Origin: Acidimicrobiaceae bacterium
GTDB taxonomy: Bacteria; Actinomycetota; Acidimicrobiia; Acidimicrobiales; Poriferisodalaceae
Direction: 5' to 3'
Length of the DNA: 64,000 nucleotides
Assembly: GCA_002719335.1 (NCBI GenBank)
Contig: PBHE01000002.1
Span: 20,612 to 84,611, forward strand
Shown here: in pieces, positions 1 through 64,000 of the stretch
How the letters are laid out: each line of letters begins with the position of its first letter
Numbering within the stretch: the stretch's first letter is position 1
Program-made: the position numbers and the translations under genes
The notes under the pieces: model-generated
Seen by the model: the letters and a program-made list of their open reading frames with translations, nothing else
What the model was told of the DNA's origin: nothing
Databases searched by the model: none

Positions 1-1
1 G

Positions 2-757
2 GCGTTGATAGAGGCACAAGCGTCGAACCCTCGAGACACTTCGAGCGTCATGCTGATCGCTCACGGGGCATCCCCAATCGCAACCGAAGTACTGCGACGC
101 GCACATGAGGAGTTCCCAAGTGCCGAACTCTTGCACTTGTATGGCGCTACTGAAACCTCGCCTTTGGTAACCGGCCTCCGCCACGAGGAGAACCTCATCG
201 GCACCGCTCGCGGCAAGTCCGTAGGACATCCGTCTCTTGGTGTGTCTTTGCGGATTGACGCGGAGGCGGGTGACGCTGGCGAGGTGTTGGTTAACGGGCC
301 CAACGTCATGCAGGGCTATTGGAACAAACCCGACCAGACTGCTGCTGCTTTAGAGGACGGCTGGTACCGGACGGGAGATATCGGCTATCTAGACGATGAG
401 GGTTACTTGTATCTGGTTGACCGTGCCAAAGACATGATTATTTCTGGTGGAGAAAACGTCTACTGCTCCGAAGTAGAAGAGATCATTTATCAGCATCCCA
501 ACGTGTTGGAAGCAACGGTCTTTGGGATTCCTCATGAACAGTGGGGGGAGCAAGTTCACGCGGTAGTTGTCCCACGCGACGCCAGCTTGACTGACGCTGA
601 ACTCATCGATTTTTGTCGAACGTCGCTAGGCGGATACAAGCTCCCACGATCGGTGGAGTTCCGGTCAGAAGAGCTGCCCAAATCAGGCCCTGGGAAAGTT
701 CTCAAGCGTGAGCTTCGGGCACCCTTCTGGGAGGGCAGAGACAGGTCAATCAACTGA
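2..757 (+). CDS. AMP-dependent acyl-CoA synthetase/ligase, C-terminal part (5' end lies outside the window)
   Basis: The frame is open to the window edge. Motifs GWYRTGDIGYLDDEGYLYLVDRAKDMIISGGENV and C-terminal LPKSGPGKVLKRELR are typical of adenylate-forming (ANL) enzymes. Confidence 0.85.
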   Translation, partial: ALIEAQASNPRDTSSVMLIAHGASPIATEVLRRAHEEFPSAELLHLYGATETSPLVTGLRHEENLIGTARGKSVGHPSLGVSLRIDAEAGDAGEVLVNGPNVMQGYWNKPDQTAAALEDGWYRTGDIGYLDDEGYLYLVDRAKDMIISGGENVYCSEVEEIIYQHPNVLEATVFGIPHEQWGEQVHAVVVPRDASLTDAELIDFCRTSLGGYKLPRSVEFRSEELPKSGPGKVLKRELRAPFWEGRDRSIN

Positions 758-1459
758 CCTTTCTCCCAAAACGGGGGCTGAGAGTTCTGTGACTAGAACT
801 TCTGGGGAAAACCTTCCAACGAGTTCGGTAAACAATTGTGTAGCCGCAGCGACATCGTTCGGTCCCTCTTCGTGATGGGCTTCTGCGATTACGAGCGCTC
901 GTCGAGTGTCAGGTTGCGATGCGAAGCGTCGGTCTTGACGCCAGCACCAACGACGGGTCATCAATTCGCCCTCGGCGTCAGTGAACACCACTTCTCCGAC
1001 TTCAGGACGGTCGGTTTCACTGGACCCAAGGTCCGAGAATCGTTCGCCACCGGTCGCGAACCCGATTTTCGCTGGTGCCGAGAAGCGATCGACGTCGAAT
1101 ATCCCTAACGGCACTCGACAGCTGATGGAAACAAGATTGCCGACATCGACGAGGTAGCTGATGGAAGGCAAGGTTTCGCCTTTCGAAACGCGGCGGAGAA
1201 GCGCCTCTAGAGCGTTTCGATACTTTGTGGGTTTCGCTCCAAAGGAGCTGAATACGCGGCGCCAAGCGGCTACCGCCGAGATTTCCGCGATCGGCGTGGA
1301 CTGCAGAGCGGCTCGAACTTCTGCTTCCGCGGACCGAATCTTCGCAGTTAGCTCCGTCGGAGCAGGACCGTTGGAGACACCTTCGATCAAAATACACGCC
1401 CAGGACAATTGGGGAAACTGAGTGGGGATCTCCGGGGCGTAACCAATTATCGGCTCCAT
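746..1459 (-). CDS. B3/B4 (tRNA-binding-like) domain protein
   Basis: The pattern EALLRRVSKGETLPSISYLVDVGNLVSISCRVPLGIFDVD...GEVVFTDAEGELMTRRWCWRQ matches the B3_4 domain as I remember it. I chose the ATG at 1459 (GAGG about 10 nt upstream) over the TTG at 1483. Confidence 0.6.
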   Translation of the reverse strand: MEPIIGYAPEIPTQFPQLSWACILIEGVSNGPAPTELTAKIRSAEAEVRAALQSTPIAEISAVAAWRRVFSSFGAKPTKYRNALEALLRRVSKGETLPSISYLVDVGNLVSISCRVPLGIFDVDRFSAPAKIGFATGGERFSDLGSSETDRPEVGEVVFTDAEGELMTRRWCWRQDRRFASQPDTRRALVIAEAHHEEGPNDVAAATQLFTELVGRFSPEVLVTELSAPVLGERSVD

Positions 1460-1610
1460 TTCGTCACGACCTCGAGGTGACAAAACCTGGTGCTTGGGAC
1501 ATTCTCGCTCCTCCTGGGGCTGCTAAGGCGTAGCCTGCCATATCGACGACTGCAGCGCTTTCGGAGGATCCACCGCCTCGTGATAATGACCAGATCGGAT
1601 CAAGAAACTT

Positions 1611-2666
1611 ATGAAACTTGCATTGATGCTCGGCTATTCGGGAGGCCGTGTAGATCTGCCAATGGAGAGAATCAAGTTAGCGGAGCAGTTGGGCTACCAC
1701 TCGGTGTGGACCGCGGAGGCATACGGGTCAGACGCCATGACTCCGCTTGCCTATATCGCGGCCCACACTGACCGAATCAAGCTGGGCACGGGAATTATTC
1801 AACTTGCGGGTCGGGCACCGGCTATGGCTGCCATGCAAGCTCAGACTATTGACGCTCTTGCCGGTGGCGATCGAATGATTGTGGGACTCGGTGTCTCGGG
1901 TCCGCAGATAGTGGAGGGTTGGTACGGACAACCGTGGGGCAAGCCGTACTGGCGGTTGCGGGATTACATCCAGATCATGAGGAAGATTTTCGAACGTCAG
2001 GAACCAGTGTCTCACCAAGGGCGCGAGTATCAGTTGCCGTTCACTGGTGAGGGAACGATGGGTCTTGGCAAACCACTCATGTCGATCTTGCATACGAACT
2101 CAGATGTTCCGATTTGGTTGGGAAGTGGCTCTGAAGCGACGGTGAAACTAACCGCGGAGTTATGTGATGGTTGGCTACCGATGCATTTCGTGCCTGGGCG
2201 AATGAATTATTTCCGTCCGTGGATCGAAGAGGGTTTTGAAAGGGCACGCCGAAACGGGGTCGACAAAGGCTGGAAAGACTTTGAAATAATCGCTCAGTGT
2301 CCAGTGCAGATCACGGACGACGTGGAGTCGGTGTTTCGACGAGCAAAAGACAACATCGCTCTCTATGCAGGGGGGATGGGCCACAAGGATGTCAATTTTC
2401 ACAACCAACACATGGTGCAACGCGGCTATCCGGACGTCGCAGAGCGGGTACAGGAGTTGTTCCTAGATGGACACAAGACCGAGGCAGCCGAAGCGATCCC
2501 CGACGAATATGTAGATGAAGCCGGGTTGTATGGTTCTCCAGATCGAATAAGCCAACGATTCTTGCAGTGGGCGGATAGTGGCCTAACCGGCATCAGCATT
2601 GTCACCACCCAGGATGATGCAGTCCGACTGATGGCCAATTTGGCCGGAACAGGTAATCAGCAGTAA
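1611..2666 (+). CDS. LLM-class (luciferase-like) F420/flavin-dependent oxidoreductase
   Basis: 351 aa. The N-terminus MKLALMLGYSGG...AEQLGYHSVWTAEAYGSDAMTPLAYIAA and GLGVSGPQIVEGWYG are typical of actinobacterial F420-dependent LLM proteins. Confidence 0.8.
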   Translation: MKLALMLGYSGGRVDLPMERIKLAEQLGYHSVWTAEAYGSDAMTPLAYIAAHTDRIKLGTGIIQLAGRAPAMAAMQAQTIDALAGGDRMIVGLGVSGPQIVEGWYGQPWGKPYWRLRDYIQIMRKIFERQEPVSHQGREYQLPFTGEGTMGLGKPLMSILHTNSDVPIWLGSGSEATVKLTAELCDGWLPMHFVPGRMNYFRPWIEEGFERARRNGVDKGWKDFEIIAQCPVQITDDVESVFRRAKDNIALYAGGMGHKDVNFHNQHMVQRGYPDVAERVQELFLDGHKTEAAEAIPDEYVDEAGLYGSPDRISQRFLQWADSGLTGISIVTTQDDAVRLMANLAGTGNQQ

Positions 2667-2675
2667 GAAAGCAAC

Positions 2676-3701
2676 GTGGAATCGGCAGCATTTAGTTTGG
2701 GAGACAACTTGCCTCACCCAGTAACTGGGGTCGCGTTGTCCGAGGCGGACCGTCACCGACAACTAATTCAGTATTCAATCTGGGCTGAAGAAGCCGGATT
2801 CGATGCGGTGCATGTCGGCGAGCATCACTTCAACGACTACATGCTGAGTTCTCCTCCAGTTGTTTTGTCGGCTATCGGAGAACGCGTGCCCAATCTGATT
2901 CTGTCAACGGCGGTAACCCTGGTTCCCACGCTCGACCCTGTACGCGTGGCGGAGGACTATTCCACGCTTGACAATCTCTTTCCGGGTCGCGTTGAGATCG
3001 TCGCTGGTCGCGGCAACTTGTTCAGCAGGAGCTTCCCAGCTTTTGGTTTAGAGGTCCGTGATGCGCGACAAATCTTTGAGGAACGATTGAGTCTGCTGCA
3101 GACGTTATTGCGCGAAGAGGACGTCAACTGGTCGGGGCAGTTTCGTGGACCATTGCAAAATGTAACCACTCGTCCACGGCCAACACGGGACCTTCCTATC
3201 TGGATCGGCGCCGGGTCGATGGAGTCAGCTTTACTCGCGGCGAAACTCGGCTGCCATCTGATGCTTCCCTCAGTGTTCGGCCATCCAAAAATGTTTGTGC
3301 CCATCGTCGCGCGTTATAAGGAAGCCTGGGAGGAGGCCGGCAGAGACATTGATGGCATCCTCATTGGCTCCTGTTGCCATGCCTTCGCTGGTTCAAGCCA
3401 CGATGACATGCGAGAACGGTTCGTCCCCCGCTACGGCCACTACTGGAATTTCGTTGATCAACTCGTTAGCGACAACACCGGCGGCAGGATTCAAATGCCT
3501 TTCGACCTCGAATCATTTCTATCCGGTCCAGCAGTCGCTGGAAGTTCTCAGGAGTGCATCGACCGCATGGGTGAACTACACGAACTTCTCGGACACAACA
3601 GACAACTGTTCATGTTTGACCTTGGCGGCATATCTGACGGCGAACTGGAAGAAACAGTTCGACGATTCGGAGAAGAGGTACTCCCCCACCTTCCCGATTA
3701 G
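2676..3701 (+). CDS. LLM-class flavin-dependent oxidoreductase
   Basis: 341 aa with a GTG start. EEAGFDAVHVGEHHF and later segments fit the luciferase-like monooxygenase fold. It lies 9 nt downstream of the preceding LLM gene. Confidence 0.75.
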   Translation: MESAAFSLGDNLPHPVTGVALSEADRHRQLIQYSIWAEEAGFDAVHVGEHHFNDYMLSSPPVVLSAIGERVPNLILSTAVTLVPTLDPVRVAEDYSTLDNLFPGRVEIVAGRGNLFSRSFPAFGLEVRDARQIFEERLSLLQTLLREEDVNWSGQFRGPLQNVTTRPRPTRDLPIWIGAGSMESALLAAKLGCHLMLPSVFGHPKMFVPIVARYKEAWEEAGRDIDGILIGSCCHAFAGSSHDDMRERFVPRYGHYWNFVDQLVSDNTGGRIQMPFDLESFLSGPAVAGSSQECIDRMGELHELLGHNRQLFMFDLGGISDGELEETVRRFGEEVLPHLPD

Positions 3702-3704
3702 CCG

Positions 3705-4364
3705 CTACCGACTCCACTGTGAGATGTGCGCAGGCGTTGTGATCCCATCCCTAAGTTGCGGGTCAGGTATAGGCGTTCCGACTTCGATGCCGATCGGGAG
3801 AATCCCGGCCCAGGTGTCGAGCTGGTGGTCTTCTTCATCGTCCACAGGTGGTCCAGTGCGAATCTTCGCGGAAGCTTCGGTGATGCTCATTGATAGAACC
3901 AAGGTTCCTCTCACTTCGCTTTCATGGTGAGGTCGAGTTCCTGCGACGCGCCCCGGAATTACGTGGTCGCTAATGACATCGAGTGCTCGAGCGCGTGTCC
4001 GCAGATCTTCGACAGGCGAAGCTTCACCCATCACGACAACTGACCGATAGTTCATCGAATGGTGAAATAAGGATCTGGCTACGACGAGTCCGTCCACGAG
4101 GCTAACGGTGACGCATAACTCGACATCACGTCCATCGCGAAGCAGTCGGCTTGCCGGAGAGCCGTGAAGGAATAGGCTTTCTTCTTCGCGTCCATAAAGC
4201 ATGGGGATAACAACCGGACCCTGTTCGGTGGTCATTCCGACATGCGCAAGCAATCCTTCATCCAATATTGAATGAATTGTCTCTCGATCGTAAGAACCCC
4301 GGTCGGGCATACGTCGAATCGCGGTCCGTTTCGATGACGCCTCATTTCGCTCATGCATCGGCAC
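3705..4364 (-). CDS. pyridoxamine 5'-phosphate oxidase (PPOX)-family flavin/F420-binding protein
   Basis: YDRETIHSILDEGLLAHVGM...PVVIPMLYGREEESLFLHGSPASR...SMNYRSVVVMG fits the PPOX-like split-barrel family. The start is uncertain (GTG 4364, ATG 4358 or ATG 4310). Confidence 0.7.
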   Translation of the reverse strand: MPMHERNEASSKRTAIRRMPDRGSYDRETIHSILDEGLLAHVGMTTEQGPVVIPMLYGREEESLFLHGSPASRLLRDGRDVELCVTVSLVDGLVVARSLFHHSMNYRSVVVMGEASPVEDLRTRARALDVISDHVIPGRVAGTRPHHESEVRGTLVLSMSITEASAKIRTGPPVDDEEDHQLDTWAGILPIGIEVGTPIPDPQLRDGITTPAHISQWSR

Positions 4365-4394
4365 AACCTAACGCTCTCCAGTACGGTGCCGTGT

Positions 4395-5606
4395 ATGGAT
4401 AGTGATCCTGTCGCCCACTTCTTACCTAGCGAGGAGACACACCTCTTGGTGTATCCGGTTTTGGATGCCGTAGAGGCCCAAGCCGAAAATGCTGACCGAA
4501 CTAGAACGGTAGCTGGCGACGTGATCGAAAGTTTGCGCGGCACTGACGTGATGCGAATGGCGGCCACGTCTGAGATAGGAGGGGTTGAATCATCAATCCT
4601 TGCGATGGGACGTGAATTAGAAGCTGTCGCGGCTAGATGTCCGTCGACTGCGTGGTGCTTGTGGAACCACCTGGCTGTGTTTCATCTGTTCGTCGGAACC
4701 CTCGGTCCTGAGCATCACCAGTTTCTCCAACGCATCGTGGAACAAGGCGAATGGGTTTCATTCGGGGCGGGCGCTGGCAGCGGCGTTCATGGCCGCATCG
4801 AGGGCCACGAAGCGGTGCTTAACGGCACAGCTACTTTCGGCACCGGCAGCAGATACGCGGACCATTGTGGTGTCGTCTTCGCGGTCGTCGACGACGAGGG
4901 GCAGCTAGTTCGACCCATGGATTTGCGTTTCTCAATTGTCTCAGCAGAAATTGAGGGTCTGAAGATTGAACCAACCTGGGATGGTTCGGGTCTTCGCGCA
5001 TCAGCCACTGATGACTTGCACTACAGCGAGGTTCGAGTCCCATTGGACAGTTGCGTCCAATGGTACGGCGCCAATCGAGCGGAATCTTTGCGGACCGTAC
5101 CCGTCATTAGTCATCGATATAGGGAAGATTGGGTCGGAATTTCAGACCTGTGGTTAGGTTGGATGGCGGTAGGGCTTGTTCGTCGGTCATTACAAGAAGC
5201 GTCGGCTTCAACTCGAGAACGGCGGGTGATTATGGGAGGCAAGATGGTTGAGAAACCGTCCGCCCAAATCAACATCGGGCGTGTGGCTGCCCTGCTCTCC
5301 TCCGCTCGGGCCGCGGTGGAAGCAGCTTGTCTGGAGTTAGATAAAAGGATCGAAATGGGGATTGTTCCCGACGAAGCTGACTATTTGCGTCAAATGTCGA
5401 TTGTGTCAATGAGCGTCGAACAGTTGGCGGAAGCGATGCAGCTCCTAGAACGAACCCAAGGAGGTAACGGGCTCCGTGAAGGTGGAAGTTTCGAACGCAG
5501 ATACCGGGACTTCCGAGCTATGCCGTTGCATATAAATGTTCATCAGGATCGTGTAACCCATCAACTTGGGCGATTTGTGCTCGCAATAGAACGGGACCCG
5601 TTCTAA
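4395..5606 (+). CDS. acyl-CoA dehydrogenase-fold flavoprotein (ACAD or DszC/SfnB-like monooxygenase)
   Basis: The length is about 400 aa. A middle beta-domain segment (GTATFGTGSRYADH) and the C-terminal FERRYRDFRAMPLHINVHQD resemble ACAD-fold enzymes. The start is uncertain (ATG 4353 would overlap the divergent gene). Confidence 0.55.
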   Translation: MDSDPVAHFLPSEETHLLVYPVLDAVEAQAENADRTRTVAGDVIESLRGTDVMRMAATSEIGGVESSILAMGRELEAVAARCPSTAWCLWNHLAVFHLFVGTLGPEHHQFLQRIVEQGEWVSFGAGAGSGVHGRIEGHEAVLNGTATFGTGSRYADHCGVVFAVVDDEGQLVRPMDLRFSIVSAEIEGLKIEPTWDGSGLRASATDDLHYSEVRVPLDSCVQWYGANRAESLRTVPVISHRYREDWVGISDLWLGWMAVGLVRRSLQEASASTRERRVIMGGKMVEKPSAQINIGRVAALLSSARAAVEAACLELDKRIEMGIVPDEADYLRQMSIVSMSVEQLAEAMQLLERTQGGNGLREGGSFERRYRDFRAMPLHINVHQDRVTHQLGRFVLAIERDPF

Positions 5607-5687
5607 CAAATTGCGCTAGGTCGACATGACCGGATTATCCGGATCTACGCTGTTTCGTAGCCAATCATTCCCAGGGGACGGCCAGAG

Positions 5688-7382
5688 ATGAGCTTCGACA
5701 TTGTCATCAAGGACGGATTTATTTTTGATGGCAGTGGGGCTCCTCGAGTACGCGGAGATGTCGGCATAGCCGAAGGTCGCGTCGTCGCGATCGGCCGAGT
5801 CGACCATCGAGACGCGGCCCAAGTCATCGACGGTAACGGCATGCACGTCGCGCCCGGTTTCGTCGATCTACACACTCACTATGACGCTCAAATCTTTTGG
5901 GACCCTTACTGCACGCTTTCTGGTTGGCATGGCATCACCTCAGTAGCAATCGGAAATTGCGGATTCGGTTTCGCACCAGTCGCACCGGAAATGCGCGAAT
6001 ACGCGATGCGTTCCATGGTGCGGGTAGAAGCGATTCCCTACGACTCTATGGCACAAGGTATGCCGTGGGATTGGGTGACTTTCCCTGAGTATCTAGACAG
6101 TTTGGACCGGACGGCAAAGGCGATGAACATTCTTCCCTACGTGCCAGTTGGCCCGATGCTGTTGGAGGTACTCGGGGTGGACGACGCCAAAGCGGGTCGA
6201 ATGCCCACCGACGAGGAGCATACGGAACTAGCAAATTTGTTAAGGCAGGCGATGGACGCGGGTGGCTGCGGATGGTCGGCTCAAAGACTTCCTCCGACGG
6301 GACCCGCGGCGGTACAGCGCGATTGGGATGGCACTCCCATGCCCACCGACATGATGAATGACGAAACCGCGCGGGTGCTAGCCAAAGTCTTAGCTGAACG
6401 CAATCAAGGTGTCGTGCAGATGACCCTCACAACCGATGACATCAAACACGACCTCGCACATCTCGAAGAGATCGCGTCCATAAGCGGTCGCCCCCTGCTG
6501 CACAACGTGGTGCAAGCGTTCGAGGCCAAACCTCACGTGCATAAGCGTCAAATTGAGTGGCTGGAACGATGCCGACAACGCGGCATTCCGGTATACGGCC
6601 AGGGGGTCACGAGTGACGCAGGATTCACTTTCACCCTAGAGGATTGGAGTCTTTACGACGACTCCGAAGCTTGGATGGAAGCATGTATGGGCGATAAGGA
6701 GGAACGTTTAGCCAAATTCTCCGACCCCGCTCGGCGTCAAGCTTTGAAGGACAATCTGCCGTCGACAGCGACCGCTCCGCTAGGCACTGTCACAATCCTC
6801 TCTCCACGCTCGGAGAGTACAGAAAAGTACCGAGAAATGTCGGTCGCTCAAGCTGCAGAGGTAGCGGGAAAGCACGAAGTCGACGTGATGCTCGATATCG
6901 CGGTCGAAGACGGTCTCGATACCTTATTTTTCGTTGCTCCGCCGCAAGGAAATAGTGATCTGCTTCGTGACGTAGTGAGTTACCCGCACATGCTATTTGG
7001 GGTTTCGGACGGGGGAGCACATACGAAGTTTCTTACCGCCGGGCGCTATCCGACCGAAACTCTTACCCAACAGGTCCGAACCAACGAATGGCTCACGTAC
7101 GAAGAGGCACACCGGCGTTTGTCTTCTCTTCCGGCACAGCTAGCCGGGTTTAGAGACAGAGGCGTTATTAGGGAGGGTTGTCCGGCTGACGTCGTGGTAT
7201 ACGACCCCGAGAACTTGAAAGTCCTACCAATGGAAGTGGTACATGATCTTCCCGGTGGAGAGTGGCGCCGAATACAAAGAGCGTCCGGTTATCGCAACGT
7301 CATCGTGAATGGTGAGATCACCATAGAAGACGACTCGCAGACCGAGACTTACAGCGGCAGGCTTTTACGGCACGGCCGGTAG
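5688..7382 (+). CDS. N-acyl-D-amino-acid deacylase (D-aminoacylase) family amidohydrolase
   Basis: The N-terminus FDIVIKDGFIFDGSGAP...GNGMHVAPGFVDLHTHYDAQIFWDPY and the 564-aa size are typical of this family. Confidence 0.8.
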   Translation: MSFDIVIKDGFIFDGSGAPRVRGDVGIAEGRVVAIGRVDHRDAAQVIDGNGMHVAPGFVDLHTHYDAQIFWDPYCTLSGWHGITSVAIGNCGFGFAPVAPEMREYAMRSMVRVEAIPYDSMAQGMPWDWVTFPEYLDSLDRTAKAMNILPYVPVGPMLLEVLGVDDAKAGRMPTDEEHTELANLLRQAMDAGGCGWSAQRLPPTGPAAVQRDWDGTPMPTDMMNDETARVLAKVLAERNQGVVQMTLTTDDIKHDLAHLEEIASISGRPLLHNVVQAFEAKPHVHKRQIEWLERCRQRGIPVYGQGVTSDAGFTFTLEDWSLYDDSEAWMEACMGDKEERLAKFSDPARRQALKDNLPSTATAPLGTVTILSPRSESTEKYREMSVAQAAEVAGKHEVDVMLDIAVEDGLDTLFFVAPPQGNSDLLRDVVSYPHMLFGVSDGGAHTKFLTAGRYPTETLTQQVRTNEWLTYEEAHRRLSSLPAQLAGFRDRGVIREGCPADVVVYDPENLKVLPMEVVHDLPGGEWRRIQRASGYRNVIVNGEITIEDDSQTETYSGRLLRHGR

Positions 7383-7423
7383 CTTCAGTCTTTCGGTCGG
7401 CTAATTCTCGCAGTCAGAGAAAC

Positions 7424-8458
7424 TCAGATCATGTTTAGGAGTTCGGCTGCTCGCTCTGCTCGCTCTCTTACCGAGTCCCTCATATGTTCTAGATCGATGT
7501 CTTCATTTTGTTCGCCTTGTTGGCCGGCGAGGTATCGGGCATACACACCTTCGCCAATGCACGCTAGACGCCATTGTGCAAACGCTCGATAGTAAGTAAT
7601 GGACTCAATCTCCGAGTCCATGATTGCTGCATAGCGTGATGCCAAATCGTCTTGGCTAAGGAAGCCTGGCAACCCGGTGCTTTCTGCATCCCCGTCAGGG
7701 TCTTTGTCCTGCGGGTCGTGCCAGTATCCGAGAAGCCCGCCTAGGTCGGCCATTGGTTCGCCCAAAGTGCAGAGTTCCCAATCCAAGACGGCTATTAATG
7801 ACCCTTTTGCGTTAACCATGCAGTTAGATAGCCGATAGTCGCCATGGGCGATGGTTGTGGGGTTCGGTTCGGGCATTGACTGAATCAATTCGAGGGCAAC
7901 GGCATCTACCAGGGGCAGATCACGGGTTCGTGCGCTCTCCCATTGACCAGACCACCGTTTTACTTGGCGTTCTATGTATCCGCTGCGTTTGGCCAGGTCG
8001 CCGAGTCCAACTTCGTCAATGTCGACTTGGTGCAATGCTGCGAGTGTGTCGATTAGCGATTCCGACATGGCTTTTCGAGCCGCGATATCCATTTCAGTGG
8101 CGATGTCTATATCTCGGACGACAATTCCGTCGACGTAATGCATGACGTAAAAGTCGCGGCCGTTAATCGTTTCGTCTTGACAAAGACCAACCATTTCAGG
8201 AACCGGCACGTCACTGTCACGAAGCGCATGCATTAGTCGGTATTCCCGTGCCATGTCATGAGCGGAAGGCAAAAGCGGACCGGTAGGTGGGCGTCGCAAA
8301 ACAAATCGGGCCTGGTCACCATCGTTTACGACAAAGGTCATGTTCGACCTGCCGCCGGCAATCAACGTAAACGTCAGCGCTTCATTAATTTCCGCACGTT
8401 CGCTGATCCACGACGTGACTTTGTCCGCCGCGATGATGGTGGGTAGGACTTCAGGCAT
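7424..8458 (-). CDS. phosphotransferase-family protein (APH fold, the type found with acyl-CoA dehydrogenases)
   Basis: It has the catalytic-loop motif HGDYRLSNCMV and LDWELCTLGEPMADLG. The N-terminus has GGRSNMTF...FVLRRPP. I chose the ATG at 8458. Confidence 0.75.
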   Translation of the reverse strand: MPEVLPTIIAADKVTSWISERAEINEALTFTLIAGGRSNMTFVVNDGDQARFVLRRPPTGPLLPSAHDMAREYRLMHALRDSDVPVPEMVGLCQDETINGRDFYVMHYVDGIVVRDIDIATEMDIAARKAMSESLIDTLAALHQVDIDEVGLGDLAKRSGYIERQVKRWSGQWESARTRDLPLVDAVALELIQSMPEPNPTTIAHGDYRLSNCMVNAKGSLIAVLDWELCTLGEPMADLGGLLGYWHDPQDKDPDGDAESTGLPGFLSQDDLASRYAAIMDSEIESITYYRAFAQWRLACIGEGVYARYLAGQQGEQNEDIDLEHMRDSVRERAERAAELLNMI

Positions 8459-8495
8459 GCCTTGTATGTAGCAGAGTGGCCTGGGTTCATGTCGG

Positions 8496-9278
8496 CTAGC
8501 TGTTTCCAAACCGTGGCGAACGTCCTTCTGTCAACGCCTTCATAGCTTCGCGGTGATCTGCTGATCGTGTCGTCGCCACGTGGTTTGCTTGGATTTTGTC
8601 GAGGTCCGGGTGGACTCCAGCCAGATCGTTAATCGCTTGCTTCGTCAATTTCACTGCGTCCGGCGCCAATTCAGAAATGGCCTTGCATAGCTCGACTACT
8701 CGAGAGTTCAAATGGTCTGGTTCGATGATTTCGGTGAGGTAGCCCATAGCAAGCAACTCATCAGCACTTATGGTCTCTCCTGTCAAGAAAATGCGTTTCG
8801 TTGCGGAAGGGCCGATACGTTCAACGAATCTTTGTAACCCTGTTGCGTAGTACTGAAGTCCTATTCGGGTGGCCGGCATCGCCAGGGCAATGTGACTCGT
8901 TGCCAACCGCATATCGCAGGCCAGAGCCAGGTCGGTACCTCCGCCGTGCACATTGCCGTTGATGATCGCAATCGTGGGCATTGCGACTTTCGCTAGAGCG
9001 TCGCACACTTCACCGAATCCGAACTTTGGTCGGTCTCCTTGTGCGAGGGCCCCTAGGTGATAGCCAGAGCACCAGGATGGGCCGTGAGCTTCGATCGTCA
9101 AACTACGTACCGTTGGGTCTGCCTCTACAGCCGCCAAATGAGCCATTACCGCCTCTAAGTCTGGGGGGCCCAAGCGGTTTCGTTTATCCGGCCTTCGAAG
9201 AACGATTTGAGCACGACTTTGGAGAATTTCGAGACTCGGCACATCTCCTTCACTGTTTGGTGTCATCGCTTTAATCAA
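8496..9278 (-). CDS. enoyl-CoA hydratase/isomerase (crotonase) family protein
   Basis: It is 260 aa with crotonase-like segments (IAIINGNVHGGGTDLALACDMRLA). It overlaps the upstream ADH stop. Confidence 0.8.
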   Translation of the reverse strand: MIKAMTPNSEGDVPSLEILQSRAQIVLRRPDKRNRLGPPDLEAVMAHLAAVEADPTVRSLTIEAHGPSWCSGYHLGALAQGDRPKFGFGEVCDALAKVAMPTIAIINGNVHGGGTDLALACDMRLATSHIALAMPATRIGLQYYATGLQRFVERIGPSATKRIFLTGETISADELLAMGYLTEIIEPDHLNSRVVELCKAISELAPDAVKLTKQAINDLAGVHPDLDKIQANHVATTRSADHREAMKALTEGRSPRFGNS

Positions 9279-10371
9279 ACACCAGTATTGATCGTCCCGC
9301 TACGCGGCCATTTTCTAGATCGTCAACCGCGCGTCCAATTTCGTCTATGGAATAGCGTTGAGTGACTAGGGCGTCGAGATCGAGAATGCCTTGACGGTGC
9401 CAATCAATGAATCTGGGCAAGTCCTCTCCCGGCGCACATGAACCGCCCAAACTGCAAATGTACGAACGTTCGCCGATAAACATGTGTCGACTGTCCAGTT
9501 CGATTGGAGTCTGCGGTACCCCTACCAGCACAGCGGTTCCACCTTTGGATTGCCCGAACTCGCCGCTGCGAGTCATTTCAGATATTTGTCGCATCGTGAC
9601 TGCGTGCCCGATGCAGTCGAACGCGTAGTCGACCCCAGCGATAGGTTGTCGCAGGACGTCGAACTGGCCGGCAACAGCGGTGAGGTCTCGCACAGCTGCA
9701 ACGGGATCGATCTGTGAAGCATTCACACCGTGAGTCGCTCCAAATTTTTTTGCAAAGTCAAGCTTGTCGTCATCCAAGTCGACAGCAATGATTGGATCTG
9801 CTCCGAGGTGCGCTGCAGCAGCTACTGCTGATAGGCCGACACCCCCGACTCCGATTATCGCGACGCTGTCGCCGCTTTGAACTTTTGCGGTATGTAGCAC
9901 CGCGCCGGCGCCAGTAATGACAGCACATCCGATGATGCTGCCAGCTTCGCGGTCAATGTCATCCGGGACCTTCACCACATACATCTCATCAGCGATGGTG
10001 TGTGTCGCCCAGGTAAAGACGTTGCTACTTGTCGCGGTCCGGCCATCGGGGAGATCGACAGTGGCGATACCTCCTTGGCGGCGAGCCTGGGTCTGATCTT
10101 TCGGCACCCAAGTCACCATGACGGTGTCTTCGAGTTGCAGATCTGCGACCGACGTTCCGACAGCAACAACTTGGCCTGTTGATTCGTGACCCAATACAAC
10201 GGGCGCCTGTCGAGGATTGTGAATTACGTGAAGTTGGCTGTGACATATTCCTGAAGCGAACTGTCGCACCACTACCTGGTGGGGTCCCGGATCAGGAAGG
10301 GCTAAGTCGACTATTTCTATCGGTTGATTCTGTTCTTGAGGGACAACCACCACTCGAGCGTCGGTCGGCAT
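9271..10371 (-). CDS. zinc-dependent alcohol dehydrogenase (MDR family)
   Basis: It has GICHSQLH, GHESTGQVVAVG and the Rossmann motif IIGVGGVGLSAV. Confidence 0.8.
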   Translation of the reverse strand: MPTDARVVVVPQEQNQPIEIVDLALPDPGPHQVVVRQFASGICHSQLHVIHNPRQAPVVLGHESTGQVVAVGTSVADLQLEDTVMVTWVPKDQTQARRQGGIATVDLPDGRTATSSNVFTWATHTIADEMYVVKVPDDIDREAGSIIGCAVITGAGAVLHTAKVQSGDSVAIIGVGGVGLSAVAAAAHLGADPIIAVDLDDDKLDFAKKFGATHGVNASQIDPVAAVRDLTAVAGQFDVLRQPIAGVDYAFDCIGHAVTMRQISEMTRSGEFGQSKGGTAVLVGVPQTPIELDSRHMFIGERSYICSLGGSCAPGEDLPRFIDWHRQGILDLDALVTQRYSIDEIGRAVDDLENGRVAGRSILVFD

Positions 10372-10440
10372 GATGTTTCTCCTTCTGCCGTGAGTCCTCT
10401 AAAAGCTACTTCCGTTGGTTTGTTTCGACGAATAGTTGCA

Positions 10441-10911
10441 CTATGTCGAAAGTCGCAGGGGTCGACCATCAATGTCGGGTCGACTGTCCGTTGATAACCA
10501 TAGTTGCACTGGTTCAGCGTCGGGCCAGAGCTGGGCACGGACCATGGGTCGCGCATCTAGAGTTCCGCCTGTCGCGGCGTCGATCTGTCCCGAAAAGACG
10601 ATCTGGTTACCGTTCGAACATCCCAACACCGCCAAGGCTTGGGAAAGGTCGCCCAGATGTATGCCGATGCGCATCTTTCGACCCGGGTCGTTGATGTCAC
10701 GTTGAGTTCTCCACTGGGCAACCACGGCGGCTTCTACTGCATTTGCCGGATCGTCAAAGCACGCGACAAGCGCCGACTCGTGACTAACAATTAATGCCCC
10801 CTTGGCTTCGAAAATCTCTGTCGCTAGCTCAGTTGGTTCGACACTTTGAGGAATACCCACGATCTCGTAGTCGACACATACATATGTGAGGTTCCGCGTC
10901 ACTTGGTCCAT
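10441..10911 (-). CDS. hypothetical protein with weak, degenerate resemblance to a class III nucleotidyl-cyclase domain
   Basis: It is the only long ORF in this interval. The segments ACFDDPANAVEAAV and MRIGIHLGD recall the cyclase homology domain, but the catalytic residues look absent. Confidence 0.35.
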   Translation of the reverse strand: MDQVTRNLTYVCVDYEIVGIPQSVEPTELATEIFEAKGALIVSHESALVACFDDPANAVEAAVVAQWRTQRDINDPGRKMRIGIHLGDLSQALAVLGCSNGNQIVFSGQIDAATGGTLDARPMVRAQLWPDAEPVQLWLSTDSRPDIDGRPLRLST

Positions 10912-10940
10912 AAGGCATCTAAGGGGTTTCGAGACTCCAC

Positions 10941-11819
10941 CTATTTTGCTGGCGCGACGTCAGACAGGAACTTGAGTACTGCAGCGACAAAGATGTCATT
11001 GCGGTCACCTGCGACCATGTGAGCGGCGTCACTAACGTTTGAATATTCAGAATGGGGCACCAGTTTCAGGTAGGCGTCGGCGCCCTCTTCCGAAAGCACG
11101 TCGCTGAGTCCTCCCCGCACTAACAGAGATGGGCACTGAACATTTCTGGCGGCCTCTTCTTGACGGGGTATTCGATCCGCGATGGATCTTTTTCGCTGCA
11201 TAAATTCTGGATCCCAATGCCATCGATATCGGCCATCGGACCAAAGACGCACATTTTTTGCAAGGCCGTCGAGTGTGCGTGGTCGTTTTCGATGGGGTTG
11301 ATAGTTAGCGATCGCCTCAGCCACTTCATCAAGGGATGAAAATCCATCTGGTGCTTGGCGCATGAAGTCCCTGATTTTGCGGACACCAGCTACTTCAATG
11401 CGCGGCGCAGTGTCGACCAACACCAACGCGATTGCGTCGACACGTCCTTCACCCACCGCAGTGAGAGAAGTGCCGCCTCCCATTGAGGCCCCAACGAGAA
11501 TGGGTTGCTGCCCAAAGTGTTCAATGACTGCGACGAGGTCATCGACGAGCACGTCATTTGAGTAATCACCGTCAGGAGCCCATTCGCTGTCCCCGTGACC
11601 TCGGGCATCGAGACTGATAGCTCGGTAGCCGGCGTCGGCGAGCATCTGGCCAGCACTTTTCCATGCGTGACGCGTTTGCCCGCCACCGTGTTGCAGGATC
11701 ACGAGAGGACCTGAGTCGCCGTAAATATCGGCCGCAACGTGCACTCCGCCAGTTGCGGCGATCATCTTGTGCGGTTCTGGTGCACCCTCCAAGCGGATGC
11801 CCCGTTCACCCTCTGCCAC
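10941..11819 (-). CDS. alpha/beta-fold hydrolase
   Basis: It has HGGGQTRHAW...LDARGHGDSEW and the nucleophile elbow GASMGGG. A GTG start lies 3 nt after the GrdB-like stop. Confidence 0.8.
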   Translation of the reverse strand: MAEGERGIRLEGAPEPHKMIAATGGVHVAADIYGDSGPLVILQHGGGQTRHAWKSAGQMLADAGYRAISLDARGHGDSEWAPDGDYSNDVLVDDLVAVIEHFGQQPILVGASMGGGTSLTAVGEGRVDAIALVLVDTAPRIEVAGVRKIRDFMRQAPDGFSSLDEVAEAIANYQPHRKRPRTLDGLAKNVRLWSDGRYRWHWDPEFMQRKRSIADRIPRQEEAARNVQCPSLLVRGGLSDVLSEEGADAYLKLVPHSEYSNVSDAAHMVAGDRNDIFVAAVLKFLSDVAPAK

Positions 11820-11822
11820 TCG

Positions 11823-12728
11823 TCAACCCCTGCCCGTACCTTCGGCTTTAGCTGTTGCTTGAGCGGCGCGGCGCTCGTCTCCGGCGGCCGCGAGAGCCGT
11901 TCTGTTGGAGTCGTCAACCTTCATAAAATGCTGACGCCAATCATCATTGCAGTCGGCGTCCCACACGAAAGGGGTCTGCGCTGTCGTTCGGGGCTGCCAG
12001 GCACGTTCCAGGAGATCTAAGGCCATGCCAGTGATGGTTGTCTGCATCTCGACGTCTCCGGGCTTACCGGTCGGATTTCCTAGAGGAAAGTCGGTGAACA
12101 CGAATCGGCTTACTCCACATTCTTCAACAATGTCTCTTGCGCTTCCGACAACAACGGTAGGGAGGCCAGCTTCTTCAAGGTGTCGCGCAACCAGACTCAC
12201 GGTCTGGTGACATACGGGTCAGAGCGGGACTAGGACTACTGCGTCGAGTTCGTCTTGTTGAGCGAATTCAAGTATTTGCGGTGCGTCCCTGCGAGTGGTT
12301 CTTCTATGGCTGTAGTCAGTAGGCACTCCGTAGAAACGATCAGCGAGCGAGCCAATTCTGCCTTGGGCAGCAAATTCTCGTAGACGGTTGATCGGCAGGT
12401 ACGTGTCTAGGTCGTCGGTGTGGGTGTTGTCTTTATCCCAGAAGAGATCTTTGTTGTAGAGGCCTCCTAATGCGTCGCTACAAAGCGCTGCATATGGTTC
12501 CTTTGTGCCGGTGCCCGCGACACTTGTCTCGTTGATGTTCCGCTCGAAAAACGATGTAGTGACCAGTCCAATGCGGCACTTAGCGAGCGGTTTTTTAAGC
12601 GCTGCAAACGGAACGTCGTGGTGGTAAGCCCATTGGTAGGCCTGCGGGTAGCCCTGGGCTCCGTAGTAGCCGCGCGACTTGTCGATGTAACTGACATGCG
12701 AACGATGGGTGCGACGATCATCTGCCAT
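11823..12728 (-). CDS. GrdB/PrdB-family (reductase selenoprotein B-like) protein with in-frame TGA at 12219-12221, a candidate selenocysteine codon
   Basis: Track ORFs 12219..12728 and 11823..12200 share one frame and are separated by TGA plus 6 sense codons. The junction reads VLVPL-U-PVCHQTVSLVARHLEEAGLPTVVV, a UxxC motif as in the GrdB Sec region. A strong SD (GGGGGAG) precedes the ATG at 12728 only. A SECIS-like hairpin follows the TGA. Confidence 0.7.
12186..12212 (-). promoter_or_regulatory. candidate bacterial SECIS hairpin
   Basis: On the mRNA strand there is a 7-bp perfect stem ACCAGAC/GUCUGGU (12202-12208 with 12190-12196). The loop is CGUGA (12197-12201). A 3-bp lower stem lies beyond a 1x1 mismatch. 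The structure begins 6 nt after the UGA and the loop begins 17 nt after it, with G at loop position 2. Confidence 0.55.
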
Positions 12729-12833
12729 CGAACTCCCCCTTTATAGAGCAACGATTCGATGGTAGGCGGAGAATGGGGGTCTGCGCCTAATTAGCGGGCT
12801 ACGGTCACCGGAAGTAAAGCATCGGAGGATTCA

Positions 12834-13313
12834 ATGATTGGTGATCTACCGCCGAGGCCGCATCGTGGATGGACTTTCCACGAGGTTCCGATTGGAAAGC
12901 GTTGGAGCACTTCGAGGCGCACTATTACGGAAACAGATCTTGTCGTTTACGCCACCCAGTTCGGGTTTGTCGAAGGTTTGTTTCTTGACGCGACGGGTTC
13001 GGAGCGGGCCGGCTATTCGGGGCGTCTTGTACCTGGAAGTTTGGTGATGTCAATTGCGGAAGGGTTAGTCATCAGCGGAGGAGCGATCGCTGGCACCGGC
13101 ATGGCGTATTTAGGTGCCGAGGTACAAGTTAAAGGACCGACTTTTGTGAATGACACTCTCCAAGTCATCGCTGAAGTGACCGAGGCACGGCTTACTTCGA
13201 AACAAGATCGAGGAATTGTGACCACTCGCAACGAGGTGTTCAACCAGGATGGAGAAATAGTGATGGTGTACACCCCCACTCGAATGATCCGGGCAGAGCA
13301 CGTTGATGACTAG
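12834..13313 (+). CDS. MaoC-like (hot-dog fold) dehydratase
   Basis: It is 159 aa. The N-terminal pattern TITETDLVVYATQFGF and the size fit MaoC/(R)-hydratase-like proteins. The SD GGAGGA lies 5 nt upstream. Confidence 0.7.
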   Translation: MIGDLPPRPHRGWTFHEVPIGKRWSTSRRTITETDLVVYATQFGFVEGLFLDATGSERAGYSGRLVPGSLVMSIAEGLVISGGAIAGTGMAYLGAEVQVKGPTFVNDTLQVIAEVTEARLTSKQDRGIVTTRNEVFNQDGEIVMVYTPTRMIRAEHVDD

Positions 13314-13347
13314 GAACGGCCGAACAGAGGTCTCCGTTTGGCCGTTC
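13314..13347 (+). terminator. 12-bp stem-loop directly after the MaoC stop codon (terminator or processing-site candidate, no U-tract)
   Basis: GAACGGCCGAAC (13314-13325) pairs with GTTTGGCCGTTC (13336-13347), with one G-U pair. The loop is 10 nt. Confidence 0.35.
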
Positions 13348-13434
13348 GTTCCTGACGTCGTCCTCACTAAGCAGAGTGTTTGGCTCTCATCATCGAGCAC
13401 GATTGGGGATCGGTAACGGCGCTACCCTCCAAGC

Positions 13435-14583
13435 GTGGAATCAAATATCGATGCAGGTCTAAATGAGAGTGATCTTGGAGCAGTTCAACGCGCGCAAGGT
13501 TGGGCACAAGATTTTGTTGCGCCTCGAGCTGAGTCTTGGGAAACAGAGCGGCGATTCGCGAGAGAAGCCTTCGACAGCGCGGGCCAGCATCGGCTTACCG
13601 GGCTACTTGTATCGTCTGCCGACGGCGGGGAAGACATCAGCGTTCTTGGATTGGCACGGGTGTTAGAAGAAATAGCCGCCGTCGACTTCGCTATCGCTTT
13701 CTCTTTGGTTTGCCATAACAACTTGGCCGGTGCGGTTGGGCGTGGGGCCACAGGGACGCTCCGCGAGAGTGTTCTACCCGGGCTGGTGGAGGGAAGTCTC
13801 GTGGGTGCGTTCTTGTTAACCGAGCCTGAAGTGGGATCTGACGCGGCGGCGATAGCAGTAACTGCGACTACCGATGGGAGTGAGTGGGTTCTCAACGGCG
13901 AGAAGGCGTGGGTTACCAATGGCACAGACGCTGATGTTCTCTCTGTTTACGCCCAGACAGACTCTTCCCTTGGCCACCGAGGCATCGCAACCTTTCTCAT
14001 CGACGCCAACACTTCTGGTGTAATTAAGACGCCAGGTTATGAACTGCTAGGTGGCCACGGGTTGGGCGCTAACAGCATACGTTTCGAAAACTGTAGGGTG
14101 CCGGCACAGTCCCTTTTCCAACCTGTTGGAGATGGCTTTCGTGCCGCTATGGAAGGAATTGATTTAGCTCGGGTGTTAGTGGGCGCCATGTGCTGTGGAA
14201 TGCTTCGAACCGGGCTGAGGACAGCCTCAAATTATGTGCGTGGTCGCCTAGCATTCGGAGGCCGCCTCGCTGATTTGCAGGGAGTCCGCTTCAAGCTTGC
14301 AGACGTCGCTACTGATCTTGAAGCATCCCGCCTTCTCACTTACCGCGCCGCTCTCACGCTGCAAGAGGGCCGTAACGCGGGGGTGGAAGCGGCACATGCA
14401 AAAAAATTCTCGACCCGTGTTACTGAGAACGGAATCGCTTCGTGCATGCAGGTCATGGGAGCAAACGGCGCTAAGAGAGACCACCCGCTTCCTCGTCATC
14501 TCGCCGCTGCTCGGTTGACCCATTACGTAGACGGCGCTACTGAGATCCAAGATGTCGTGATCAGTCGCTCCTTGCTTGACTGA
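13435..14583 (+). CDS. acyl-CoA dehydrogenase
   Basis: It is 382 aa. The segments FLLTEPEVGSDAAA, WVTNG and the C-terminal YVDGATEIQ are typical of ACADs. The start is GTG. Confidence 0.85.
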   Translation: MESNIDAGLNESDLGAVQRAQGWAQDFVAPRAESWETERRFAREAFDSAGQHRLTGLLVSSADGGEDISVLGLARVLEEIAAVDFAIAFSLVCHNNLAGAVGRGATGTLRESVLPGLVEGSLVGAFLLTEPEVGSDAAAIAVTATTDGSEWVLNGEKAWVTNGTDADVLSVYAQTDSSLGHRGIATFLIDANTSGVIKTPGYELLGGHGLGANSIRFENCRVPAQSLFQPVGDGFRAAMEGIDLARVLVGAMCCGMLRTGLRTASNYVRGRLAFGGRLADLQGVRFKLADVATDLEASRLLTYRAALTLQEGRNAGVEAAHAKKFSTRVTENGIASCMQVMGANGAKRDHPLPRHLAAARLTHYVDGATEIQDVVISRSLLD

Positions 14584-14600
14584 AATCGCCAGGAGTTGTC

Positions 14601-15866
14601 ATGAAATCTAATCGTGAAGGCAAGCCCGTCAGCGTCGACGAGGCGGTTAATGCGATCCCAAACCACGGTCGGGTATATGTGGCCCAGGGTTCAGGATGCC
14701 CATACGGGTTGTTGGTTGGAATAGATGACCGGCGTGAAATGTTCGAAAGTCTGGAGTTCGTTTCTGCGTTCCTGTTGCAACGGCCCGCGCCTATAGATCA
14801 TCTGGGCCAACCATTTCGATGGTTGACACTGCAAGCCACAGGCGCAATTCGCGACGTTCTTAACCATCCCTATTTCGGGATCGTTCCCGGCCGATATTCC
14901 GATCTCGACGGGATTTGCGCACCTGGCGGCCCATTGGCAGCAGACGTCGTAATTTGTCAGGTCAGTCCCCCAAATGGGAGTGGCGACTGCAGTTTGGGCA
15001 CGGGCGTAGGGGGTCACGTATCGCTTCTTGCGGAAGCGCCGTTGGTGATCGGACAAATCAACCGACAAATGCCTTATGTCCATGGTGACGGGGAATGCCA
15101 CATCGAGAACTTCGACTTCCTCGTGGAAATTGACGAACCTTTGTCCGAGCTTCAGCCCGCAACTATTGACCCTATCGCTGAGGCCATTGCGCAGCATGTA
15201 AGTCCTTTTATACCGGACGGTTCAACCCTTCAGTTCGGTATTGGCGCGGTGCCAGACGCCGTTCTATCCAGCTTAAGAACACGCAACAATCTCGGACTGC
15301 ATGGGGGAATGATTAACGATGCTTGTGTCGAACTTGTTGAGTGCGGCGCTATCAACAACCTTCACAAAGGGTGCGACGAAGGCGTTTCAGTAGCCGCCGA
15401 AATTATGGGAACGAAACGACTTTACGAATGGGTAGATCACAACCCGCGAGTTCGATTGGCACGCGGGGCGCACACTCATGGCATTCCGGGGATGGCATCG
15501 ATTCGAAATTTTGTGGCATTACAATCCACCGTCGAAATGGCTTTAGACGGTGCGGTCAACAGCGAGTTTGCTTCTGGCCGTTTTATTTCGGGCCCAGGAG
15601 GTGCTCCTGATTTCGCGTTTGGCGCTTCTATCGCTACCGGGGGCCGCTCAATAATGGCTATGCCGTCTACCGCCGCCAACGGCGCCGTTTCAAGAATTGT
15701 TCGTCGGCTAGCAGACGACGCGCCTACCACCCTGCCTAGCTATCTAGCCGATGTCGTCGTAACCGAATATGGAGCGGTCGAGTTGAGAGGGAAGACGCTC
15801 GCAGAACGAGCGGAGCTTCTCGCGAGTATCGCGCACCCAGACCATCAGACTTCTCTCGGTCAGTAA
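14601..15866 (+). CDS. acetyl-CoA hydrolase/transferase family protein (4-hydroxybutyrate CoA-transferase-like, family I)
   Basis: It has LQFGIGAVPDAV and the SGPGGAPDF motif, and is 421 aa. The SD AGGAG lies upstream. Confidence 0.75.
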   Translation: MKSNREGKPVSVDEAVNAIPNHGRVYVAQGSGCPYGLLVGIDDRREMFESLEFVSAFLLQRPAPIDHLGQPFRWLTLQATGAIRDVLNHPYFGIVPGRYSDLDGICAPGGPLAADVVICQVSPPNGSGDCSLGTGVGGHVSLLAEAPLVIGQINRQMPYVHGDGECHIENFDFLVEIDEPLSELQPATIDPIAEAIAQHVSPFIPDGSTLQFGIGAVPDAVLSSLRTRNNLGLHGGMINDACVELVECGAINNLHKGCDEGVSVAAEIMGTKRLYEWVDHNPRVRLARGAHTHGIPGMASIRNFVALQSTVEMALDGAVNSEFASGRFISGPGGAPDFAFGASIATGGRSIMAMPSTAANGAVSRIVRRLADDAPTTLPSYLADVVVTEYGAVELRGKTLAERAELLASIAHPDHQTSLGQ

Positions 15867-15902
15867 CGGGTCACGCTAGAAATCGTGTGCGCTGTTGGGG
15901 GT

Positions 15903-16769
15903 TTACAACCTTCGAAAGGTCGCTGTCTGACCGCTAGTACCGAACGCCATACCGGTCATTCGATGCAAGTTTCTCGAGTTATGGAGACGACCCAATAGAC
16001 GAGGTCCGTTTGCAAGGAGACCTCCGTCCACGATGTGTTCTTGGCCCGTGACAAACTGGGAGTCATCTCCTGCAAGAAACAGTGCCATCCCGGCTATGTC
16101 GGCTCCTTCGCCGCGTTTCGCTAACGGCTGAACATCAGCGATAACTTCCTCGGCCTGTTCTTCATTACCACTGTGCATGAGGGGTGTGAAGATAACACCT
16201 GGACATATCGCGTTAACACGGATGTTGTGCGGGGCTAGTTCGATCGCAGTGGTTTTGGACAGGTTCACCACAGCTGCCTTCGCGGCCGAGTAAGCCTGAG
16301 GGCCGCCCCCACCTCCCATACCAGCGATTGAAGCCGTGTTGATTATCGACCCGCCCCGGCCCTGGTCAATCATGATTCGAGCTGCGTGTTTAATTCCAAG
16401 GAACACCGAGCGCACCAGAATATGGAAAGTCGTGTCCCAATCGTCGACATCCAGTTCAGTTATTGGACCGAACGCTCCTCCTATACCTGCGTTGTTGAAG
16501 ACGATATCTAGCTGTCCAAATGCGTCGACGGCGAGCTCGGTCATGGCCGCAACATCGTCTTCTACCGAAACGTCCGTCGTGGTGAAACGGACGCAATCTG
16601 CGTAACCTGCCGCGCTGAACGTTTCGACAGCGTCGCGCCCGTTATCGGCATTCAAGTCGCCAATTACGACCGAAGCGCCTTCGTTGAGGAACCTTTCTAC
16701 CGTGGCTAGCCCCATCCCGCTCGCTCCACCAGTAACAATTGCGACCTTTGATTCGAGTGTTCCGTTCAT
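15903..16769 (-). CDS. SDR-family oxidoreductase
   Basis: It has TGGASGMGLA, NNAGI and YSAAKAAV motifs. Confidence 0.85.
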   Translation of the reverse strand: MNGTLESKVAIVTGGASGMGLATVERFLNEGASVVIGDLNADNGRDAVETFSAAGYADCVRFTTTDVSVEDDVAAMTELAVDAFGQLDIVFNNAGIGGAFGPITELDVDDWDTTFHILVRSVFLGIKHAARIMIDQGRGGSIINTASIAGMGGGGGPQAYSAAKAAVVNLSKTTAIELAPHNIRVNAICPGVIFTPLMHSGNEEQAEEVIADVQPLAKRGEGADIAGMALFLAGDDSQFVTGQEHIVDGGLLANGPRLLGRLHNSRNLHRMTGMAFGTSGQTATFRRL

Positions 16770-16847
16770 CGCTTTCCCCTTCCGCTACTCCAGCATTGTC
16801 GCCTACTCGCGAGGGTGCGTGCTCGTTGGCCGCACTACCGTCCAGTC

Positions 16848-17615
16848 ATGGATCTTGAACTGACAGGTAAGAGAGCCTTGATCACCGGAGGCTCTAAGGG
16901 CATTGGGCTTGGTTGTGCCATGGCTTTGGCTCAAGAAGGTTGTCACATTCAGTTAGCGGCACGGGACGAGGAGAATCTTCGCCGGGCCAAAGCTTCAGTT
17001 CTTGAAACCGCTGGAAACGTTGAGGTGTCGACACATCCGGTTGATCTGTCAATAAGCGAAGACCAGAGAGCTTTAGTCGGCGCCGCGGGCGAGGTCGATA
17101 TTTGGATCAATAATGCTGGCGCTATTCCAGCCGGTGACATCTCGACAATCGATGAACGTCTGTGGCGAGATGCTTGGGATCTCAAAGTTTTCGGCTATAT
17201 CAACATCTGTCGGGAGGTCTATACCGCTATGGAGGCGAGAGGAAGCGGGGTCATCATCAATGTGATCGGCGCCGCGGCAGTTCGCCCTCAACCTTCATAT
17301 ATCGCAGGAGCGGTTGGCAACAGCGGGCTTGTGGGACTCACGGCAGCGTTAGGAAGTCGCAGCGTTCAAAGAGGCGTGCGGGTTCTTGGCGTTAACCCTG
17401 GTTTGATCGTGACCGATCGCATGGGAGATATTTTGCGTCGGGAAGCTATCGACCAATTAGGCGACGAAGACCGTTGGGAGGAACTCATCTCAGATGATCC
17501 CGCGCCCGGGACGGTACAACAATGCGCTGATGTAATCGCCTTTCTAGCCTCACCCAGGGCTAGTCACATCAGCGGCACGACTTTGACGGTCGACGGAGGC
17601 GCATCTGCCCGTTGA
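16848..17615 (+). CDS. SDR-family oxidoreductase
   Basis: ITGGSKGIGLG lies just after the ATG at 16848, and NNAGA is present. The upstream GTG 16815 extension is unlikely. Confidence 0.8.
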   Translation: MDLELTGKRALITGGSKGIGLGCAMALAQEGCHIQLAARDEENLRRAKASVLETAGNVEVSTHPVDLSISEDQRALVGAAGEVDIWINNAGAIPAGDISTIDERLWRDAWDLKVFGYINICREVYTAMEARGSGVIINVIGAAAVRPQPSYIAGAVGNSGLVGLTAALGSRSVQRGVRVLGVNPGLIVTDRMGDILRREAIDQLGDEDRWEELISDDPAPGTVQQCADVIAFLASPRASHISGTTLTVDGGASAR

Positions 17616-17658
17616 GGCAACTCTCTGAAAGAATGACCATTACCGAGAGGAGGCGACG

Positions 17659-18861
17659 ATGGCAACGACCATTCAACGTGAGGGGCTACCCCATCGAGAA
17701 ATGCATGAGGTTCACCGGATTGGGCACGACGGCGCGGTTGACGCCGATGGCCACATCCTTGAACCTCCCGACTTGTGGGACGAGTATTTGGAGGCGAAAT
17801 ACAAGAATCGAGCTCTCCGGATCCGCGTTGACGAGAACGGCCTAGAAGAATTAGAGATCGGTGGTCAGCGGAGCACCATGAGCAGAAGAGGCTTCCCTGC
17901 GACCTTGGGGGCGATGGGAGCCGCCGATTTGGCAGACATCCAACGCAACCCCGATCGCACGTATCTCCACGAAGCTCCGTTCGGCTCTATGGATCCGCGC
18001 CAACGGCTTGAGGTTCTTGACGCGGAAAATCTTGACGCGGCGATCATTTACACCACCGTGGGTTTGCTGTGGGAGGCGGAGTTAGAAGATCCAGAATTAA
18101 GTCAGGCTTACACGCGGGCTTACAACCGGTGGGTGGTTGATTTCTGTCGCGATAGTGGAAATCGTCTCATCCCAACTGCACATCTTTCTTTGAGCGATCC
18201 TGCCGCTGCTGCCTTAGAACTCCGAAGGGCCGTGAAAGACGGAGCTAAGGGCTGTTATGTGGCTCCCTTTACCCATGGAGCGATCCCGCTCGGGCACCCC
18301 GATAATGACGCTGTGTTTGCGACAGCACAAGAGCTGGGGGTTCCTTTCGCGATACACCCGACGTTTGAGCCTCAGTGGACCAAGGGCGCGAGAATGGGTA
18401 CCTGGGAGCATGTTAAACAGCTCCGGCTCACCGCCTCTGTGACTGCTTCTGACGGTGTGCGTCACCAATTCACGACGATGTTCGATTACGGAGTGTTCGA
18501 CAAGTTCCCGGAATTGAAGGTTTTGGTGCTCGAATCTGGGGGCGGATGGATCGGCTATTGGCTGGATCGAATCGATGCTGTCTACGCTCACACTTTCGTG
18601 GGAACGCGAGTCCCGCTTGAGATGAAACCAAGTGAGTACTTCATGCGGCAGGTGTGGATCAGTTGCGATCCCGACGAGCGGACCATTCCCTCGCTCGCTC
18701 AGCGATTTGGTTACGACCGATTTTTGTGGGCGTCCGACTTTCCTCATGCCGACCACACACCTGAGTACGTTCATGATCTGAATGATTTGGTTGCGATGTT
18801 CCCCGTTGAACACCGCCGTGCGTTTATCGGTGATAACGCTCGGAATCTGTTTGGAATTTAG
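17659..18861 (+). CDS. amidohydrolase-2 family protein (ACMSD/LigW-like metal-dependent hydrolase/decarboxylase)
   Basis: It has DADGHILEPPDLWDEYL at the N-terminus and WASDFPHADH near the C-terminus. The SD GAGGAGG lies upstream. Confidence 0.75.
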   Translation: MATTIQREGLPHREMHEVHRIGHDGAVDADGHILEPPDLWDEYLEAKYKNRALRIRVDENGLEELEIGGQRSTMSRRGFPATLGAMGAADLADIQRNPDRTYLHEAPFGSMDPRQRLEVLDAENLDAAIIYTTVGLLWEAELEDPELSQAYTRAYNRWVVDFCRDSGNRLIPTAHLSLSDPAAAALELRRAVKDGAKGCYVAPFTHGAIPLGHPDNDAVFATAQELGVPFAIHPTFEPQWTKGARMGTWEHVKQLRLTASVTASDGVRHQFTTMFDYGVFDKFPELKVLVLESGGGWIGYWLDRIDAVYAHTFVGTRVPLEMKPSEYFMRQVWISCDPDERTIPSLAQRFGYDRFLWASDFPHADHTPEYVHDLNDLVAMFPVEHRRAFIGDNARNLFGI

Positions 18862-18863
18862 AA

Positions 18864-19982
18864 CTAGGAAGGTCGGCAGGAAACAACCAACACCCCCGAA
18901 CGCGCTTTGGGAAGAAAATACGTTGATTTGGGAGGCATGACACGCCCCAAATCAGCGCTATGAAATACATCTTCAAGTTCGGCCGGGGCTAGGCAAACAG
19001 TCACCGGCGCAGTTCGTCGCCCGGAGCCGGCTGGTCGGTAGGACAGCCGCTGGTCATCAGGGCTATGGATGCCAAAAAGTTCGGGAAGAAGTGTCACGTG
19101 AAGGAATTCGGCGTCGAGCCCGCTTATATCTCTTCGTTGAGCAGTAAACCATTTGTCTCCAAGTCCGAACCCCAACTCACCTTTTTCAGTTGGTTGTGCC
19201 AATGCCCGCGAAGCAACTTCACGAACGTCACACCATTTAGAAAGTAGGCCCACGACGCGCCGAGGTAAAATTGCAAGTTCGTCAACATCGCGGTCGAAGC
19301 TGCCTAGGTGCAACTCGGAGGGGGGAACGTACGCGACAAGGACCCGTTCAAATCGAGCTTCACTCGCGGCAGCCACTCGATGGTGACCATCGATGATGTA
19401 CAGCGGCGACGCAAGAGCGCCCATTTCGGTGTCTATTTCCCAGAGGGTGATTTGGGTCCCATCAATTGCCGTGAAATTTCTGATGGGAGACATGTGCCCA
19501 GATTCTTCGAAGGAACGAAGATCTACGTGCTCCTCACGCGAGGTGACTACCACCGGGCTCGACATCGAGCGCACCTGACGGAAATGAGCCGTCAGTGCGC
19601 GGACGCGACCCGGATGAACATCTTCGTGTGCATGCAGCATTTCTTCGCCGGGGTGTATCGCTCCGACAATCGAACGTTGAACAATTCCTTCAGTTTCGAT
19701 TTTTTGCAGGAATAGCTGGGATTCACCAGGTTCTGAATACGCGCCCTCTGAGATAAGACGGGTCAGCGCTGAAGCGCCCTCATTCGCGAGTCGACGATGT
19801 TCTGTCGGGTGCCCATGGCTGGCATCTGCTGAACGGGTGACGTGAAGAAATGAGTGCGGGTGGGCAGCCAAATGTTCTTGCCGTTCTTCGGCACTCAAGG
19901 AATCGTATGGGGGCGGAACGACTGATGGTCCCCAGTTTGCGTCAACTATCGACGCGTGAATCGAATGAATCACGTGGTTCAC
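18864..19982 (-). CDS. DUF1015-family protein
   Basis: It has the N-terminal VVPPPYDSLS and the signature IIDGHHR. Confidence 0.65.
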   Translation of the reverse strand: MNHVIHSIHASIVDANWGPSVVPPPYDSLSAEERQEHLAAHPHSFLHVTRSADASHGHPTEHRRLANEGASALTRLISEGAYSEPGESQLFLQKIETEGIVQRSIVGAIHPGEEMLHAHEDVHPGRVRALTAHFRQVRSMSSPVVVTSREEHVDLRSFEESGHMSPIRNFTAIDGTQITLWEIDTEMGALASPLYIIDGHHRVAAASEARFERVLVAYVPPSELHLGSFDRDVDELAILPRRVVGLLSKWCDVREVASRALAQPTEKGELGFGLGDKWFTAQRRDISGLDAEFLHVTLLPELFGIHSPDDQRLSYRPAGSGRRTAPVTVCLAPAELEDVFHSADLGRVMPPKSTYFLPKARSGVLVVSCRPS

Positions 19983-20000
19983 CCCCTAAGGCATTCGACG

Positions 20001-21257
20001 CTAGTCCAGGTTCCGAATGGTCGAAAACGCGAAATGGGTCCAACTGACTATTAATAGGGACACAGCACCACACACGGAGACCACGTTGCCGGGCCCCGCC
20101 AGAGAGGCAGCCCAACCAAGCCCAAGAGCACCGATGGGCATAAAGCCAAACTGCACGAGTAGGTAAAGGCCCATGACGCGACCCATTAGCTCTCGGGGTG
20201 TGGCCGATTGGATAAGCCCCTGGTTCATCGTGATGAAGAAGCCGCCGGCAAGCCCCATCAAGAAAAAGAGAGGCATTAGAACTTTGAACGAGGAAGCTTG
20301 GCCCATACAAATTACTAGAGCGGAACCACACATCATGGCTTGTTGAAATTTGCCACCCTTGCGTTTCATATCCCCTTTTCGCATAACAACAACTGATGTG
20401 ATTGCGATACCCACCGCCATGACCCCCAACAGGTAAGCCATGTCACCACTATCACGCAGAAGTTCTTCTTTGACCTTCGCTTGCATGGTGACCATTACCG
20501 CGGCGTTGACGCTGATTGAGGCAACGGCGAGCAGAAGGAAAAGGACACGTAGACGCAGGTCATTCACAACGTGACGCAACGCCGATGCAGCCTCCTGAAT
20601 CAATCGACGTTTCGGGCTCTCGGTAACAGGCGGGGTTTGTAAACGTCGGAGATAGAAAAGACCGACGATGAGCATCACGACCTGCAATCCGTAGACCCCT
20701 TCGAAATCAAATAGGTCGCCAGCAATCTTCACCAAGGGAGCCGAGAGGATCATGCTGGTGGTCATCGCCAGCGCGTTAAGCGCTACTGCATTCATGAGAA
20801 GGCGTTCTGGAACCAACAGTGGGATAAGTGCTTGGCGTACAGGTTGCCCGAACGCCTGAGCTACTCCAGAGAGGCCAGAAAGAATAAGCACCCATGAATA
20901 AGTGAGTTGATCTAAACCAAGCAAGATCAGAGTGGCAAGCACGACCAAAAGCAACCCCGCCTGACTGCGTATCAACAATGAGCGTCGGTCAACGCGGTCA
21001 GCTAGAGCCCCGGCTTGCATGACAATGAAGGCGACAGGAACACCCAACATGAATACCGCCATGCCTTGGCGGATTTCGTTACCCCCGAGTCCGTCCAGTA
21101 CGAGCCAGCCGATAGCGAAACGTTGGGCGTTGCTCACAAACATGTAGATCAAGTTGTTGATCCATAGCCGTCGGTAGTCAGGTAATGCGAGCGCGTTTTT
21201 CACTTCTTCGGGAGTCGCGTCATCCGATCGATCTCCACCCCGGGTGTTCGTCACCAA
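20001..21257 (-). CDS. MFS transporter
   Basis: It is 418 aa and highly hydrophobic, with about 12 predicted TM stretches. The loop motif ALADRVDRR lies between TM2 and TM3. Confidence 0.8.
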   Translation of the reverse strand: MVTNTRGGDRSDDATPEEVKNALALPDYRRLWINNLIYMFVSNAQRFAIGWLVLDGLGGNEIRQGMAVFMLGVPVAFIVMQAGALADRVDRRSLLIRSQAGLLLVVLATLILLGLDQLTYSWVLILSGLSGVAQAFGQPVRQALIPLLVPERLLMNAVALNALAMTTSMILSAPLVKIAGDLFDFEGVYGLQVVMLIVGLFYLRRLQTPPVTESPKRRLIQEAASALRHVVNDLRLRVLFLLLAVASISVNAAVMVTMQAKVKEELLRDSGDMAYLLGVMAVGIAITSVVVMRKGDMKRKGGKFQQAMMCGSALVICMGQASSFKVLMPLFFLMGLAGGFFITMNQGLIQSATPRELMGRVMGLYLLVQFGFMPIGALGLGWAASLAGPGNVVSVCGAVSLLIVSWTHFAFSTIRNLD

Positions 21258-21318
21258 CGGAGTTTGGCTGGTTTGCGAAGCTCGTACCTCATTCGCCCTA
21301 GTTTCATTTCAGACACTT

Positions 21319-22113
21319 TCATCTCAAGTGTTCTGGCCGCGGGTCAGCCAAGCGGCCTAACGGGGATTGTGCCCGGAGACCACCATCAACAACTATCGCT
21401 TCGCCGGTGACGAATGAAGACTCATCGCTGGCAAGCCAGGCGGCGACGTTGGCGATCTCTTCCGGGCGTCCCAATCGTCCCATGGCATGGGCTCGCAAAT
21501 TCGCCGCCAACACCGTTGGGTCTGTCATCATCCTTTGCACCGGCGGAGTTTCGATCGTTCCCGGACAAATTGCGTTGACGCGAATGCCGTCTGCCGCGTG
21601 ATCCGTACTCATTGCTCGGGTCAAATTGATGACCGCTGCTTTACTCGCCGCGTAGGAGACTGCTCCGCCGTCCCCATGTAATCCTGAGATCGAGGCGGTG
21701 TTAATGATTGAGCCGCCGCCAGAGTCAAGCATGACCGGAATCGCATATTTGCCGCCCAGGTAGACGGACCGAACGTTGACACCCATTACGAGATCCCAAT
21801 CATCAACATCGAGTTCTACGACTGTCCCAGGTCTCAGCGTTCCCGCGTTATTGAACATGACATCTAGGCGACCCATACGTGAAACAGTGATGTCAACTAA
21901 ATCAGCAACCGACTCTGACTTTGAGACATCTACCTCGACTGCAATCGCGTGTCCACCATTCTCATTGATCCTTCCCGCGACGGCTTCAGCTTTCCTCAAG
22001 CGCAGATCTGCAACCACGACAGCGGCTCCTTCTCGCGAGAAGCGGTGCGAGGTGGCTTCACCAATTCCAGATCCTCCGCCAGTTACGATCGTCACTTTGT
22101 CGTTTAAAAGCAT
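21319..22113 (-). CDS. SDR-family oxidoreductase
   Basis: It has TGGGSGIGEA, NNAG and YAASKAAV motifs. Confidence 0.85.
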   Translation of the reverse strand: MLLNDKVTIVTGGGSGIGEATSHRFSREGAAVVVADLRLRKAEAVAGRINENGGHAIAVEVDVSKSESVADLVDITVSRMGRLDVMFNNAGTLRPGTVVELDVDDWDLVMGVNVRSVYLGGKYAIPVMLDSGGGSIINTASISGLHGDGGAVSYAASKAAVINLTRAMSTDHAADGIRVNAICPGTIETPPVQRMMTDPTVLAANLRAHAMGRLGRPEEIANVAAWLASDESSFVTGEAIVVDGGLRAQSPLGRLADPRPEHLR

Positions 22114-22196
22114 TGCTCCCCCGTGTGAGTTGAGACGGCGCGAATCTAGTTTGACTAGGGTCAGTCGTGCGCAGAGCTAAGACCAGGAGTCGTGCT

Positions 22197-23090
22197 ATGG
22201 CAAGTCCCGAATACCACCGAATCCGCGACATCATCGCATCGCGACTCGTTCACAGCGACCGCCCCATAAATGTCGAGAAGTTCAGAGCAAACCAGGATGC
22301 AACAGCACGAGCCCTGCCCAATCAGGTAGTCGGCAGCATGGTTGATGCAGCTGGGGTTCCAGCGGAGATGCAAAAGCCTGATGGAGCGACCGACGAGAAT
22401 CTAATCGTTTACTTTCACGGCGGCGGATATGTCGGGGGCTCGATTGCCAGTCACCGAAACTTGACGGGTCATCTCGCCCTGCATTCCGGATGTCGGGTGC
22501 TGTCAGTCGAGTACCGACTCGCTCCGGAGCATCCTCATCCCGCCGCGGTCGAGGACGCTGTTACGTCCTATAAGTGGGCGGTCGCTCAGGGCTATGAGCC
22601 AGGAAAGATCGCGCTCGCTGGCGATTCAGCTGGAGGGGGTCTTACCGCGGCGTGTCTCCTTGCGCTTCGCGATCAAGACATTCAGCCTCCGGCGGCAGCA
22701 ATGATGATTTCTCCTTGGTTAGACATGGGTTTCACCGGCAAAAGCATGGTGGCGAATGAAGGACATGATTCCTCGATCTCAGCGATGGGAATGCCCAGAA
22801 TACGAGAACTATTTCTTGGCGACGCTCCGATCAATGACCCGCTTGCTTCACCACTCGATGCAGATCTTGAAGGTCTCCCTCCTCTTCTAATCCAAGTTGG
22901 TGACGAGGAGGTGCTTTTGTCTGACAGCCAGCGGTTCGCTGAAAAGGCTAACGACGCGGGAGTGCACGTGGAATTACGAGTGTGGCCGGAGATGTTTCAC
23001 GTGTGGCACGCGTGCGTGGGCTTATTCCAGGAGGCCGCAGATGCGATCGACGAAATGGTCGAATTTGTGAAGCCGCGGGTACAGCTTTAA
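22197..23090 (+). CDS. alpha/beta hydrolase, hormone-sensitive-lipase-like esterase
   Basis: It has the oxyanion motif HGGGY and the nucleophile motif GDSAGG. The ATG at 22197 is preceded by AGGAG. Confidence 0.8.
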   Translation: MASPEYHRIRDIIASRLVHSDRPINVEKFRANQDATARALPNQVVGSMVDAAGVPAEMQKPDGATDENLIVYFHGGGYVGGSIASHRNLTGHLALHSGCRVLSVEYRLAPEHPHPAAVEDAVTSYKWAVAQGYEPGKIALAGDSAGGGLTAACLLALRDQDIQPPAAAMMISPWLDMGFTGKSMVANEGHDSSISAMGMPRIRELFLGDAPINDPLASPLDADLEGLPPLLIQVGDEEVLLSDSQRFAEKANDAGVHVELRVWPEMFHVWHACVGLFQEAADAIDEMVEFVKPRVQL

Positions 23091-23119
23091 GGATCTACCC
23101 ACAGTTTGAGGTCAAGGAA

Positions 23120-25399
23120 CTACCTTGGTGGTTCGGTGCGAACGATTCCTTGTTCCAAGAGCGCGTCGTACTTCGAACGACTTAGCTCGGCGAGTTCAAG
23201 GAAGGCGTATTCATTGTGCTCGCCCATTGTCGCTGCGGCCCTACGCATAGTGGCGGGAGTCAGTTCCAGCCGAGCTGCGAAGCGCGGCCACACGTGTGTA
23301 CCTGCCTCTGGGTGGGTAAGAGGGACGAAGAACGCAAGGCTTTCTAACTGGGGGTCATTGACAACATCGGCCGCGTCGAACACCGCCCCCGCAGGCACTC
23401 CCGCGTTCTGCAAGACCATCATTAGCGAATGATCCTCTTGGCTAGCTGTGAACGAGGACAGTCGATCGTCTAGTTCGTCGTGACGTTCCCACCTTTGGTC
23501 AGCATCGAGTTTTCGGAGGTCGTTCCAACCAGCGACTCCACACAGACCCATCCAGGAAGCGTCGTCTACAACAGAGATCGCAATCCACCGATCTTCACCT
23601 TTGCAGGGATACACGCCTTGAGGGGCGCGCCCGGGGCGACGGTTACCCCACCTACTGCTGGGGGCGCCAAGCTGGGACGCAACGACATGCTGACCGATCA
23701 TGTTGATCGCCGTCTCTACCTGCGCAACCTCAACAGTTTGGCCCGTTATCCCACAACACTGCCGATCAAGCAGCGCAACAATGGTTGCAGCAGCAGCGTG
23801 CATGCCGGCTGTGGGATCAGGCCACGCAATGCCGCATTTCCATGGGATTTCGTTCCGGTACCCCGTCAACCATGTATGACCCGCATGTCCATCAATCGTT
23901 GGACCGTATGCAACCCAGTCCTTATTTGGACCCGATCTGCCGTAACCGGGCATCGTTACGTAGGTCAGATCTGGGTTGAGTGCCCTGAGGGCTTCGCCGC
24001 TTAAGCCGAAGTTTGGCATTACTCGAGGGGCATAATTCTCGATGACTACATCAACTTTCGGAACTAACGCAGCGAAAAGTTCTCTTCCGGCCTCTTTGTC
24101 TAATTCGATGACGGCGGACAGCTTGTTATTCGCGTATTTATTGTGAAAACCATTGCGGTTCCATGGGCAATCTCCAGCTTCATCCTCTGGAAAAAAGTGC
24201 GTCGAATCGACAAGGGCTCGAGGAACTTCGCGTGGTGTGCGCGTCCACGGAACTTCGGTCATTAGGACCTCAGCCCCCAAGTCAGCGAGGATTCGCGCGG
24301 CAAGCGGCCCCGCCCAAACACGCGTCATATCTAATACCCGAATCCCACTGAGTGGTCCGTCCTTCAGTCGGTCGAGCGGTTCTTCCGCCGACGAGAAAGA
24401 CCCATGCTTTTGTTTTGGCCGAATCGACCAACTGTGATCACTAATTTGGAAAGGGGGCCCAGGCACGCGCACCCCATCAGCATCTAATTCCCAGAAATCA
24501 CGATCCTCCAGATGCGGATCAGTTAACAGATCCTCCATAGTTGCGATGGGTGCCACCGGGAGTCGTAGAGCTTGAAAGAGTCCAACCAGATCAGCTCGCG
24601 GCTGCGTTCTCAGGTAGGGAATGAGTTCTCCGTCGAGCAGCTCTTGATTGGTCATGACGTCGTAGATCGTGTCAATTCCCTCATGGTTAAGGAGATGAGC
24701 GAGACCTGCAACTTCCAAGAGTCGCTCCATCTGGTCACTTTGGCTGATAGCTAACCCGATCCATCCATCGGCACATTCGTAAGCACCAATCGGAGTTCCA
24801 GGGCCGCTGTACCGATTCCCCATTCGATTCAGAATCGCACCGTTGTGGGTGTAACGGAGGAGGCTGAACTGGTGCAGGGCAGCAACGGCTTCTTGATGGG
24901 AGGTCTCAACTATTTGACCGTGGCCGGTCCGAGCTCTCGCCATCAGCGCAGCTAACGCACCAATAAATCCCGTGACCCCTGATGCCATGTGAACGAGATC
25001 AGGGACGCCGCTGAGTGGTTCGCGTGTCGGGCTGCCACTCAACCGCAAATGTCCCGCAATGGCGGCATCTACGAGATCCGTTGATCGCCATGTTGCGTAT
25101 GGGCCTGACAACGCGAACGGGGAGATTCGGAGAACAATTTGTTGAGGATGCGATGGTTCGTACACCGACCCAATCGGATTGGTGGTACTTGATTGGATAA
25201 TGATGTCTGCCTCACCGAGTAAGCCAGGACCACTTCTGTGTTTGGAGGTGTGAAAAAAACTGCTCCCTGGAATCGGTGGGCCTTCGCCAACGACATGAAC
25301 TTCGCTCCCGTAGTCGGCGAAAAGTTTTCCTGCGTATGCACCTGCAACCGAGTCCCCTATTTCCATCACAAGCAGCGACTCCAGGGCCGTGTGGGTCAT
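23120..25399 (-). CDS. tandem (two-domain) family III CoA-transferase (CaiB/BaiF-type) fusion protein
   Basis: It is 759 aa. The second half starts with the canonical GIRVLDMTRVWAGPLAARILADLGAEV. The first half is a divergent copy. The ATG overlaps the upstream gene's TGA (ATGA). Confidence 0.8.
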   Translation of the reverse strand: MTHTALESLLVMEIGDSVAGAYAGKLFADYGSEVHVVGEGPPIPGSSFFHTSKHRSGPGLLGEADIIIQSSTTNPIGSVYEPSHPQQIVLRISPFALSGPYATWRSTDLVDAAIAGHLRLSGSPTREPLSGVPDLVHMASGVTGFIGALAALMARARTGHGQIVETSHQEAVAALHQFSLLRYTHNGAILNRMGNRYSGPGTPIGAYECADGWIGLAISQSDQMERLLEVAGLAHLLNHEGIDTIYDVMTNQELLDGELIPYLRTQPRADLVGLFQALRLPVAPIATMEDLLTDPHLEDRDFWELDADGVRVPGPPFQISDHSWSIRPKQKHGSFSSAEEPLDRLKDGPLSGIRVLDMTRVWAGPLAARILADLGAEVLMTEVPWTRTPREVPRALVDSTHFFPEDEAGDCPWNRNGFHNKYANNKLSAVIELDKEAGRELFAALVPKVDVVIENYAPRVMPNFGLSGEALRALNPDLTYVTMPGYGRSGPNKDWVAYGPTIDGHAGHTWLTGYRNEIPWKCGIAWPDPTAGMHAAAATIVALLDRQCCGITGQTVEVAQVETAINMIGQHVVASQLGAPSSRWGNRRPGRAPQGVYPCKGEDRWIAISVVDDASWMGLCGVAGWNDLRKLDADQRWERHDELDDRLSSFTASQEDHSLMMVLQNAGVPAGAVFDAADVVNDPQLESLAFFVPLTHPEAGTHVWPRFAARLELTPATMRRAAATMGEHNEYAFLELAELSRSKYDALLEQGIVRTEPPR

Positions 25400-26592
25400 G
25401 GAATCGCTCCCAAGTCCTTCAGATCCTCGATCTCAACCCAATCGAAGCCGAGCTCAAGTAGGACTAGTTCGGTGTGTTCGCCTAGCAGCGGAGCTGCGCT
25501 GCGAGCGGCCCAATCTGTTTTCGAAAAGTCGACTGGTGACGCGACCATTTCGACCGTTTCTCCATCCCCTGTCGGAACTTGGATCCAACACCCAGCGGCT
25601 CGACTTTGCGGGTCGTGCAATAATTCCAAACTGGATTGCACAGGCGCCCACCAGACATTTTTTGCATCAAAAATTCGACCCCACTCTTCTCTCTCTTTAG
25701 TCGCAAGAACGGCGTCGATCTCAGCGGTCAACGCTGCGGTGTTTTCCATGCGGCTTTCAATGGTCAAAAAACGTTGATCATTGAGCCAGCCGTCGACTTC
25801 TAGGGCATCCACGACTTGAGGCCAGTGTCGTTCGCCTTCAAGACCGAGCATCCACAACCACTTTCCGTCGGCGCACCGATAGCAATTAATGAGCGGGTTG
25901 GGCTGCTCATCTCTGCTCCTCACCACTACGTCTTCACCGCTGGTTGCCGTGACATTGTGGTCCCAACCAAGCATGTATGTTCCGGTACGCATTAAAGAAG
26001 CCTCGACGAGTTGACCTTGCCCTGTTTTCTCTCGGTGAAATAGCGCGGCTGATACCCCGGCGGCGGCGGCTAGCCCAGTCATGTGATCACCCATCCCACC
26101 TCGTTGCACCGGAGGAGTATCGCCTCCCGAACTCAGTGCGTGGGCGAGGCCTGAACGCGACCAAAACGCTCCAAGGTCGTAGGCCTGTCGATCAGCCTCA
26201 TCCCCTCGGAGAGACATACCGGTAACACTCGCGTATACGAGTCGGGAATAGCGGCTCCCTAATGTTTCATAGTCCAAGCCAAGGCGCTGAAGACCTCCCG
26301 GACGATAATTGGTGAGGAACACATCGGCTTCTTTGAGAAGGCGATGCATTACTTCCAATCCTGCTTCGGTCCGAAGATTAAGCGCCAGGCTGCTTTTTCC
26401 TCTGTTGTCCAACTCAAACGGTGGATTGACGTCGTCACCGTATAACCATCCGAGTCCCCGAAACGGGTCTCCTTCATGCGGTTCAATTTTGATGACCTCG
26501 GCGCCCCAGTCGGCGAGGATTCCTCCACATGCTGGACCAGCGACCCACAGTCCTAATTCGACCACTCGTATTCCATGCATCGGCCCAGACAT
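25396..26592 (-). CDS. family III CoA-transferase (CaiB/BaiF)
   Basis: It has GIRVVELGLWVAGPACGGILADWGAEVIKIEP and AYDLGAFWSRSG (with the catalytic Asp), and is 398 aa. Confidence 0.85.
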   Translation of the reverse strand: MSGPMHGIRVVELGLWVAGPACGGILADWGAEVIKIEPHEGDPFRGLGWLYGDDVNPPFELDNRGKSSLALNLRTEAGLEVMHRLLKEADVFLTNYRPGGLQRLGLDYETLGSRYSRLVYASVTGMSLRGDEADRQAYDLGAFWSRSGLAHALSSGGDTPPVQRGGMGDHMTGLAAAAGVSAALFHREKTGQGQLVEASLMRTGTYMLGWDHNVTATSGEDVVVRSRDEQPNPLINCYRCADGKWLWMLGLEGERHWPQVVDALEVDGWLNDQRFLTIESRMENTAALTAEIDAVLATKEREEWGRIFDAKNVWWAPVQSSLELLHDPQSRAAGCWIQVPTGDGETVEMVASPVDFSKTDWAARSAAPLLGEHTELVLLELGFDWVEIEDLKDLGAIP

Positions 26593-26625
26593 TTCGCCAC
26601 TCTCCTTCCCGGCGCGGGAGGATAG

Positions 26626-27930
26626 TCAGTCCCCGGCAACCAGGGGTCGGTACCCAGCGTCGCTAGCGATAACCAACATGTCCGCCGCGAGACCCGGCGT
26701 TATCATCGACACGGCAGCCATGTGTCGCGCTAAGTCTTCAGTAACGACCTCATGACTACCTAGAGAGCGGTTGGTTGAAGCTTCGATCCACTCTTCGGGA
26801 TCCGCAGGGACCACGGGTGAATCTGAGGAGAGAGTGACGTTGATATCTCGTTCGATGAGCGATCCGAGTGGCCACAACCATTCGTGTTCCGCTGCTGATA
26901 GTTCCGTGAGGTATTTAGCCAACCGACGAGAGAGGAATGAAGGTTGTGTGCAAACCGAGACTCCTAGCTCGCGTATGCGATCTAACTGCTCCGGCAGCGC
27001 CAAGGAACAGTGTTCGAGTCGGTCAGGGGTAACCACGGTTGAGCTAGATGCCCCTAAGGCTTGCAATGCTTCTTCCAAGACATCGATGTCCATGACGTGA
27101 ATCGCTACAGGAAAGCCTGCTTCGTGAGCACCTCGGACAAGTTGATGAAGTTCTGTCTCGCCCGCGATGCCTGGCATCACCTTTGCGTGCCCGACCTTTA
27201 TACCGAAACGGGTTTGGTCATATTGCAGCCCATCAAGTCGATCTGCGCCCACCATTGCAGTGATGCGGGGAGCACCAGCCAGCTCGCTGATTTCTCCTAA
27301 CACCCCGATCGCGCCTAGATCATTGGTATGGGTCGCGTCCGTAACGGCCACGAGGCCGTTACGGCGCCACTCACTAAATAGCTCCTGCGCCGCAATGGTG
27401 AGATCTGCTGGCGCAAGTCTCGGTGTTCGAACCAAAATGTCTTGCCGCTCTACCAGAATCCCGTCTTCAAGGCTTTGAATTCCTAAAGCCCTCGCCGCGG
27501 CTGTATTAACTACAGCAACATGTCCGGTCAGGTCATGCAAAACAGCGGGCACGTTTCGTGTAACTCGATCAAGGTCGCCAGAAGTGGGGTGACGTTTCTC
27601 GGCCAGAAAACTCGCGTCGTACCCCCATGCTCGTATCCACCCGTTATCTCCAGCCGGAGCATCACGCAGACGTTCCAACAGATGTTCAATTGAATCCGAA
27701 TGTGACAAGTCGAATGAGCAGCGACTCGCAAATGTGGAGAGAAGGTGGACGTGATCGTCGCGCCATCCAGGCTGAAGCGTGTCCCCCGGATCAAGTTCGA
27801 GGGTGTCGAAATCCGCGCGAATGTCTGAATCGACCGCGTCAACTACTCCGTCGCGCAGCAAAACATTGGATGCGACTGGGTGGGTGGGATCAAGCGTATG
27901 AACCCGTCCTCTTACGAGGAGCCGGGTCAT
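26626..27930 (-). CDS. amidohydrolase (amidohydrolase-3/YtcJ-like metal-dependent hydrolase)
   Basis: The N-terminal beta-sandwich is followed by PGWRDDHVHL and later conserved His/Asp positions. It is 434 aa. Confidence 0.65.
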   Translation of the reverse strand: MTRLLVRGRVHTLDPTHPVASNVLLRDGVVDAVDSDIRADFDTLELDPGDTLQPGWRDDHVHLLSTFASRCSFDLSHSDSIEHLLERLRDAPAGDNGWIRAWGYDASFLAEKRHPTSGDLDRVTRNVPAVLHDLTGHVAVVNTAAARALGIQSLEDGILVERQDILVRTPRLAPADLTIAAQELFSEWRRNGLVAVTDATHTNDLGAIGVLGEISELAGAPRITAMVGADRLDGLQYDQTRFGIKVGHAKVMPGIAGETELHQLVRGAHEAGFPVAIHVMDIDVLEEALQALGASSSTVVTPDRLEHCSLALPEQLDRIRELGVSVCTQPSFLSRRLAKYLTELSAAEHEWLWPLGSLIERDINVTLSSDSPVVPADPEEWIEASTNRSLGSHEVVTEDLARHMAAVSMITPGLAADMLVIASDAGYRPLVAGD

Positions 27931-27935
27931 TGCGG

Positions 27936-29507
27936 TCAGATACCCAGCTCTTCGAGCATCGGAATGAGATCTCTGCGGAGCAATTTCCCGGTTGAAGTTC
28001 GAGGCAGTTCATCCATCAAGTGGACCGCCTCCGGTCGTTTGAAAGGAGCAAGTTTTTCCTTCGCGAACGCAACGAGTTCGTCCCCGGTCACTCCGCTTCC
28101 ATCACGCACAACGGCTGCCGCCACAACCCGCTCGCCCCATTCTTCCGACGCCACACCTACAACTGCGCATTCTAGGACTGCACCGTTTTCGTAAAGAACC
28201 GCCTCTACTTCATCAGGCGAAACGTTCTCGCCGCCGCGAATAATCACGTCTCCCGTACGACCGGCGAGGAAGAGGTAGTCATCTTCATCGAGGTAACCAA
28301 GATCACCAGTGTGAACCCAACCCTCGTCGTCGACTGTGATTCGGGTCTTTTCTTCATTACCCCAATATCCGTCCATAGCTCGGAACGTGCGCAGTTGCAC
28401 CTCGCCAAGAGTCCCGACGGCCACCGGTGCGCCCTCTTCGTCAACCACCCGGACTTCGACGTCATCGAGTACTTGACCTACCGAGGAAAGCCTCTTCAAT
28501 TTGACAGCTTGTTCCTCCTCGGAACCTTCTACCCGATGGTCATCAGGGTCGAGCACCGCGACAGTTGAGGTCGTTTCGGTTTGTCCGTACGCCCCGGCAA
28601 AGGACACATTGGACGGAAATTCACCGATCGCTCTGCGGATAACCGACGGCGGCATCGGTGCAGCACCATAGGTGATGGCTTCCATCCCTGTGAACGCATC
28701 CGCAGAGAAATTCGGTGCCTCCATAACACGTCCTAGCATTGTTGGAACAAGGAAGGCATGAGTGACAGCGTGTTGTTGGACTGTATCTATCCACGCTGCC
28801 GCTTCGAACTGAGGCAGTAGGACTACTACTCGTCCGCTGTACAGGGCATTCAGCATCGAGGTGACGCCGGCGATGTGGTACAGCGGAGCGGCCAGAGCCA
28901 TTCGACCCATATCTTCTCCAGTTGCCGCGTCGTTCGTTCCCATGACGTAGCCGGTGACGGCTCCGTTGGTCAGCTTCACCCCTTTGGGTAGCGATGTCGT
29001 CCCGCTCGTATATAAAAGAGCGCATAGACCGTCAGAGTCAACATCTTCTGGCACCGGCAACTCAAAGGCCTCATCACGAGCTACGACGTAGGAGTCTTCT
29101 TCGTTGAGCATAAACACGTGCTCAACGCTGTCTGGACGATTCTCATCGACCAGGTCTCGGTATCGACTTTCAGTGAAAAGAACCTTGATGCCGCTATCGG
29201 ACATTAGATGAGCGGCTTCTTCAGCACCGGCACGGAAGTTCATCGGAACGACGGTGGCGCCCACGAAAGCGGCGCCGAACATCGCTTCTACGCATTCGAC
29301 ACTATTCGTGGCGAAGATACCGACGCGGTCACCAACCTCTACCCCGAGCGTGGTGAGTAAACCACCGGTTTTACCAACATTTTCTAAAAGTTCAGAGTAG
29401 GTAACTTGGCGCGCGGCCTCTCCATCTTTCTCCGTTGAAGTATCAATTAGGATTATCTGCTCACCAGCAATCGACGCCGGCATAAAAAGCAACATTCCCA
29501 GGTTCAC
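27936..29507 (-). CDS. AMP-dependent acyl-CoA synthetase/ligase
   Basis: It has LLYTSGTTSLPKGV (AMP-binding P-loop), GYGQTE-like AYGQTET, and WVHTGDLGYLDEDDYLFLAGRTGDVIIRGGENV. I chose the GTG at 29507 with GGGGGGA upstream; the ORF maximum is 29567. Confidence 0.85.
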   Translation of the reverse strand: MNLGMLLFMPASIAGEQIILIDTSTEKDGEAARQVTYSELLENVGKTGGLLTTLGVEVGDRVGIFATNSVECVEAMFGAAFVGATVVPMNFRAGAEEAAHLMSDSGIKVLFTESRYRDLVDENRPDSVEHVFMLNEEDSYVVARDEAFELPVPEDVDSDGLCALLYTSGTTSLPKGVKLTNGAVTGYVMGTNDAATGEDMGRMALAAPLYHIAGVTSMLNALYSGRVVVLLPQFEAAAWIDTVQQHAVTHAFLVPTMLGRVMEAPNFSADAFTGMEAITYGAAPMPPSVIRRAIGEFPSNVSFAGAYGQTETTSTVAVLDPDDHRVEGSEEEQAVKLKRLSSVGQVLDDVEVRVVDEEGAPVAVGTLGEVQLRTFRAMDGYWGNEEKTRITVDDEGWVHTGDLGYLDEDDYLFLAGRTGDVIIRGGENVSPDEVEAVLYENGAVLECAVVGVASEEWGERVVAAAVVRDGSGVTGDELVAFAKEKLAPFKRPEAVHLMDELPRTSTGKLLRRDLIPMLEELGI

Positions 29508-29629
29508 GTTGTCCCCCCGTTGTCTAGGGGAATGATCGCGGATGAAAGCACCCGCGCGCCACACCACACCGATGATTCCTTTAACTAACTTGACTGAAGT
29601 GCAACTCAGATGCGGGTTATTCTGCCGTC

Positions 29630-30253
29630 ATGGCAAAGAACATTGAATTTTGGGTCGACCCCATATGACCTTGGTGCTGGGTGACGGCCCGTTGGGTTGT
29701 CGACGAAGTAGCAGCAGAACGTGATCTGTCAATCACTTGGCAGCCGATCAGTCTCCTTTTCAAGAATGAGCCACCTAAGGATTCCCCGTACTACGAGAGC
29801 ACGGCTACCACGCACAACATGTTGAGGGTGATGGAGTCGGTACGGGCTGCTGGGAATGAAGACAAGGTTTTCGATCTCTACTGGGAGTTATCTAGCCGCA
29901 TCCACCACGACGGCGACAGAGACTTCGACATCCAAGAGGCGCTGCTCCAAGTCGGTCTAGACGACGCTCATTCGGCCGCTGCCGAGGACGAATCATGGGA
30001 CGCAGTGATCCGAGAACGGATGGATGCAGGTCTTGCCCTAGTGGGCAACGATGTTGGGACACCCATAATCGCCTGGGACCGAGCTGATGGCGAACGCGTC
30101 GGTTTGTTCGGGCCCGTCATCACTCGGGTTCCCAAGGGCGAAGACGCCCTCAAGCTTTGGGACGCAATGATGGCGATGGGCGATATAGACGGGTTTTGGG
30201 AACTGAAAAAAACTCGCACCGAACGACCAGAATTTGGGCAGCGTCCCGCGTGA
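29630..30253 (+). CDS. DsbA-like thiol reductase of the Rv2466c (mycothiol-dependent reductase) type, with in-frame TGA at 29666-29668 (candidate selenocysteine, U-P-W-C)
   Basis: The ATG at 29630 is in frame with track ORF 29681..30253. The translation reads MAKNIEFWVDPI-U-PWCWVTARWVV, matching the family N-terminus FWFDPxCPWCW. The C-terminal FGPVITRVPKGEDALKLWD...FWELKKTRTE also matches. No SD precedes the GTG at 29681. Confidence 0.7.
29682..29702 (+). promoter_or_regulatory. candidate bacterial SECIS hairpin
   Basis: UGACGGCCC (29682-29690) pairs with GGGUUGUCG (29694-29702), giving 9 bp of which 3 are G-U. The apical loop is GUU (29691-29693). The loop begins 22 nt after the UGA and starts with G-U. 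Confidence 0.45.
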
Positions 30254-31425
30254 ATCCCAAGATCTTTCGAGATCTCAAAGTCATTGACACCGACAGTCAT
30301 TGGTCAGAGCCATACGATTTGTGGACGAGCCGAGCACCACTTAAATGGCGCGATCGCGTACCTCAGATGGTGGAACGCCACGGCAAGCGACGCTGGTGGT
30401 TTGACGGTGATATTTCCATAGGCCTACCCATCGCGTCGTCTGTGATAAATCCTGAGGGGGAAAAGATCACTGGCACCGCATTCTTCGACATGGACAACGA
30501 CGTCGTTCATCGAGCCAGTTTCGATCCTGAAGCTAGGGTTTCGATGCTCGATGCTTTAGGCATACATGCTCAGATTATGTATCCAAACGTGGCTGGTTTT
30601 GGCAATCAAAACTTTCTCAAGTCTCCCGATGCTGTTCTCCGACTACTAAGCGTCGAGATCTACAACGATGCGTTAGCGGAGTTCCAAGCGGACAGCAGAG
30701 ATCGGGTACTGGGTATGGCGCTTCTGCCTTGGTGGGATCTAGAAGCAGCGGTGAGAGAGATCGAGCGGGCCCATTCAAACGGGCTTCGGGGAGTCGTAAC
30801 GTGCGCGAATCCTGAAGAAGCAGGAGTGCCAGACATGGGGACGGCACATTGGGATCCGATTTGGCAAACATGCTCCGATCTCAACATGCCAGTCAATTTT
30901 CATATTGGTTCCTCTAAAGGCAACATGGACTTCTTTGGGCGGGCGCCATGGCCATCGTTTGGTGAGGAGCGAAAGCTTGCCGTCGGCTCGGCCAATTTGT
31001 TTATGGGGAACGCGAGAACAATCGGCAATCTGATCTACTCGGGGATCCCGGAGCGCTTCCCCGCGTTGAAGTTTGTTTCCGTTGAGAGCGGAGTCGGCTG
31101 GGTACCATTTTTCCTCGAAATGCTCGACCACCAAATGAGCGAAACGGCGCCCAATGAGCTCGCCGGGTTGTCGTTACTCCCTTCAGAATATTTCAAGCGT
31201 CAGTTTTTTGGTTGTTTTTGGTTTGAGAGATCAACCATCAAACCGACCATCGAGTTTCTGGGGAGCCAGTGCCTTTTATTCGAAACGGACTTTCCTCATC
31301 CCACCTGCCTCTACCCAAGAAACGACGTTGAACTTATGGAAGCCTTTGAGGGTGTCAAAGAAGAAGACATTCGGGCAATTCTTCAAGATAACGCTGCGGA
31401 CTTGTACCGAATAGATATTTCCTAA
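30250..31425 (+). CDS. amidohydrolase-2 family protein (ACMSD/LigW-like)
   Basis: The GTG at 30250 overlaps the upstream TGA (GTGA). It has VIDTDSHWSEPYDLW at the N-terminus and FETDFPHPTC near the C-terminus. Confidence 0.75.
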   Translation: MNPKIFRDLKVIDTDSHWSEPYDLWTSRAPLKWRDRVPQMVERHGKRRWWFDGDISIGLPIASSVINPEGEKITGTAFFDMDNDVVHRASFDPEARVSMLDALGIHAQIMYPNVAGFGNQNFLKSPDAVLRLLSVEIYNDALAEFQADSRDRVLGMALLPWWDLEAAVREIERAHSNGLRGVVTCANPEEAGVPDMGTAHWDPIWQTCSDLNMPVNFHIGSSKGNMDFFGRAPWPSFGEERKLAVGSANLFMGNARTIGNLIYSGIPERFPALKFVSVESGVGWVPFFLEMLDHQMSETAPNELAGLSLLPSEYFKRQFFGCFWFERSTIKPTIEFLGSQCLLFETDFPHPTCLYPRNDVELMEAFEGVKEEDIRAILQDNAADLYRIDIS

Positions 31426-31531
31426 TCAACGGTTCCGCTATCTATGCGCAAAGCGCCAAGAAAGCGCCAGACTAAGGTCATCCTCATCGAAAAGTCTGGT
31501 CTAGGTCACCGATTTTCGAGCTAACTCTTCT

Positions 31532-32488
31532 CTAACCATTGTCGCCGGGGTTACCAGGCTCAACTTTGCTGAATTCATAATTTCGGGCAACGCTGTCGGC
31601 GTCTCCTGAGACCTCAGCCGGCACACCGTGAACTTCGATTCTGTGCCGGATCACCTCATTATCTCTCGACGCAGGTATAGGTGTTTGTCCCTCAACGGTC
31701 ACTCTTTCCATGCGTCGCCGCTGCGGCCAATAGTCAACGGGCGCATAGTGCTGAACCGATCGGTTATCCCAGATGACCACAGTTCCCGGTTTCCATTTGA
31801 TCCGAAGTTGGGTCTCTGGCCGAGCAGTTTGTTGTAACAAAAATTCAAGTATCGAGCGGCCCTCCTCATCCGGCAGTTCGTTTATTCGCTCGGTGAAGTG
31901 CCGATTGACGTACAACACAGTCGCCGACGTCTCAGGGTGAAGTGTCAGCACTGGGTGGTTAGCGCGCGGGAAGCGCCCCTCAATCTCGCGGAACGTGGCA
32001 AGGTCTGTTTCTAGTAGATCTCGAAATCGGCCAAATCCATGAAACGCCGTCAACCCACTGAGATACGACTGCATGCGGTCGCTTAGGAAGTCGAACGCCC
32101 CACGCATTGAGCAAAAGACGGTGTCACCGCCCAGTCGAGGACTTATTAGGGCTTTTAAGATGGTGAGCTTGGGAGGTTCGAGCTTGTAGGTCTCGTCTGC
32201 ATGCCAAATGTCGGTCAGTGGCCGCTTCGATTGAGCGTCTGTCTCAAGCACAATGAGTTCAGGCTGGGTGGCGGATCTCGGCGAAAAGGGCGAAATCGCG
32301 AGCTCGCCAAACAAACGGCCAAAGTTCAGCTGTTCCTCCGCACTCAAACGCTGATCACGAATCACCAACACTTCGTGTTGGCTGATTAGCTCGTTGATTT
32401 CATCGAATCCGTTCGAAGCAGTGACCGCGCCCAGATCGATATTCGTTAATTCGGCCCCAAATACCGGCCCTAAGCGCTCTAGTCGCAT
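31532..32488 (-). CDS. TauD/TfdA-family Fe(II)/2-oxoglutarate-dependent dioxygenase
   Basis: It has WHADETY (HxD/E), the PPKLTILKA strand and VIWDNRSVQHYA. The ATG at 32488 has GAGGGGG 6 nt upstream. Confidence 0.8.
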   Translation of the reverse strand: MRLERLGPVFGAELTNIDLGAVTASNGFDEINELISQHEVLVIRDQRLSAEEQLNFGRLFGELAISPFSPRSATQPELIVLETDAQSKRPLTDIWHADETYKLEPPKLTILKALISPRLGGDTVFCSMRGAFDFLSDRMQSYLSGLTAFHGFGRFRDLLETDLATFREIEGRFPRANHPVLTLHPETSATVLYVNRHFTERINELPDEEGRSILEFLLQQTARPETQLRIKWKPGTVVIWDNRSVQHYAPVDYWPQRRRMERVTVEGQTPIPASRDNEVIRHRIEVHGVPAEVSGDADSVARNYEFSKVEPGNPGDNG

Positions 32489-32608
32489 CGCAGACCCCCT
32501 CGCAGAGGCTAGCAATGGCAGCCCCTCAATCGCTTACCCCGACGGCGGTGGACCCAAATTCGTCTGCGACGAGTGGTAGCGCAAACGATTGAACGGACGC
32601 TCTGAAAT

Positions 32609-32905
32609 TTACCGGTGGGTGACTTTTTTCAGGTTGTCGATATGAGCACCAAGCTCGGAAGCGGCACGCATCATCCCAAGTCTCCAAGAGATCGCTCCTT
32701 GGAACGGGTACATAACCCAGATATCGATCGCACCCGAGTTCGATAGTTGTTCTGTGAACCGCAGACTCCTCGTTCGTCCCTTGAAGCGCATCGTCACTCC
32801 GACCGAACCGTCTTTCATTGTTAGGGGTTCGTCCATTCCAAGGCCGGCGTTGCGGCCTTCGATGACGGCGGTGCGAGCTTGTTGTCGCAGAACAGCGGTA
32901 TTCAT
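32609..32905 (-). CDS. hypothetical protein (98 aa)
   Basis: It is the only substantial ORF in an otherwise empty 500-nt interval. I recognise no motif. Confidence 0.35.
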   Translation of the reverse strand: MNTAVLRQQARTAVIEGRNAGLGMDEPLTMKDGSVGVTMRFKGRTRSLRFTEQLSNSGAIDIWVMYPFQGAISWRLGMMRAASELGAHIDNLKKVTHR

Positions 32906-33065
32906 GTCGTCGTGGACATTAACCGGCTTATCGAACTCATTAACTCATTTAAGCGATTTTGCGTATATCTGACCTCGTGCTGATCAACTTGGGCTTGAAG
33001 AGCATAACGGGGCACATTTATGCCGGAGTTCGTTGTTAAGACGGCGGAACGCTAGTTTCGGCCCT

Positions 33066-34301
33066 ATGAGAGAATTGGTTGAAAGTCCGCTCACGGGAAT
33101 AAACGTCGTCGAGATCACCTCAATTTATTCCGGCCCAATGGCGGGAATGATGCTCGGCGAACTCGGAGCACACGTCATTAAGGTGGAGAGCCCCGATGGG
33201 CCCGACCCACTTCGTTCAGGTGGTTTAGCTGGGGGACCCGATGGTGTTAATAGCATTTTTTATTCCTTGAATCGCGGGAAACGGTTCTGCGCTATAGACG
33301 CCAAGACTTCTCGCGGTCGCGAACTGCTTTTCGATCTCGTCGCTCAAGCAGACATATTCATCCACAACATGCGTCCTGGAAAAGCAGAAGGATTAGGCCT
33401 CGATTACGACGTTCTATCCAAAACCAACCCCGGCCTCATCTACGGATCCATCTCTGGTCATGGGCCCGACGGCCCAGAGGCCCACCTACCGGCCTACGAC
33501 TACGTGGTGCAAGCAAAATTGGGCATGGTCGACTATCAGAGAGATCGAGAAGGGCGGGGAGATCTAGTGAGACAGGTGGTCGTCGACAAGACCTCAGCGA
33601 ATGCGCTGGTTCAAGCTGTGTTGGCGGCCCTTTACATGCGAGAAAAGACAGGCCGGGGACAAAAGGTAGAAATCCCTATGGTCGCCGCGGGACTGGCTTT
33701 TCTCTGGCCAGATGGACTAGCGGCAGCACACGCTGAACTCAACCCAGCGATTCCTTTGGAACAAATCCCTCCTTGGCTGGAGTCGGCCCCAGGATCGTTT
33801 TTAGTTGTGCTGCAAACCTCCAACGGCGAAATTGCTACCGGGATTCTTTTACCCCCTTGGGACGGTTTGTGTCTCGCGTTGGAGCGAACCGATTGGCTTA
33901 CAGATGAACGATTTTCTGAGCAACTCAGTCGGATCCTGAATCTCCCTGAATTAATAGAGGAGGTCAGCTCGGAGGTCGCAAAATATTCGACCGAGGAAAT
34001 TCTCGCTCGTTTTGAAGAGCACGACTTCGCAGCTGGAAAGGTAGTCACTCGAAGAGAGGTCCAAGAAGACCCGACCGTGAAGCACCTCGGTTTGATTAGT
34101 GAGCAGGAAGCGCCCGGTTTAGGCCAAGTGCGTCAGCCCGCTCCCATGTGGATGTTCAGCGGCGCCAAAACCCAGATCACTACGAGTCTCAATTCAACTG
34201 GTGGCGACTCGCGTGAGATTCTTGGTGAGTTAGGGATTTCCGACACCGAATTCGAACGGTTACAACATGAAGGCATCGTGTTTGTCGCATCGAGCGATTA
34301 A
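33066..34301 (+). CDS. family III CoA-transferase (CaiB/BaiF)
   Basis: It has GINVVEITSIYSGPMAGMMLGELGAHVIKVESP and PAYDYVVQAKLG. The start is uncertain (TTG 33033 or ATG 33066). Confidence 0.8.
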   Translation: MRELVESPLTGINVVEITSIYSGPMAGMMLGELGAHVIKVESPDGPDPLRSGGLAGGPDGVNSIFYSLNRGKRFCAIDAKTSRGRELLFDLVAQADIFIHNMRPGKAEGLGLDYDVLSKTNPGLIYGSISGHGPDGPEAHLPAYDYVVQAKLGMVDYQRDREGRGDLVRQVVVDKTSANALVQAVLAALYMREKTGRGQKVEIPMVAAGLAFLWPDGLAAAHAELNPAIPLEQIPPWLESAPGSFLVVLQTSNGEIATGILLPPWDGLCLALERTDWLTDERFSEQLSRILNLPELIEEVSSEVAKYSTEEILARFEEHDFAAGKVVTRREVQEDPTVKHLGLISEQEAPGLGQVRQPAPMWMFSGAKTQITTSLNSTGGDSREILGELGISDTEFERLQHEGIVFVASSD

Positions 34302-34388
34302 CAAATAACACCCACGAGCATGCGCTATAGGCGAGAACGCAGCTCGCTAATGGCAGCAGAGCGCTCGGCGTTAATTAGCTTCTCGCTT

Positions 34389-35093
34389 TCAGCTATTAAC
34401 GGCCAAGCGGCGTTCGAGTTCTAGCCCTAGATAAAGAGGCAAGTCCTTCGAAGCTGCAATGCATCTGCGTAAATTCATCGCTACGTCAGGGTCAAGAAGC
34501 GCCAGCTCTGCCGCACGTCTCTCTGCAATATGGTCAAGTTCGGCAGGGTCGATCGCTTCGGCGACGATACCGAGTTCCATAGCGTCATCTATATCTAAGT
34601 TGCGACCCATGAGGACAATTGGAGCAGCGGCGTGAGGCCCAACTAATCGAGTGAGGGTTTGTGTCCCACCTGCTGCCGGGAGCATGCCTAATTTAGTTTC
34701 GGGCAGACCTAGAACCACATCCGTCGCAGCGATTCGCAGGTCGCACAACATTGCCATCTCAAGTCCCGAGCCAACCGCGTATCCCTTGAGTGCGACAACA
34801 GTAGGAATAGACAACCCAAGAAGAGGTAGCCAAGGGTCTCGATCCCATCGGATTCTCCGACCTTCGAAGATTGAAGAGGCAGAGCCGAATTCAGTGAGAT
34901 CTGCCCCGGCACTGAAGTGAGGGCCTTCGGCTCGAAGCAGCAGACATCGCGCGTCTGGATTGTCACGAACAGCGGCTATCGATTCGATGAGTCCGTCCCG
35001 CATTTCGAGGTCATAAACGTTCAGAGGTGGATTGCATATGAGGACGGTAGCTACGCCTTGATCAGAAAAGGAAAGAGTGACACGATCAGTCAT
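34389..35093 (-). CDS. enoyl-CoA hydratase/isomerase (crotonase) family protein
   Basis: It has FSAGADL and VALKGYAVGSGLEMAMLCDLRIA. The ATG at 35093 overlaps the upstream TGA (ATGA). Confidence 0.8.
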   Translation of the reverse strand: MTDRVTLSFSDQGVATVLICNPPLNVYDLEMRDGLIESIAAVRDNPDARCLLLRAEGPHFSAGADLTEFGSASSIFEGRRIRWDRDPWLPLLGLSIPTVVALKGYAVGSGLEMAMLCDLRIAATDVVLGLPETKLGMLPAAGGTQTLTRLVGPHAAAPIVLMGRNLDIDDAMELGIVAEAIDPAELDHIAERRAAELALLDPDVAMNLRRCIAASKDLPLYLGLELERRLAVNS

Positions 35094-36058
35094 GACGACC
35101 GCCTGAGACCGGCAACAGATCGATCCAATGACACCCGGCATTGTTTGGGCGCGTCACCTGCTAACTGAGCGAGGGCCGTGGCGCAGGCTTCGAGGCCGGC
35201 AAGGGGATCGGGATAAGAGAACGCTGGCGTTAATGGGCAACCGTCAACCCATCCCATTCCCGAGGCTGCGTGAACTCCCGTTCCATAGGCAACCCAATCG
35301 CTCTCGTTGCTGCCGGAAGCGAACGCTGTGATCGATAACAGCGCAAGATCAGGGTTCACGGCATGGAGGCGATCTGAGCTGATACCCAAATTCGCGTTAG
35401 CCCTCGGCGAGAGCGACGTTACGACTATGTCTGCAGAACGCAACAGCTGATGAAACTCGCCTCCCTCAGAGCAATAGCGGAGATCAATATCGGCAATCTC
35501 CTTCGACTTGTTCAGCTCGACAAACATTGGAGCGTTACCGGAGCCGTCATCACCGTCCCCGTACCGCAAACCATCTGGGCGGGACGATGGCTCGATCTTC
35601 ACAACTCTTGCACCCGCGAGCGCAAGCAGTTCCGTACAAAACGGTCCCGCCCACATCGAAGTCAAATCCACCACTCTCACGGTCCGGAGATCTATGCGGC
35701 GGCGGCAATTACCGAGATTATTAGATTGCTGAGGTAGTGGCTTTGACCGGTATGGGGTTACTGGGAGACGCCAAATTTGGGCTCTTTGGGCGACTGATTC
35801 AGGATCGACATCAGATTCAACGATGCCCGCGAAGGTCTCCCAGGTGGCCAGGTCATCGGGCCCTAAATCAAGGCAGAGATAGCCTTCCCCCCATCGGCAT
35901 GGAACTGGCGGTCGAGTTGGTTCATTCACAGCTCGCTCGGGAAGTTCTAACCAATAGTCGATCGCTCCTATAAATTGCTCACCCAACCGTCTCTCTATAG
36001 TTGCCGCAAGTTGCGCTCCTCGTTCGTACAGGCGGGGCGGAAGCCAATATCCGGTCAT
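35090..36058 (-). CDS. truncated/divergent family III CoA-transferase-like protein
   Basis: An unrecognised N-terminal segment of about 130 aa comes first. It is followed by VRVVDLTSMWAGPFCTELLALAGARVVKIEPS and about 190 aa of the CaiB large domain. The protein ends before the small domain. Confidence 0.6.
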   Translation of the reverse strand: MTGYWLPPRLYERGAQLAATIERRLGEQFIGAIDYWLELPERAVNEPTRPPVPCRWGEGYLCLDLGPDDLATWETFAGIVESDVDPESVAQRAQIWRLPVTPYRSKPLPQQSNNLGNCRRRIDLRTVRVVDLTSMWAGPFCTELLALAGARVVKIEPSSRPDGLRYGDGDDGSGNAPMFVELNKSKEIADIDLRYCSEGGEFHQLLRSADIVVTSLSPRANANLGISSDRLHAVNPDLALLSITAFASGSNESDWVAYGTGVHAASGMGWVDGCPLTPAFSYPDPLAGLEACATALAQLAGDAPKQCRVSLDRSVAGLRRSS

Positions 36059-36732
36059 CGGCCCGAAAAGTCAGGGGGCCGTTTGGCAAAAAATGCTGCT
36101 AAGCCCTCGGCCCGGTCCTCTGTGGCGGCTAGTTGGTGGTTGAGATCGCCTTCAAGTCGGAGACCATCTCGCAATGGCAATTCGCTTCCTCGATGGATGG
36201 CCTCCTTAGCCAGCTCAAGAGCCAACGGACCGCAGGCCAAGAGTGATTCGATAACTCCGGCGAGATCTGCGTCGACATCATGCGCTATTTCATGGACCAA
36301 ACCCCATGCACGAGACGTTGTCGCATCGAGCTCGCTGCCAAGTAGAAGCATCGAAGAGGCACGTCCGTGAGATATTGCTCGCGGGAGTCGCTGCGTGCCT
36401 CCCCACATTGGCAACTTGCCTTCACGCGCATCAGCGAGAGAGAAGACAGAATCAGGGGTGGCAATTCTTATGTCACATGCAAGCGCCAATTCCAGTCCAA
36501 CCGAAACACATGAGCCAGAAAGAAGTCCGACCACTGGAACGCGCAGACTGGACAATGAGGACGCCGGATCTGGAGAGACGGCCGCTGGATCTAGATCTTG
36601 AGCTGACCCTGTGCAGAAGTCGTTGGCAGATGTTCTGAGGACTACAACTCTTGGATCTCGATCTTCTCGAAGTAGTTCACACGTTTGGCTTATGCCTCTA
36701 GCTACGCGCGCGGTCAGGAGGCCGCCTGGCAA
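36055..36732 (-). CDS. enoyl-CoA hydratase/isomerase (crotonase) family protein, short
   Basis: It has FCTGSAQDL (compare FxAGxD) and SVGLELALACDIRIA, and is 225 aa. It has a 4-nt overlap with the downstream gene. Confidence 0.65.
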   Translation of the reverse strand: MPGGLLTARVARGISQTCELLREDRDPRVVVLRTSANDFCTGSAQDLDPAAVSPDPASSLSSLRVPVVGLLSGSCVSVGLELALACDIRIATPDSVFSLADAREGKLPMWGGTQRLPRAISHGRASSMLLLGSELDATTSRAWGLVHEIAHDVDADLAGVIESLLACGPLALELAKEAIHRGSELPLRDGLRLEGDLNHQLAATEDRAEGLAAFFAKRPPDFSGR

Positions 36733-36826
36733 AGTCAGGGTTACGACGCGCCGATCGCTAGATCGAGCAACGGCGACAGAATCAACCTGCAGAACAGTCC
36801 TCGCGGTTTCTTGGCCGGCCGACTAC

Positions 36827-37126
36827 TCAGTCAGCTGACTTTGTTTTCTTCGGTTCTTGCAGTTGCATGTCTTTCCCGTCGCACTGCAGAGTGATGGCGC
36901 CCGGTTTGGTCACAAGTACTTCGATCCCGGAGTCTTCGTCTTGATATCGTTTTCCGACCTTCAGACCTTCACCACCGTCGCTGTGGGTGACGTCGCCCTC
37001 GCCGCCTTTAGTCACGATTACCTGAACACCACCGTCGAAGTCGAGACGGTCGCCTGCCTTGGTCGCCACGTTGCGTACCCCCATGTTGATTACAGTTTCA
37101 GTGAAAGCTACCGCACTGAGAGCCAC
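36827..37126 (-). CDS. small protein with two degenerate desulforedoxin-like (Dfx N-terminal type) repeats lacking the Cys ligands
   Basis: The GTG at 37126 is preceded by GGGAGGA. The C-terminal half VGKRYQDEDSGIEVLVTKPGAITLQCDGKDMQLQEP resembles the GKRYxCxxCGxEVLxTKxGxGxLxCCGxxM small-protein pattern. The first half repeats VQVIVTKGGEGDV. Confidence 0.45.
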   Translation of the reverse strand: MALSAVAFTETVINMGVRNVATKAGDRLDFDGGVQVIVTKGGEGDVTHSDGGEGLKVGKRYQDEDSGIEVLVTKPGAITLQCDGKDMQLQEPKKTKSAD

Positions 37127-37168
37127 TTTTTCCTCCCGCGAGCTCAACTCAGCAGCGAGAATGTCTCA

Positions 37169-38260
37169 ATGCAGACTGCGCTAGTTGTTGGAGGGACCGG
37201 TCCAACGGGTCCATATGTAGTGAATGGGCTGTTAGATCGCGGCTTTCGAGTCACTATTGCCCACACTGGTCAACATGAAACAAGTCTGATTGGTCCCGAA
37301 GTGGAGCACATCCACACCGACCCGTTTGACATTGAGAGAACTGATACCGACCTAGGTGCCCGAACCTTTGATTTGGCAGTCGTTATGTATGGGCGGCTTC
37401 GAGATTTGGCGAGACTGCTCCAAGGGAGGGTTAGTCACTTCGTGTCTATAGGCGGGGTTGGTGTGTACCGAGGCTTCGCCAATCCGGACGATTTATTCCC
37501 CATCGGAATGCCTGTACCGCTTCCGTATGAATCTGATTTGGTCGGGAACGATGAGTTCTTCGGCAAACTCCGTCGGATTCGTGAAACCGAGGAGGTGGTT
37601 TTCTCAACTCATCCCACGGCTATTCACCTTCGCTATCCGCAGTTGTACGGACCACGACAACTTCTCCCTCGCGAGTGGCCCATCGTTCGCCGAGCTCTTG
37701 ACCGTCGTCCATTTTTGATCGTTCCCGATGGTGGGTTGACAGTAAAAAGCCAAGCTTGGGTTGAGAATGCCGCCCACGCGACGCTTTTGGCTTGCGATCG
37801 TCCTGACGCAGCCATCGGCAACATCTACAACGTCGCCGACCAGCAACTATTCAGCGTCCGTCAAATAGCGGAAATTGTTGCCAATGAGCTAGAACACGAG
37901 TGGGAGATCGTCTCGCTTCCGTACCAGGTGGCGCCCTCTACCCGTCCCATGCTCACCAGTTGGTCTAGCTCCCACCGAATCCTCGATATTGGTCCGACAA
38001 TCCGAGACTTGGGATACAGCGACCTCGTTAAGCCCAACACAGCTTGGAGACTAGCCACACGCTGGCTTGCAGATAACCCTATTGAACGTGGCGGTGAGGT
38101 AGAGCACCGTCTAGACGATCCTTTCGAATACGCCAGCGAAGATCGTCAATACGAAATTTGGCAACGCTGTCAGCAAGAACTTTCAGTAGTTGAATGGTCA
38201 GAAGAGCCCGGCTATTCATCGGCTTACGTCGGTCGGAACCCAAATCCGGCGAGGAGCTGA
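37169..38260 (+). CDS. NAD-dependent epimerase/dehydratase-family protein
   Basis: The Rossmann motif ALVVGGTGPTGPYVV lies at the N-terminus when started at ATG 37169. The long upstream extension in the track is antisense to the small protein and is unlikely to be real. Confidence 0.7.
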   Translation: MQTALVVGGTGPTGPYVVNGLLDRGFRVTIAHTGQHETSLIGPEVEHIHTDPFDIERTDTDLGARTFDLAVVMYGRLRDLARLLQGRVSHFVSIGGVGVYRGFANPDDLFPIGMPVPLPYESDLVGNDEFFGKLRRIRETEEVVFSTHPTAIHLRYPQLYGPRQLLPREWPIVRRALDRRPFLIVPDGGLTVKSQAWVENAAHATLLACDRPDAAIGNIYNVADQQLFSVRQIAEIVANELEHEWEIVSLPYQVAPSTRPMLTSWSSSHRILDIGPTIRDLGYSDLVKPNTAWRLATRWLADNPIERGGEVEHRLDDPFEYASEDRQYEIWQRCQQELSVVEWSEEPGYSSAYVGRNPNPARS

Positions 38261-38368
38261 AAATTTTTCGTTATTGATCACTTCACGGACGTCCTATACA
38301 CGAGATACGAGTTTGCTCTCATACCGCCAACTTTCGTACCTGCATTCGGTCTCAACAGCGTTCTTTAT

Positions 38369-40747
38369 CTAACTAAGAATGTTGCGGTGGCGCAGATGGG
38401 TGATCTCGGACTCGGTGAGACCCAAGAGTGAGGTCAAGACTTCATCGGTATGTTGCCCGAGCATTGGAGCGGGTGTTCGGACTCCATTGGGACCATCGCG
38501 CAACAGCCACGGAATCCCTGTGTGAGCTAATGGGCCCACTTCTTGGTGATTAAGTCGTTCAATAAACCCACGGGCGTTCAGATGAGGGTCTTGTTCTAAG
38601 GAACGCGCATCTAGAGAGGGCATTGCGGGGATTCCAATGTCCTGCAGGGTGTGAGTCACATCCCACTGATCTCTTGATGCAGTCCACATTGCGATCTGGC
38701 CATCGAGATCGTTCTCAAATTCTTTTCTAGAGGCAGCAGCGGTGTATCTCGGATCGTTTATGCCGAGTAACGACGCCATGGCCTGCCACTGTTCGTCACT
38801 ACTGCAGCTAATCGACACCCAGTTATCCTCACCTTCGCAGCGGTAGAGGTTATGGGGGGCCATTATCGGGTCTCGATTTCCACACAAACCAGGCTGGTTT
38901 CCGGTCAGGATGTGCTGCATCCAGCCCTCGACGGCGCTGGAAGCGGTCGCCTCCCAAAGTGATGTATCGATGAGCTGCCCCTCACCTGTCCGACGGCGAG
39001 CGATGAGCGCAGCGACCAGCAAGTGCGCGGTGGCTATGCCGGCAGCTGGGTCGCCGAGTGATACGCCGACTTCTTCTGGTTTTCCGCCCTCGTGCCCGGT
39101 CATAGACGAGAGCCCTGAAAGGGGGGCTGTGGTCGGGCCATAGCCAAGGTAGTGGCGATACGGGCCGTAATTCCCGTATCCGCTTATAGCAGCCACGATG
39201 ACGTCGGGGCGCTCCGCGACGAGATCTTCATACCCAAGCCCGAATTTTTCCATCACGCCAGTCGCGTAGTTCGAGACGACCAGGTCGCACTCGACAGCGA
39301 TTCGCTTCGCTATTGCTTGGCCTTCCGCCGTTGCTAAGTCCAAAGTGACGCTTTTCTTTCCCTGTCCCCATTGGTTGAAGTAGCCGTTGGTATTAGCTGT
39401 CGGCTCGTGGCTGGCCGAGTGGAGCGGTAGTCGGCGGCCTAAGTCGGGGGCCTGCCGCGATTCAACTTTGATGACTTCGGCCCCTAAGTGGGCTAAATGC
39501 ATAGTGCAGAACGGACCAGCCCACACCCAGGTGAAATCTGCGACGGTGACCCCATCTAGGGGGCGTGAAGAAACTTTCCCCGAGTTGGATGGTTTAACTC
39601 TGGGTCCTTCAAAGGCAGCATTTTGGTGGGCGCCTAACTGTGGAGCAGGTTGACGGATCGACCACCAAGGATTGGAGAGCCGAGCGACGGGGCCCGGGAG
39701 AGTGACCTTTCCTAAGCCCGGTTGGTCGACTTCAACGAGGAAACCGCGTTCTTGTAAATGCGGATCTCGCAGCATTTGTTCAATGGTGTTAACAGGTGCA
39801 AACCCAATTCGATTCGCTTGACCTAAATGAAATAAATCCATAACACGTTGAGGGGCTGCCCACTCACCCAACCACATGTGAAGTAGGTCTTCGGCGTCGC
39901 AGCGCCCGGCCTGCGTATCGAAGATTTCCATCTGTGACCACTTGGGAGTTCCCATGACTTCCTTGAGTCGCTCCCATTGGTCATCTTCAACGCAGACAAT
40001 AAAAATTCTCCCGTCGTCAACTTCGAAGATGCGCCACGGATTGAGGATCCTGGTACCTGTTCGGCCGGGAATTTCATTGAGGTAGCTCCAGCTGATGAAG
40101 CCTCCTTCAAGCATGCTCGCAACGTAGGCCATACCTGCAAGATCGAGATGTTCACCGTCGCCGGTGCGTAAAGCGCGATCTAACGCTCCCAGCGCGATAG
40201 CGGCTGCAGCAAATCCAATCTGGAAACCAGCTTGTTGTCCAGCTGGTTTAAGCGGAGGAAGCTCTGCGTCTTCAGAACAACCAGGTGTGAGCCAACCCCA
40301 CCCGCCACCGTGAATAAGTTGCAAATCTTCCGCGCGCCAACGCGAATAGGGCCCAGTGCGACCGAACGGAGTCACCGAAACGGTGACGAGAGACGGGTGT
40401 GCTCGAGCAAGTTCAGCCTCATGCAAGCCTGCCGCATCCGCGAGGTCAGGGGCCAAATCATGGACGAGTAAATCAGCCGACGAAATCAGTTCCCGTAGGC
40501 GGGATTGCCCAGCCGCTTCATTGAGGTCAACGACAACACTGCGTTTGTTCAGGTTCAGGTGAGTGAATAATCCACTTTGAGAGATGTTTGGTGTCCCAGG
40601 AAACGGTCCTCGGCGCCTCGAACGATCTCCTTCCAATGGTTCAATCTTGACAACATCGGCTCCCAAGTCCGCGATTAGCCGTGTAGCCCAAGGAACCGCG
40701 ATCATTTGACCGACTTCGACCACGCGGATGCCCTCAAGACCTTGCAT
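38369..40747 (-). CDS. tandem (two-domain) family III CoA-transferase fusion protein
   Basis: It is about 792 aa from ATG 40747. Domain 1 has GIRVVEVGQMIAVPWATRLIADLGADVVKIEP. Domain 2 has GVTVADFTWVWAGPFCTMHLAHLGAEVIKVES. Confidence 0.8.
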   Translation of the reverse strand: MQGLEGIRVVEVGQMIAVPWATRLIADLGADVVKIEPLEGDRSRRRGPFPGTPNISQSGLFTHLNLNKRSVVVDLNEAAGQSRLRELISSADLLVHDLAPDLADAAGLHEAELARAHPSLVTVSVTPFGRTGPYSRWRAEDLQLIHGGGWGWLTPGCSEDAELPPLKPAGQQAGFQIGFAAAAIALGALDRALRTGDGEHLDLAGMAYVASMLEGGFISWSYLNEIPGRTGTRILNPWRIFEVDDGRIFIVCVEDDQWERLKEVMGTPKWSQMEIFDTQAGRCDAEDLLHMWLGEWAAPQRVMDLFHLGQANRIGFAPVNTIEQMLRDPHLQERGFLVEVDQPGLGKVTLPGPVARLSNPWWSIRQPAPQLGAHQNAAFEGPRVKPSNSGKVSSRPLDGVTVADFTWVWAGPFCTMHLAHLGAEVIKVESRQAPDLGRRLPLHSASHEPTANTNGYFNQWGQGKKSVTLDLATAEGQAIAKRIAVECDLVVSNYATGVMEKFGLGYEDLVAERPDVIVAAISGYGNYGPYRHYLGYGPTTAPLSGLSSMTGHEGGKPEEVGVSLGDPAAGIATAHLLVAALIARRRTGEGQLIDTSLWEATASSAVEGWMQHILTGNQPGLCGNRDPIMAPHNLYRCEGEDNWVSISCSSDEQWQAMASLLGINDPRYTAAASRKEFENDLDGQIAMWTASRDQWDVTHTLQDIGIPAMPSLDARSLEQDPHLNARGFIERLNHQEVGPLAHTGIPWLLRDGPNGVRTPAPMLGQHTDEVLTSLLGLTESEITHLRHRNILS

Positions 40748-40881
40748 ATCCCCTCGATCATTTAGCCGATCTGTTTGACCCAAACGAGTAGCTAAGCATG
40801 CCCCATGACAGCCTTGACTGCACGGGCGCGGCGGCCACACGCTCAATGTGATGCACTGTCTGCAGTAGTTGGAGGGGAACG

Positions 40882-41706
40882 ATGCAAAATCGTAGTTACG
40901 AAGAACGACATAAGGCTGCTCTAGAAGTCTTTGAGGCGTTTATGGGTGGCACTGTGGCGGAACCTGAGCGTGGCGCTCGTTCGTTCCAACGCCAGCATGG
41001 AGCATTGGGAAGCTTCGCTTTTGACGTTGTGATGGGAGATGTTTGGGCCCGTCCACAATTGAGCCGCCGTGACCGCAGCCTCATTGTCATTTCGGTACTT
41101 GCAACTATCGGCAGCACCGAGGAACTGTCGTTACATACGCAAGTGGGACTGAACAACGGCCTCTCACGCAGCGAAATTGAAGAAGCAGTTATCCACGTGG
41201 CGGCGTACGCGGGTTTCCCGATGGCTATGCAAGCCGGGCGAGTGGTCACCGATCGCTTCTGCCAGATTGATGGGGTCGATCGGTTACCGGAACGACAGGG
41301 AGCGGAACAGTTCGATGATTCCGAACGGCAAATCCGTGCACATGACGTCCGTAAGACCCTCACCGGAGGCCGGTGCGCCGACGACGCGGATCTCGACTTC
41401 GCCGCGATGGTGGAACATCTGGGCGATGTCGGCGTTATTGCATACCACTGGGCATTTGGTGATTTGTGGGCGCGCGACGAGTTAAGTCGTCGCGATCGCA
41501 GCCTGGTGGTAATCGCGATCCTGGCGGCATTAAGTCGCGTCGATGAACTGGCCTTTCATGTTCCTGCCGGACTGAACCATGGGCTTAGTCGCACGGAGAT
41601 CGAGGAGATCATGGTGCAAATGACTATTTACGGGGGGATTCCGCGCGCGGTGGAAGGGATTCAAGCCGCAAAAAGGGCGTTTCAAAAGATCGATGCTCGA
41701 AGCTAA
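40882..41706 (+). CDS. carboxymuconolactone decarboxylase (CMD/AhpD-like) family protein with two CMD domains
   Basis: The pattern GDVWARPQLSRRDRSLIVISVLA...GLSRSEIEEAVIHVAAYAGFP is repeated as GDLWARDELSRRDRSLVVIAILA...GLSRTEIEEIMVQMTIYGGIP. The SD GGAGGGG lies upstream. Confidence 0.8.
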   Translation: MQNRSYEERHKAALEVFEAFMGGTVAEPERGARSFQRQHGALGSFAFDVVMGDVWARPQLSRRDRSLIVISVLATIGSTEELSLHTQVGLNNGLSRSEIEEAVIHVAAYAGFPMAMQAGRVVTDRFCQIDGVDRLPERQGAEQFDDSERQIRAHDVRKTLTGGRCADDADLDFAAMVEHLGDVGVIAYHWAFGDLWARDELSRRDRSLVVIAILAALSRVDELAFHVPAGLNHGLSRTEIEEIMVQMTIYGGIPRAVEGIQAAKRAFQKIDARS

Positions 41707-41730
41707 TTAGTAAATAGCACTGAGAGGTCG

Positions 41731-42522
41731 TTACCCGAAGGTTCCAAAGCGGGCTTGTGCATCCGACGTTCGAGATGCTCGCTCCGAGGCATCGCCATCG
41801 AATTCAGACAGGTCGCCCATCCGGCTCATTTGGCTGTACCCACGCATCTGATACTTCGACATTTGAACCGACATCGCCGGCAGTGACAGAAGCCGCTGCA
41901 CCCAACGGTCGACGGCGTTGTCGAGTTCAGCTTCACCGAGCACCACTTCATGAACTAACCCCCACTCGGCGGCTGTTGTTCCGTCGACGCGTTCAGAAGT
42001 CATCAGCATTTGCCGGGCACGGGCTGCGCCAATTTCGTGAATCAGTCTCGGGGTCGCTCCCCAAGGGAGAGGCACACCGAGTTCGACTTCGGGTACGTAA
42101 AAAAGGGTGTCGGATGTTGTAACTCGGAAATCGCATGACGTCGCGAAACAGCAGCCGCCACCAATCGCGTGACCGTGAATACGCCCAATGGTCACAACTT
42201 CGCAATCCTCGATGGCTCGCGCCGCTCGACGGCCTAGCTGGCCGATGTATCGAGCTTGTAGATCGTTCGCGGCTGGAGCCACCTGTTCCTTACGGTCCGC
42301 TCCTGCGCAGAACGATTTACCTCGGCCTCCCAAAACAGCTACTCGGAAGTCCGGCTGACTGTTCAACGCGATGAATAAATCACCAACCTCTTGAACCATT
42401 TTTTGGTTATGGGCATTACGCGACTGGGGTCGGTTCAGCCAGATTCGGAGCACTTCACCGTCGGGTTCGAGTTCGATGGTCTCGAGGTCAAATCGGAATT
42501 GCATCGGGCCAGTCTTACCCAT
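41731..42522 (-). CDS. enoyl-CoA hydratase/isomerase (crotonase) family protein
   Basis: It has FCAGADR and RIHGHAIGGGCCFATSCDFRV. The start is uncertain (ATG 42522 or 42504). The track start at 42612 would overlap the MFS gene. Confidence 0.75.
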   Translation of the reverse strand: MGKTGPMQFRFDLETIELEPDGEVLRIWLNRPQSRNAHNQKMVQEVGDLFIALNSQPDFRVAVLGGRGKSFCAGADRKEQVAPAANDLQARYIGQLGRRAARAIEDCEVVTIGRIHGHAIGGGCCFATSCDFRVTTSDTLFYVPEVELGVPLPWGATPRLIHEIGAARARQMLMTSERVDGTTAAEWGLVHEVVLGEAELDNAVDRWVQRLLSLPAMSVQMSKYQMRGYSQMSRMGDLSEFDGDASERASRTSDAQARFGTFG

Positions 42523-42553
42523 GACGCTGGCAAGGGGCAGAAAAGTCGCGCGT

Positions 42554-44014
42554 TCAGTTCTTCTTATTCGGTCGCGTCGCAAAAATTGGGGCCAGATATC
42601 CAAGGGCCGCAACTGACGCCGCGAAGATGAATGTGACCCTCAGCCGGGTCGGCGTTAATTCGGTCCCTGCGAACGCCAACATCGATTGAATTCCAAGGAT
42701 CATGCCCATCCACATGACGGTCTGGTTCATGCCGTTCGCGATTCCCAGATTTGTGTCTTCAACGGAGTTAGCAACCATCGTCTGATACGCGGGCGAGCCG
42801 AGGCCAGCCGAGACGCCCGACAGGACAAGCCCGATCACGATGAAGGTCAGGCCGAACTTCACAGGGGCGCTTCCGTATGCGAACGCCAACATCGATCCAA
42901 TCATTGCGGTCGAACCTGCGATCATTGGGCCTCGCATACCCACTTTGGTCACCAAGCTTCCGCCCAGCGGGGAAACTAAAGCAAAGACCCCGGGTCTAGG
43001 AACCATCAGGAGTGCTGCCGCGCCGACCGAGTACCCGAAGGGCCCTTGAAGAACACTAGGGATAACGACGAAGGCACCCATATATGCGAATTGGCTGCAA
43101 GCTGCAGCCCCTAGAGGCAGAGCGAAGGTGGGTTTCTTAAACAACCGAACATCTAAGAGCGGCGAAGGCACATGCTTTTCCCAAGCGATGAAGCTGAAAT
43201 AAAGAAACAGGCTCGTTGCAACCATCCCGAGAGTAGGGATGTCGGTAACGAACGAGGCCCCAGATCGAGCGACCTTAGGTACACGTGTGATAGCGAGGAG
43301 CACAAGTAGCGTTGCGCTGGCTAAGAGCAACGCCCCTTGCCAGTCAATGGATACTTTTGGACCCTTCGGAATTGGCTTCACGACGACAAATGCGAGAACC
43401 GTCGCGAGCGCGCCAATCAGCCCAAACCCAACGAAAATTGATCGCCATCCAAAAAGTTCTAGTAACGGGCCGCCTACAACGACTCCAAGAGTGGGAGCAC
43501 CAGTCATAGCGAACTGGAACCATCCGACGGCTTTCGCTCGCTCTTCAACCCCGAAAGCATCCATGAGCAAGGCCATACTGCTCGGCATCAACAGAGCACC
43601 ACTCATGCCGAAGAGCACTCGGACAGCAATGAAAGCTCCGATATTCCATACCCAGTAGTTCGCGAACATGGTCGCGGTCATCCCCACTAAGCCAATAAGG
43701 AAAGTGTTGCGATGTCCGTAGATATCCCCCAGTTTTCCTCCAGCCGGAGTACCTACAGCCATTGCGAGCATTAGACCTGTTAGCACCCAACCGGCGGTAG
43801 CGGTTGTGGTGTTCATGTCGGAAGCGATGCTCGGAAGTGCAGCCGTGACCAAGGTCATCAAAGAACCGAATCCAAGCACCGCCAAAGCGATGACCCAGAG
43901 CAACACCCGTCGATAGGTGACGTCCTGCGAAAACTCTTGAGCGACCGCCTCCCGTGGAACGACTCGCCAGACGTTGGGCTCATGTGCAGACGCGGCGATA
44001 CTCACTCCGCCCAA
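42554..44014 (-). CDS. MFS transporter (14-TM DHA2/EmrB-like by length)
   Basis: It is 486 aa and strongly hydrophobic throughout. The motif GGKLGDIYGHR follows TM2. Confidence 0.8.
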   Translation of the reverse strand: MGGVSIAASAHEPNVWRVVPREAVAQEFSQDVTYRRVLLWVIALAVLGFGSLMTLVTAALPSIASDMNTTTATAGWVLTGLMLAMAVGTPAGGKLGDIYGHRNTFLIGLVGMTATMFANYWVWNIGAFIAVRVLFGMSGALLMPSSMALLMDAFGVEERAKAVGWFQFAMTGAPTLGVVVGGPLLELFGWRSIFVGFGLIGALATVLAFVVVKPIPKGPKVSIDWQGALLLASATLLVLLAITRVPKVARSGASFVTDIPTLGMVATSLFLYFSFIAWEKHVPSPLLDVRLFKKPTFALPLGAAACSQFAYMGAFVVIPSVLQGPFGYSVGAAALLMVPRPGVFALVSPLGGSLVTKVGMRGPMIAGSTAMIGSMLAFAYGSAPVKFGLTFIVIGLVLSGVSAGLGSPAYQTMVANSVEDTNLGIANGMNQTVMWMGMILGIQSMLAFAGTELTPTRLRVTFIFAASVAALGYLAPIFATRPNKKN

Positions 44015-44045
44015 TTATGTAGGGAACCACCCGTTTTTCTACATA

Positions 44046-44088
44046 TTCTTAGATTTTTTATCGTTCTTAGAATTTTGGATTTCTTTAG
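44046..44088. repeat. three direct copies of TTCTT(T)AG at 17-18 nt spacing in an AT-rich intergenic region
   Basis: TTCTTAGA occurs at 44046 and 44064, and TTCTTTAG at 44081. They lie between the MFS start (44014) and the SDR stop (44085). Confidence 0.3.
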
Positions 44089-44909
44089 CGCGTCAGCTTT
44101 TGATCATCGATCATTGCTCGGGTCTGGCTGACGGCTACCTCCCCCATTTCTGGGTGCGTCAAAATCCAAAATTTTTCTTCGACAATGGCGTCAAGCACCA
44201 TCGGTCCGACTTCGGCGGGATTCATGCCGTTTGCCAACGTCCGAGTTAAGAAATCCCAAAATTTTTGTCCTTGTTCCGAAGCCACATGTTGCGCAGCATC
44301 TTGAGGTTCTCGGTTTCTTTCACTGTCAACGATGTTCGTGTTGATAGGCCCTGGACACAGCACAGAGGCATGAACTTTCGAGTCTCGCCATCGAAGGTCT
44401 CGCTCAAGTGATGCCATGAGCGCCACGACGCCATGTTTAGCGACGTTGTAGGCACCTAGCGAAGCACCGGCATAAAGGCCGGCCATGGAAGCTGTCGAGT
44501 TAATATGACCCTCGCCTTGCTCTTCGATAAGCGGTAAAAAGGTTTCGACACCGTAGATCGGGCCCCACAAGTCAATGTCGAGGGTCCACTTCCAATCCGC
44601 AATCGAAGTCCCTCCGACTGGTGCACCAACGCCTACACCTGCGTTATTGCAAAGAACGTGGACCGCACCGAATTGTTTCAGCGTGGCCGCAGCTAGCGCT
44701 TCTATTTCATCTAGCTGGGAAACATCGGTGCGAACCCCAATCGCTTCGCAGCCAGCTTGAACTAGCTGCGCTGTAGCAGCTTCGAGTGCTGCTTCTTCAA
44801 TGTCGGCGAGCACTACTCTCATCCCGGCACCGGCAAAGGTTTCGGCCATCGCGAAACCCATTCCGCTGGCTGCACCGGTGACTACTGCTACTTTTCCGTT
44901 CACGTCCAT
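44085..44909 (-). CDS. SDR-family oxidoreductase
   Basis: VTGAASGMGFA lies just after the ATG at 44909. NNAGV and YNVAKHGV are present. Confidence 0.85.
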   Translation of the reverse strand: MDVNGKVAVVTGAASGMGFAMAETFAGAGMRVVLADIEEAALEAATAQLVQAGCEAIGVRTDVSQLDEIEALAAATLKQFGAVHVLCNNAGVGVGAPVGGTSIADWKWTLDIDLWGPIYGVETFLPLIEEQGEGHINSTASMAGLYAGASLGAYNVAKHGVVALMASLERDLRWRDSKVHASVLCPGPINTNIVDSERNREPQDAAQHVASEQGQKFWDFLTRTLANGMNPAEVGPMVLDAIVEEKFWILTHPEMGEVAVSQTRAMIDDQKLTR

Positions 44910-44952
44910 GATCCGCTGGTCCTCTCTATTCAGTTGCAGATGTTCATAGCAA

Positions 44953-46044
44953 TCAATTGAAGTCGACCACTGTCCGAGTTCCGACGCGCTGACGCATCTG
45001 CTCGTATCCCTCATTGATTTGTTCGAGGTGAATGTGGCTGGAAATCATTTCATCCAACATCAATCGGCCATCAAGGTACATATCGATGTATCGAGGCATG
45101 TCGACACGGAACGAGTTCGATCCCATCATTGAACCCTGGAGTCGCTTTTCCATCATGAAGACCTCGTAGCCCGGGATCTCAATCTTCTCGCCGAAAGGCA
45201 TCATGCCGACAATGACCGTGGTGCCACCCAATTTAGAAGCGGACCATGCTTGTTCACATGTGGCTTTCAGGCCGATGCATTCAAACGCATAATCGACACC
45301 ACCTTTTGTCATCTCGTGAATCGCGGCGACTGCATCGGTCTCAGCACCATTTACTGTGTCGGTCGCTCCAACCGACCGCGCAGTTTCAAGTTTGTCAGCG
45401 GTTACATCCACGGAAATAATTCGACCGGCTCCGGCAATGCGGGCGCCTTGAACCGCAGAAAGACCTATACCACCGGCCCCAAAAACAGCAACCGTCGACC
45501 CGGGTTCAATTTTCGCTGTCTTAAAGACTGCACCGACTCCAGTCGTCACCCCGCATCCAATGAGCGCGGCTCGGTCCAACGGCATGTCCTCACGAATTTT
45601 TACGACAGCATTTTGGTGCACCAGCATTTCTTCGGCGAAACCGCCTAGACGTGCAAATTGAGCAACTGGGGTGCCATCACCTTTTGCCAACCTAGGAGTG
45701 ACGTCATCAGCGCGACTGACGGCCGCGTTGTTTCGACAAAGATTCGGCCGACCGGTCAGACACAGATCGCAGTTTCCACAAAACACCGAGAGACAGGTGA
45801 TGATGTGGTCACCAGGCTCCACGTAAGCAACGTCGTCACCCACGGCTTGAACAACACCCGCGCTTTCATGTCCCATGACTGCAGGCAACTGGGTTTGCCA
45901 CGCCGCATCCATAAAGTGCAGGTCGCTGTGGCACAGGCCTGCATTAACGACTTGCAGCAAGACCTCATTTGGGCCTGGCTTGTCTATCGAAATGTCTTCG
46001 ATCTCTAACTCACCCGGAATTTGATTTAGAACGGCGGCCTTCAT
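44953..46044 (-). CDS. zinc-dependent alcohol dehydrogenase (MDR, class III-like)
   Basis: It has GLCHSDLH, GHESAGVV, the structural-zinc Cys cluster CGNCDLCLTGRPNLC, and VFGAGGIGLSAV. Confidence 0.85.
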   Translation of the reverse strand: MKAAVLNQIPGELEIEDISIDKPGPNEVLLQVVNAGLCHSDLHFMDAAWQTQLPAVMGHESAGVVQAVGDDVAYVEPGDHIITCLSVFCGNCDLCLTGRPNLCRNNAAVSRADDVTPRLAKGDGTPVAQFARLGGFAEEMLVHQNAVVKIREDMPLDRAALIGCGVTTGVGAVFKTAKIEPGSTVAVFGAGGIGLSAVQGARIAGAGRIISVDVTADKLETARSVGATDTVNGAETDAVAAIHEMTKGGVDYAFECIGLKATCEQAWSASKLGGTTVIVGMMPFGEKIEIPGYEVFMMEKRLQGSMMGSNSFRVDMPRYIDMYLDGRLMLDEMISSHIHLEQINEGYEQMRQRVGTRTVVDFN

Positions 46045-46137
46045 ATCCCCTGTCCCCCTCTTGGAAGTGTGAATGGAACAGTAGTCAAGGGCGGCTGCCC
46101 TGTCATTGGCCTTGCGCTAAAGCACCGAAGCGTGGCG

Positions 46138-47403
46138 TTATTGCGACCGGTTCATATCCGCAGATCGCCCCATAGCGAGAACTTCCCTATGGGTTAGAAC
46201 CCACAGGGCAAGGGCGACCAGACCCGTGGATGCCATCAAGACGACTGCGCCAGAAGCTCCAACGCGTTCGGCTATCTCACCGAGCAGAAACGTCCCAATT
46301 GGCAGAGCTCCGATAGCCATGCTGAGAAGACCCATAGCGCGTCCGCGCATGTTGATGTCCACAGTTGTAAGGACCAGTGTTGATTGGGTAGCGGCAAAAA
46401 ATCCGGATCCCATTGTCGCGAGAAACAATGCAAGAGCAGCCGTCGACACAGAGGTGCTCGTTGCAAATGGGATGAGCATGGCCATGCCAAATGCGACACC
46501 ACCTACATAGACCAGTCCTCGACGTTTCGGTTCCCAGAGCCCGATAGCCAAAGATCCGACCATCATGCCGAATCCCGTCATGGCTGCGATAAGTCCGATC
46601 TGGCTGGGGCTTGCTCCTATGCGATCTCCGATGCGTTGAACGGCTGGGAAATAGGCAAACAGGAAGAAGTTCGCGATGAAGGTGATGCCGAGGATGCTGC
46701 GAAGTCCTTTGTTTGTTCGAAAGAGTGACAAGCCGGCACGGAGTTCCTGAACCGTTGAGGACCTACTTTGGTGCTGTTCAGCTTGAGTCCCACTCGTTCG
46801 AGGGACCCAATTGAGCGCTATGAAGCCCACTATTAGGAGGCCAGCAACTACAAGGAACCCCTCCCCCACACCGAAGCTCTGGGCGACGCTTCCGCCTATG
46901 AGGTTGCCTACAGCCACGCCGGTGGCGAGCGCAAACGATTCGTATGCCATGGCGTTATCCAGCCTCTGGTTACCAACTAGTTCAAACACCAGTGCTCGGC
47001 GGCTGGTCATGTCTCCAACCCAACCAATCCCAGCTAGGAGTAAAAACGGGTAGATGACCCAGAGTCGAAGCGAGTCGTTCAGTTCCAACACGCCAACTAT
47101 GACGACCACCGGCACGAGCAGCACAAGTTGCAAACGAACGGTTCGTAAACGGTCAAAGCGATCTGCGATAACCCCACCGAGGGCGCCCCCCAAAAGCAGT
47201 GGAGCCCACATAGTCGTCCCGGTGAGTTGGACCATTCGGGGCGAGTCGGTTATGTCATTAACCCAAAAGGCCGACAAAAAGGCGATCCCCCAACGCGCCC
47301 AATGCCAGCACATACCCGCAAATAGGAGCGGAACGAACCCTTGAACGGCAGTGGCGCTACGGTCGCGACGTGATCCTGACTTCGCCGCACTCGGTTCAAG
47401 CAT
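46138..47403 (-). CDS. MFS transporter
   Basis: It is 421 aa and hydrophobic, with about 12 TM stretches. The loop motif VIADRFDRLR is present. Confidence 0.8.
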   Translation of the reverse strand: MLEPSAAKSGSRRDRSATAVQGFVPLLFAGMCWHWARWGIAFLSAFWVNDITDSPRMVQLTGTTMWAPLLLGGALGGVIADRFDRLRTVRLQLVLLVPVVVIVGVLELNDSLRLWVIYPFLLLAGIGWVGDMTSRRALVFELVGNQRLDNAMAYESFALATGVAVGNLIGGSVAQSFGVGEGFLVVAGLLIVGFIALNWVPRTSGTQAEQHQSRSSTVQELRAGLSLFRTNKGLRSILGITFIANFFLFAYFPAVQRIGDRIGASPSQIGLIAAMTGFGMMVGSLAIGLWEPKRRGLVYVGGVAFGMAMLIPFATSTSVSTAALALFLATMGSGFFAATQSTLVLTTVDINMRGRAMGLLSMAIGALPIGTFLLGEIAERVGASGAVVLMASTGLVALALWVLTHREVLAMGRSADMNRSQ

Positions 47404-47443
47404 CGCCGGAGCCTACGACTCGTAAAGCAACAATGCTGGTTGG

Positions 47444-47478
47444 TTGCAAACTGCGCCTACGATCATCTCAGTTTGCGA
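47444..47478. promoter_or_regulatory. 10-nt inverted repeat (9/10 match) in a divergent promoter region, an operator candidate
   Basis: TTGCAAACTG (47444-47453) and CAGTTTGCGA (47469-47478) are separated by 15 nt. They lie between the MFS gene (minus) and the dehydrogenase gene (plus). Confidence 0.3.
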
Positions 47479-47577
47479 TGGAGGATCCGTGTTAGCTGCG
47501 ACCAACACCACCATGCCCTACACAGTTAATTTGGTTACCAGGGGAGCTGTCGTTATCGCGATGCGGAGGCGGGGAAT

Positions 47578-48627
47578 GTGACTACGTCCATTCGAGTTTG
47601 CGTTATTCCAGGTGACGACGCGGCGCCAGAGGCCATGCAAGCTTCACTACGAGTGCTTGATTGTCTGGACCTTCCAATTGATTGGGATTATGTGCCATCA
47701 GGCCGCGACCTAGCCGAGTTGTGTACCGCAGAGCGCGAGGCTCTCGTGCATGCCCAAATCGACGCCTCTGACACAGTGCTTTTCGGTGCCACGAACGGAA
47801 CAACGCCAGGCGCTCGATATTTGAGGTGGGGCAAGCTGACATTCGCCAATGTTCGACCTATTCAATGGCGCCCGGGTTTTCGGTCGCCACTGAGAGAGGC
47901 CGAAGAAATCGATTACGTCATCGTTCGAGAGAACCTTGAGGATATGTACGTCGGAGTCATGGGCGAGGCAAAAGATCTACTTAAGGCAGGCCTCGCTGAC
48001 GTCAGGTCCCGGCTACCTGTAGGCGCTGAGGATGGTAGGTTCGCAGCGAAAATCATCACTCGGCCAGGTACCGAGCAAGTGACGCGCTTTGCTTGTGAAC
48101 TAGCACTCCAGAGGAAAGCGAAACTCACGGTCTCCGCAAAAACCAACATGCTTCCCGCAACGGATCGGTGGTTCTGTGAGATTGCCCGAGAAATAGCTCA
48201 GGATTACGCAGGACTGGAATACGAAGAATTCATTGTTGATGACATGGCTCATCGGTTAGTGATCCGACCACAGGACATTGACGTCCTACTTCTGCCGAAT
48301 CTTTACGGTGATGTTCTCTCAGATTTAGGTGCCGGGACCATCGGTGGACTAGGACTCGCTCCATCTGGATGCTACGGAAACGAATTCGCTTATTTCGAAT
48401 CTGCGCACGGAACTGCGCCTGACATTGCTGGCATGGGAATCATCAACCCGACGGCGACGTTGCTATCGGCAGCCATGATGCTCCGCTATTTGGACCTCAA
48501 TACCGCTGCTGATCGTCTAAACAATGCCATTGGGAACGTCTATCTCTCCGGATCTGTGCTGACGCCAGATCAGGGCGGTGACGCTGGAACAGAGAATTTT
48601 GCTGACGCCGTAATCGGAGCACTGTGA
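47578..48627 (+). CDS. isocitrate/isopropylmalate/tartrate dehydrogenase-family (beta-decarboxylating) dehydrogenase
   Basis: It has IRVCVIPGDDAAPE at the N-terminus and NLYGDVLSDLGAGTIGGLGLAPS. The start is GTG. Confidence 0.8.
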   Translation: MTTSIRVCVIPGDDAAPEAMQASLRVLDCLDLPIDWDYVPSGRDLAELCTAEREALVHAQIDASDTVLFGATNGTTPGARYLRWGKLTFANVRPIQWRPGFRSPLREAEEIDYVIVRENLEDMYVGVMGEAKDLLKAGLADVRSRLPVGAEDGRFAAKIITRPGTEQVTRFACELALQRKAKLTVSAKTNMLPATDRWFCEIAREIAQDYAGLEYEEFIVDDMAHRLVIRPQDIDVLLLPNLYGDVLSDLGAGTIGGLGLAPSGCYGNEFAYFESAHGTAPDIAGMGIINPTATLLSAAMMLRYLDLNTAADRLNNAIGNVYLSGSVLTPDQGGDAGTENFADAVIGAL

Positions 48628-49739
48628 CTAACACCGACGACCATTCACCTCGAGGAATTCCTGATGATCGCCCTGGCGACAATCAACCTGAAGGCCCGAT
48701 CGCTTTTCGTGTGGACCAACTCCGCCCATGGGGAATCGCGGCCTATGAGGCAGCCGGTATGGCAGCCCTCGACGCGGCGACGGTGGTTGATAATCAGCTG
48801 TGGTCTGACCTACGGGGCGTCGACACCCACGGGTTTCAAAGAGTGAGCTGGTACATCAACTGGTTCCGGGACGGATCGACCGATCCCAGGGCTCAGTTAC
48901 ACATCGTGCAGGAAACTCCGGCGGTGGTCGTAGCAGACGGCAACCACGGACTCGGGCAACTTGTAATCACCCGATTTATGGACCACCTAATAGACGTGGT
49001 TTCCAACAGCGGAATGGTCGCCGGTGTTATCCGCAACTCCAACGACTGGGGATGCGGTGCGAACTACCCCTACCGGGCCGCTCAAGCCGGATTTGTTTGC
49101 TTTGGCACTACCACCAGCGTCCCGAATCTCGCACCGTTCGGAAGTAGGAGAAAGTTATTTGGAAACAATCCAATTGTGTGGACGTTCCCCAGGCGAGACC
49201 AGGCACCAATCGTTCTTGACATGGCTCTGACCCCTGTTGCTCTAGGAAAGGTTCTGCGGGCCCGCTCAGAAGGAACAGAGATCCCCGAGGCGTGGGGGTT
49301 TTTGGACCGTGAAGGCAACCCCACAGTAGATCCCGACGTAGCAATGAAAGGCATCGTGCCAGCGATTGGCGGGTACAAGGGGATCGGAATGATTACCGCT
49401 TCCAATGTTTTGGCTGGCATTCTTTCCGGTTCAGCTCACAGCGGCGACGTTGCCGTGGGTCGAAGAGGCCAGTTCTTTCTACTCATGGATCCCAAGATTT
49501 TCAGAGACCGCGACGAGTACTACGACGACATCGAAGACATGGTCAACCAAATTCGTGCCGCCGGCGAAGAAGACGCTCTACCGGGCCAGCAGGTCTACCT
49601 TCCCGGTGAGATAGAGCAACAAACTATGGACCGACGAACCCTTGAAGGAGTCGTCTCCTATCCGGGTTCGGTAGTCAGAGCACTTAGCAAAATAGGTGAT
49701 GAGGTCGGCGTACCGTTCGAGTGTGACGCGGTGAACTAA
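48624..49739 (+). CDS. Ldh_2-family (malate/L-lactate/sulfolactate dehydrogenase type 2) oxidoreductase
   Basis: It has GVDTHGFQRVSWYINWF and the later PIGGYKG-like AIGGYKGIGM. It has a 4-nt overlap with the upstream gene. Confidence 0.7.
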   Translation: MTNTDDHSPRGIPDDRPGDNQPEGPIAFRVDQLRPWGIAAYEAAGMAALDAATVVDNQLWSDLRGVDTHGFQRVSWYINWFRDGSTDPRAQLHIVQETPAVVVADGNHGLGQLVITRFMDHLIDVVSNSGMVAGVIRNSNDWGCGANYPYRAAQAGFVCFGTTTSVPNLAPFGSRRKLFGNNPIVWTFPRRDQAPIVLDMALTPVALGKVLRARSEGTEIPEAWGFLDREGNPTVDPDVAMKGIVPAIGGYKGIGMITASNVLAGILSGSAHSGDVAVGRRGQFFLLMDPKIFRDRDEYYDDIEDMVNQIRAAGEEDALPGQQVYLPGEIEQQTMDRRTLEGVVSYPGSVVRALSKIGDEVGVPFECDAVN

Positions 49740-49770
49740 GTCTCTGTGGGCGGGTCATCTCACTACAGGC

Positions 49771-51426
49771 TCATTCCTCTTTTCGAGCGCGTTGGTGTGC
49801 CGGCAAGGCAAGGTGAATAGGAGCCAAGAAGTCCATGTCGATATCAAGAACGCTTGGCCCTTGACGTTCGAGGGCCCTCGCCAACGCTGGTTCGAATTGC
49901 TCAACTCCTTCGACTCTCTCCGCGTCGACTCCCATTCCCTCCGCAACTTTGACGAAATCGACGGTTGGCAACTCGGTGCCATGTTTACGGCCCAGCACAT
50001 TGTCTTGAATAATGCGCAATATGTTGTAGCCCGAGTCGTTAAAAACAAGCACGATCACTGGAATTTGGTGTTCAGCGCAAGCCGACAATTCGCCGATAGA
50101 TAATTGGAGGCCACCATCACCTTGCACAATGAGGGTGTGGCATCCACTTCCAATAGCTGCGCCCATGCCTAGGGGCAATCCTGGTCCGATAGCGACCGCG
50201 GCCGGACGAATAGAGGTGCGGCTTTGAACAATTGGGAGCAAACGGTTGCCCCAGGTGTAGTTGGGCACGGTTGAGTCACGAACGACTGGGGAATTTTCCG
50301 GAAGCAACCGCCGGATAATCGAAACAATCTGGCTGTGGTCTGCTCCGACTTCTTCGCGAACCGCTTGCTCATCGGATGCTCGAATTTTGAGGCAGCGCTC
50401 GACAAACTGATCATCGACGTTGCCCTCGTCGATTCGATTAAGCAACCCGTCAAGCCCGAGTTTTGCATCTCCAACCACGGCCACAGCTGCCGGGTAGTTG
50501 CGGCCAATAACTTCAGGGTCAACGTCGATGTGCACAAGTTTTTCCGGCATAGGAAGACTCCAGACACGCGTGGCGTAGTTCTGAAACCTCGTGCCTACCG
50601 CAAGCACCGCGTCCGCTTCTTCGAAAATTTCCATACCCGAAACCCGGTCGGTACGAAATCCAAGGCTGAGCCGATGTGCTTCGGAAATTGAGCCGCGTCC
50701 TTCAATTGTCGTAACAACAGGGGCGCCGAGCCGTTCAGCGAAAGCAGTCAACTCTTCTCCGGCACCTGAGATATTGACACCACCGCCTGCCCATACGACC
50801 GGACGTTCAGCATTTCGCAGTATCTCCGCTGCTTGATCTAGCAGTGCTTCATCGGGCACCACACGTTCAACTGTCGATGAACCAATGATCTCGATATCAG
50901 TGGTTCGATACTGAAGGTCGATCGGGATCTCTATTGCGCCTGGCTGTGGACGACCACGACGAATATCGTCTGCGACTCGCGCCAATTCCCTACTGATGTC
51001 TTCGGTGTAGCGAATAGAGGCCACCGACCTGCACAGAGTGTTGAGCATCTCGGGCTGCTTCTCGTGTTCGTGGAGAAAGCCCTTCCCTTTGCCGCGGAAT
51101 CGGGACTCAATCTGTCCAGTAATCATCATGACCCGCGAGGAGACAAAAGCGGCTTCGTAGATTCCGGGCACCGCGTTGACTGCGCCAGGCCCCGTTGACG
51201 TCAGAATCACCCCTAGTCCACCAGTAACGCGCGAATAAGCGTCAGCCGCGTGTGCTGCAGCTTGTTCGTGGCGCACGTTGACTACTTCGATACCCGGTTT
51301 GAGCGAGAGCGCGTCGTAGATGGGCAAATTGTGAACACTCACAATGCCAAAAACGTGTTTCACGCCTATGGCAGAGAGCGTCTCGGCGACAGCTTGACCG
51401 CCAGTCATCATCGTCATAGTGGGCAC
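49771..51426 (-). CDS. thiamine-diphosphate-dependent enzyme (acetolactate synthase large-subunit-like)
   Basis: The N-terminal Pyr domain has GQAVAETLSAIGVKHVFGIV...TSTGPGAVNAV. The C-terminal TPP motif is GDGGLQLSIGELS...NDSGYN. Confidence 0.8.
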   Translation of the reverse strand: MPTMTMMTGGQAVAETLSAIGVKHVFGIVSVHNLPIYDALSLKPGIEVVNVRHEQAAAHAADAYSRVTGGLGVILTSTGPGAVNAVPGIYEAAFVSSRVMMITGQIESRFRGKGKGFLHEHEKQPEMLNTLCRSVASIRYTEDISRELARVADDIRRGRPQPGAIEIPIDLQYRTTDIEIIGSSTVERVVPDEALLDQAAEILRNAERPVVWAGGGVNISGAGEELTAFAERLGAPVVTTIEGRGSISEAHRLSLGFRTDRVSGMEIFEEADAVLAVGTRFQNYATRVWSLPMPEKLVHIDVDPEVIGRNYPAAVAVVGDAKLGLDGLLNRIDEGNVDDQFVERCLKIRASDEQAVREEVGADHSQIVSIIRRLLPENSPVVRDSTVPNYTWGNRLLPIVQSRTSIRPAAVAIGPGLPLGMGAAIGSGCHTLIVQGDGGLQLSIGELSACAEHQIPVIVLVFNDSGYNILRIIQDNVLGRKHGTELPTVDFVKVAEGMGVDAERVEGVEQFEPALARALERQGPSVLDIDMDFLAPIHLALPAHQRARKEE

Positions 51427-51451
51427 ACGGTAGCTCCCACCCGCTTGTCTT

Positions 51452-52987
51452 TCAGGACACGAGCAGAGCGTCGCTTATCGACTGCAAGCGTTGCTCTGAA
51501 TGTGTGACCGCGGCATCAATGCCATAGTGCTCGTGGGCGCTGCGGTATCGGCCATCGATCCATCGAACGGAAACAGTGCCGGAACCCATGAAAGCGGGGT
51601 GTTTGACTCCGCACGCGAACGACAACCGCAACAGTTCACTACGGAGACCCGAGACATAGTTCGCTAACCGCACCCCTTTGTCAGTCGGGTCAAGACCTCT
51701 TTGAAGCCACTTGGATTGAGTTGCTACACCGGTAGGGCAATGACCTGTGTGACATTTCTGCGCTTGCAGGCAGCCAATCGCAAGCATGGCTTCACGGCCA
51801 ACATTCACCATGTCGACACCCATAGCCATAGCCATCGCTGCTTGTGCGGGAAGCCCGAGACGTCCAGCTCCCATGAATACGACTGCGTCGGTGAGAGCGA
51901 CTTCCGCAAAAGCGTTATACGCCACAGCAAAAGCTTCCCAGAACGGCAGGGCTACGTGATCTGAGAAGACTAAAGGCCCGGCACCGGTGCCTCCTTCGCC
52001 GCCATCGATATTGATGAAGTCCGGTCCGCGACCAGTTTCAGCCATATATCGAGCTAGGTGGGTCCAAAAATCTGCTTGCCCGACGGCAGACTTGATGCCG
52101 ATCGGCAATCCGGTGATCGCCGCTAATTCCTCAACAAACGCGACAAGACTGACGACGTCAGAAAAGGCTGAATGCCCACCCGGACTAGCCACGTCTCGTC
52201 CTTGGGGAACGCCACGCACTTCTGCTATCTCGGCGGTCACTTTCGCCGCGGGTAAAAATCCACCCATGCCCGGTTTAGCACCTTGGCTCAACTTGATTTC
52301 AATCGCTCGAACGGGAGCCGCCGCGACCGTTTTGAGGAGCGCGTCGGCACAAAAATTTCCGTCGTCATCGCGACATCCGAAATACCCAGTACCGAACTGA
52401 AAGATCAGTTCTCCCCCATGAAGGTGGTGGTCAGCTATTCCACCTTCACCCGTGTTGTGAAGACAACCATCGATCGCTGCGCCACGATTGAGTGCTTGAA
52501 CCGCCGCTCCTGAAAGCGAGCCAAAGCTCATTCCGGACAAGTTCACCGCTGACTGCGGGCGAAAGGCGCCCGGACGGCTTCGCCATTGACCCAAAACTTT
52601 CGTGCATCGGATAGGAGCCGACGGAGGAACCGGTTCCAGAATTGGAAACGGAGAGTGGAGGAAAACGACACGATTTGCCTCCGTCAGGTCATCATCGGTC
52701 CCGAAACCGAAATACGAGTTCTCTTTCTTAGCTGTCGCATATACCCATCGTCGTTCATCGCGACTGAAAGGTTTCTCTTCGTCATTGTCGGCCACGATGT
52801 ATTGACGAAGCTCAGGACCAATCCGTTCGATGAGGTACCTCAGGCGGCCAATCAGCGGGAAGTTTCGCAATATGGCATGCCGGCGCTGGACAAGGTCATA
52901 CAGGGCTAGCGCCAACAGCGCTGCCACAAGAATTAGTAACCACGACCACCAAGCCATGTCCTTGACGCTAGCCGTATGGCGGAGCAA
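51452..52987 (-). CDS. FMN-binding glutamate-synthase-domain (GltB domain 2-like) protein with an N-terminal membrane anchor
   Basis: The N-terminal hydrophobic helix is WWSWLLILVAALLALALY. It has QGAKPGMGGFLPAAKV and GGEGGTGA motifs. Confidence 0.75.
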   Translation of the reverse strand: MLRHTASVKDMAWWSWLLILVAALLALALYDLVQRRHAILRNFPLIGRLRYLIERIGPELRQYIVADNDEEKPFSRDERRWVYATAKKENSYFGFGTDDDLTEANRVVFLHSPFPILEPVPPSAPIRCTKVLGQWRSRPGAFRPQSAVNLSGMSFGSLSGAAVQALNRGAAIDGCLHNTGEGGIADHHLHGGELIFQFGTGYFGCRDDDGNFCADALLKTVAAAPVRAIEIKLSQGAKPGMGGFLPAAKVTAEIAEVRGVPQGRDVASPGGHSAFSDVVSLVAFVEELAAITGLPIGIKSAVGQADFWTHLARYMAETGRGPDFINIDGGEGGTGAGPLVFSDHVALPFWEAFAVAYNAFAEVALTDAVVFMGAGRLGLPAQAAMAMAMGVDMVNVGREAMLAIGCLQAQKCHTGHCPTGVATQSKWLQRGLDPTDKGVRLANYVSGLRSELLRLSFACGVKHPAFMGSGTVSVRWIDGRYRSAHEHYGIDAAVTHSEQRLQSISDALLVS

Positions 52988-52988
52988 T

Positions 52989-53903
52989 TCACTCCGAGTT
53001 TGCCCCGCATATCACTAACACACCGTGCTCATGTGGCGATATTGAGGTCTTGCCTGAAAGCAGTCCGGCGAGACCGGCGGCGCCAGCCGGTTCAGATGGA
53101 ATACCGAATTCAGTTGCGAGCACATGTTGAGCGGCTGCTACTTCTTCATCGCTAACAACGACACTCTCTGCTTGGGAAGACACAAGCGCATTCCAACCAA
53201 GATTGCCTATGCGACGAGCCCCCAAGGAGTCCGCGGCCAACCCCGATACTTCAACATCAACTGGTTCGCCCGCGGCTCGGGCTTTAGCCCAAGTTTGCGT
53301 TCCTTCGGTTTCTACGGCGATTAGTCGTTTACTAGTCCCCCACCACGTCGCTAGTCCACCTGCGAGGCCGCCACCTCCGCAAGCCACAATCACCGTTGTC
53401 GCGTCAGGCACCTGGGCATCTATTTCCATAGCGATGGTTCCAGCACCCGACACGACTTCTGCTTGATCGTAGGCATGTAATTCAACGCAATTGCGACCTT
53501 GGGTGAACTGGCGTGCTGCAGAGAGCGCATCGTGGTACTCGCGTCCAGCCACATGTACTTGTGCATCGTATGACTTCAGCTTTTCGAGCTTGTGCGGTGA
53601 GATGACCGATGGCACGAAGATATTGGCAGGGTATCGGAGGCTTCTCGCCGCCCAAGCGACTGCTGCTCCGTGATTTCCCCCGGAGGCGGCAATCACGCCG
53701 TCTGTACCGACTTCAGTGCAGAGCAGGGCATTCATTGCCCCTCGCGCTTTGAACGATCCGCTGTGTTGGAGATGCTCAAGCTTGAGGGTAAGCCGATGAG
53801 ATAAGCGCAATGATTCGCCATCCAGGGAGCGAACCGGGGTGGTGACAATGTGCCCGTTTAGTCGTTCAGCAGCACTCGCAATCGCATGTCTATCTAACTT
53901 CAC
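52989..53903 (-). CDS. PLP-dependent (fold type II) threonine/serine dehydratase-like enzyme
   Basis: It has the lysine motif [10 protein letters not shown] and the Gly-rich phosphate loop ASGGNHGAA. Confidence 0.8.
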
Positions 53904-55360
53904 GCGTTTGGCCAGGCGTCATCCGCTAGAAATCGCTCGACACGGTCCACGTATTCACTTCGGTCGTATACCCCATAGAGGGCGTGTTTCATACGGACCG
54001 GATCACCAAAGAAGAAGCGTTCGTACAAACTCTGTCGACCCCCGAATCCCGAGATGGTCATATCCCAGGCGAGCCTAAACAAGCGCAGGCGTTCTTCAGC
54101 TGAGCCATTTTTCCCTTGAAGGAACTTGGCGATGTCTCCACTTCGTTCACCGGTCCAGTCGGCTTCGCTAGGAATCATGATCAGACCACTTGACGAACAA
54201 AGTTGAAGGACTTCCATCAACCTTTTGTGGACTGCTGGATAGTGATTTCGAGCAGCATCTAACGGACCTCTCGCTGGGGTCATCACACCGAATTCATTTA
54301 TTGTTGCCTCCTCTTCAGAAGCAAGCTTCAAAGCTTTCATGATTTCGAGCGTGATGATTACTTCGGCAACCATTTCTTGGACGTGCGGATAGTGGCCAGT
54401 TCCGATCATGTCGACGACTGCTTGAAGTGTTCCGAGAATGGCTTCCGTTTTGGCAATCTTGAGATTCACCACTTGGTGGGCCATATGTAGCACCGCACCT
54501 GTTCGCGCATAGGCCTGGTTCGCCCTATCCACGTCTCGGGTCAAGAAAACTCGTTCCCAGGGAACAATGACGTCGTCGAAGATGACCATGGCGTCAAGTT
54601 CGTCGAAACGCGAACCTAAGGGATGATCGACATGACTGCGACCTTGATCCAAGGGTTCACGGCACTGGAATCGTAACCCTGGAGTGTTATTGGGTAGAGA
54701 GAACCCGAGTGCGTAAGGCCGCAGTTCGTCGCCGCCCTGAAGGACCGTAGACGGGAATATCAGGATCTCGTCAGAGATTGGCAACGTCGCTAACATCCGC
54801 GCGCCTCGAACCAAAATACCTTCGCTAGTTTCCTCAACTAGCCCCAGGGCGATAAACGGGTCGTCAAATTCGTTAGCTTGCTTCGACTTGTCAACCTGGG
54901 GGTTCGTGAGAGCGTGGGTGAGCGCAAGGTCGTTCTCTCGCACGTATTCGAAATAATTTCTGATGTTTTCGCCGAAGCGGTCATCTACTTGATCAAAATA
55001 TGCTCCCGCCATTCCGGCGGCCATGACGTTGACGTTCATGTAGTCGGGCGACCTGCCCATATGTCCGAGACTTGCATCAGCCCATACCTTGTGCATCTGA
55101 GAGCGTTTACGAAGGTCATCTTTATTTTCCGGCACGATGAAACTGCGGCCAACCAAGTCTCCCGAAGACGGAGACTTGAAAGTCATGACGTCTATTAGAT
55201 CGTCTTGGTGTTGAAGGTCGTATAGGGCCGCAAGGGATTCGACAGCGTTTCGGGTTTTGGGGTGGCAAGTGGGGTCCTCTACGGGTTCACCTTCAAGCCA
55301 CAGATTCGGCGGCTGGGATCGCAGCCGCTCAATGACCTGCTTTCCAGTTCTTGCGGGCAT
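53900..55360 (-). CDS. 4-hydroxyphenylacetate 3-hydroxylase (HpaB) family flavin-dependent monooxygenase, oxygenase component
   Basis: It is about 486 aa. It has [13 protein letters not shown] and overall HpaB-like segments. The ATG at 55360 has AGGAG 5 nt upstream (the track start is GTG 55366). Confidence 0.7.
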
Positions 55361-55415
55361 AAGCACTCCTGAAGTTTCACCGATTACACTATTATTCGAA
55401 TATAGATCATAGTAA

Positions 55416-55426
55416 CCGATTATCGG
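55416..55426. promoter_or_regulatory. small palindrome CCGAT-T-ATCGG plus a direct repeat ACCGATTA in a divergent AT-rich promoter region
   Basis: The palindrome lies at 55416-55426. ACCGATTA occurs at 55379-55386 and 55415-55422. The site lies between the hpaB-like gene (minus) and the IclR gene (plus). Confidence 0.25.
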
Positions 55427-55443
55427 ATACGCTATTTCTCAGC

Positions 55444-56136
55444 ATGTCTCCTAATCGCCAACCCGACTCAAGTCGGTCCCAAACTCTCGATCGCGGATTA
55501 ACCGCCCTAGCGATTATCGCCACCTCCGAGACCCCGCTAACGATCGCCGAGGTAGCCACACATCTGAGACTGGGGCGCTCTGTGACTTACCGAATGATTC
55601 GCACACTTGAGGATCATCGCTTGGTAACACGCGATGCATCGGGCCGTCTTACAGGCGGGACTCAGCTGGTCGCACTAGCCCGCGGAGTAAGAAACGACAT
55701 GCAAGCGGCCGCCGCGCCCATCCTTTTAAAACTCGCAAACTTTTTAGGAATGACGGCCTTCCTCGTAGTGTCAGACAGCGATGAGGCCGTGACCGTGCAA
55801 GTAGTCGAACCCACAAGCACAGCAGCCCACGTCGCCTACCGGCCAGGGACCCGCCATCCGCTTAACCGCGGCGCGCCGGGAATTGCTCTTCTAGCCGGCG
55901 ATGTGCCGAAAACAAGCGAACGCTCGGAAGTTACCCAAGCGCGAGTGTCAGGATGGGCTTATTCGGAAGGCGAGGTCATTGAAGGCATGGCCTCCATCGC
56001 CGCGCCGGTGACCTCCGCCGACAGCGCCGCCAAGGCCGCTGTCGCAATCGTGCACCTCGCGGCCGGGCTTGACTCCATTCAAGTCGCCCCTCGAGTAGTA
56101 GAGGCTGCGCGATGTTTAGGCGCTGAACTCGCTTAA
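55444..56136 (+). CDS. IclR-family transcriptional regulator
   Basis: The N-terminal wHTH is LDRGLTALAIIATSETPLTIAEVATHLRLGRSVTYRMIRTLED. The C-terminal effector domain ends in GMASIAAPV. Confidence 0.8.
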   Translation: MSPNRQPDSSRSQTLDRGLTALAIIATSETPLTIAEVATHLRLGRSVTYRMIRTLEDHRLVTRDASGRLTGGTQLVALARGVRNDMQAAAAPILLKLANFLGMTAFLVVSDSDEAVTVQVVEPTSTAAHVAYRPGTRHPLNRGAPGIALLAGDVPKTSERSEVTQARVSGWAYSEGEVIEGMASIAAPVTSADSAAKAAVAIVHLAAGLDSIQVAPRVVEAARCLGAELA

Positions 56137-56967
56137 CGACGCATCCGGGGCCTTGTACACCAGCGGAAAGCAATCTTCATCATCGGGATATTGGCCAATT
56201 TCGACCGTCGTGTCTTCGCCGGTGACAGTAGGGTCACAACCCGCATGGGGATACCAAGTGACATCATCACCAAGCCATCGGGTGGACAACGCGACTCGAC
56301 GTCCATCCCCAGCATTTCCGGGGGAACCATGCAATCCCCACGCGGAAAAGAACAGAGCATCGCCGGGCTCAACGTCAAACCCGACGATGTCATAGTCCTC
56401 TCTAGCCCCGGCCACGTCCGGACACGGCTCGCCTTCAAAATCATCTACCCAGCCTTTTGAACCATCAAACGCTTCTGGAGCGAAATATGAATCCCAGCCA
56501 TGAGAGCCTCGGACAAACTCCAGTGAACTTTCTTCAACGGTGACTCGGCTCGTCGATACCCACGCCGAACAGATCTGCTTGCCGAGAAACGGCCAGTAGG
56601 GAATGTCTTGATGCCACGGAGTTGGAGCTTGCGTCTTGGGTTCTTTTATCAGCAAGTGGTCGAAATAAAATCGGGCGCTTGCAGAACCCATCAGTGCGGC
56701 CGCTATGTGACCAACTCCAGACTCATAGATGTAGCGGTTAACCGTCGGATCGCTCTTCCAGCGATATCGACTCGTAAAGAGCCGGTCTCTCCTGGCACCG
56801 GGGTTGGTATCGGTGACCCATCTCCCAGGGTCTAACAGTTGCGCATCCGCCATTGCCTCTATTTGGGGCAGCCATTCCTCGGACACGGCATTGGGAATTT
56901 TCACCACTCCGTCAGCTGAGTAGGCCGCGTGCAGTTCTTCGGTCACCTTGGGATGCGACGCGATCAT
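56116..56967 (-). CDS. phytanoyl-CoA dioxygenase (PhyH)-family Fe(II)/2OG oxygenase
   Basis: It has WHQDIPYW (HxD), a distal His in GLHGSPGN, and Arg in ALSTRW. Confidence 0.7.
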   Translation of the reverse strand: MIASHPKVTEELHAAYSADGVVKIPNAVSEEWLPQIEAMADAQLLDPGRWVTDTNPGARRDRLFTSRYRWKSDPTVNRYIYESGVGHIAAALMGSASARFYFDHLLIKEPKTQAPTPWHQDIPYWPFLGKQICSAWVSTSRVTVEESSLEFVRGSHGWDSYFAPEAFDGSKGWVDDFEGEPCPDVAGAREDYDIVGFDVEPGDALFFSAWGLHGSPGNAGDGRRVALSTRWLGDDVTWYPHAGCDPTVTGEDTTVEIGQYPDDEDCFPLVYKAPDASLSEFSA

Positions 56968-57096
56968 CGGTGGCTCCTTCGTCCCAGCAGATGCTTAACA
57001 CGTTATTTTTGTCAGTCGGTGGGGTAAAGCGAAAATTTGAGCCATTAGAGAGAATTACATTGAGGCAACCAGGCCAAAGCAGATTGGAATGATCAG

Positions 57097-58053
57097 GTGA
57101 AAGTCGGTTTTATTGGACTCGGTAACGTCGGTGGCAAATTAGCCCACAGCATTCTTCGCAATGGATTCGACCTCACGGTACGAGACTTGGACCCGGCCAC
57201 AACGCAACAGTTTCTGAGTTCTGGGGCGTCGGTTGCGCAATCCCCTCGAGAAATTGCGGAAGCGTCCGAAATCATCATCACGTGTTTACCGAACCCCTCG
57301 GCCAGCGCATCGGTAATGGAAGACGACGACGGGATTCTCGCCGGACTCACAGAAGGGAAAATCTGGATCGAGATGAGTACCACCGACCAGCACGAGGTGC
57401 TGCGTCTCGGGCAAAAGGTCGAAGCTTTGGGTGCTTCACCCGCAGATTGCCCGGTCTCAGGTGGGTGCCATCGTGCAGCAACAGGAAACATCGCTATCTT
57501 CGCGGGCTGCGCGAGGGATGTATTTGAAAGAGTGCTACCTCTTCTCACCAGGATGGGGCGACAAGTGCTACACACCGGTGATCTTGGTTCCGCATCAATC
57601 TTAAAGGTCGTAACTAACTACTTAGCGACTGCGAACCTGTTGTCGCTTTCCGAAGCCCTGGTTACAACCAAGGCCGCGGGATTGGATCTAGCTACCGCGT
57701 ATGAAGCTATCCGAATTAGTTCTGGCAACTCATTCGTTCACGAGACCGAAAGCCAAGTAATTCTCAATGGAAGCAGGGACATCAATTTCACGATGGATCT
57801 TGTCGTTAAAGATATTTCACTCTTTCAAGAGGTTGCGGACCGCGAAAGCGTGCCTCTGGAACTCTCACCGCTACTCATCGAAATCTTTCGCGACGCTCAA
57901 CAGAGGTACGGCCCCAGAGAATGGTCACCCAACGTCATTCGACGCCTAGAAGATGCAACTGGGTTGGATATCAGAGCCCAGGGGTTTCCTGCCGAGCTCA
58001 TCGATCACGAAGCGGAAGAACTGGGACAAGAAGTCGTAGTAACTCGCTACTGA
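57097..58053 (+). CDS. NAD(P)-dependent beta-hydroxyacid dehydrogenase (3-hydroxyisobutyrate/6-phosphogluconate dehydrogenase-like)
   Basis: It has VGFIGLGNVGGKLA at the N-terminus and the later KVVTNYL segment. The start is GTG. Confidence 0.75.
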   Translation: MKVGFIGLGNVGGKLAHSILRNGFDLTVRDLDPATTQQFLSSGASVAQSPREIAEASEIIITCLPNPSASASVMEDDDGILAGLTEGKIWIEMSTTDQHEVLRLGQKVEALGASPADCPVSGGCHRAATGNIAIFAGCARDVFERVLPLLTRMGRQVLHTGDLGSASILKVVTNYLATANLLSLSEALVTTKAAGLDLATAYEAIRISSGNSFVHETESQVILNGSRDINFTMDLVVKDISLFQEVADRESVPLELSPLLIEIFRDAQQRYGPREWSPNVIRRLEDATGLDIRAQGFPAELIDHEAEELGQEVVVTRY

Positions 58054-58094
58054 ACGTTCCTGCATCTCCTACCCGACGCTTCTAGGCTAGGAGC

Positions 58095-59045
58095 ATGTCT
58101 AATGGGCTATCAGAGAGCGCTCTCAGGCTCCTGCCCGCGGCAGAGGAGCAACCGCTATGCGCGTCGCACGCGCGCTCAATCAACATCGACCCGTGCGGCA
58201 ACGCCCTATTTATCGACGCCTTAATCCTCGTCGAAGTCCCCCTTCCCTGGCCAAAACCGATTTTTGAGCATCCCTTGCTCGAAGGCTTCACCTCCATGGG
58301 GAACACCTCGCTCGGTTCCACACGGGTTCTGGCAGCCGTGCCTTCAGGAACACAGCCCGGTATCCGGGTCATCGTGTACCAGCGTGATGAAATCGGGGTT
58401 CAAAGTTGGGGCTTCAGACCAACAGATCCGGCGGAACTCGCACGTTTCGCAAATCAAATCAAGACCGCCCATCCTGAAGAACTGGACATCACACTCGACA
58501 AATTCCATCCACCGGAAATCGCTGTCTTAATTTGCACCCAGGGAAGCCACGACGTTTGTTGTGGCAGCGAGGGCACCAGGTTCGCCTCCGAACTCGAAGA
58601 CCAGGCTCCCGGTCTCGCGATTTTTCGAGTAAGCCACACCGGCGGCCATCGGTTCGCTCCCACCGCGCTCACAATTCCAGACGGACGTATGTGGGGGTAT
58701 TTAGACACCAAGTCAATGCTGTCGATTCTTGAACTCACCGGAGATGTACACGGGCTCAGCAAATACTGTCGAGGATGGTGGGGTGCCCCGTCAGGCCCTG
58801 GTCAGGTGGCGGAACGAGCGGTGTTCGAACGGGTTGGCTGGGACATGGACCTAACGCCTAGAGAGTTGCGGGTAGACGAAACAGCGAGCGGTTGGACAGT
58901 GACCCTGTCCGTAGCCCTGGAGAAATGGACCGTGGAAATAATTCAGGGAAGAGAAGTTCCTACGATTAGCTGCCGTGCGGAGGGTGGAATGCCCGCTAAG
59001 CCGGCCTACGAATACATCGTTTCGTCCATCAACCCGCCTACATAA
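58095..59045 (+). CDS. sucrase/ferredoxin-like family protein
   Basis: It has the signatures CTQGSHDVCCGSEG and SHTGGHRFAP. Confidence 0.65.
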   Translation: MSNGLSESALRLLPAAEEQPLCASHARSINIDPCGNALFIDALILVEVPLPWPKPIFEHPLLEGFTSMGNTSLGSTRVLAAVPSGTQPGIRVIVYQRDEIGVQSWGFRPTDPAELARFANQIKTAHPEELDITLDKFHPPEIAVLICTQGSHDVCCGSEGTRFASELEDQAPGLAIFRVSHTGGHRFAPTALTIPDGRMWGYLDTKSMLSILELTGDVHGLSKYCRGWWGAPSGPGQVAERAVFERVGWDMDLTPRELRVDETASGWTVTLSVALEKWTVEIIQGREVPTISCRAEGGMPAKPAYEYIVSSINPPT

Positions 59046-59059
59046 CTCTGTCACCAGAT

Positions 59060-59869
59060 TTATGTGAAGGAAAACTCGATCATTCCTAAGTCGCGGTAGT
59101 CGACTCTGAAGTGGTCTCCAGCACGACAGTCGACAGGTCGAGTGAAGGACCCGCTCAAAACAATCTGTCCAGGCTCCAGAGCAACGCCGTGCGGTGCATA
59201 ACGTTTCGCCAACCACGCAACACCTCGCGCAGGGTGACCGAGAACGGCGGCTGCTACACCCGATTCCTCAATGGTGCCGTTGCGCTCACATACTGCGGCT
59301 ACCCAAGGAAGATCTAGGTCCTCTGGGCTTTCGCGAGAATCCCCCATGACGATTCCCGCATCGGCAGCGTTGTCGGAGATGGTATCGGTGACCGTTCGAG
59401 TGAGGCCAGTGCGGGGGTGCTTGCGATACGAGCGGGCGTCAATCAATTCGATGGCGGGAACGACAACTTCCGTCGCATCGAGCACCTGCTCAACCGTGAC
59501 GTCAGTTCCCTCGATGCGATCGCCGATGATGAAAGCCAACTCAACTTCGATCTTGGGGTCGCAATAGTGCGATGCTTCCAACTCGCAGCCATTGCTGAAC
59601 AACATGTCATCAAGCAGATAGCCGTAATCCGGTTCGTCAATATTCATCGCTAATTGCATCGCTCGAGATGTGAGCCCAATCTTGTGACCAACGAGTTGGG
59701 CACCGCGATTCAGTTCAATGCGTAGCCAGGCGTTCTGGATGGCATAACCATCGTCGATGGTCATGTCCGGGTGTTCCACGCTTACTGGAGTTATCTGAAT
59801 GGCGGTTTGTCGGGCCTCATCATGGAGACGTGCCTGACGTTCGACTTCTACGTCGTTCAAAGTTCTCAA
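59060..59869 (-). CDS. hpaH: 2-oxo-hept-3-ene-1,7-dioate (or 2-oxopent-4-enoate) hydratase
   Basis: It has AIQNAW...VGHKIGLTSRAMQ, which is typical of the MhpD/HpaH family. It lies in an operon with hpaE and hpaF. Confidence 0.7.
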   Translation of the reverse strand: MRTLNDVEVERQARLHDEARQTAIQITPVSVEHPDMTIDDGYAIQNAWLRIELNRGAQLVGHKIGLTSRAMQLAMNIDEPDYGYLLDDMLFSNGCELEASHYCDPKIEVELAFIIGDRIEGTDVTVEQVLDATEVVVPAIELIDARSYRKHPRTGLTRTVTDTISDNAADAGIVMGDSRESPEDLDLPWVAAVCERNGTIEESGVAAAVLGHPARGVAWLAKRYAPHGVALEPGQIVLSGSFTRPVDCRAGDHFRVDYRDLGMIEFSFT

Positions 59870-61395
59870 GATTTCGATACCCCTAATTTGCCAATGTCAT
59901 GCGAGCCATAGGCCATCGCTATGTTCTTAGTTTCCATGTAGAACTCGAAGCTATAGTCGCCTCCATCGCGTCCAATGCCGCTACGTTTCGTCCCTCCGAA
60001 TGGCGTAGGCAAATGTCTGACATTCTGGGAATTCACCCACACCATTCCAACGTCGAGGTCGCGAGCGACGCGGTGGGCTCGTCCAGCATCTCCGGTCCAC
60101 AAGTATCCGGCGAGCCCGTAGTCAACATCGTTGGCGATCTGCACCGCCTGATCCTCGTCCGAGAACGGGATCACTGTTAACGCGGGGCCGAAGATTTCTT
60201 CCTGGCTAATCCTCATGGAGTTATCCGCGTCGAGGAAGAGCATTGGGGGGACGAAATTCGAATCGGGATCAAACTTGTGGTCTCCGATTACTACCTTGGC
60301 CCCCTCTTCAATTGCCTGATCCAGGTAAGACCTGACTTTGGCGCAGTGTGTCGGATGGATAAGCGGCCCGATCTCAGTTGCCGGGTCTAACGGATCGCCC
60401 ACCCGAAGGCCTTTAACTCGCTCCGTTAAACGGTCAACAAACCAATCGTGAACCGTGTCTTGCACGATAAGGCGACTACTGGAGGTGCACCTTTCACCGT
60501 TGAGGCTGTAAATCATGAAAACCACAGCGTCAAGGGCGCGCTCTATATCGGCATCATCGAAGACAACCACGGGGTTTTTCCCACCGAGTTCGAAATGCAC
60601 GCGTTTGAGCGTTGGCGCTCCCTGCGCTTGGATCAGTGAACCGGTAGAAGATTCGCCCACGAACGCGATGGCCTTGATCGCTGGGTGTTCAGTCAGCGCT
60701 TTCCCGGCAACTTCCCCGATTCCGTGGACGACATTTAGCGCTCCCGCGGGAAGCCCCGCATCATGAGCAATTTCTCCGAGAATTGATGCTGTGAACGGGC
60801 TCCATTCCGCAGGTTTGTGCACCACCGTGCAACCCGACGCGAGCGCTGGAGCGATTTTCCACGTCGAAAGCATGAACGGTGTGTTCCAGGGCGTAATCAC
60901 CCCAACGGGACCAATCGCTCGTCTTGTCGAATAGTTGAGGTGTGTCGATGTCGGCATGGCATCACCATCAAGCGCGGCCGGGGCGGCGTCGGCAAAGTAT
61001 CGAAAATTTTCTGCGCCACGGATCGCAGCCGAACTCATAAACCGAATCGGCTGACCAGTGTCGACAGATTCAACCGTCGCGATTTCGTCGGCTCGTTCAA
61101 CAATTAAATCGGCAACTCGGTGCAAGATTTTCTTACGGTCACTACCCGGCCGCGAAACCCAATCGCCGAAGGCCGCAGCCGCCGCGTCCGCGGCGAGCCC
61201 TATCTCGGTTGGTCCCCCAGCAGCAACCTGACCTAACGACGTTTGATCAACAGGTGAAAAATTTTCAAATGTGGATGACGAAGAACTAGGAACAAGCTGG
61301 CCGCCAATTAGATGTAATAGCGGCCCGCTTGAAAATCTTTTGAGGGATTCTTTAGCTATCTCCATATTTGCTTCGAGTGATCGCGCTGAACTCAC
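59866..61395 (-). CDS. hpaE: NAD-dependent aldehyde dehydrogenase, probably 5-carboxymethyl-2-hydroxymuconate semialdehyde dehydrogenase
   Basis: It has ALDH motifs FELGGKNP and the catalytic Cys in NGERCTSSSR. Its context is between hpaF and hpaH. It has a GTGA overlap with hpaF. Confidence 0.7.
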   Translation of the reverse strand: MSSARSLEANMEIAKESLKRFSSGPLLHLIGGQLVPSSSSSTFENFSPVDQTSLGQVAAGGPTEIGLAADAAAAAFGDWVSRPGSDRKKILHRVADLIVERADEIATVESVDTGQPIRFMSSAAIRGAENFRYFADAAPAALDGDAMPTSTHLNYSTRRAIGPVGVITPWNTPFMLSTWKIAPALASGCTVVHKPAEWSPFTASILGEIAHDAGLPAGALNVVHGIGEVAGKALTEHPAIKAIAFVGESSTGSLIQAQGAPTLKRVHFELGGKNPVVVFDDADIERALDAVVFMIYSLNGERCTSSSRLIVQDTVHDWFVDRLTERVKGLRVGDPLDPATEIGPLIHPTHCAKVRSYLDQAIEEGAKVVIGDHKFDPDSNFVPPMLFLDADNSMRISQEEIFGPALTVIPFSDEDQAVQIANDVDYGLAGYLWTGDAGRAHRVARDLDVGMVWVNSQNVRHLPTPFGGTKRSGIGRDGGDYSFEFYMETKNIAMAYGSHDIGKLGVSKS

Positions 61396-61781
61396 CTCAA
61401 CTCCTCATAGTGATCTCGAATCGAGTTGTCGTTAATCCTCATTGCAGCATCGATTGTCTGTATTTCAACACTCAGCGCAAGCGGTTGCTGCTCTTGAACC
61501 GAACTCAGCGTTTCCGAGCACGCAGCCATAAGAAGATCTCGAATCTCGATAAGCGGCTCCCGCCCTCTGTCCCCATTGAGTCGAGCTACTACTGCGACAA
61601 AGATGTTGCGAGGGTCGCCATTAGCCACCACATACTGCTCTCGTTTCAGCGCTCGGGTCCGAAGTCCGGCCAACGGGACCGAGGCGTGTGACCCTGCGGC
61701 ATCATGCACCGACGTAAGTAGCGCTCCAACGTCAATATGATCTTCAAGATTGGCCGAATACTCAACGACAATGTGGGGCAT
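61392..61781 (-). CDS. hpaF: 5-carboxymethyl-2-hydroxymuconate isomerase
   Basis: It is 129 aa. The N-terminal MPHIVVEYSANL (Pro1 after Met removal) is typical of CHMI/tautomerase-superfamily members. Confidence 0.75.
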   Translation of the reverse strand: MPHIVVEYSANLEDHIDVGALLTSVHDAAGSHASVPLAGLRTRALKREQYVVANGDPRNIFVAVVARLNGDRGREPLIEIRDLLMAACSETLSSVQEQQPLALSVEIQTIDAAMRINDNSIRDHYEELR

Positions 61782-61863
61782 TCATTTGCTTTCGGCTAAG
61801 GGCTCTATCTCGGCCCGGCGATATGCGTAACATGTTACCAACTGTCGGGAGGGAGCTTTCCTC

Positions 61864-62730
61864 ATGAAATTCGTCACCTGTCGCCACGGCGGCAGAACTA
61901 CTTGGGGGGCTGTGACCGAGGACGGGGATGGAGTCGTCGACCTTGGGCGACGCCTTCCAGACGTACCGGACCTTAGTAGCGCGCTGGAGAGCGGCCGTCT
62001 AGACGAGGCTCGAGACGCGGCTAGTTGGGCTGAAGCCGACTTCGCGTTGTCTGATGTGGTCTTTGAACGAACGATCCCGCGCCCAAAAAAAATCATTTGT
62101 ATCGGAGTGAATTACGGCGGTAGGAACGCCGAATATGCGGATTCGAGCTCAAGTAGCAATCCCAGCGTCTTTGTCCGTTTTCCAGCATCGCTGACCGGGC
62201 ACGGACAGGCACTTGTTAGACCGCCAGAAAGCGATCAACTTGACTATGAGGGTGAGATCGTCGCTGTAATCGGCAAGCAAGGACGGCGTATCGCTCAACA
62301 ACACGCCCGCGAACACATCGCTGGGTTAACTCTCGGTAATGAAGGCACCATCCGTGACTGGCTACGTCACGCGAAATTCAATGTCACGCAGGGAAAGAAT
62401 TGGGAAAGATCGGGCTCAATGGGGCCATGGCTGGTCACGCTTGATGAGATCGGCGACTTCGAAGATCTGCGTCTGCAAACTCGCGTGAACGGAGAACTGC
62501 GCCAAGACGACAGTCCCGCCACGATGGCCTACTCGATCGAATATCAGATCGAATATCTCTCGAAGTTCATCACCCTCGACCCCGGTGACGTGATCTACAC
62601 GGGCACGCCAACAGGGGCCGGAGCGCATCTCGACCCACCGGTGTGGCTATCTCCAGGCGACGTGGTTGAGGTATCGGTCGAAGGCATCGGCACTCTAATG
62701 AACACGATCGAAGACGAGAATTTACTGTGA
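61864..62730 (+). CDS. fumarylacetoacetate hydrolase (FAH)-family protein (HpaG-like decarboxylase/isomerase or hydratase)
   Basis: It has KIICIGVNYGGRNAEY, LDYEGEIVAVIG and GDVIYTGTPTG. Confidence 0.8.
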   Translation: MKFVTCRHGGRTTWGAVTEDGDGVVDLGRRLPDVPDLSSALESGRLDEARDAASWAEADFALSDVVFERTIPRPKKIICIGVNYGGRNAEYADSSSSSNPSVFVRFPASLTGHGQALVRPPESDQLDYEGEIVAVIGKQGRRIAQQHAREHIAGLTLGNEGTIRDWLRHAKFNVTQGKNWERSGSMGPWLVTLDEIGDFEDLRLQTRVNGELRQDDSPATMAYSIEYQIEYLSKFITLDPGDVIYTGTPTGAGAHLDPPVWLSPGDVVEVSVEGIGTLMNTIEDENLL

Positions 62731-63176
62731 TTCAACCTCTTCGACCGTTCGAACGCTCGTTACCTATGGCGCTGATGCGAGCCAGAGAGGCGGTGATGCG
62801 CGAGTTCAGACCGCGCCTGGCTGCCGACGAGCTAACGGAACAGCAATGGCGTGTTCTGCGAGCACTGTACGCATTTGAAAAACCGCTAACCACACGCCAA
62901 CTCAGCGAAATGACGTTCCTCCTCGGTCCTTCCCTATCCCGGATAACTGCACACCTTTCCGAACGCGGTCTCGTAGGGCGTGCTCCACATCCGACCGACC
63001 AAAGAAGCAACCTCCTATATCTCACGGATGCAGGTAAGGCCCTGGTTTCAAAGGTCGCAACGGGGAGCGAGGAAGGTTACGCAGCAATTGAAGCGAGTTT
63101 CGGGGTAGACCGATTGGAGCTACTTCATGAGTTGTTGAATGAATTAGCCGCTGCGCAAACCAGCGCAGAGTCCTAA
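62727..63176 (+). CDS. hpaR: MarR-family regulator of the HpaR (homoprotocatechuate degradation) type
   Basis: It has LMRAREAVMREFRPRLAADELTEQQWRVLRAL and DQRSNLLYLT. It has a GTGA overlap with the FAH gene. Confidence 0.7.
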   Translation: MIQPLRPFERSLPMALMRAREAVMREFRPRLAADELTEQQWRVLRALYAFEKPLTTRQLSEMTFLLGPSLSRITAHLSERGLVGRAPHPTDQRSNLLYLTDAGKALVSKVATGSEEGYAAIEASFGVDRLELLHELLNELAAAQTSAES

Positions 63177-63213
63177 TGTTTGAAAGGTTCAGAGGGTCGA
63201 AGGAGGACGAACT

Positions 63214-64000
63214 GTGACTGCACCGCTGGAGGGCATACGAGTCATCGAGTTTGCGAACTTTGCTGCTGCACCATCAGCTACAGCAATCATGGCCGACCTG
63301 GGCGCCGAAGTAATCAAGGTGGAGACCATCGGAGGTGACCCGATCAGAGGCCTTATGAAGCAGGCCAAAGTTGGCGAGGGCGAGCACAACCCCGACCATC
63401 CTTTCCAATTCATTAATCGGGGCAAGAAGGGAATAGAGCTCAATCTTGACAATCCCAAGGGAGCTGATATCGCTCGACGCCTAATAGCGGAATGCGACGT
63501 CGTGGTCATGAATCTTCTCAAGGAGCGCCGGGAACGCTTCGGCCTCGACACCGAGGACTTGTTCAAAATCAAATCTGACCTGGTAATTGGTTTGTTGTCC
63601 GGGTATGGCGAAGTTGGCGAGGAGGTCAATCGTCCCGGCTACGACGTCACAGCTTTTTTTTCTCGCTCAGGTGTTTACGGCGGTGGCACCGCCCCAGGCG
63701 GTCCCCCGCCGCACGCTCGTCCGGGCTCGGGTGACCACACAACTTCTATAGCGTTATTCGGGGCATTAATGACGGGGCTGCGATCTCGTGACGTAACCGG
63801 AGACGGGCAGGTCGTTGAGGCATCGTTGTTGAGAACAGCAACGTGGACCATCAGCCTTGATTTAGTCACATCACTGGTTGACGGCCAGCCGGCATACGAC
63901 CGGCCACGAGAAAAAGGCCTGTCAGCGATGCTGGAAGCGTTCCAGGCATCGGACGGACGATGGCTGCAGTTCGCTATGCCTGACACAGGAGACGCTTGGG
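63214..64000 (+). CDS. family III CoA-transferase (CaiB/BaiF), 3' end outside the window
   Basis: It is not in the ORF track because it has no stop in the window. The GTG at 63214 has AGGAGGA upstream. My translation gives GIRVIEFANFAAAPSATAIMADLGAEVIKVET...PGYDVTAFFSRSG...GDGQVVEASLLRTATW with no stop up to 64000. Confidence 0.8.
   Translation, partial: MTAPLEGIRVIEFANFAAAPSATAIMADLGAEVIKVETIGGDPIRGLMKQAKVGEGEHNPDHPFQFINRGKKGIELNLDNPKGADIARRLIAECDVVVMNLLKERRERFGLDTEDLFKIKSDLVIGLLSGYGEVGEEVNRPGYDVTAFFSRSGVYGGGTAPGGPPPHARPGSGDHTTSIALFGALMTGLRSRDVTGDGQVVEASLLRTATWTISLDLVTSLVDGQPAYDRPREKGLSAMLEAFQASDGRWLQFAMPDTGDAW

Follow-up and report, generated by a model that had tools for sequence, protein, structure and literature searches.

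The central question at this locus, on the minus strand of a 64-kb window (by which we mean the whole stretch of DNA analyzed), is whether two neighboring open reading frames are a single gene whose internal TGA is read as selenocysteine (Sec). ORF 12219..12728 (169 aa, with an ATG start) and ORF 11823..12200 (125 aa, with an apparent GTG start) share one frame, and only the TGA at 12219-12221 and six sense codons lie between them on the minus strand. The initial annotation had proposed reading through this codon, and both the frame relation and the resulting junction, ...ELDAVVLVPL-U-PVCHQTVSLVARHLEEAGLPTVVVG, were confirmed on the sequence and its translation; the peptide over codon 170 of the read-through product is LVPL-U-PVCHQTVSLVAR. 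That the two halves constitute one gene was borne out by the PrdB profile TIGR04483, which runs from aa 41 to 248 through the TGA, and the layout of 169 and 131 codons was found again in independent metagenome contigs. A Shine-Dalgarno-like run, AGGGGGAG, precedes the ATG as claimed, with a spacing of 4 nt instead of 5. It was also correct that the GTG of the downstream fragment has no Shine-Dalgarno sequence; this codon (12200-12198) is the GUG found within the loop of the hairpin described below. Judging from sequence comparison, the internal TGA almost certainly encodes Sec, guided by a conserved RNA hairpin. We consider it very likely that a single gene, from a marine Acidimicrobiia genome, occupies 11823-12728 on the minus strand and encodes a selenoprotein of 301 residues from the GrdB/PrdB superfamily, that the hairpin serves as its SECIS element, and that the product is a stand-alone, reductase-like protein and not a subunit of a PrdB or GrdB complex. 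The features of the locus are given in Table 1.

Table 1. Features of the predicted selenoprotein gene and its neighbors (positions in the window).
Feature	Position	Strand	Remarks
Predicted selenoprotein gene	11823..12728	-	301 codons; ATG 12726-12728; codon 170 is the predicted Sec-UGA; terminated by TGA 11823-11825
Predicted Sec-UGA (U170)	12219..12221	-	Cys in the homologs' column; TGA in the closest loci
Putative U-P-V-C redox motif (U170, C173)	12210..12221	-	Part of the invariant [U/C]-P-V-C-H-Q
Shine-Dalgarno-like AGGGGGAG	12733..12740	-	4 nt upstream of the ATG; read off the sequence
Candidate bSECIS upper stem-loop	12190..12208	-	7-bp stem ACCAGAC/GUCUGGU; dG -9.1 kcal/mol
Hairpin with possible 3-bp lower stem (UGU/GCG)	12186..12212	-	MFE fold; 1x1 mismatch before the upper stem
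Alpha/beta-hydrolase	10941..11819	-	Abhydrolase_1, E=3e-23; ORF starts 3 nt past the selenoprotein stop
Conserved 156-aa protein	10441..10911	-	No Pfam/NCBIfam match; clade-specific cluster, 13 loci
Zn-dependent alcohol dehydrogenase	9271..10371	-	Clade-specific cluster, 13 loci
MaoC-like (R)-hydratase	12834..13313	+	Divergently transcribed
Acyl-CoA dehydrogenase	13435-14583		After the MaoC-like hydratase
CoA-transferase	14601-15866		After the acyl-CoA dehydrogenase

To place the protein in a family, profile searches were run with U replaced by C. The best-scoring curated model was that of PrdB (TIGR04483, NCBIfam), which aligned through positions 20-226 of its 238 with E=4.6e-24 and a score of 85.2 bits, against an equivalog cut-off of 300 bits. 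The same model matched 30 of 30 family members, the best with E=7e-38 and all far below the cut-off. Scores with the other models were 19.7 bits for PF07355 (GRDB; E=6e-4, cut-off 22), 37.1 bits for TIGR01917 (cut-off 602), and 41.7 bits for TIGR01918 (cut-off 65.5), and the GrdH, GrdF, and GrdB models matched through their C-terminal halves. Since every score fell below its curated cut-off, the protein falls into a subfamily of its own, not covered by any curated model; the GrdB/PrdB assignment made in the initial annotation therefore stands as superfamily homology and not as membership under any of these models. Likewise, the alignment to GRDB that it had suggested does exist, with aa 101-167 of the window protein aligned to 279-345 of the 347 profile positions, below the cut-off and ending three residues before U170. 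U170, three residues past the end of this match, falls where the Sec of GrdB lies.

The protein resembles PrdB of the clostridial D-proline reductase in its UxxC motif (here U-P-V-C), in the nearly full-length profile alignment and probably, by analogy, in a chemistry based on a selenolate nucleophile and a resolving Cys. It differs from PrdB in being longer, by about 40 residues at the N-terminus and about 50 at the C-terminus, in having no PrdA pyruvoyl partner or PrdC/D/E near the gene, and in its host, by its gene content an aerobic marine actinobacterium instead of a Stickland fermenter. With GrdB, GrdF, and GrdH, homology extends over the C-terminal ~250 residues (GrdB profile 180-431); unlike GrdB (~430 aa), the 301-aa window protein is devoid of the N-terminal half, the third Cys of the GrdB UxxCxxC motif is missing from U-P-V-C-H-Q-T, and none of grdA, grdE, grdC, grdD, and trxA/trxB was found in the window.

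The genomic neighborhood was analyzed by a Pfam scan of 57 proteins from the 61 ORFs of at least 90 aa in the window. PrdA/GrdE, GrdA, GrdC/D, and thioredoxin-reductase families were not found among these 57 proteins, nor was a PrdA or Grd partner recognized among the recurrent or inspected neighbors in ~200 related loci. The orphan status proposed in the initial annotation was thus upheld: the gene is neither encoded with PrdA or other prd genes (in the window and, for PrdA, among the neighbors covered in the related loci) nor clustered with grd or trx genes in the window. Moreover, no neighbor was conserved family-wide in the ~200 related loci. Downstream on the minus strand, the order is hydrolase, 156-aa protein, alcohol dehydrogenase, and then a hydratase. 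No terminator-like site was detected on this strand between the predicted selenoprotein gene and the hydrolase gene, and the two probably form one operon, as far as can be read from the DNA, which in this lineage would also take in the 156-aa protein and the alcohol dehydrogenase. The co-transcription claimed earlier reflects a real linkage, which is limited to Acidimicrobiia: the hydrolase lies downstream in 21 Sec loci, all from this class, the MaoC, acyl-CoA dehydrogenase, and CoA-transferase neighbors recur in 13-20 loci, and the whole arrangement, including the alcohol dehydrogenase, was found in 13-21 loci, again only in Acidimicrobiia. The window as a whole is a catabolic island with CoA-transferases, enoyl-CoA hydratases, acyl-CoA dehydrogenases, SDRs, amidohydrolases, and a 4-hydroxyphenylacetate pathway, and from this gene content the hosts would be aerobic marine heterotrophs. 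As a side observation, the gene's own stop codon is in frame with the hydrolase; a second Sec site at this position was considered and rejected, because the frame relation is not kept in relatives.

A UxxC family named proline reductase PrdB has been reported from the ocean before. In the Sargasso Sea, it ranked third in abundance among the selenoprotein families, with 42 genes (Zhang, Fomenko & Gladyshev 2005, PMC1088965), and in the GOS data, where 235 Sec and 110 Cys sequences with a relation to pfam07355 were counted, it belonged to the top families (Zhang & Gladyshev 2008, PMC2398784). Both surveys list the family without questioning its function as PrdB (PMC1088965, PMC2398784), and reviews keep it under D-proline reductase (PMC9312934, PMC13188914). 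We came across no paper on this marine family that takes up the absence of PrdA. The window gene shares with it the UxxC Sec motif, the weak relation to pfam07355, recurrence and abundance in marine metagenomes, the occurrence of Sec forms alongside Cys homologs, and a SECIS whose small apical loop contains G; matched by the published description, the gene is almost certainly a member. The novelty implied in the initial annotation was therefore overstated, since the family has been catalogued since 2005 (PMC1088965, PMC2398784). What is added here to the surveys is the Acidimicrobiia host, the missing PrdA, the failed PrdB and GrdB cut-offs, and a quantified test of the hairpin in Sec versus Cys forms.

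The published name leads to the best-surviving alternative, namely that the gene product is PrdB proper and provides the selenium subunit of a D-proline reductase, with the PrdA gene located at some other place in the genome. The UxxC motif, the literature label, and the fact that PrdB is the best curated model, for this protein as well as for 30 of 30 family members, speak in its favor. Nevertheless, 85 bits is far from a 300-bit cut-off and even the best member only reaches E=7e-38; no PrdA/GrdE-type gene is present in the window, nor was one recognized among the neighbors that recur or were inspected in ~200 loci from many phyla, even though prd genes are clustered in clostridia, and the gene content suggests aerobic marine heterotrophs as hosts. 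This alternative is thus unlikely. With no PrdA, GrdE, GrdA, or GrdC/D nearby and the curated models failed, the data argue against a B subunit of either D-proline or glycine reductase, and the marine family is probably misnamed as proline reductase PrdB, because its members fail the curated models and were never found with PrdA.

Returning to the proposed selenoprotein gene, the residue at position 170 was analyzed in homologs. Among 5.8 billion proteins, 1,742 matches were obtained, and the column was inspected in the best 120. Aligned to the read-through protein, 112 of the 113 full-length homologs among these 120 have Cys opposite U170, within an invariant C-P-V-C-H-Q, and the remaining one (P0025) has W; the other seven are truncated exactly at this column. 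The closest protein matches, with 83-97% identity, are all 166-169 aa long and hence stop at the TGA. In the DNA of the truncated relatives, the frame stays open for exactly 131 codons past the TGA in all contigs that extend far enough. A scan of a genome collection yielded 80 loci, and, together with the metagenome loci, 87 contain the motif. TGA occupies the column in all 87 of these closest loci, which come from at least five phyla and keep the downstream frame open. Their hosts include Acidimicrobiia, Syntrophales and other Deltaproteobacteria, Myxococcota, Chloroflexota, and one Pseudomonadota MAG; among them are the marine Acidimicrobiia UWMA-0303, UBA2110, and MedAcidi-G3 (82-92% identical) and the sponge-associated Ca. 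Poriferisodalis, and nine loci (L001-L009) are marine metagenome contigs. In agreement, a representative library of 50% identity clusters contained 2,673 relatives at E <= 0.001, and a sequence-pattern count over the best 150 of them found 17 that end just before the column and 19 that begin just after it. The expectation that U falls on a Sec/Cys column was therefore confirmed, and this pairing of Sec and Cys forms is the one used to recognize bacterial selenoprotein genes. Of the 57 ordinary stop codons in the window, 26 are TGA, more than of any other stop, indicating that the genetic code is standard and that TGA has not been reassigned. Scanning the 64-kb window revealed no second TGA-interrupted gene.

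Next, the RNA following the TGA was analyzed. The stem, the loop, the 17-nt distance, and the G at loop position 2 described in the initial annotation were all present. On the minus strand, the hairpin consists of ACCAGAC (12208-12202), the loop CGUGA (12201-12197), and GUCUGGU (12196-12190), and the MFE fold is built around it; the loop begins 17 nt after the UGA, and its positions 2-3 are G-U. Published criteria for a bacterial SECIS (bSECIS) are a loop of 3-9 nt, an upper stem of 4-16 bp, and an MFE <= -7.5 kcal/mol (PMC13188914, Fig. 2), with G as the first or second nucleotide of the loop, most often before G/U, and 16-37 nt between UGA and loop (PMC13188914). The window hairpin agrees with all four, having a 5-nt CGUGA loop, 7 bp, a spacing of 17, and -9.1 kcal/mol. 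Like the canonical bacterial SECIS of the E. coli fdhF type, it is a coding-region stem-loop just 3' of the UGA, and its 5-nt loop with G-U at positions 2-3, 7-bp stem, and 17-nt spacing resemble the consensus (PMC13188914); unlike the canonical element, no bulged U was identified in the window hairpin. The 3-bp lower stem that had also been claimed appears in the MFE fold (12210-12212 with 12186-12188), with two of its three pairs being G-U. Pairs 11-35 and 12-34 of this stem are mostly kept in relatives, both of them fixed by the Cys and Ala codons, and so the lower stem adds no independent support. The folding energy of the 76-nt hairpin region was no better than that of shuffled sequence (z = +0.53), and, being unexceptional, it was dropped as evidence, leaving the support for the hairpin to comparative data. 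Rfam returned no SECIS family, either over the whole window at gathering thresholds or over 12050-12350 at E up to 10, where chance snoRNA matches were the only ones obtained. Within the family, the hairpin is shifted relative to the window's position in three relatives (L038-L040), and the stem is weakened in one subclade (L052, L058, and similar loci).

The comparative data came from a control set of Cys-form genes that encode the identical HQTVSLV peptide, with 115 unique Cys sequences from a metagenome pattern scan being compared with 83 unique Sec sequences. Serine was encoded by AGT and AGC in a ratio of 64:4 in the Sec forms and 9:67 in the Cys forms (Fisher p=8e-26, a value inflated by kinship); leucine was CTG in 95% of Sec versus 50% of Cys forms, and valine was GTG in 90% versus 17%. 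The synonymous sites flanking the hairpin were scrambled in both groups alike. A complete 7-pair stem was found in 62 of 83 Sec forms versus 2 of 115 Cys forms, and all bSECIS criteria were passed by 57 of 83 versus 11 of 115, with only 2 of those 11 Cys forms passing at spacing 17. In the Sec alignment, 94% of cells were paired, versus 16-32% in slid controls, and none of 500 shuffles was as good; moreover, three stem pairs showed changes on both sides (C-G to U-A, A-U to U-A, and G-C to A-U). Sec and Cys forms are essentially two clades, with a minimum of two switches in 173 taxa, so that phylogeny confounds the codon contrast and inflates its p-value. The scrambled flanks are free of this weakness, and so is a dip within the window's own clade (16 sequences), where the mean synonymous difference was 0.095 over the seven hairpin codons versus 0.45 gene-wide; the five lowest of 294 sliding windows of synonymous variation in this clade all overlap the hairpin. 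These data support, at the level of sequence, that the hairpin is selected as RNA in the TGA forms only, the Sec/Cys contrast being one between two clades. The SECIS reading of the initial annotation is thus backed by the published criteria and by this selection. Furthermore, comparing hairpin codons between Sec and Cys forms offers a clean and reusable way of validating a SECIS that needs no covariance model.

The Sec machinery was also searched for. Neither selA, selB, and selD nor any tRNA was found in the 64-kb window, and no tRNA-Sec was detected in the 60 related loci scanned. When E. coli SelA, SelB, and SelD were used in tblastn against the window and the related loci (~20 kb per genome), the only hit was selD in one related locus (L073), ~7 kb from the gene. 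This outcome, as far as the window and these loci go, counts against Sec decoding and agrees with two readings that dispense with selenium. In the first, the UGA would be read through by a near-cognate Cys or Trp tRNA or by local recoding stimulated by the hairpin, since hairpins after stop codons can promote read-through and P0025 has W at the column. This W is most simply explained as a translation-table artefact; the hairpin fits a SelB-type bSECIS in its loop G-U and 17-nt spacing, TGA serves as a normal stop elsewhere in the window, and the family has earlier been classed as a selenoprotein (PMC1088965, PMC2398784), all of which make such read-through quite improbable.

In the second, translation would stop at the TGA and a separate 125-aa C-terminal chain would start at GTG 12200, so that the protein would consist of two chains and contain no Sec; gene callers in public assemblies all give 169 aa plus 125 aa, in line with this. 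The split would delete the residue invariant in 112 of 113 full-length homologs (among the best 120), its proposed GTG start has no Shine-Dalgarno and lies within the hairpin loop, and it would leave unexplained why rare, hairpin-building synonymous codons are found in the TGA forms alone and why the frame and spacing of the junction are conserved across several phyla. We thus regard it as slightly less credible still. A pseudogene, or a sequencing or assembly error for TGC/TGT, as could be suspected of a lone in-frame stop in a lone window, is effectively refuted: 87 independent assemblies, which stem from different studies and span several phyla, carry the same TGA, their downstream frames are intact, and the protein is under strong purifying selection.

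For the gene read as encoding one selenoprotein, the following mechanism can be proposed. During translation, the hairpin at 12190-12208, 17 nt past the UGA at 12219-12221, would act as a bacterial SECIS and recruit SelB with Sec-tRNA(Sec), so that Sec would be inserted at the UGA instead of chain termination. In the product, U170-P-V-C173 is predicted to sit where a strand passes into a helix. If the chemistry is analogous to that of PrdB and GrdB, the U170 selenolate would be the attacking nucleophile, Cys173 would resolve the intermediate into a selenenylsulfide, and a dithiol system of the thioredoxin or mycoredoxin type may reduce the latter again. The predicted position of the motif comes from the AF2 model of the nearest Cys homolog, P0003 (pLDDT 88), in which CPVC is found at the junction of a strand (170-174) and a helix (178-193). 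A strand-to-helix junction is the usual setting for a redox CxxC. A PDB sequence search gave no solved structure of a relative, and the proposed chemistry consequently rests on analogy throughout; when the P0003 model was submitted to Foldseek, no significant PDB analogue was obtained, and only generic Rossmann- or flavodoxin-like folds were returned.

In every public assembly examined, the gene is annotated as two unrelated hypothetical ORFs, and an abundant marine selenoprotein is thereby systematically lost, both from the annotations of Acidimicrobiia, Syntrophales, Myxococcota, and Chloroflexota and from any estimate of how much selenium microbes require.

With regard to the substrate, the PrdB-like domain was found fused, in rare cases, to an acyl-CoA-ligase-type adenylating enzyme in three independent clusters (P0123, P0125, and P0126), a lead, and not a result, that could tie the family to carboxylate or CoA-ester metabolism. 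A separate acyl-CoA ligase gene lies within 8 kb in 8 of 208 loci, and with so few, the lead given by the fusions is weak for the family as a whole. We tentatively suggest, as a possibility that we hold to be more doubtful than probable, that the marine PrdB proteins are stand-alone Sec/Cys enzymes with a chemistry of their own and a link to carboxylate activation and CoA-ester catabolism of aerobic heterotrophs. If true, this would be a new selenoenzyme activity within one of the commonest selenoprotein families of the ocean. Hints in the direction of CoA esters are the ligase fusions and the Acidimicrobiia operon, in which the gene is accompanied by a hydrolase, an alcohol dehydrogenase, and hydratases.

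Among relatives that carry TGA at the position of U170 (Sec forms), two departures from the usual SECIS hairpin were observed. In L038, L039 and L040, three loci from Thermodesulfobacteriota/Deltaproteobacteria, this hairpin was replaced by one lying about 5 nt farther downstream, and the two versions found in these loci differed by a compensatory swap of C-G to G-C. The shifted hairpin looks like an alternative SECIS solution lying over the same peptide. The second departure was found in an Acidimicrobiia subclade that has HQSVSLG and retains the TGA (L052, L058, L059, L061, L064, L082 and L084). Here, a mismatch (U-C or U-U) at pair 19-27 weakened the stem, and none of these seven loci passed the strict bSECIS energy test (MFE of -7.5 kcal/mol or lower; PMC13188914). 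In L062, from the same HQSVSLG group, the pair was restored as U-A.

The true stop codon of the selenoprotein, which is also TGA, was considered as a second recoding site. The alpha/beta-hydrolase ORF is in frame with this codon and starts only 3 nt beyond it, and a weak hairpin lies 3' of the stop codon. The frame offset differed between the relatives and the window (400 vs 402), ruling out a second recoding event at this stop.

Matches to the Pfam GRDB model (PF07355) always ended at profile position 344-345 of 347, which in the window protein is three residues ahead of the Sec/Cys column; the model itself may have been built on sequences truncated at the Sec codon. The PrdB-like domain was also found in natural fusions. 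In P0125 (L212, 363-2780), P0123 and P0126, an AMP-binding enzyme of the acyl-CoA-ligase type is joined to a Cys-form PrdB-like domain, and in P0135 an N-terminal Ser/Thr protein kinase domain takes the place of the AMP-binding enzyme.

The only Sec-machinery gene seen among the related loci examined was a selD homolog, about 7 kb downstream of the deltaproteobacterial PrdB-like Sec gene of L073. The window encodes two thiol-redox proteins, one Rv2466c-like and the other a double CMD/AhpD-like protein, and these could be candidate reductants, with no tie of either to the selenoprotein.

Coordinates of the features discussed (window positions unless a locus is named)
Feature	Position	Strand	Detail
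Selenoprotein stop codon, TGA	11823-11825	-	site 11819-11825
Rv2466c-like mycothiol-dependent (DsbA-like) oxidoreductase	29681-30253	+	
Hydratase ORF	34389-35141	-	next to CoA_transf_3 ORF
CoA_transf_3 ORF	35090-36058	-	
Double CMD/AhpD-like protein	40882-41706	+	
4-Hydroxyphenylacetate-type aromatic meta-cleavage cluster	53900-62730		
selD homolog	L073, 10460-11509		42% identical to E. coli SelD
Shifted hairpin	L038/L039/L040, about 19-33 nt after TGA		CCGUC-AGUCU-GACGG or CCGUG-AGUCU-CACGG

The window as a whole (1-64000; GC 55%) forms a dense catabolic island in the genome of a marine member of the Acidimicrobiia. It encodes five enoyl-CoA hydratases, three acyl-CoA dehydrogenases, four amidohydrolases, several SDRs and five family-III CoA-transferases, of which two (759 and 825 aa) are double-length. 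The meta-cleavage cluster contains an HpaB hydroxylase, an IclR regulator, a CHMI isomerase, an aldehyde dehydrogenase and FAA-family hydrolases. The CoA_transf_3 ORF, whose profile match was limited to the first half (positions 1-181 of 366), extends into the beginning of the hydratase ORF that follows, and the gene may be truncated or carry a frameshift.

Follow-up and report, generated by a model that had tools for sequence, protein, structure and literature searches.

A probable selenocysteine-containing Rv2466c-like reductase of marine Acidimicrobiia, belonging to the 'DsbA 2' selenoprotein family

The Sargasso Sea supplied the first reported DsbA-like selenoproteins with a UxxC motif (Zhang, Fomenko & Gladyshev, 2005; PMC1088965), and the sequences in that paper's supplement are FrnE-like (e.g. 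...VWSDFLuPWCYVGTV...). The Global Ocean Sampling (GOS) survey divides such proteins, and one of the families in its Table 2 is 'DsbA 2' (Zhang & Gladyshev, 2008, PLoS Genet; PMC2398784). This family is assigned there to pfam01323 (e-value>0.001), has a UxxC motif and comprises 18 selenoproteins from 10 samples, next to 235 Cys homologues; one member in the supplement begins MANDIEFWVDPIUPWCWVTARW. DsbA-like UxxC proteins are still counted among the prokaryotic selenoproteins in a 2026 review, and our literature search found no experimental study of a 'DsbA 2'/Rv2466c-like selenoprotein family.

Among Cys-containing proteins, the closest characterised relatives of the gene described here are Rv2466c of Mycobacterium tuberculosis, a mycothiol-dependent reductase/nitroreductase also called mycoredoxin-2, and NCgl2478 of C. 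glutamicum, in which Cys21 is the nucleophile and Cys24 the resolving residue. Reductase activity dependent on mycothiol and mycothione reductase is known in this family for these two enzymes only, and SigH control is a further property associated with them. The same literature search found no paper pairing Rv2466c with selenocysteine (Sec), or mycothiol with a 'DsbA 2'-type selenoprotein, and the link between Rv2466c/NCgl2478 and the 'DsbA 2' selenoproteins appears to be unstated in the searchable literature.

Here, we describe a gene from a 64-kb stretch of an Acidimicrobiia contig (hereafter the window, to which all positions refer) in which, judging from comparative sequence analysis, a UGA codon very probably encodes Sec in a functional Rv2466c-like reductase. 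Sequence identity also indicates that the selenoprotein family is already known, namely as 'DsbA 2' of the GOS survey, and the finding is thus a rediscovery; as a discovery it carries little weight, since the family has been among the published predicted marine selenoproteins since 2008. Its tie to the characterised Rv2466c and NCgl2478, on the other hand, gives an otherwise uncharacterised selenoprotein a concrete, testable activity.

The gene, its product and its surroundings

The list of open reading frames (ORFs) for the window shows just a truncated ORF at this locus (29681..30253). Its GTG start codon is in frame with an upstream ATG, and from that ATG the frame runs for 207 codons to the stop (30251-30253), with a single TGA as its sole interruption (Table 1). 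An earlier note on this DNA had pointed out both that the ORF called from the GTG leaves out the redox motif and that the upstream ATG shares its frame, and coordinates and translation agree with it. Reading through the TGA gives the N-terminus MAKNIEFWVDPI-U-PWCWVTARWVVDEV. In the assembly collection, 35 blocks contain this exact protein. We read 22 contigs carrying it and fetched five loci, all five of which have the identical ATG...TGA N-terminus.

Table 1. Features of the selenoprotein locus, with positions in the window
Feature	Position	Strand	Details and basis
-10-like TANNNT hexamer (TATTCT)	29618..29623	+	-12 to -7 of the ATG; kept at the same distance in relatives
ATG start codon	29630..29632	+	Sole start between the upstream in-frame stop and the TGA
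Predicted DsbA-like (Rv2466c-like) selenoprotein CDS	29630..30253	+	207 codons plus TGA stop; Sec at codon 13; translation, Pfam and PDB matches
UGA, very probably read as Sec (U13), first residue of U-P-W-C	29666..29668 (motif 29666-29677)	+	Codon counts across loci; alignment to Rv2466c
Putative SECIS-type hairpin within the CDS	29682..29702	+	9-bp stem, 29682-29690 / 29694-29702; minimum-free-energy fold
Apical loop GUU, G first	29691..29693	+	Loop-supplying Arg codon is CGT in 61/63 TGA forms
Amidohydro_2 gene (PF04909)	30250..31425	+	GTG overlaps the selenoprotein stop (GTGA 30250-30253)

We scanned the read-through protein against Pfam with U written as C. It matches PF22234 (Rv2466c-like) with E = 8.8e-42 and 143.7 bits against a cut-off of 27, residues 12-194 covering profile positions 1-180 of 180, and has a second match to PF01323 (DSBA). 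Structures of Rv2466c in the PDB (4ZIL, 4NXI and 5XUR) align over residues 5-204 with E = 3e-41 to 1e-39, a region that includes their N-terminal strand and active-site helix. FWVDPI-U-PWCW is thereby aligned with FWFDPLCPWCW, and U stands opposite the first Cys of CPWC, equivalent to Cys21 of NCgl2478. The CP(W/F)C redox motif is thus present as U-P-W-C, and the Cys homologues show CPWC or CPFC in the same columns. The assignment to the Rv2466c family and the placing of U at the nucleophilic first Cys, which the earlier note had put forward with an alignment to Rv2466c as the way to check them, are both upheld by these matches.

Neither the window nor the closest relatives offer an in-frame start other than the ATG, and amino-acid conservation begins exactly there, the DNA 5' of it having diverged among relatives. 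Sec at codon 13 had been thought unusually close to the initiation site. This does not hold: in nearly all of the 64 related genes with a TGA at this position (described below), a start codon places Sec at codon 11, 13 or 19, and the equivalent Cys of the characterised homologues is near codon 20 (Cys21 in NCgl2478; about 19-20 along the chain in the alignment to Rv2466c).

The ATG is not preceded by a Shine-Dalgarno sequence, and a scan of 29400-29750 for consensus sigma-70 promoters and terminators found nothing. The hexamer in Table 1 reads TATTCT, TATCCT or TAGTCT in diverged relatives. A conserved TANNNT hexamer combined with the missing Shine-Dalgarno sequence weakly hints at a leaderless mRNA, in which case the Sec codon would be at nucleotides 37-39 of the transcript and the SECIS at nucleotides 53-73.

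At a distance of 62 nt, an AMP-binding (acyl-CoA synthetase-type) gene runs divergently from the selenoprotein gene. In the intergenic stretch (29568-29629), the minus-strand sequence of 29576-29582 (TTCCTTT on the plus strand) is AAAGGAA. It stands 8 nt ahead of the GTG of the AMP-binding gene and is probably that gene's ribosome-binding site. Between the divergent genes there is also a palindrome at 29594-29609, with the form CTGA..TCAG in the window. It is found at the same place in three related loci (L004, L007 and L008), as ATCTGA..TCAGAT in L004 and GGCTTCTG..CAGAAGCC in L007; its sequence changes among relatives and its palindromy stays. Its role could be that of an operator; alternatively, it could form a hairpin in the 5' leader of the mRNA of the AMP-binding gene.

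On the other side, the stop codon of the selenoprotein gene does overlap the GTG of an amidohydrolase gene, as the earlier note had described, and the two genes are probably co-transcribed. The same 4-nt overlap is called in other assemblies. The order AMP-binding gene, selenoprotein gene and amidohydrolase is kept in about 24 loci, all of the closer clade (at 71% identity and above); both adjacency and overlap are absent from more distant TGA forms, and the amidohydrolase pairing is therefore lineage-specific. Translational coupling of the two genes had also been suggested; conservation of the overlap in closer relatives fits this but is no proof of it.

More widely, the annotated part of the window (1-36000) is dense in catabolic genes. 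It holds at least five family III CoA-transferase genes, with a 759-aa protein carrying two matched CoA_transf_3 stretches (23120-25399), several Amidohydro_2/3 genes, two luciferase-like monooxygenases, acyl-CoA dehydrogenases, enoyl-CoA hydratases, TauD and an MFS transporter.

Relatives of the gene and the hairpin behind the UGA

A protein search of 5.8 billion sequences returned 2156 relatives at E <= 1e-10. Among the matches listed, all those above about 70% identity have 190-202 residues and begin (M/V/L)TARWVV, because gene callers stopped at the TGA, and those at 61-69% identity extend over the full length and have CP(W/F)C. Candidatus Poriferisodalis is also found among the truncated matches. 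DNA was retrieved for 18 genome and 80 metagenome loci, and the motif could be located in 96 of them. At the position of U13 the codon is TGA in 64, TGC in 21 and TGT in 11, so that both the TGC orthologs and the further TGA-carrying genomes that the earlier note had proposed to look for exist (64 TGA forms vs 32 Cys forms). Such a recurrence of one TGA between the same flanks in independent loci goes well beyond chance. The full-length frame is kept across all 64 TGA loci. These come from many projects (Tara, JGI, ENA and NCBI MAGs), include marine Acidimicrobiia MAGs such as MedAcidi-G3, and reach down to 52% protein identity with the query.

Downstream of the UGA, the sequence UGACGGCCC-GUU-GGGUUGUCG forms a hairpin in the minimum-free-energy fold of 29660-29720. 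The gap between UGA and hairpin is 13 nt, and the loop begins 22 nt past the UGA. This is within the UGA-to-loop range of 16-37 nt that the bSECISearch model reportedly uses. The hairpin had been given the right coordinates in the earlier note, which described a 9-bp stem with a GU-containing loop; a predicted stem-loop shortly 3' of the UGA, with G in a small apical loop, is what is expected of a bacterial SECIS. As a single sequence it is unremarkable (z = -1.5 vs shuffles), and Rfam gave no relevant match, either in the whole window at the gathering threshold or around the gene at E <= 10. Bacterial SECIS elements are poorly covered by Rfam.

The comparison of TGA and Cys forms is more informative. 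We analysed pairing in 53 distinct 51-nt segments from TGA forms and in 500 shuffles. The stem columns are paired in 98.5% of cells, and none of the 500 shuffles matches the observed pairing percentage or covariation score. One pair (21-33), formed by the third positions of a Thr and a Val codon, is G-C in 36 sequences, A-U in seven, G-U in four, C-G in three and U-A in two, with one mismatch; the next pair outward (18-36) is G-C in 47 and A-U in two, with four mismatches. In the 29 distinct sequences from Cys forms, by contrast, the same columns are only 60.9% paired, which is the level of the shuffles, tying the structure to the presence of the UGA. Synonymous choice in the hairpin is likewise frozen only in TGA forms (GCC 60/62, CGT 61/63, GTC 62/64), whereas the loop Arg codon varies freely among CGT, CGC, CGA, CGG and AGG in Cys forms. 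This covariation shows that the hairpin is under RNA-level selection only in the UGA-carrying genes, and it bears out the reading of the hairpin as a putative in-frame SECIS.

Both the Cys-form control and the covariation at synonymous sites rule out a hairpin that arises as a side effect of encoding the TARWVV peptide. Two TGA forms deviate from the pattern: in L062, CCT (Pro) replaces CGT, resulting in a CUU loop without G, and L087 has a mismatch at the covarying pair (ACC..GTA). These may be sequencing errors or decaying copies. With 53 sequences, clean covariation and a matched Cys-form control, the alignment makes a good training case for bacterial SECIS models.

How the UGA is read

Insertion of Sec has to be weighed against other ways of passing the UGA. 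Readthrough as Trp or Cys, by near-cognate or suppressor decoding, or reassignment of UGA in the lineage, is in our estimate very improbable. Such a reading draws on the fact that Sec machinery was not found in the window or the fetched loci: ARAGORN detected no tRNA gene in the 64-kb window and no tRNA-Sec in loci L001-L016 (the one tRNA there is a tRNA-Thr, in L015), and tblastn with E. coli SelA, SelB and SelD gave no match in the window or in loci L001-L018. UGA followed by C, as here, is also a weak termination context. However, TGA serves as an ordinary stop more often than any other codon in the window, closing 24 of 53 large ORFs including the present one, so the genetic code is not reassigned. 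The UGA is opposite the catalytic Cys of CxxC, the classic position of Sec, and it is accompanied by a covarying structure at SECIS distance that is present only together with the UGA.

A second gene with an in-frame TGA, PrdB/GrdB-like and a member of a published selenoprotein family, also speaks against decoding other than Sec (11823-12728, minus strand; TGA 12219-12221). Its first part matches Pfam GRDB up to profile position 345 of 347, at which point the TGA follows. The TGA has the context VVLVPL-U-PVCHQTVSLVARHLE, which is that of the 'Proline reductase' selenoprotein family of the GOS survey (supplement of PMC2398784), and a 7-bp hairpin (ACCAGAC-CGUGA-GUCUGGU) is located 10 nt past it, at about 12189-12207. 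This gene would be an independent sign of Sec use in the same genome, and as such lends indirect support; it is presumably the other candidate implied by the earlier note, which counted the present gene as its second. Furthermore, a 2026 preprint reports selA, selB, selC and selD in all 84 complete genomes of Actinomarina, which belongs to the same class as the window organism; its supplement contains no Sel protein sequences.

Slightly less probable still is the possibility that the real gene is the 190-aa ORF starting from GTG 29681, that the 51 nt upstream are a decaying remnant and that no CxxC is needed. All gene callers and public annotations agree on this shorter ORF (e.g. WP_419932940.1 and MGY9074120.1). 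Yet in the eight codons 5' of the TGA, the residues F, W, D and P do not vary across the 64 TGA loci, down to the most distant of them, while synonymous codons change freely (TTC 33 / TTT 31; CCC 30 / CCT 23 / CCG 10). This indicates protein-level purifying selection on sequence annotated as non-coding, and disfavours a decaying remnant. In addition, an in-frame start 10-18 codons before the TGA is retained throughout the TGA forms, and the product of the shorter ORF would be without residues 5-17, whose aligned positions in the Rv2466c structures belong to the ordered core and active site. That conservation of the motif 5' of the annotated start implies decoding of the UGA, as had been argued from the window, is thus borne out by coding selection before the TGA. 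With an in-frame UGA aligned to the Cys of homologues and conserved flanks on both sides, as is typical of bacterial selenoproteins, the comparison across loci shows that the UGA does not terminate this gene and that protein-level selection acts on the reading frame before and after it.

The TGA might also be an error of sequencing or assembly, or a strain-specific mutation of TGC or TGT in a pseudogene, either codon being one base away from TGA. This has almost no chance of being right and is already refuted by the comparative data, as the same TGA occurs in 64 loci from many projects and in 5/5 fetched loci of the exact gene.

Sec at the UGA is therefore the reading we follow, and under it the public records are wrong in a consistent way. 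Records of TGA forms, including those in RefSeq, are 177-196 aa long, start after the TGA and lack the active site (MDG2112152.1, MFT7650633.1, HAF68717.1, HAX04572.1 and WP_419838233.1, besides the two named above). They are called 'disulfide bond formation protein DsbA', 'Rv2466c family protein' or 'hypothetical protein'. The shortening is a systematic annotation error, affecting PGAP/RefSeq and many MAG records, where such genes are cut to 190-196 aa. As a result of the truncated annotation, functional and pangenome surveys of marine Acidimicrobiia miscount this redox enzyme and under-report selenium use.

The gene product would be a 207-residue cytoplasmic reductase with a thioredoxin fold, of the Rv2466c or DsbA-mycoredoxin family, with the active site Sec13-Pro-Trp-Cys16. 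During its synthesis, the hairpin would act as a bacterial SECIS, bringing SelB-GTP-Sec-tRNA(Sec) to the ribosome for Sec insertion at codon 13. Analogy with Rv2466c and NCgl2478 would make Sec13 the attacking nucleophile and Cys16 the resolving residue, the two forming a selenenylsulfide. The enzyme may, by the same analogy, serve in defence against oxidative stress, reducing either intramolecular disulfides or mixed disulfides with a low-molecular-weight thiol. What can be said of its electron donor and physiological substrate is pure analogy, mycothiol being a candidate reductant.

In a rough neighbour-joining tree, TGA and Cys forms are interspersed, with Cys forms as outgroups. In the 48 nt from the Cys codon, one Cys lineage (L044 and L046; TGT, CPFC) still carries the hairpin sequence unbroken (GACGGCCCGTTGGGTCGTC), which suggests a 'fossil' SECIS left after a recent replacement of Sec by Cys. 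A further-reaching reading, which we offer as a tentative and rather doubtful one, is a selenium-dependent mycoredoxin-2 in which Sec is ancestral in a large radiation of marine and sponge-associated Acidimicrobiia and was replaced by Cys several times, with fossil hairpins in L044 and L046, and which is possibly translated from a leaderless mRNA with the SECIS about 50 nt from its 5' end. If true, such a selenium-dependent mycoredoxin-2 would connect selenocysteine with the mycothiol redox system for the first time.

Comparison with known selenoproteins and reductases

The 'DsbA-like' family of the 2005 Sargasso Sea study was considered as the identity of the gene and rejected. Like the window protein, the members of this family and of 'DsbA 1' of the GOS survey have a DsbA fold and U-P-W-C near the N-terminus, and their SECIS hairpin just 3' of the UGA corresponds to the putative one in the window. 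They belong, however, to a different, FrnE-like subfamily (COG2761), with the context (S/T)D(Y/F).UPWC(Y/F) in place of the FWVDPI-U-PWCWVTARW seen here. The strings FWVDP, TARWV and FWELK are absent from all Sargasso sequences in the supplement (PMC1088965).

The 'DsbA 2' family is a much closer fit. One of its members (JCVI_READ_1091141745064) is 79% identical to the window protein in an ungapped alignment of all 207 residues, and the two have the same U-P-W-C motif and N-terminus, as expected of orthologs in one family. The difference is in what surrounds them: the 'DsbA 2' sequences of 2008 were single reads from no named organism, matching pfam01323 only weakly, whereas the window gene is on a 64-kb Acidimicrobiia contig with its neighbours, is tied to PF22234 and has a SECIS candidate whose covariation is quantified.

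The hairpin itself can be compared with the SECIS of the E. coli fdhF type. Both are stem-loops within the coding sequence soon after the UGA, with a small apical loop containing G. Unlike the fdhF type, the hairpin in the window has a 3-nt GUU loop and a 9-bp stem with two G-U pairs, and no bulged U is predicted.

Finally, the M. tuberculosis Rv2466c structures (4NXI, 4ZIL and 5XUR) and NCgl2478 resemble the window protein in fold, in membership of PF22234 and in the position of the nucleophile, and all share the signature FW.DP.CPWCW(V/I)T(A/S)RW. They differ at the nucleophile, which is the Cys of CPWC or CPFC in Rv2466c and NCgl2478, and very probably Sec at that position in the window protein.
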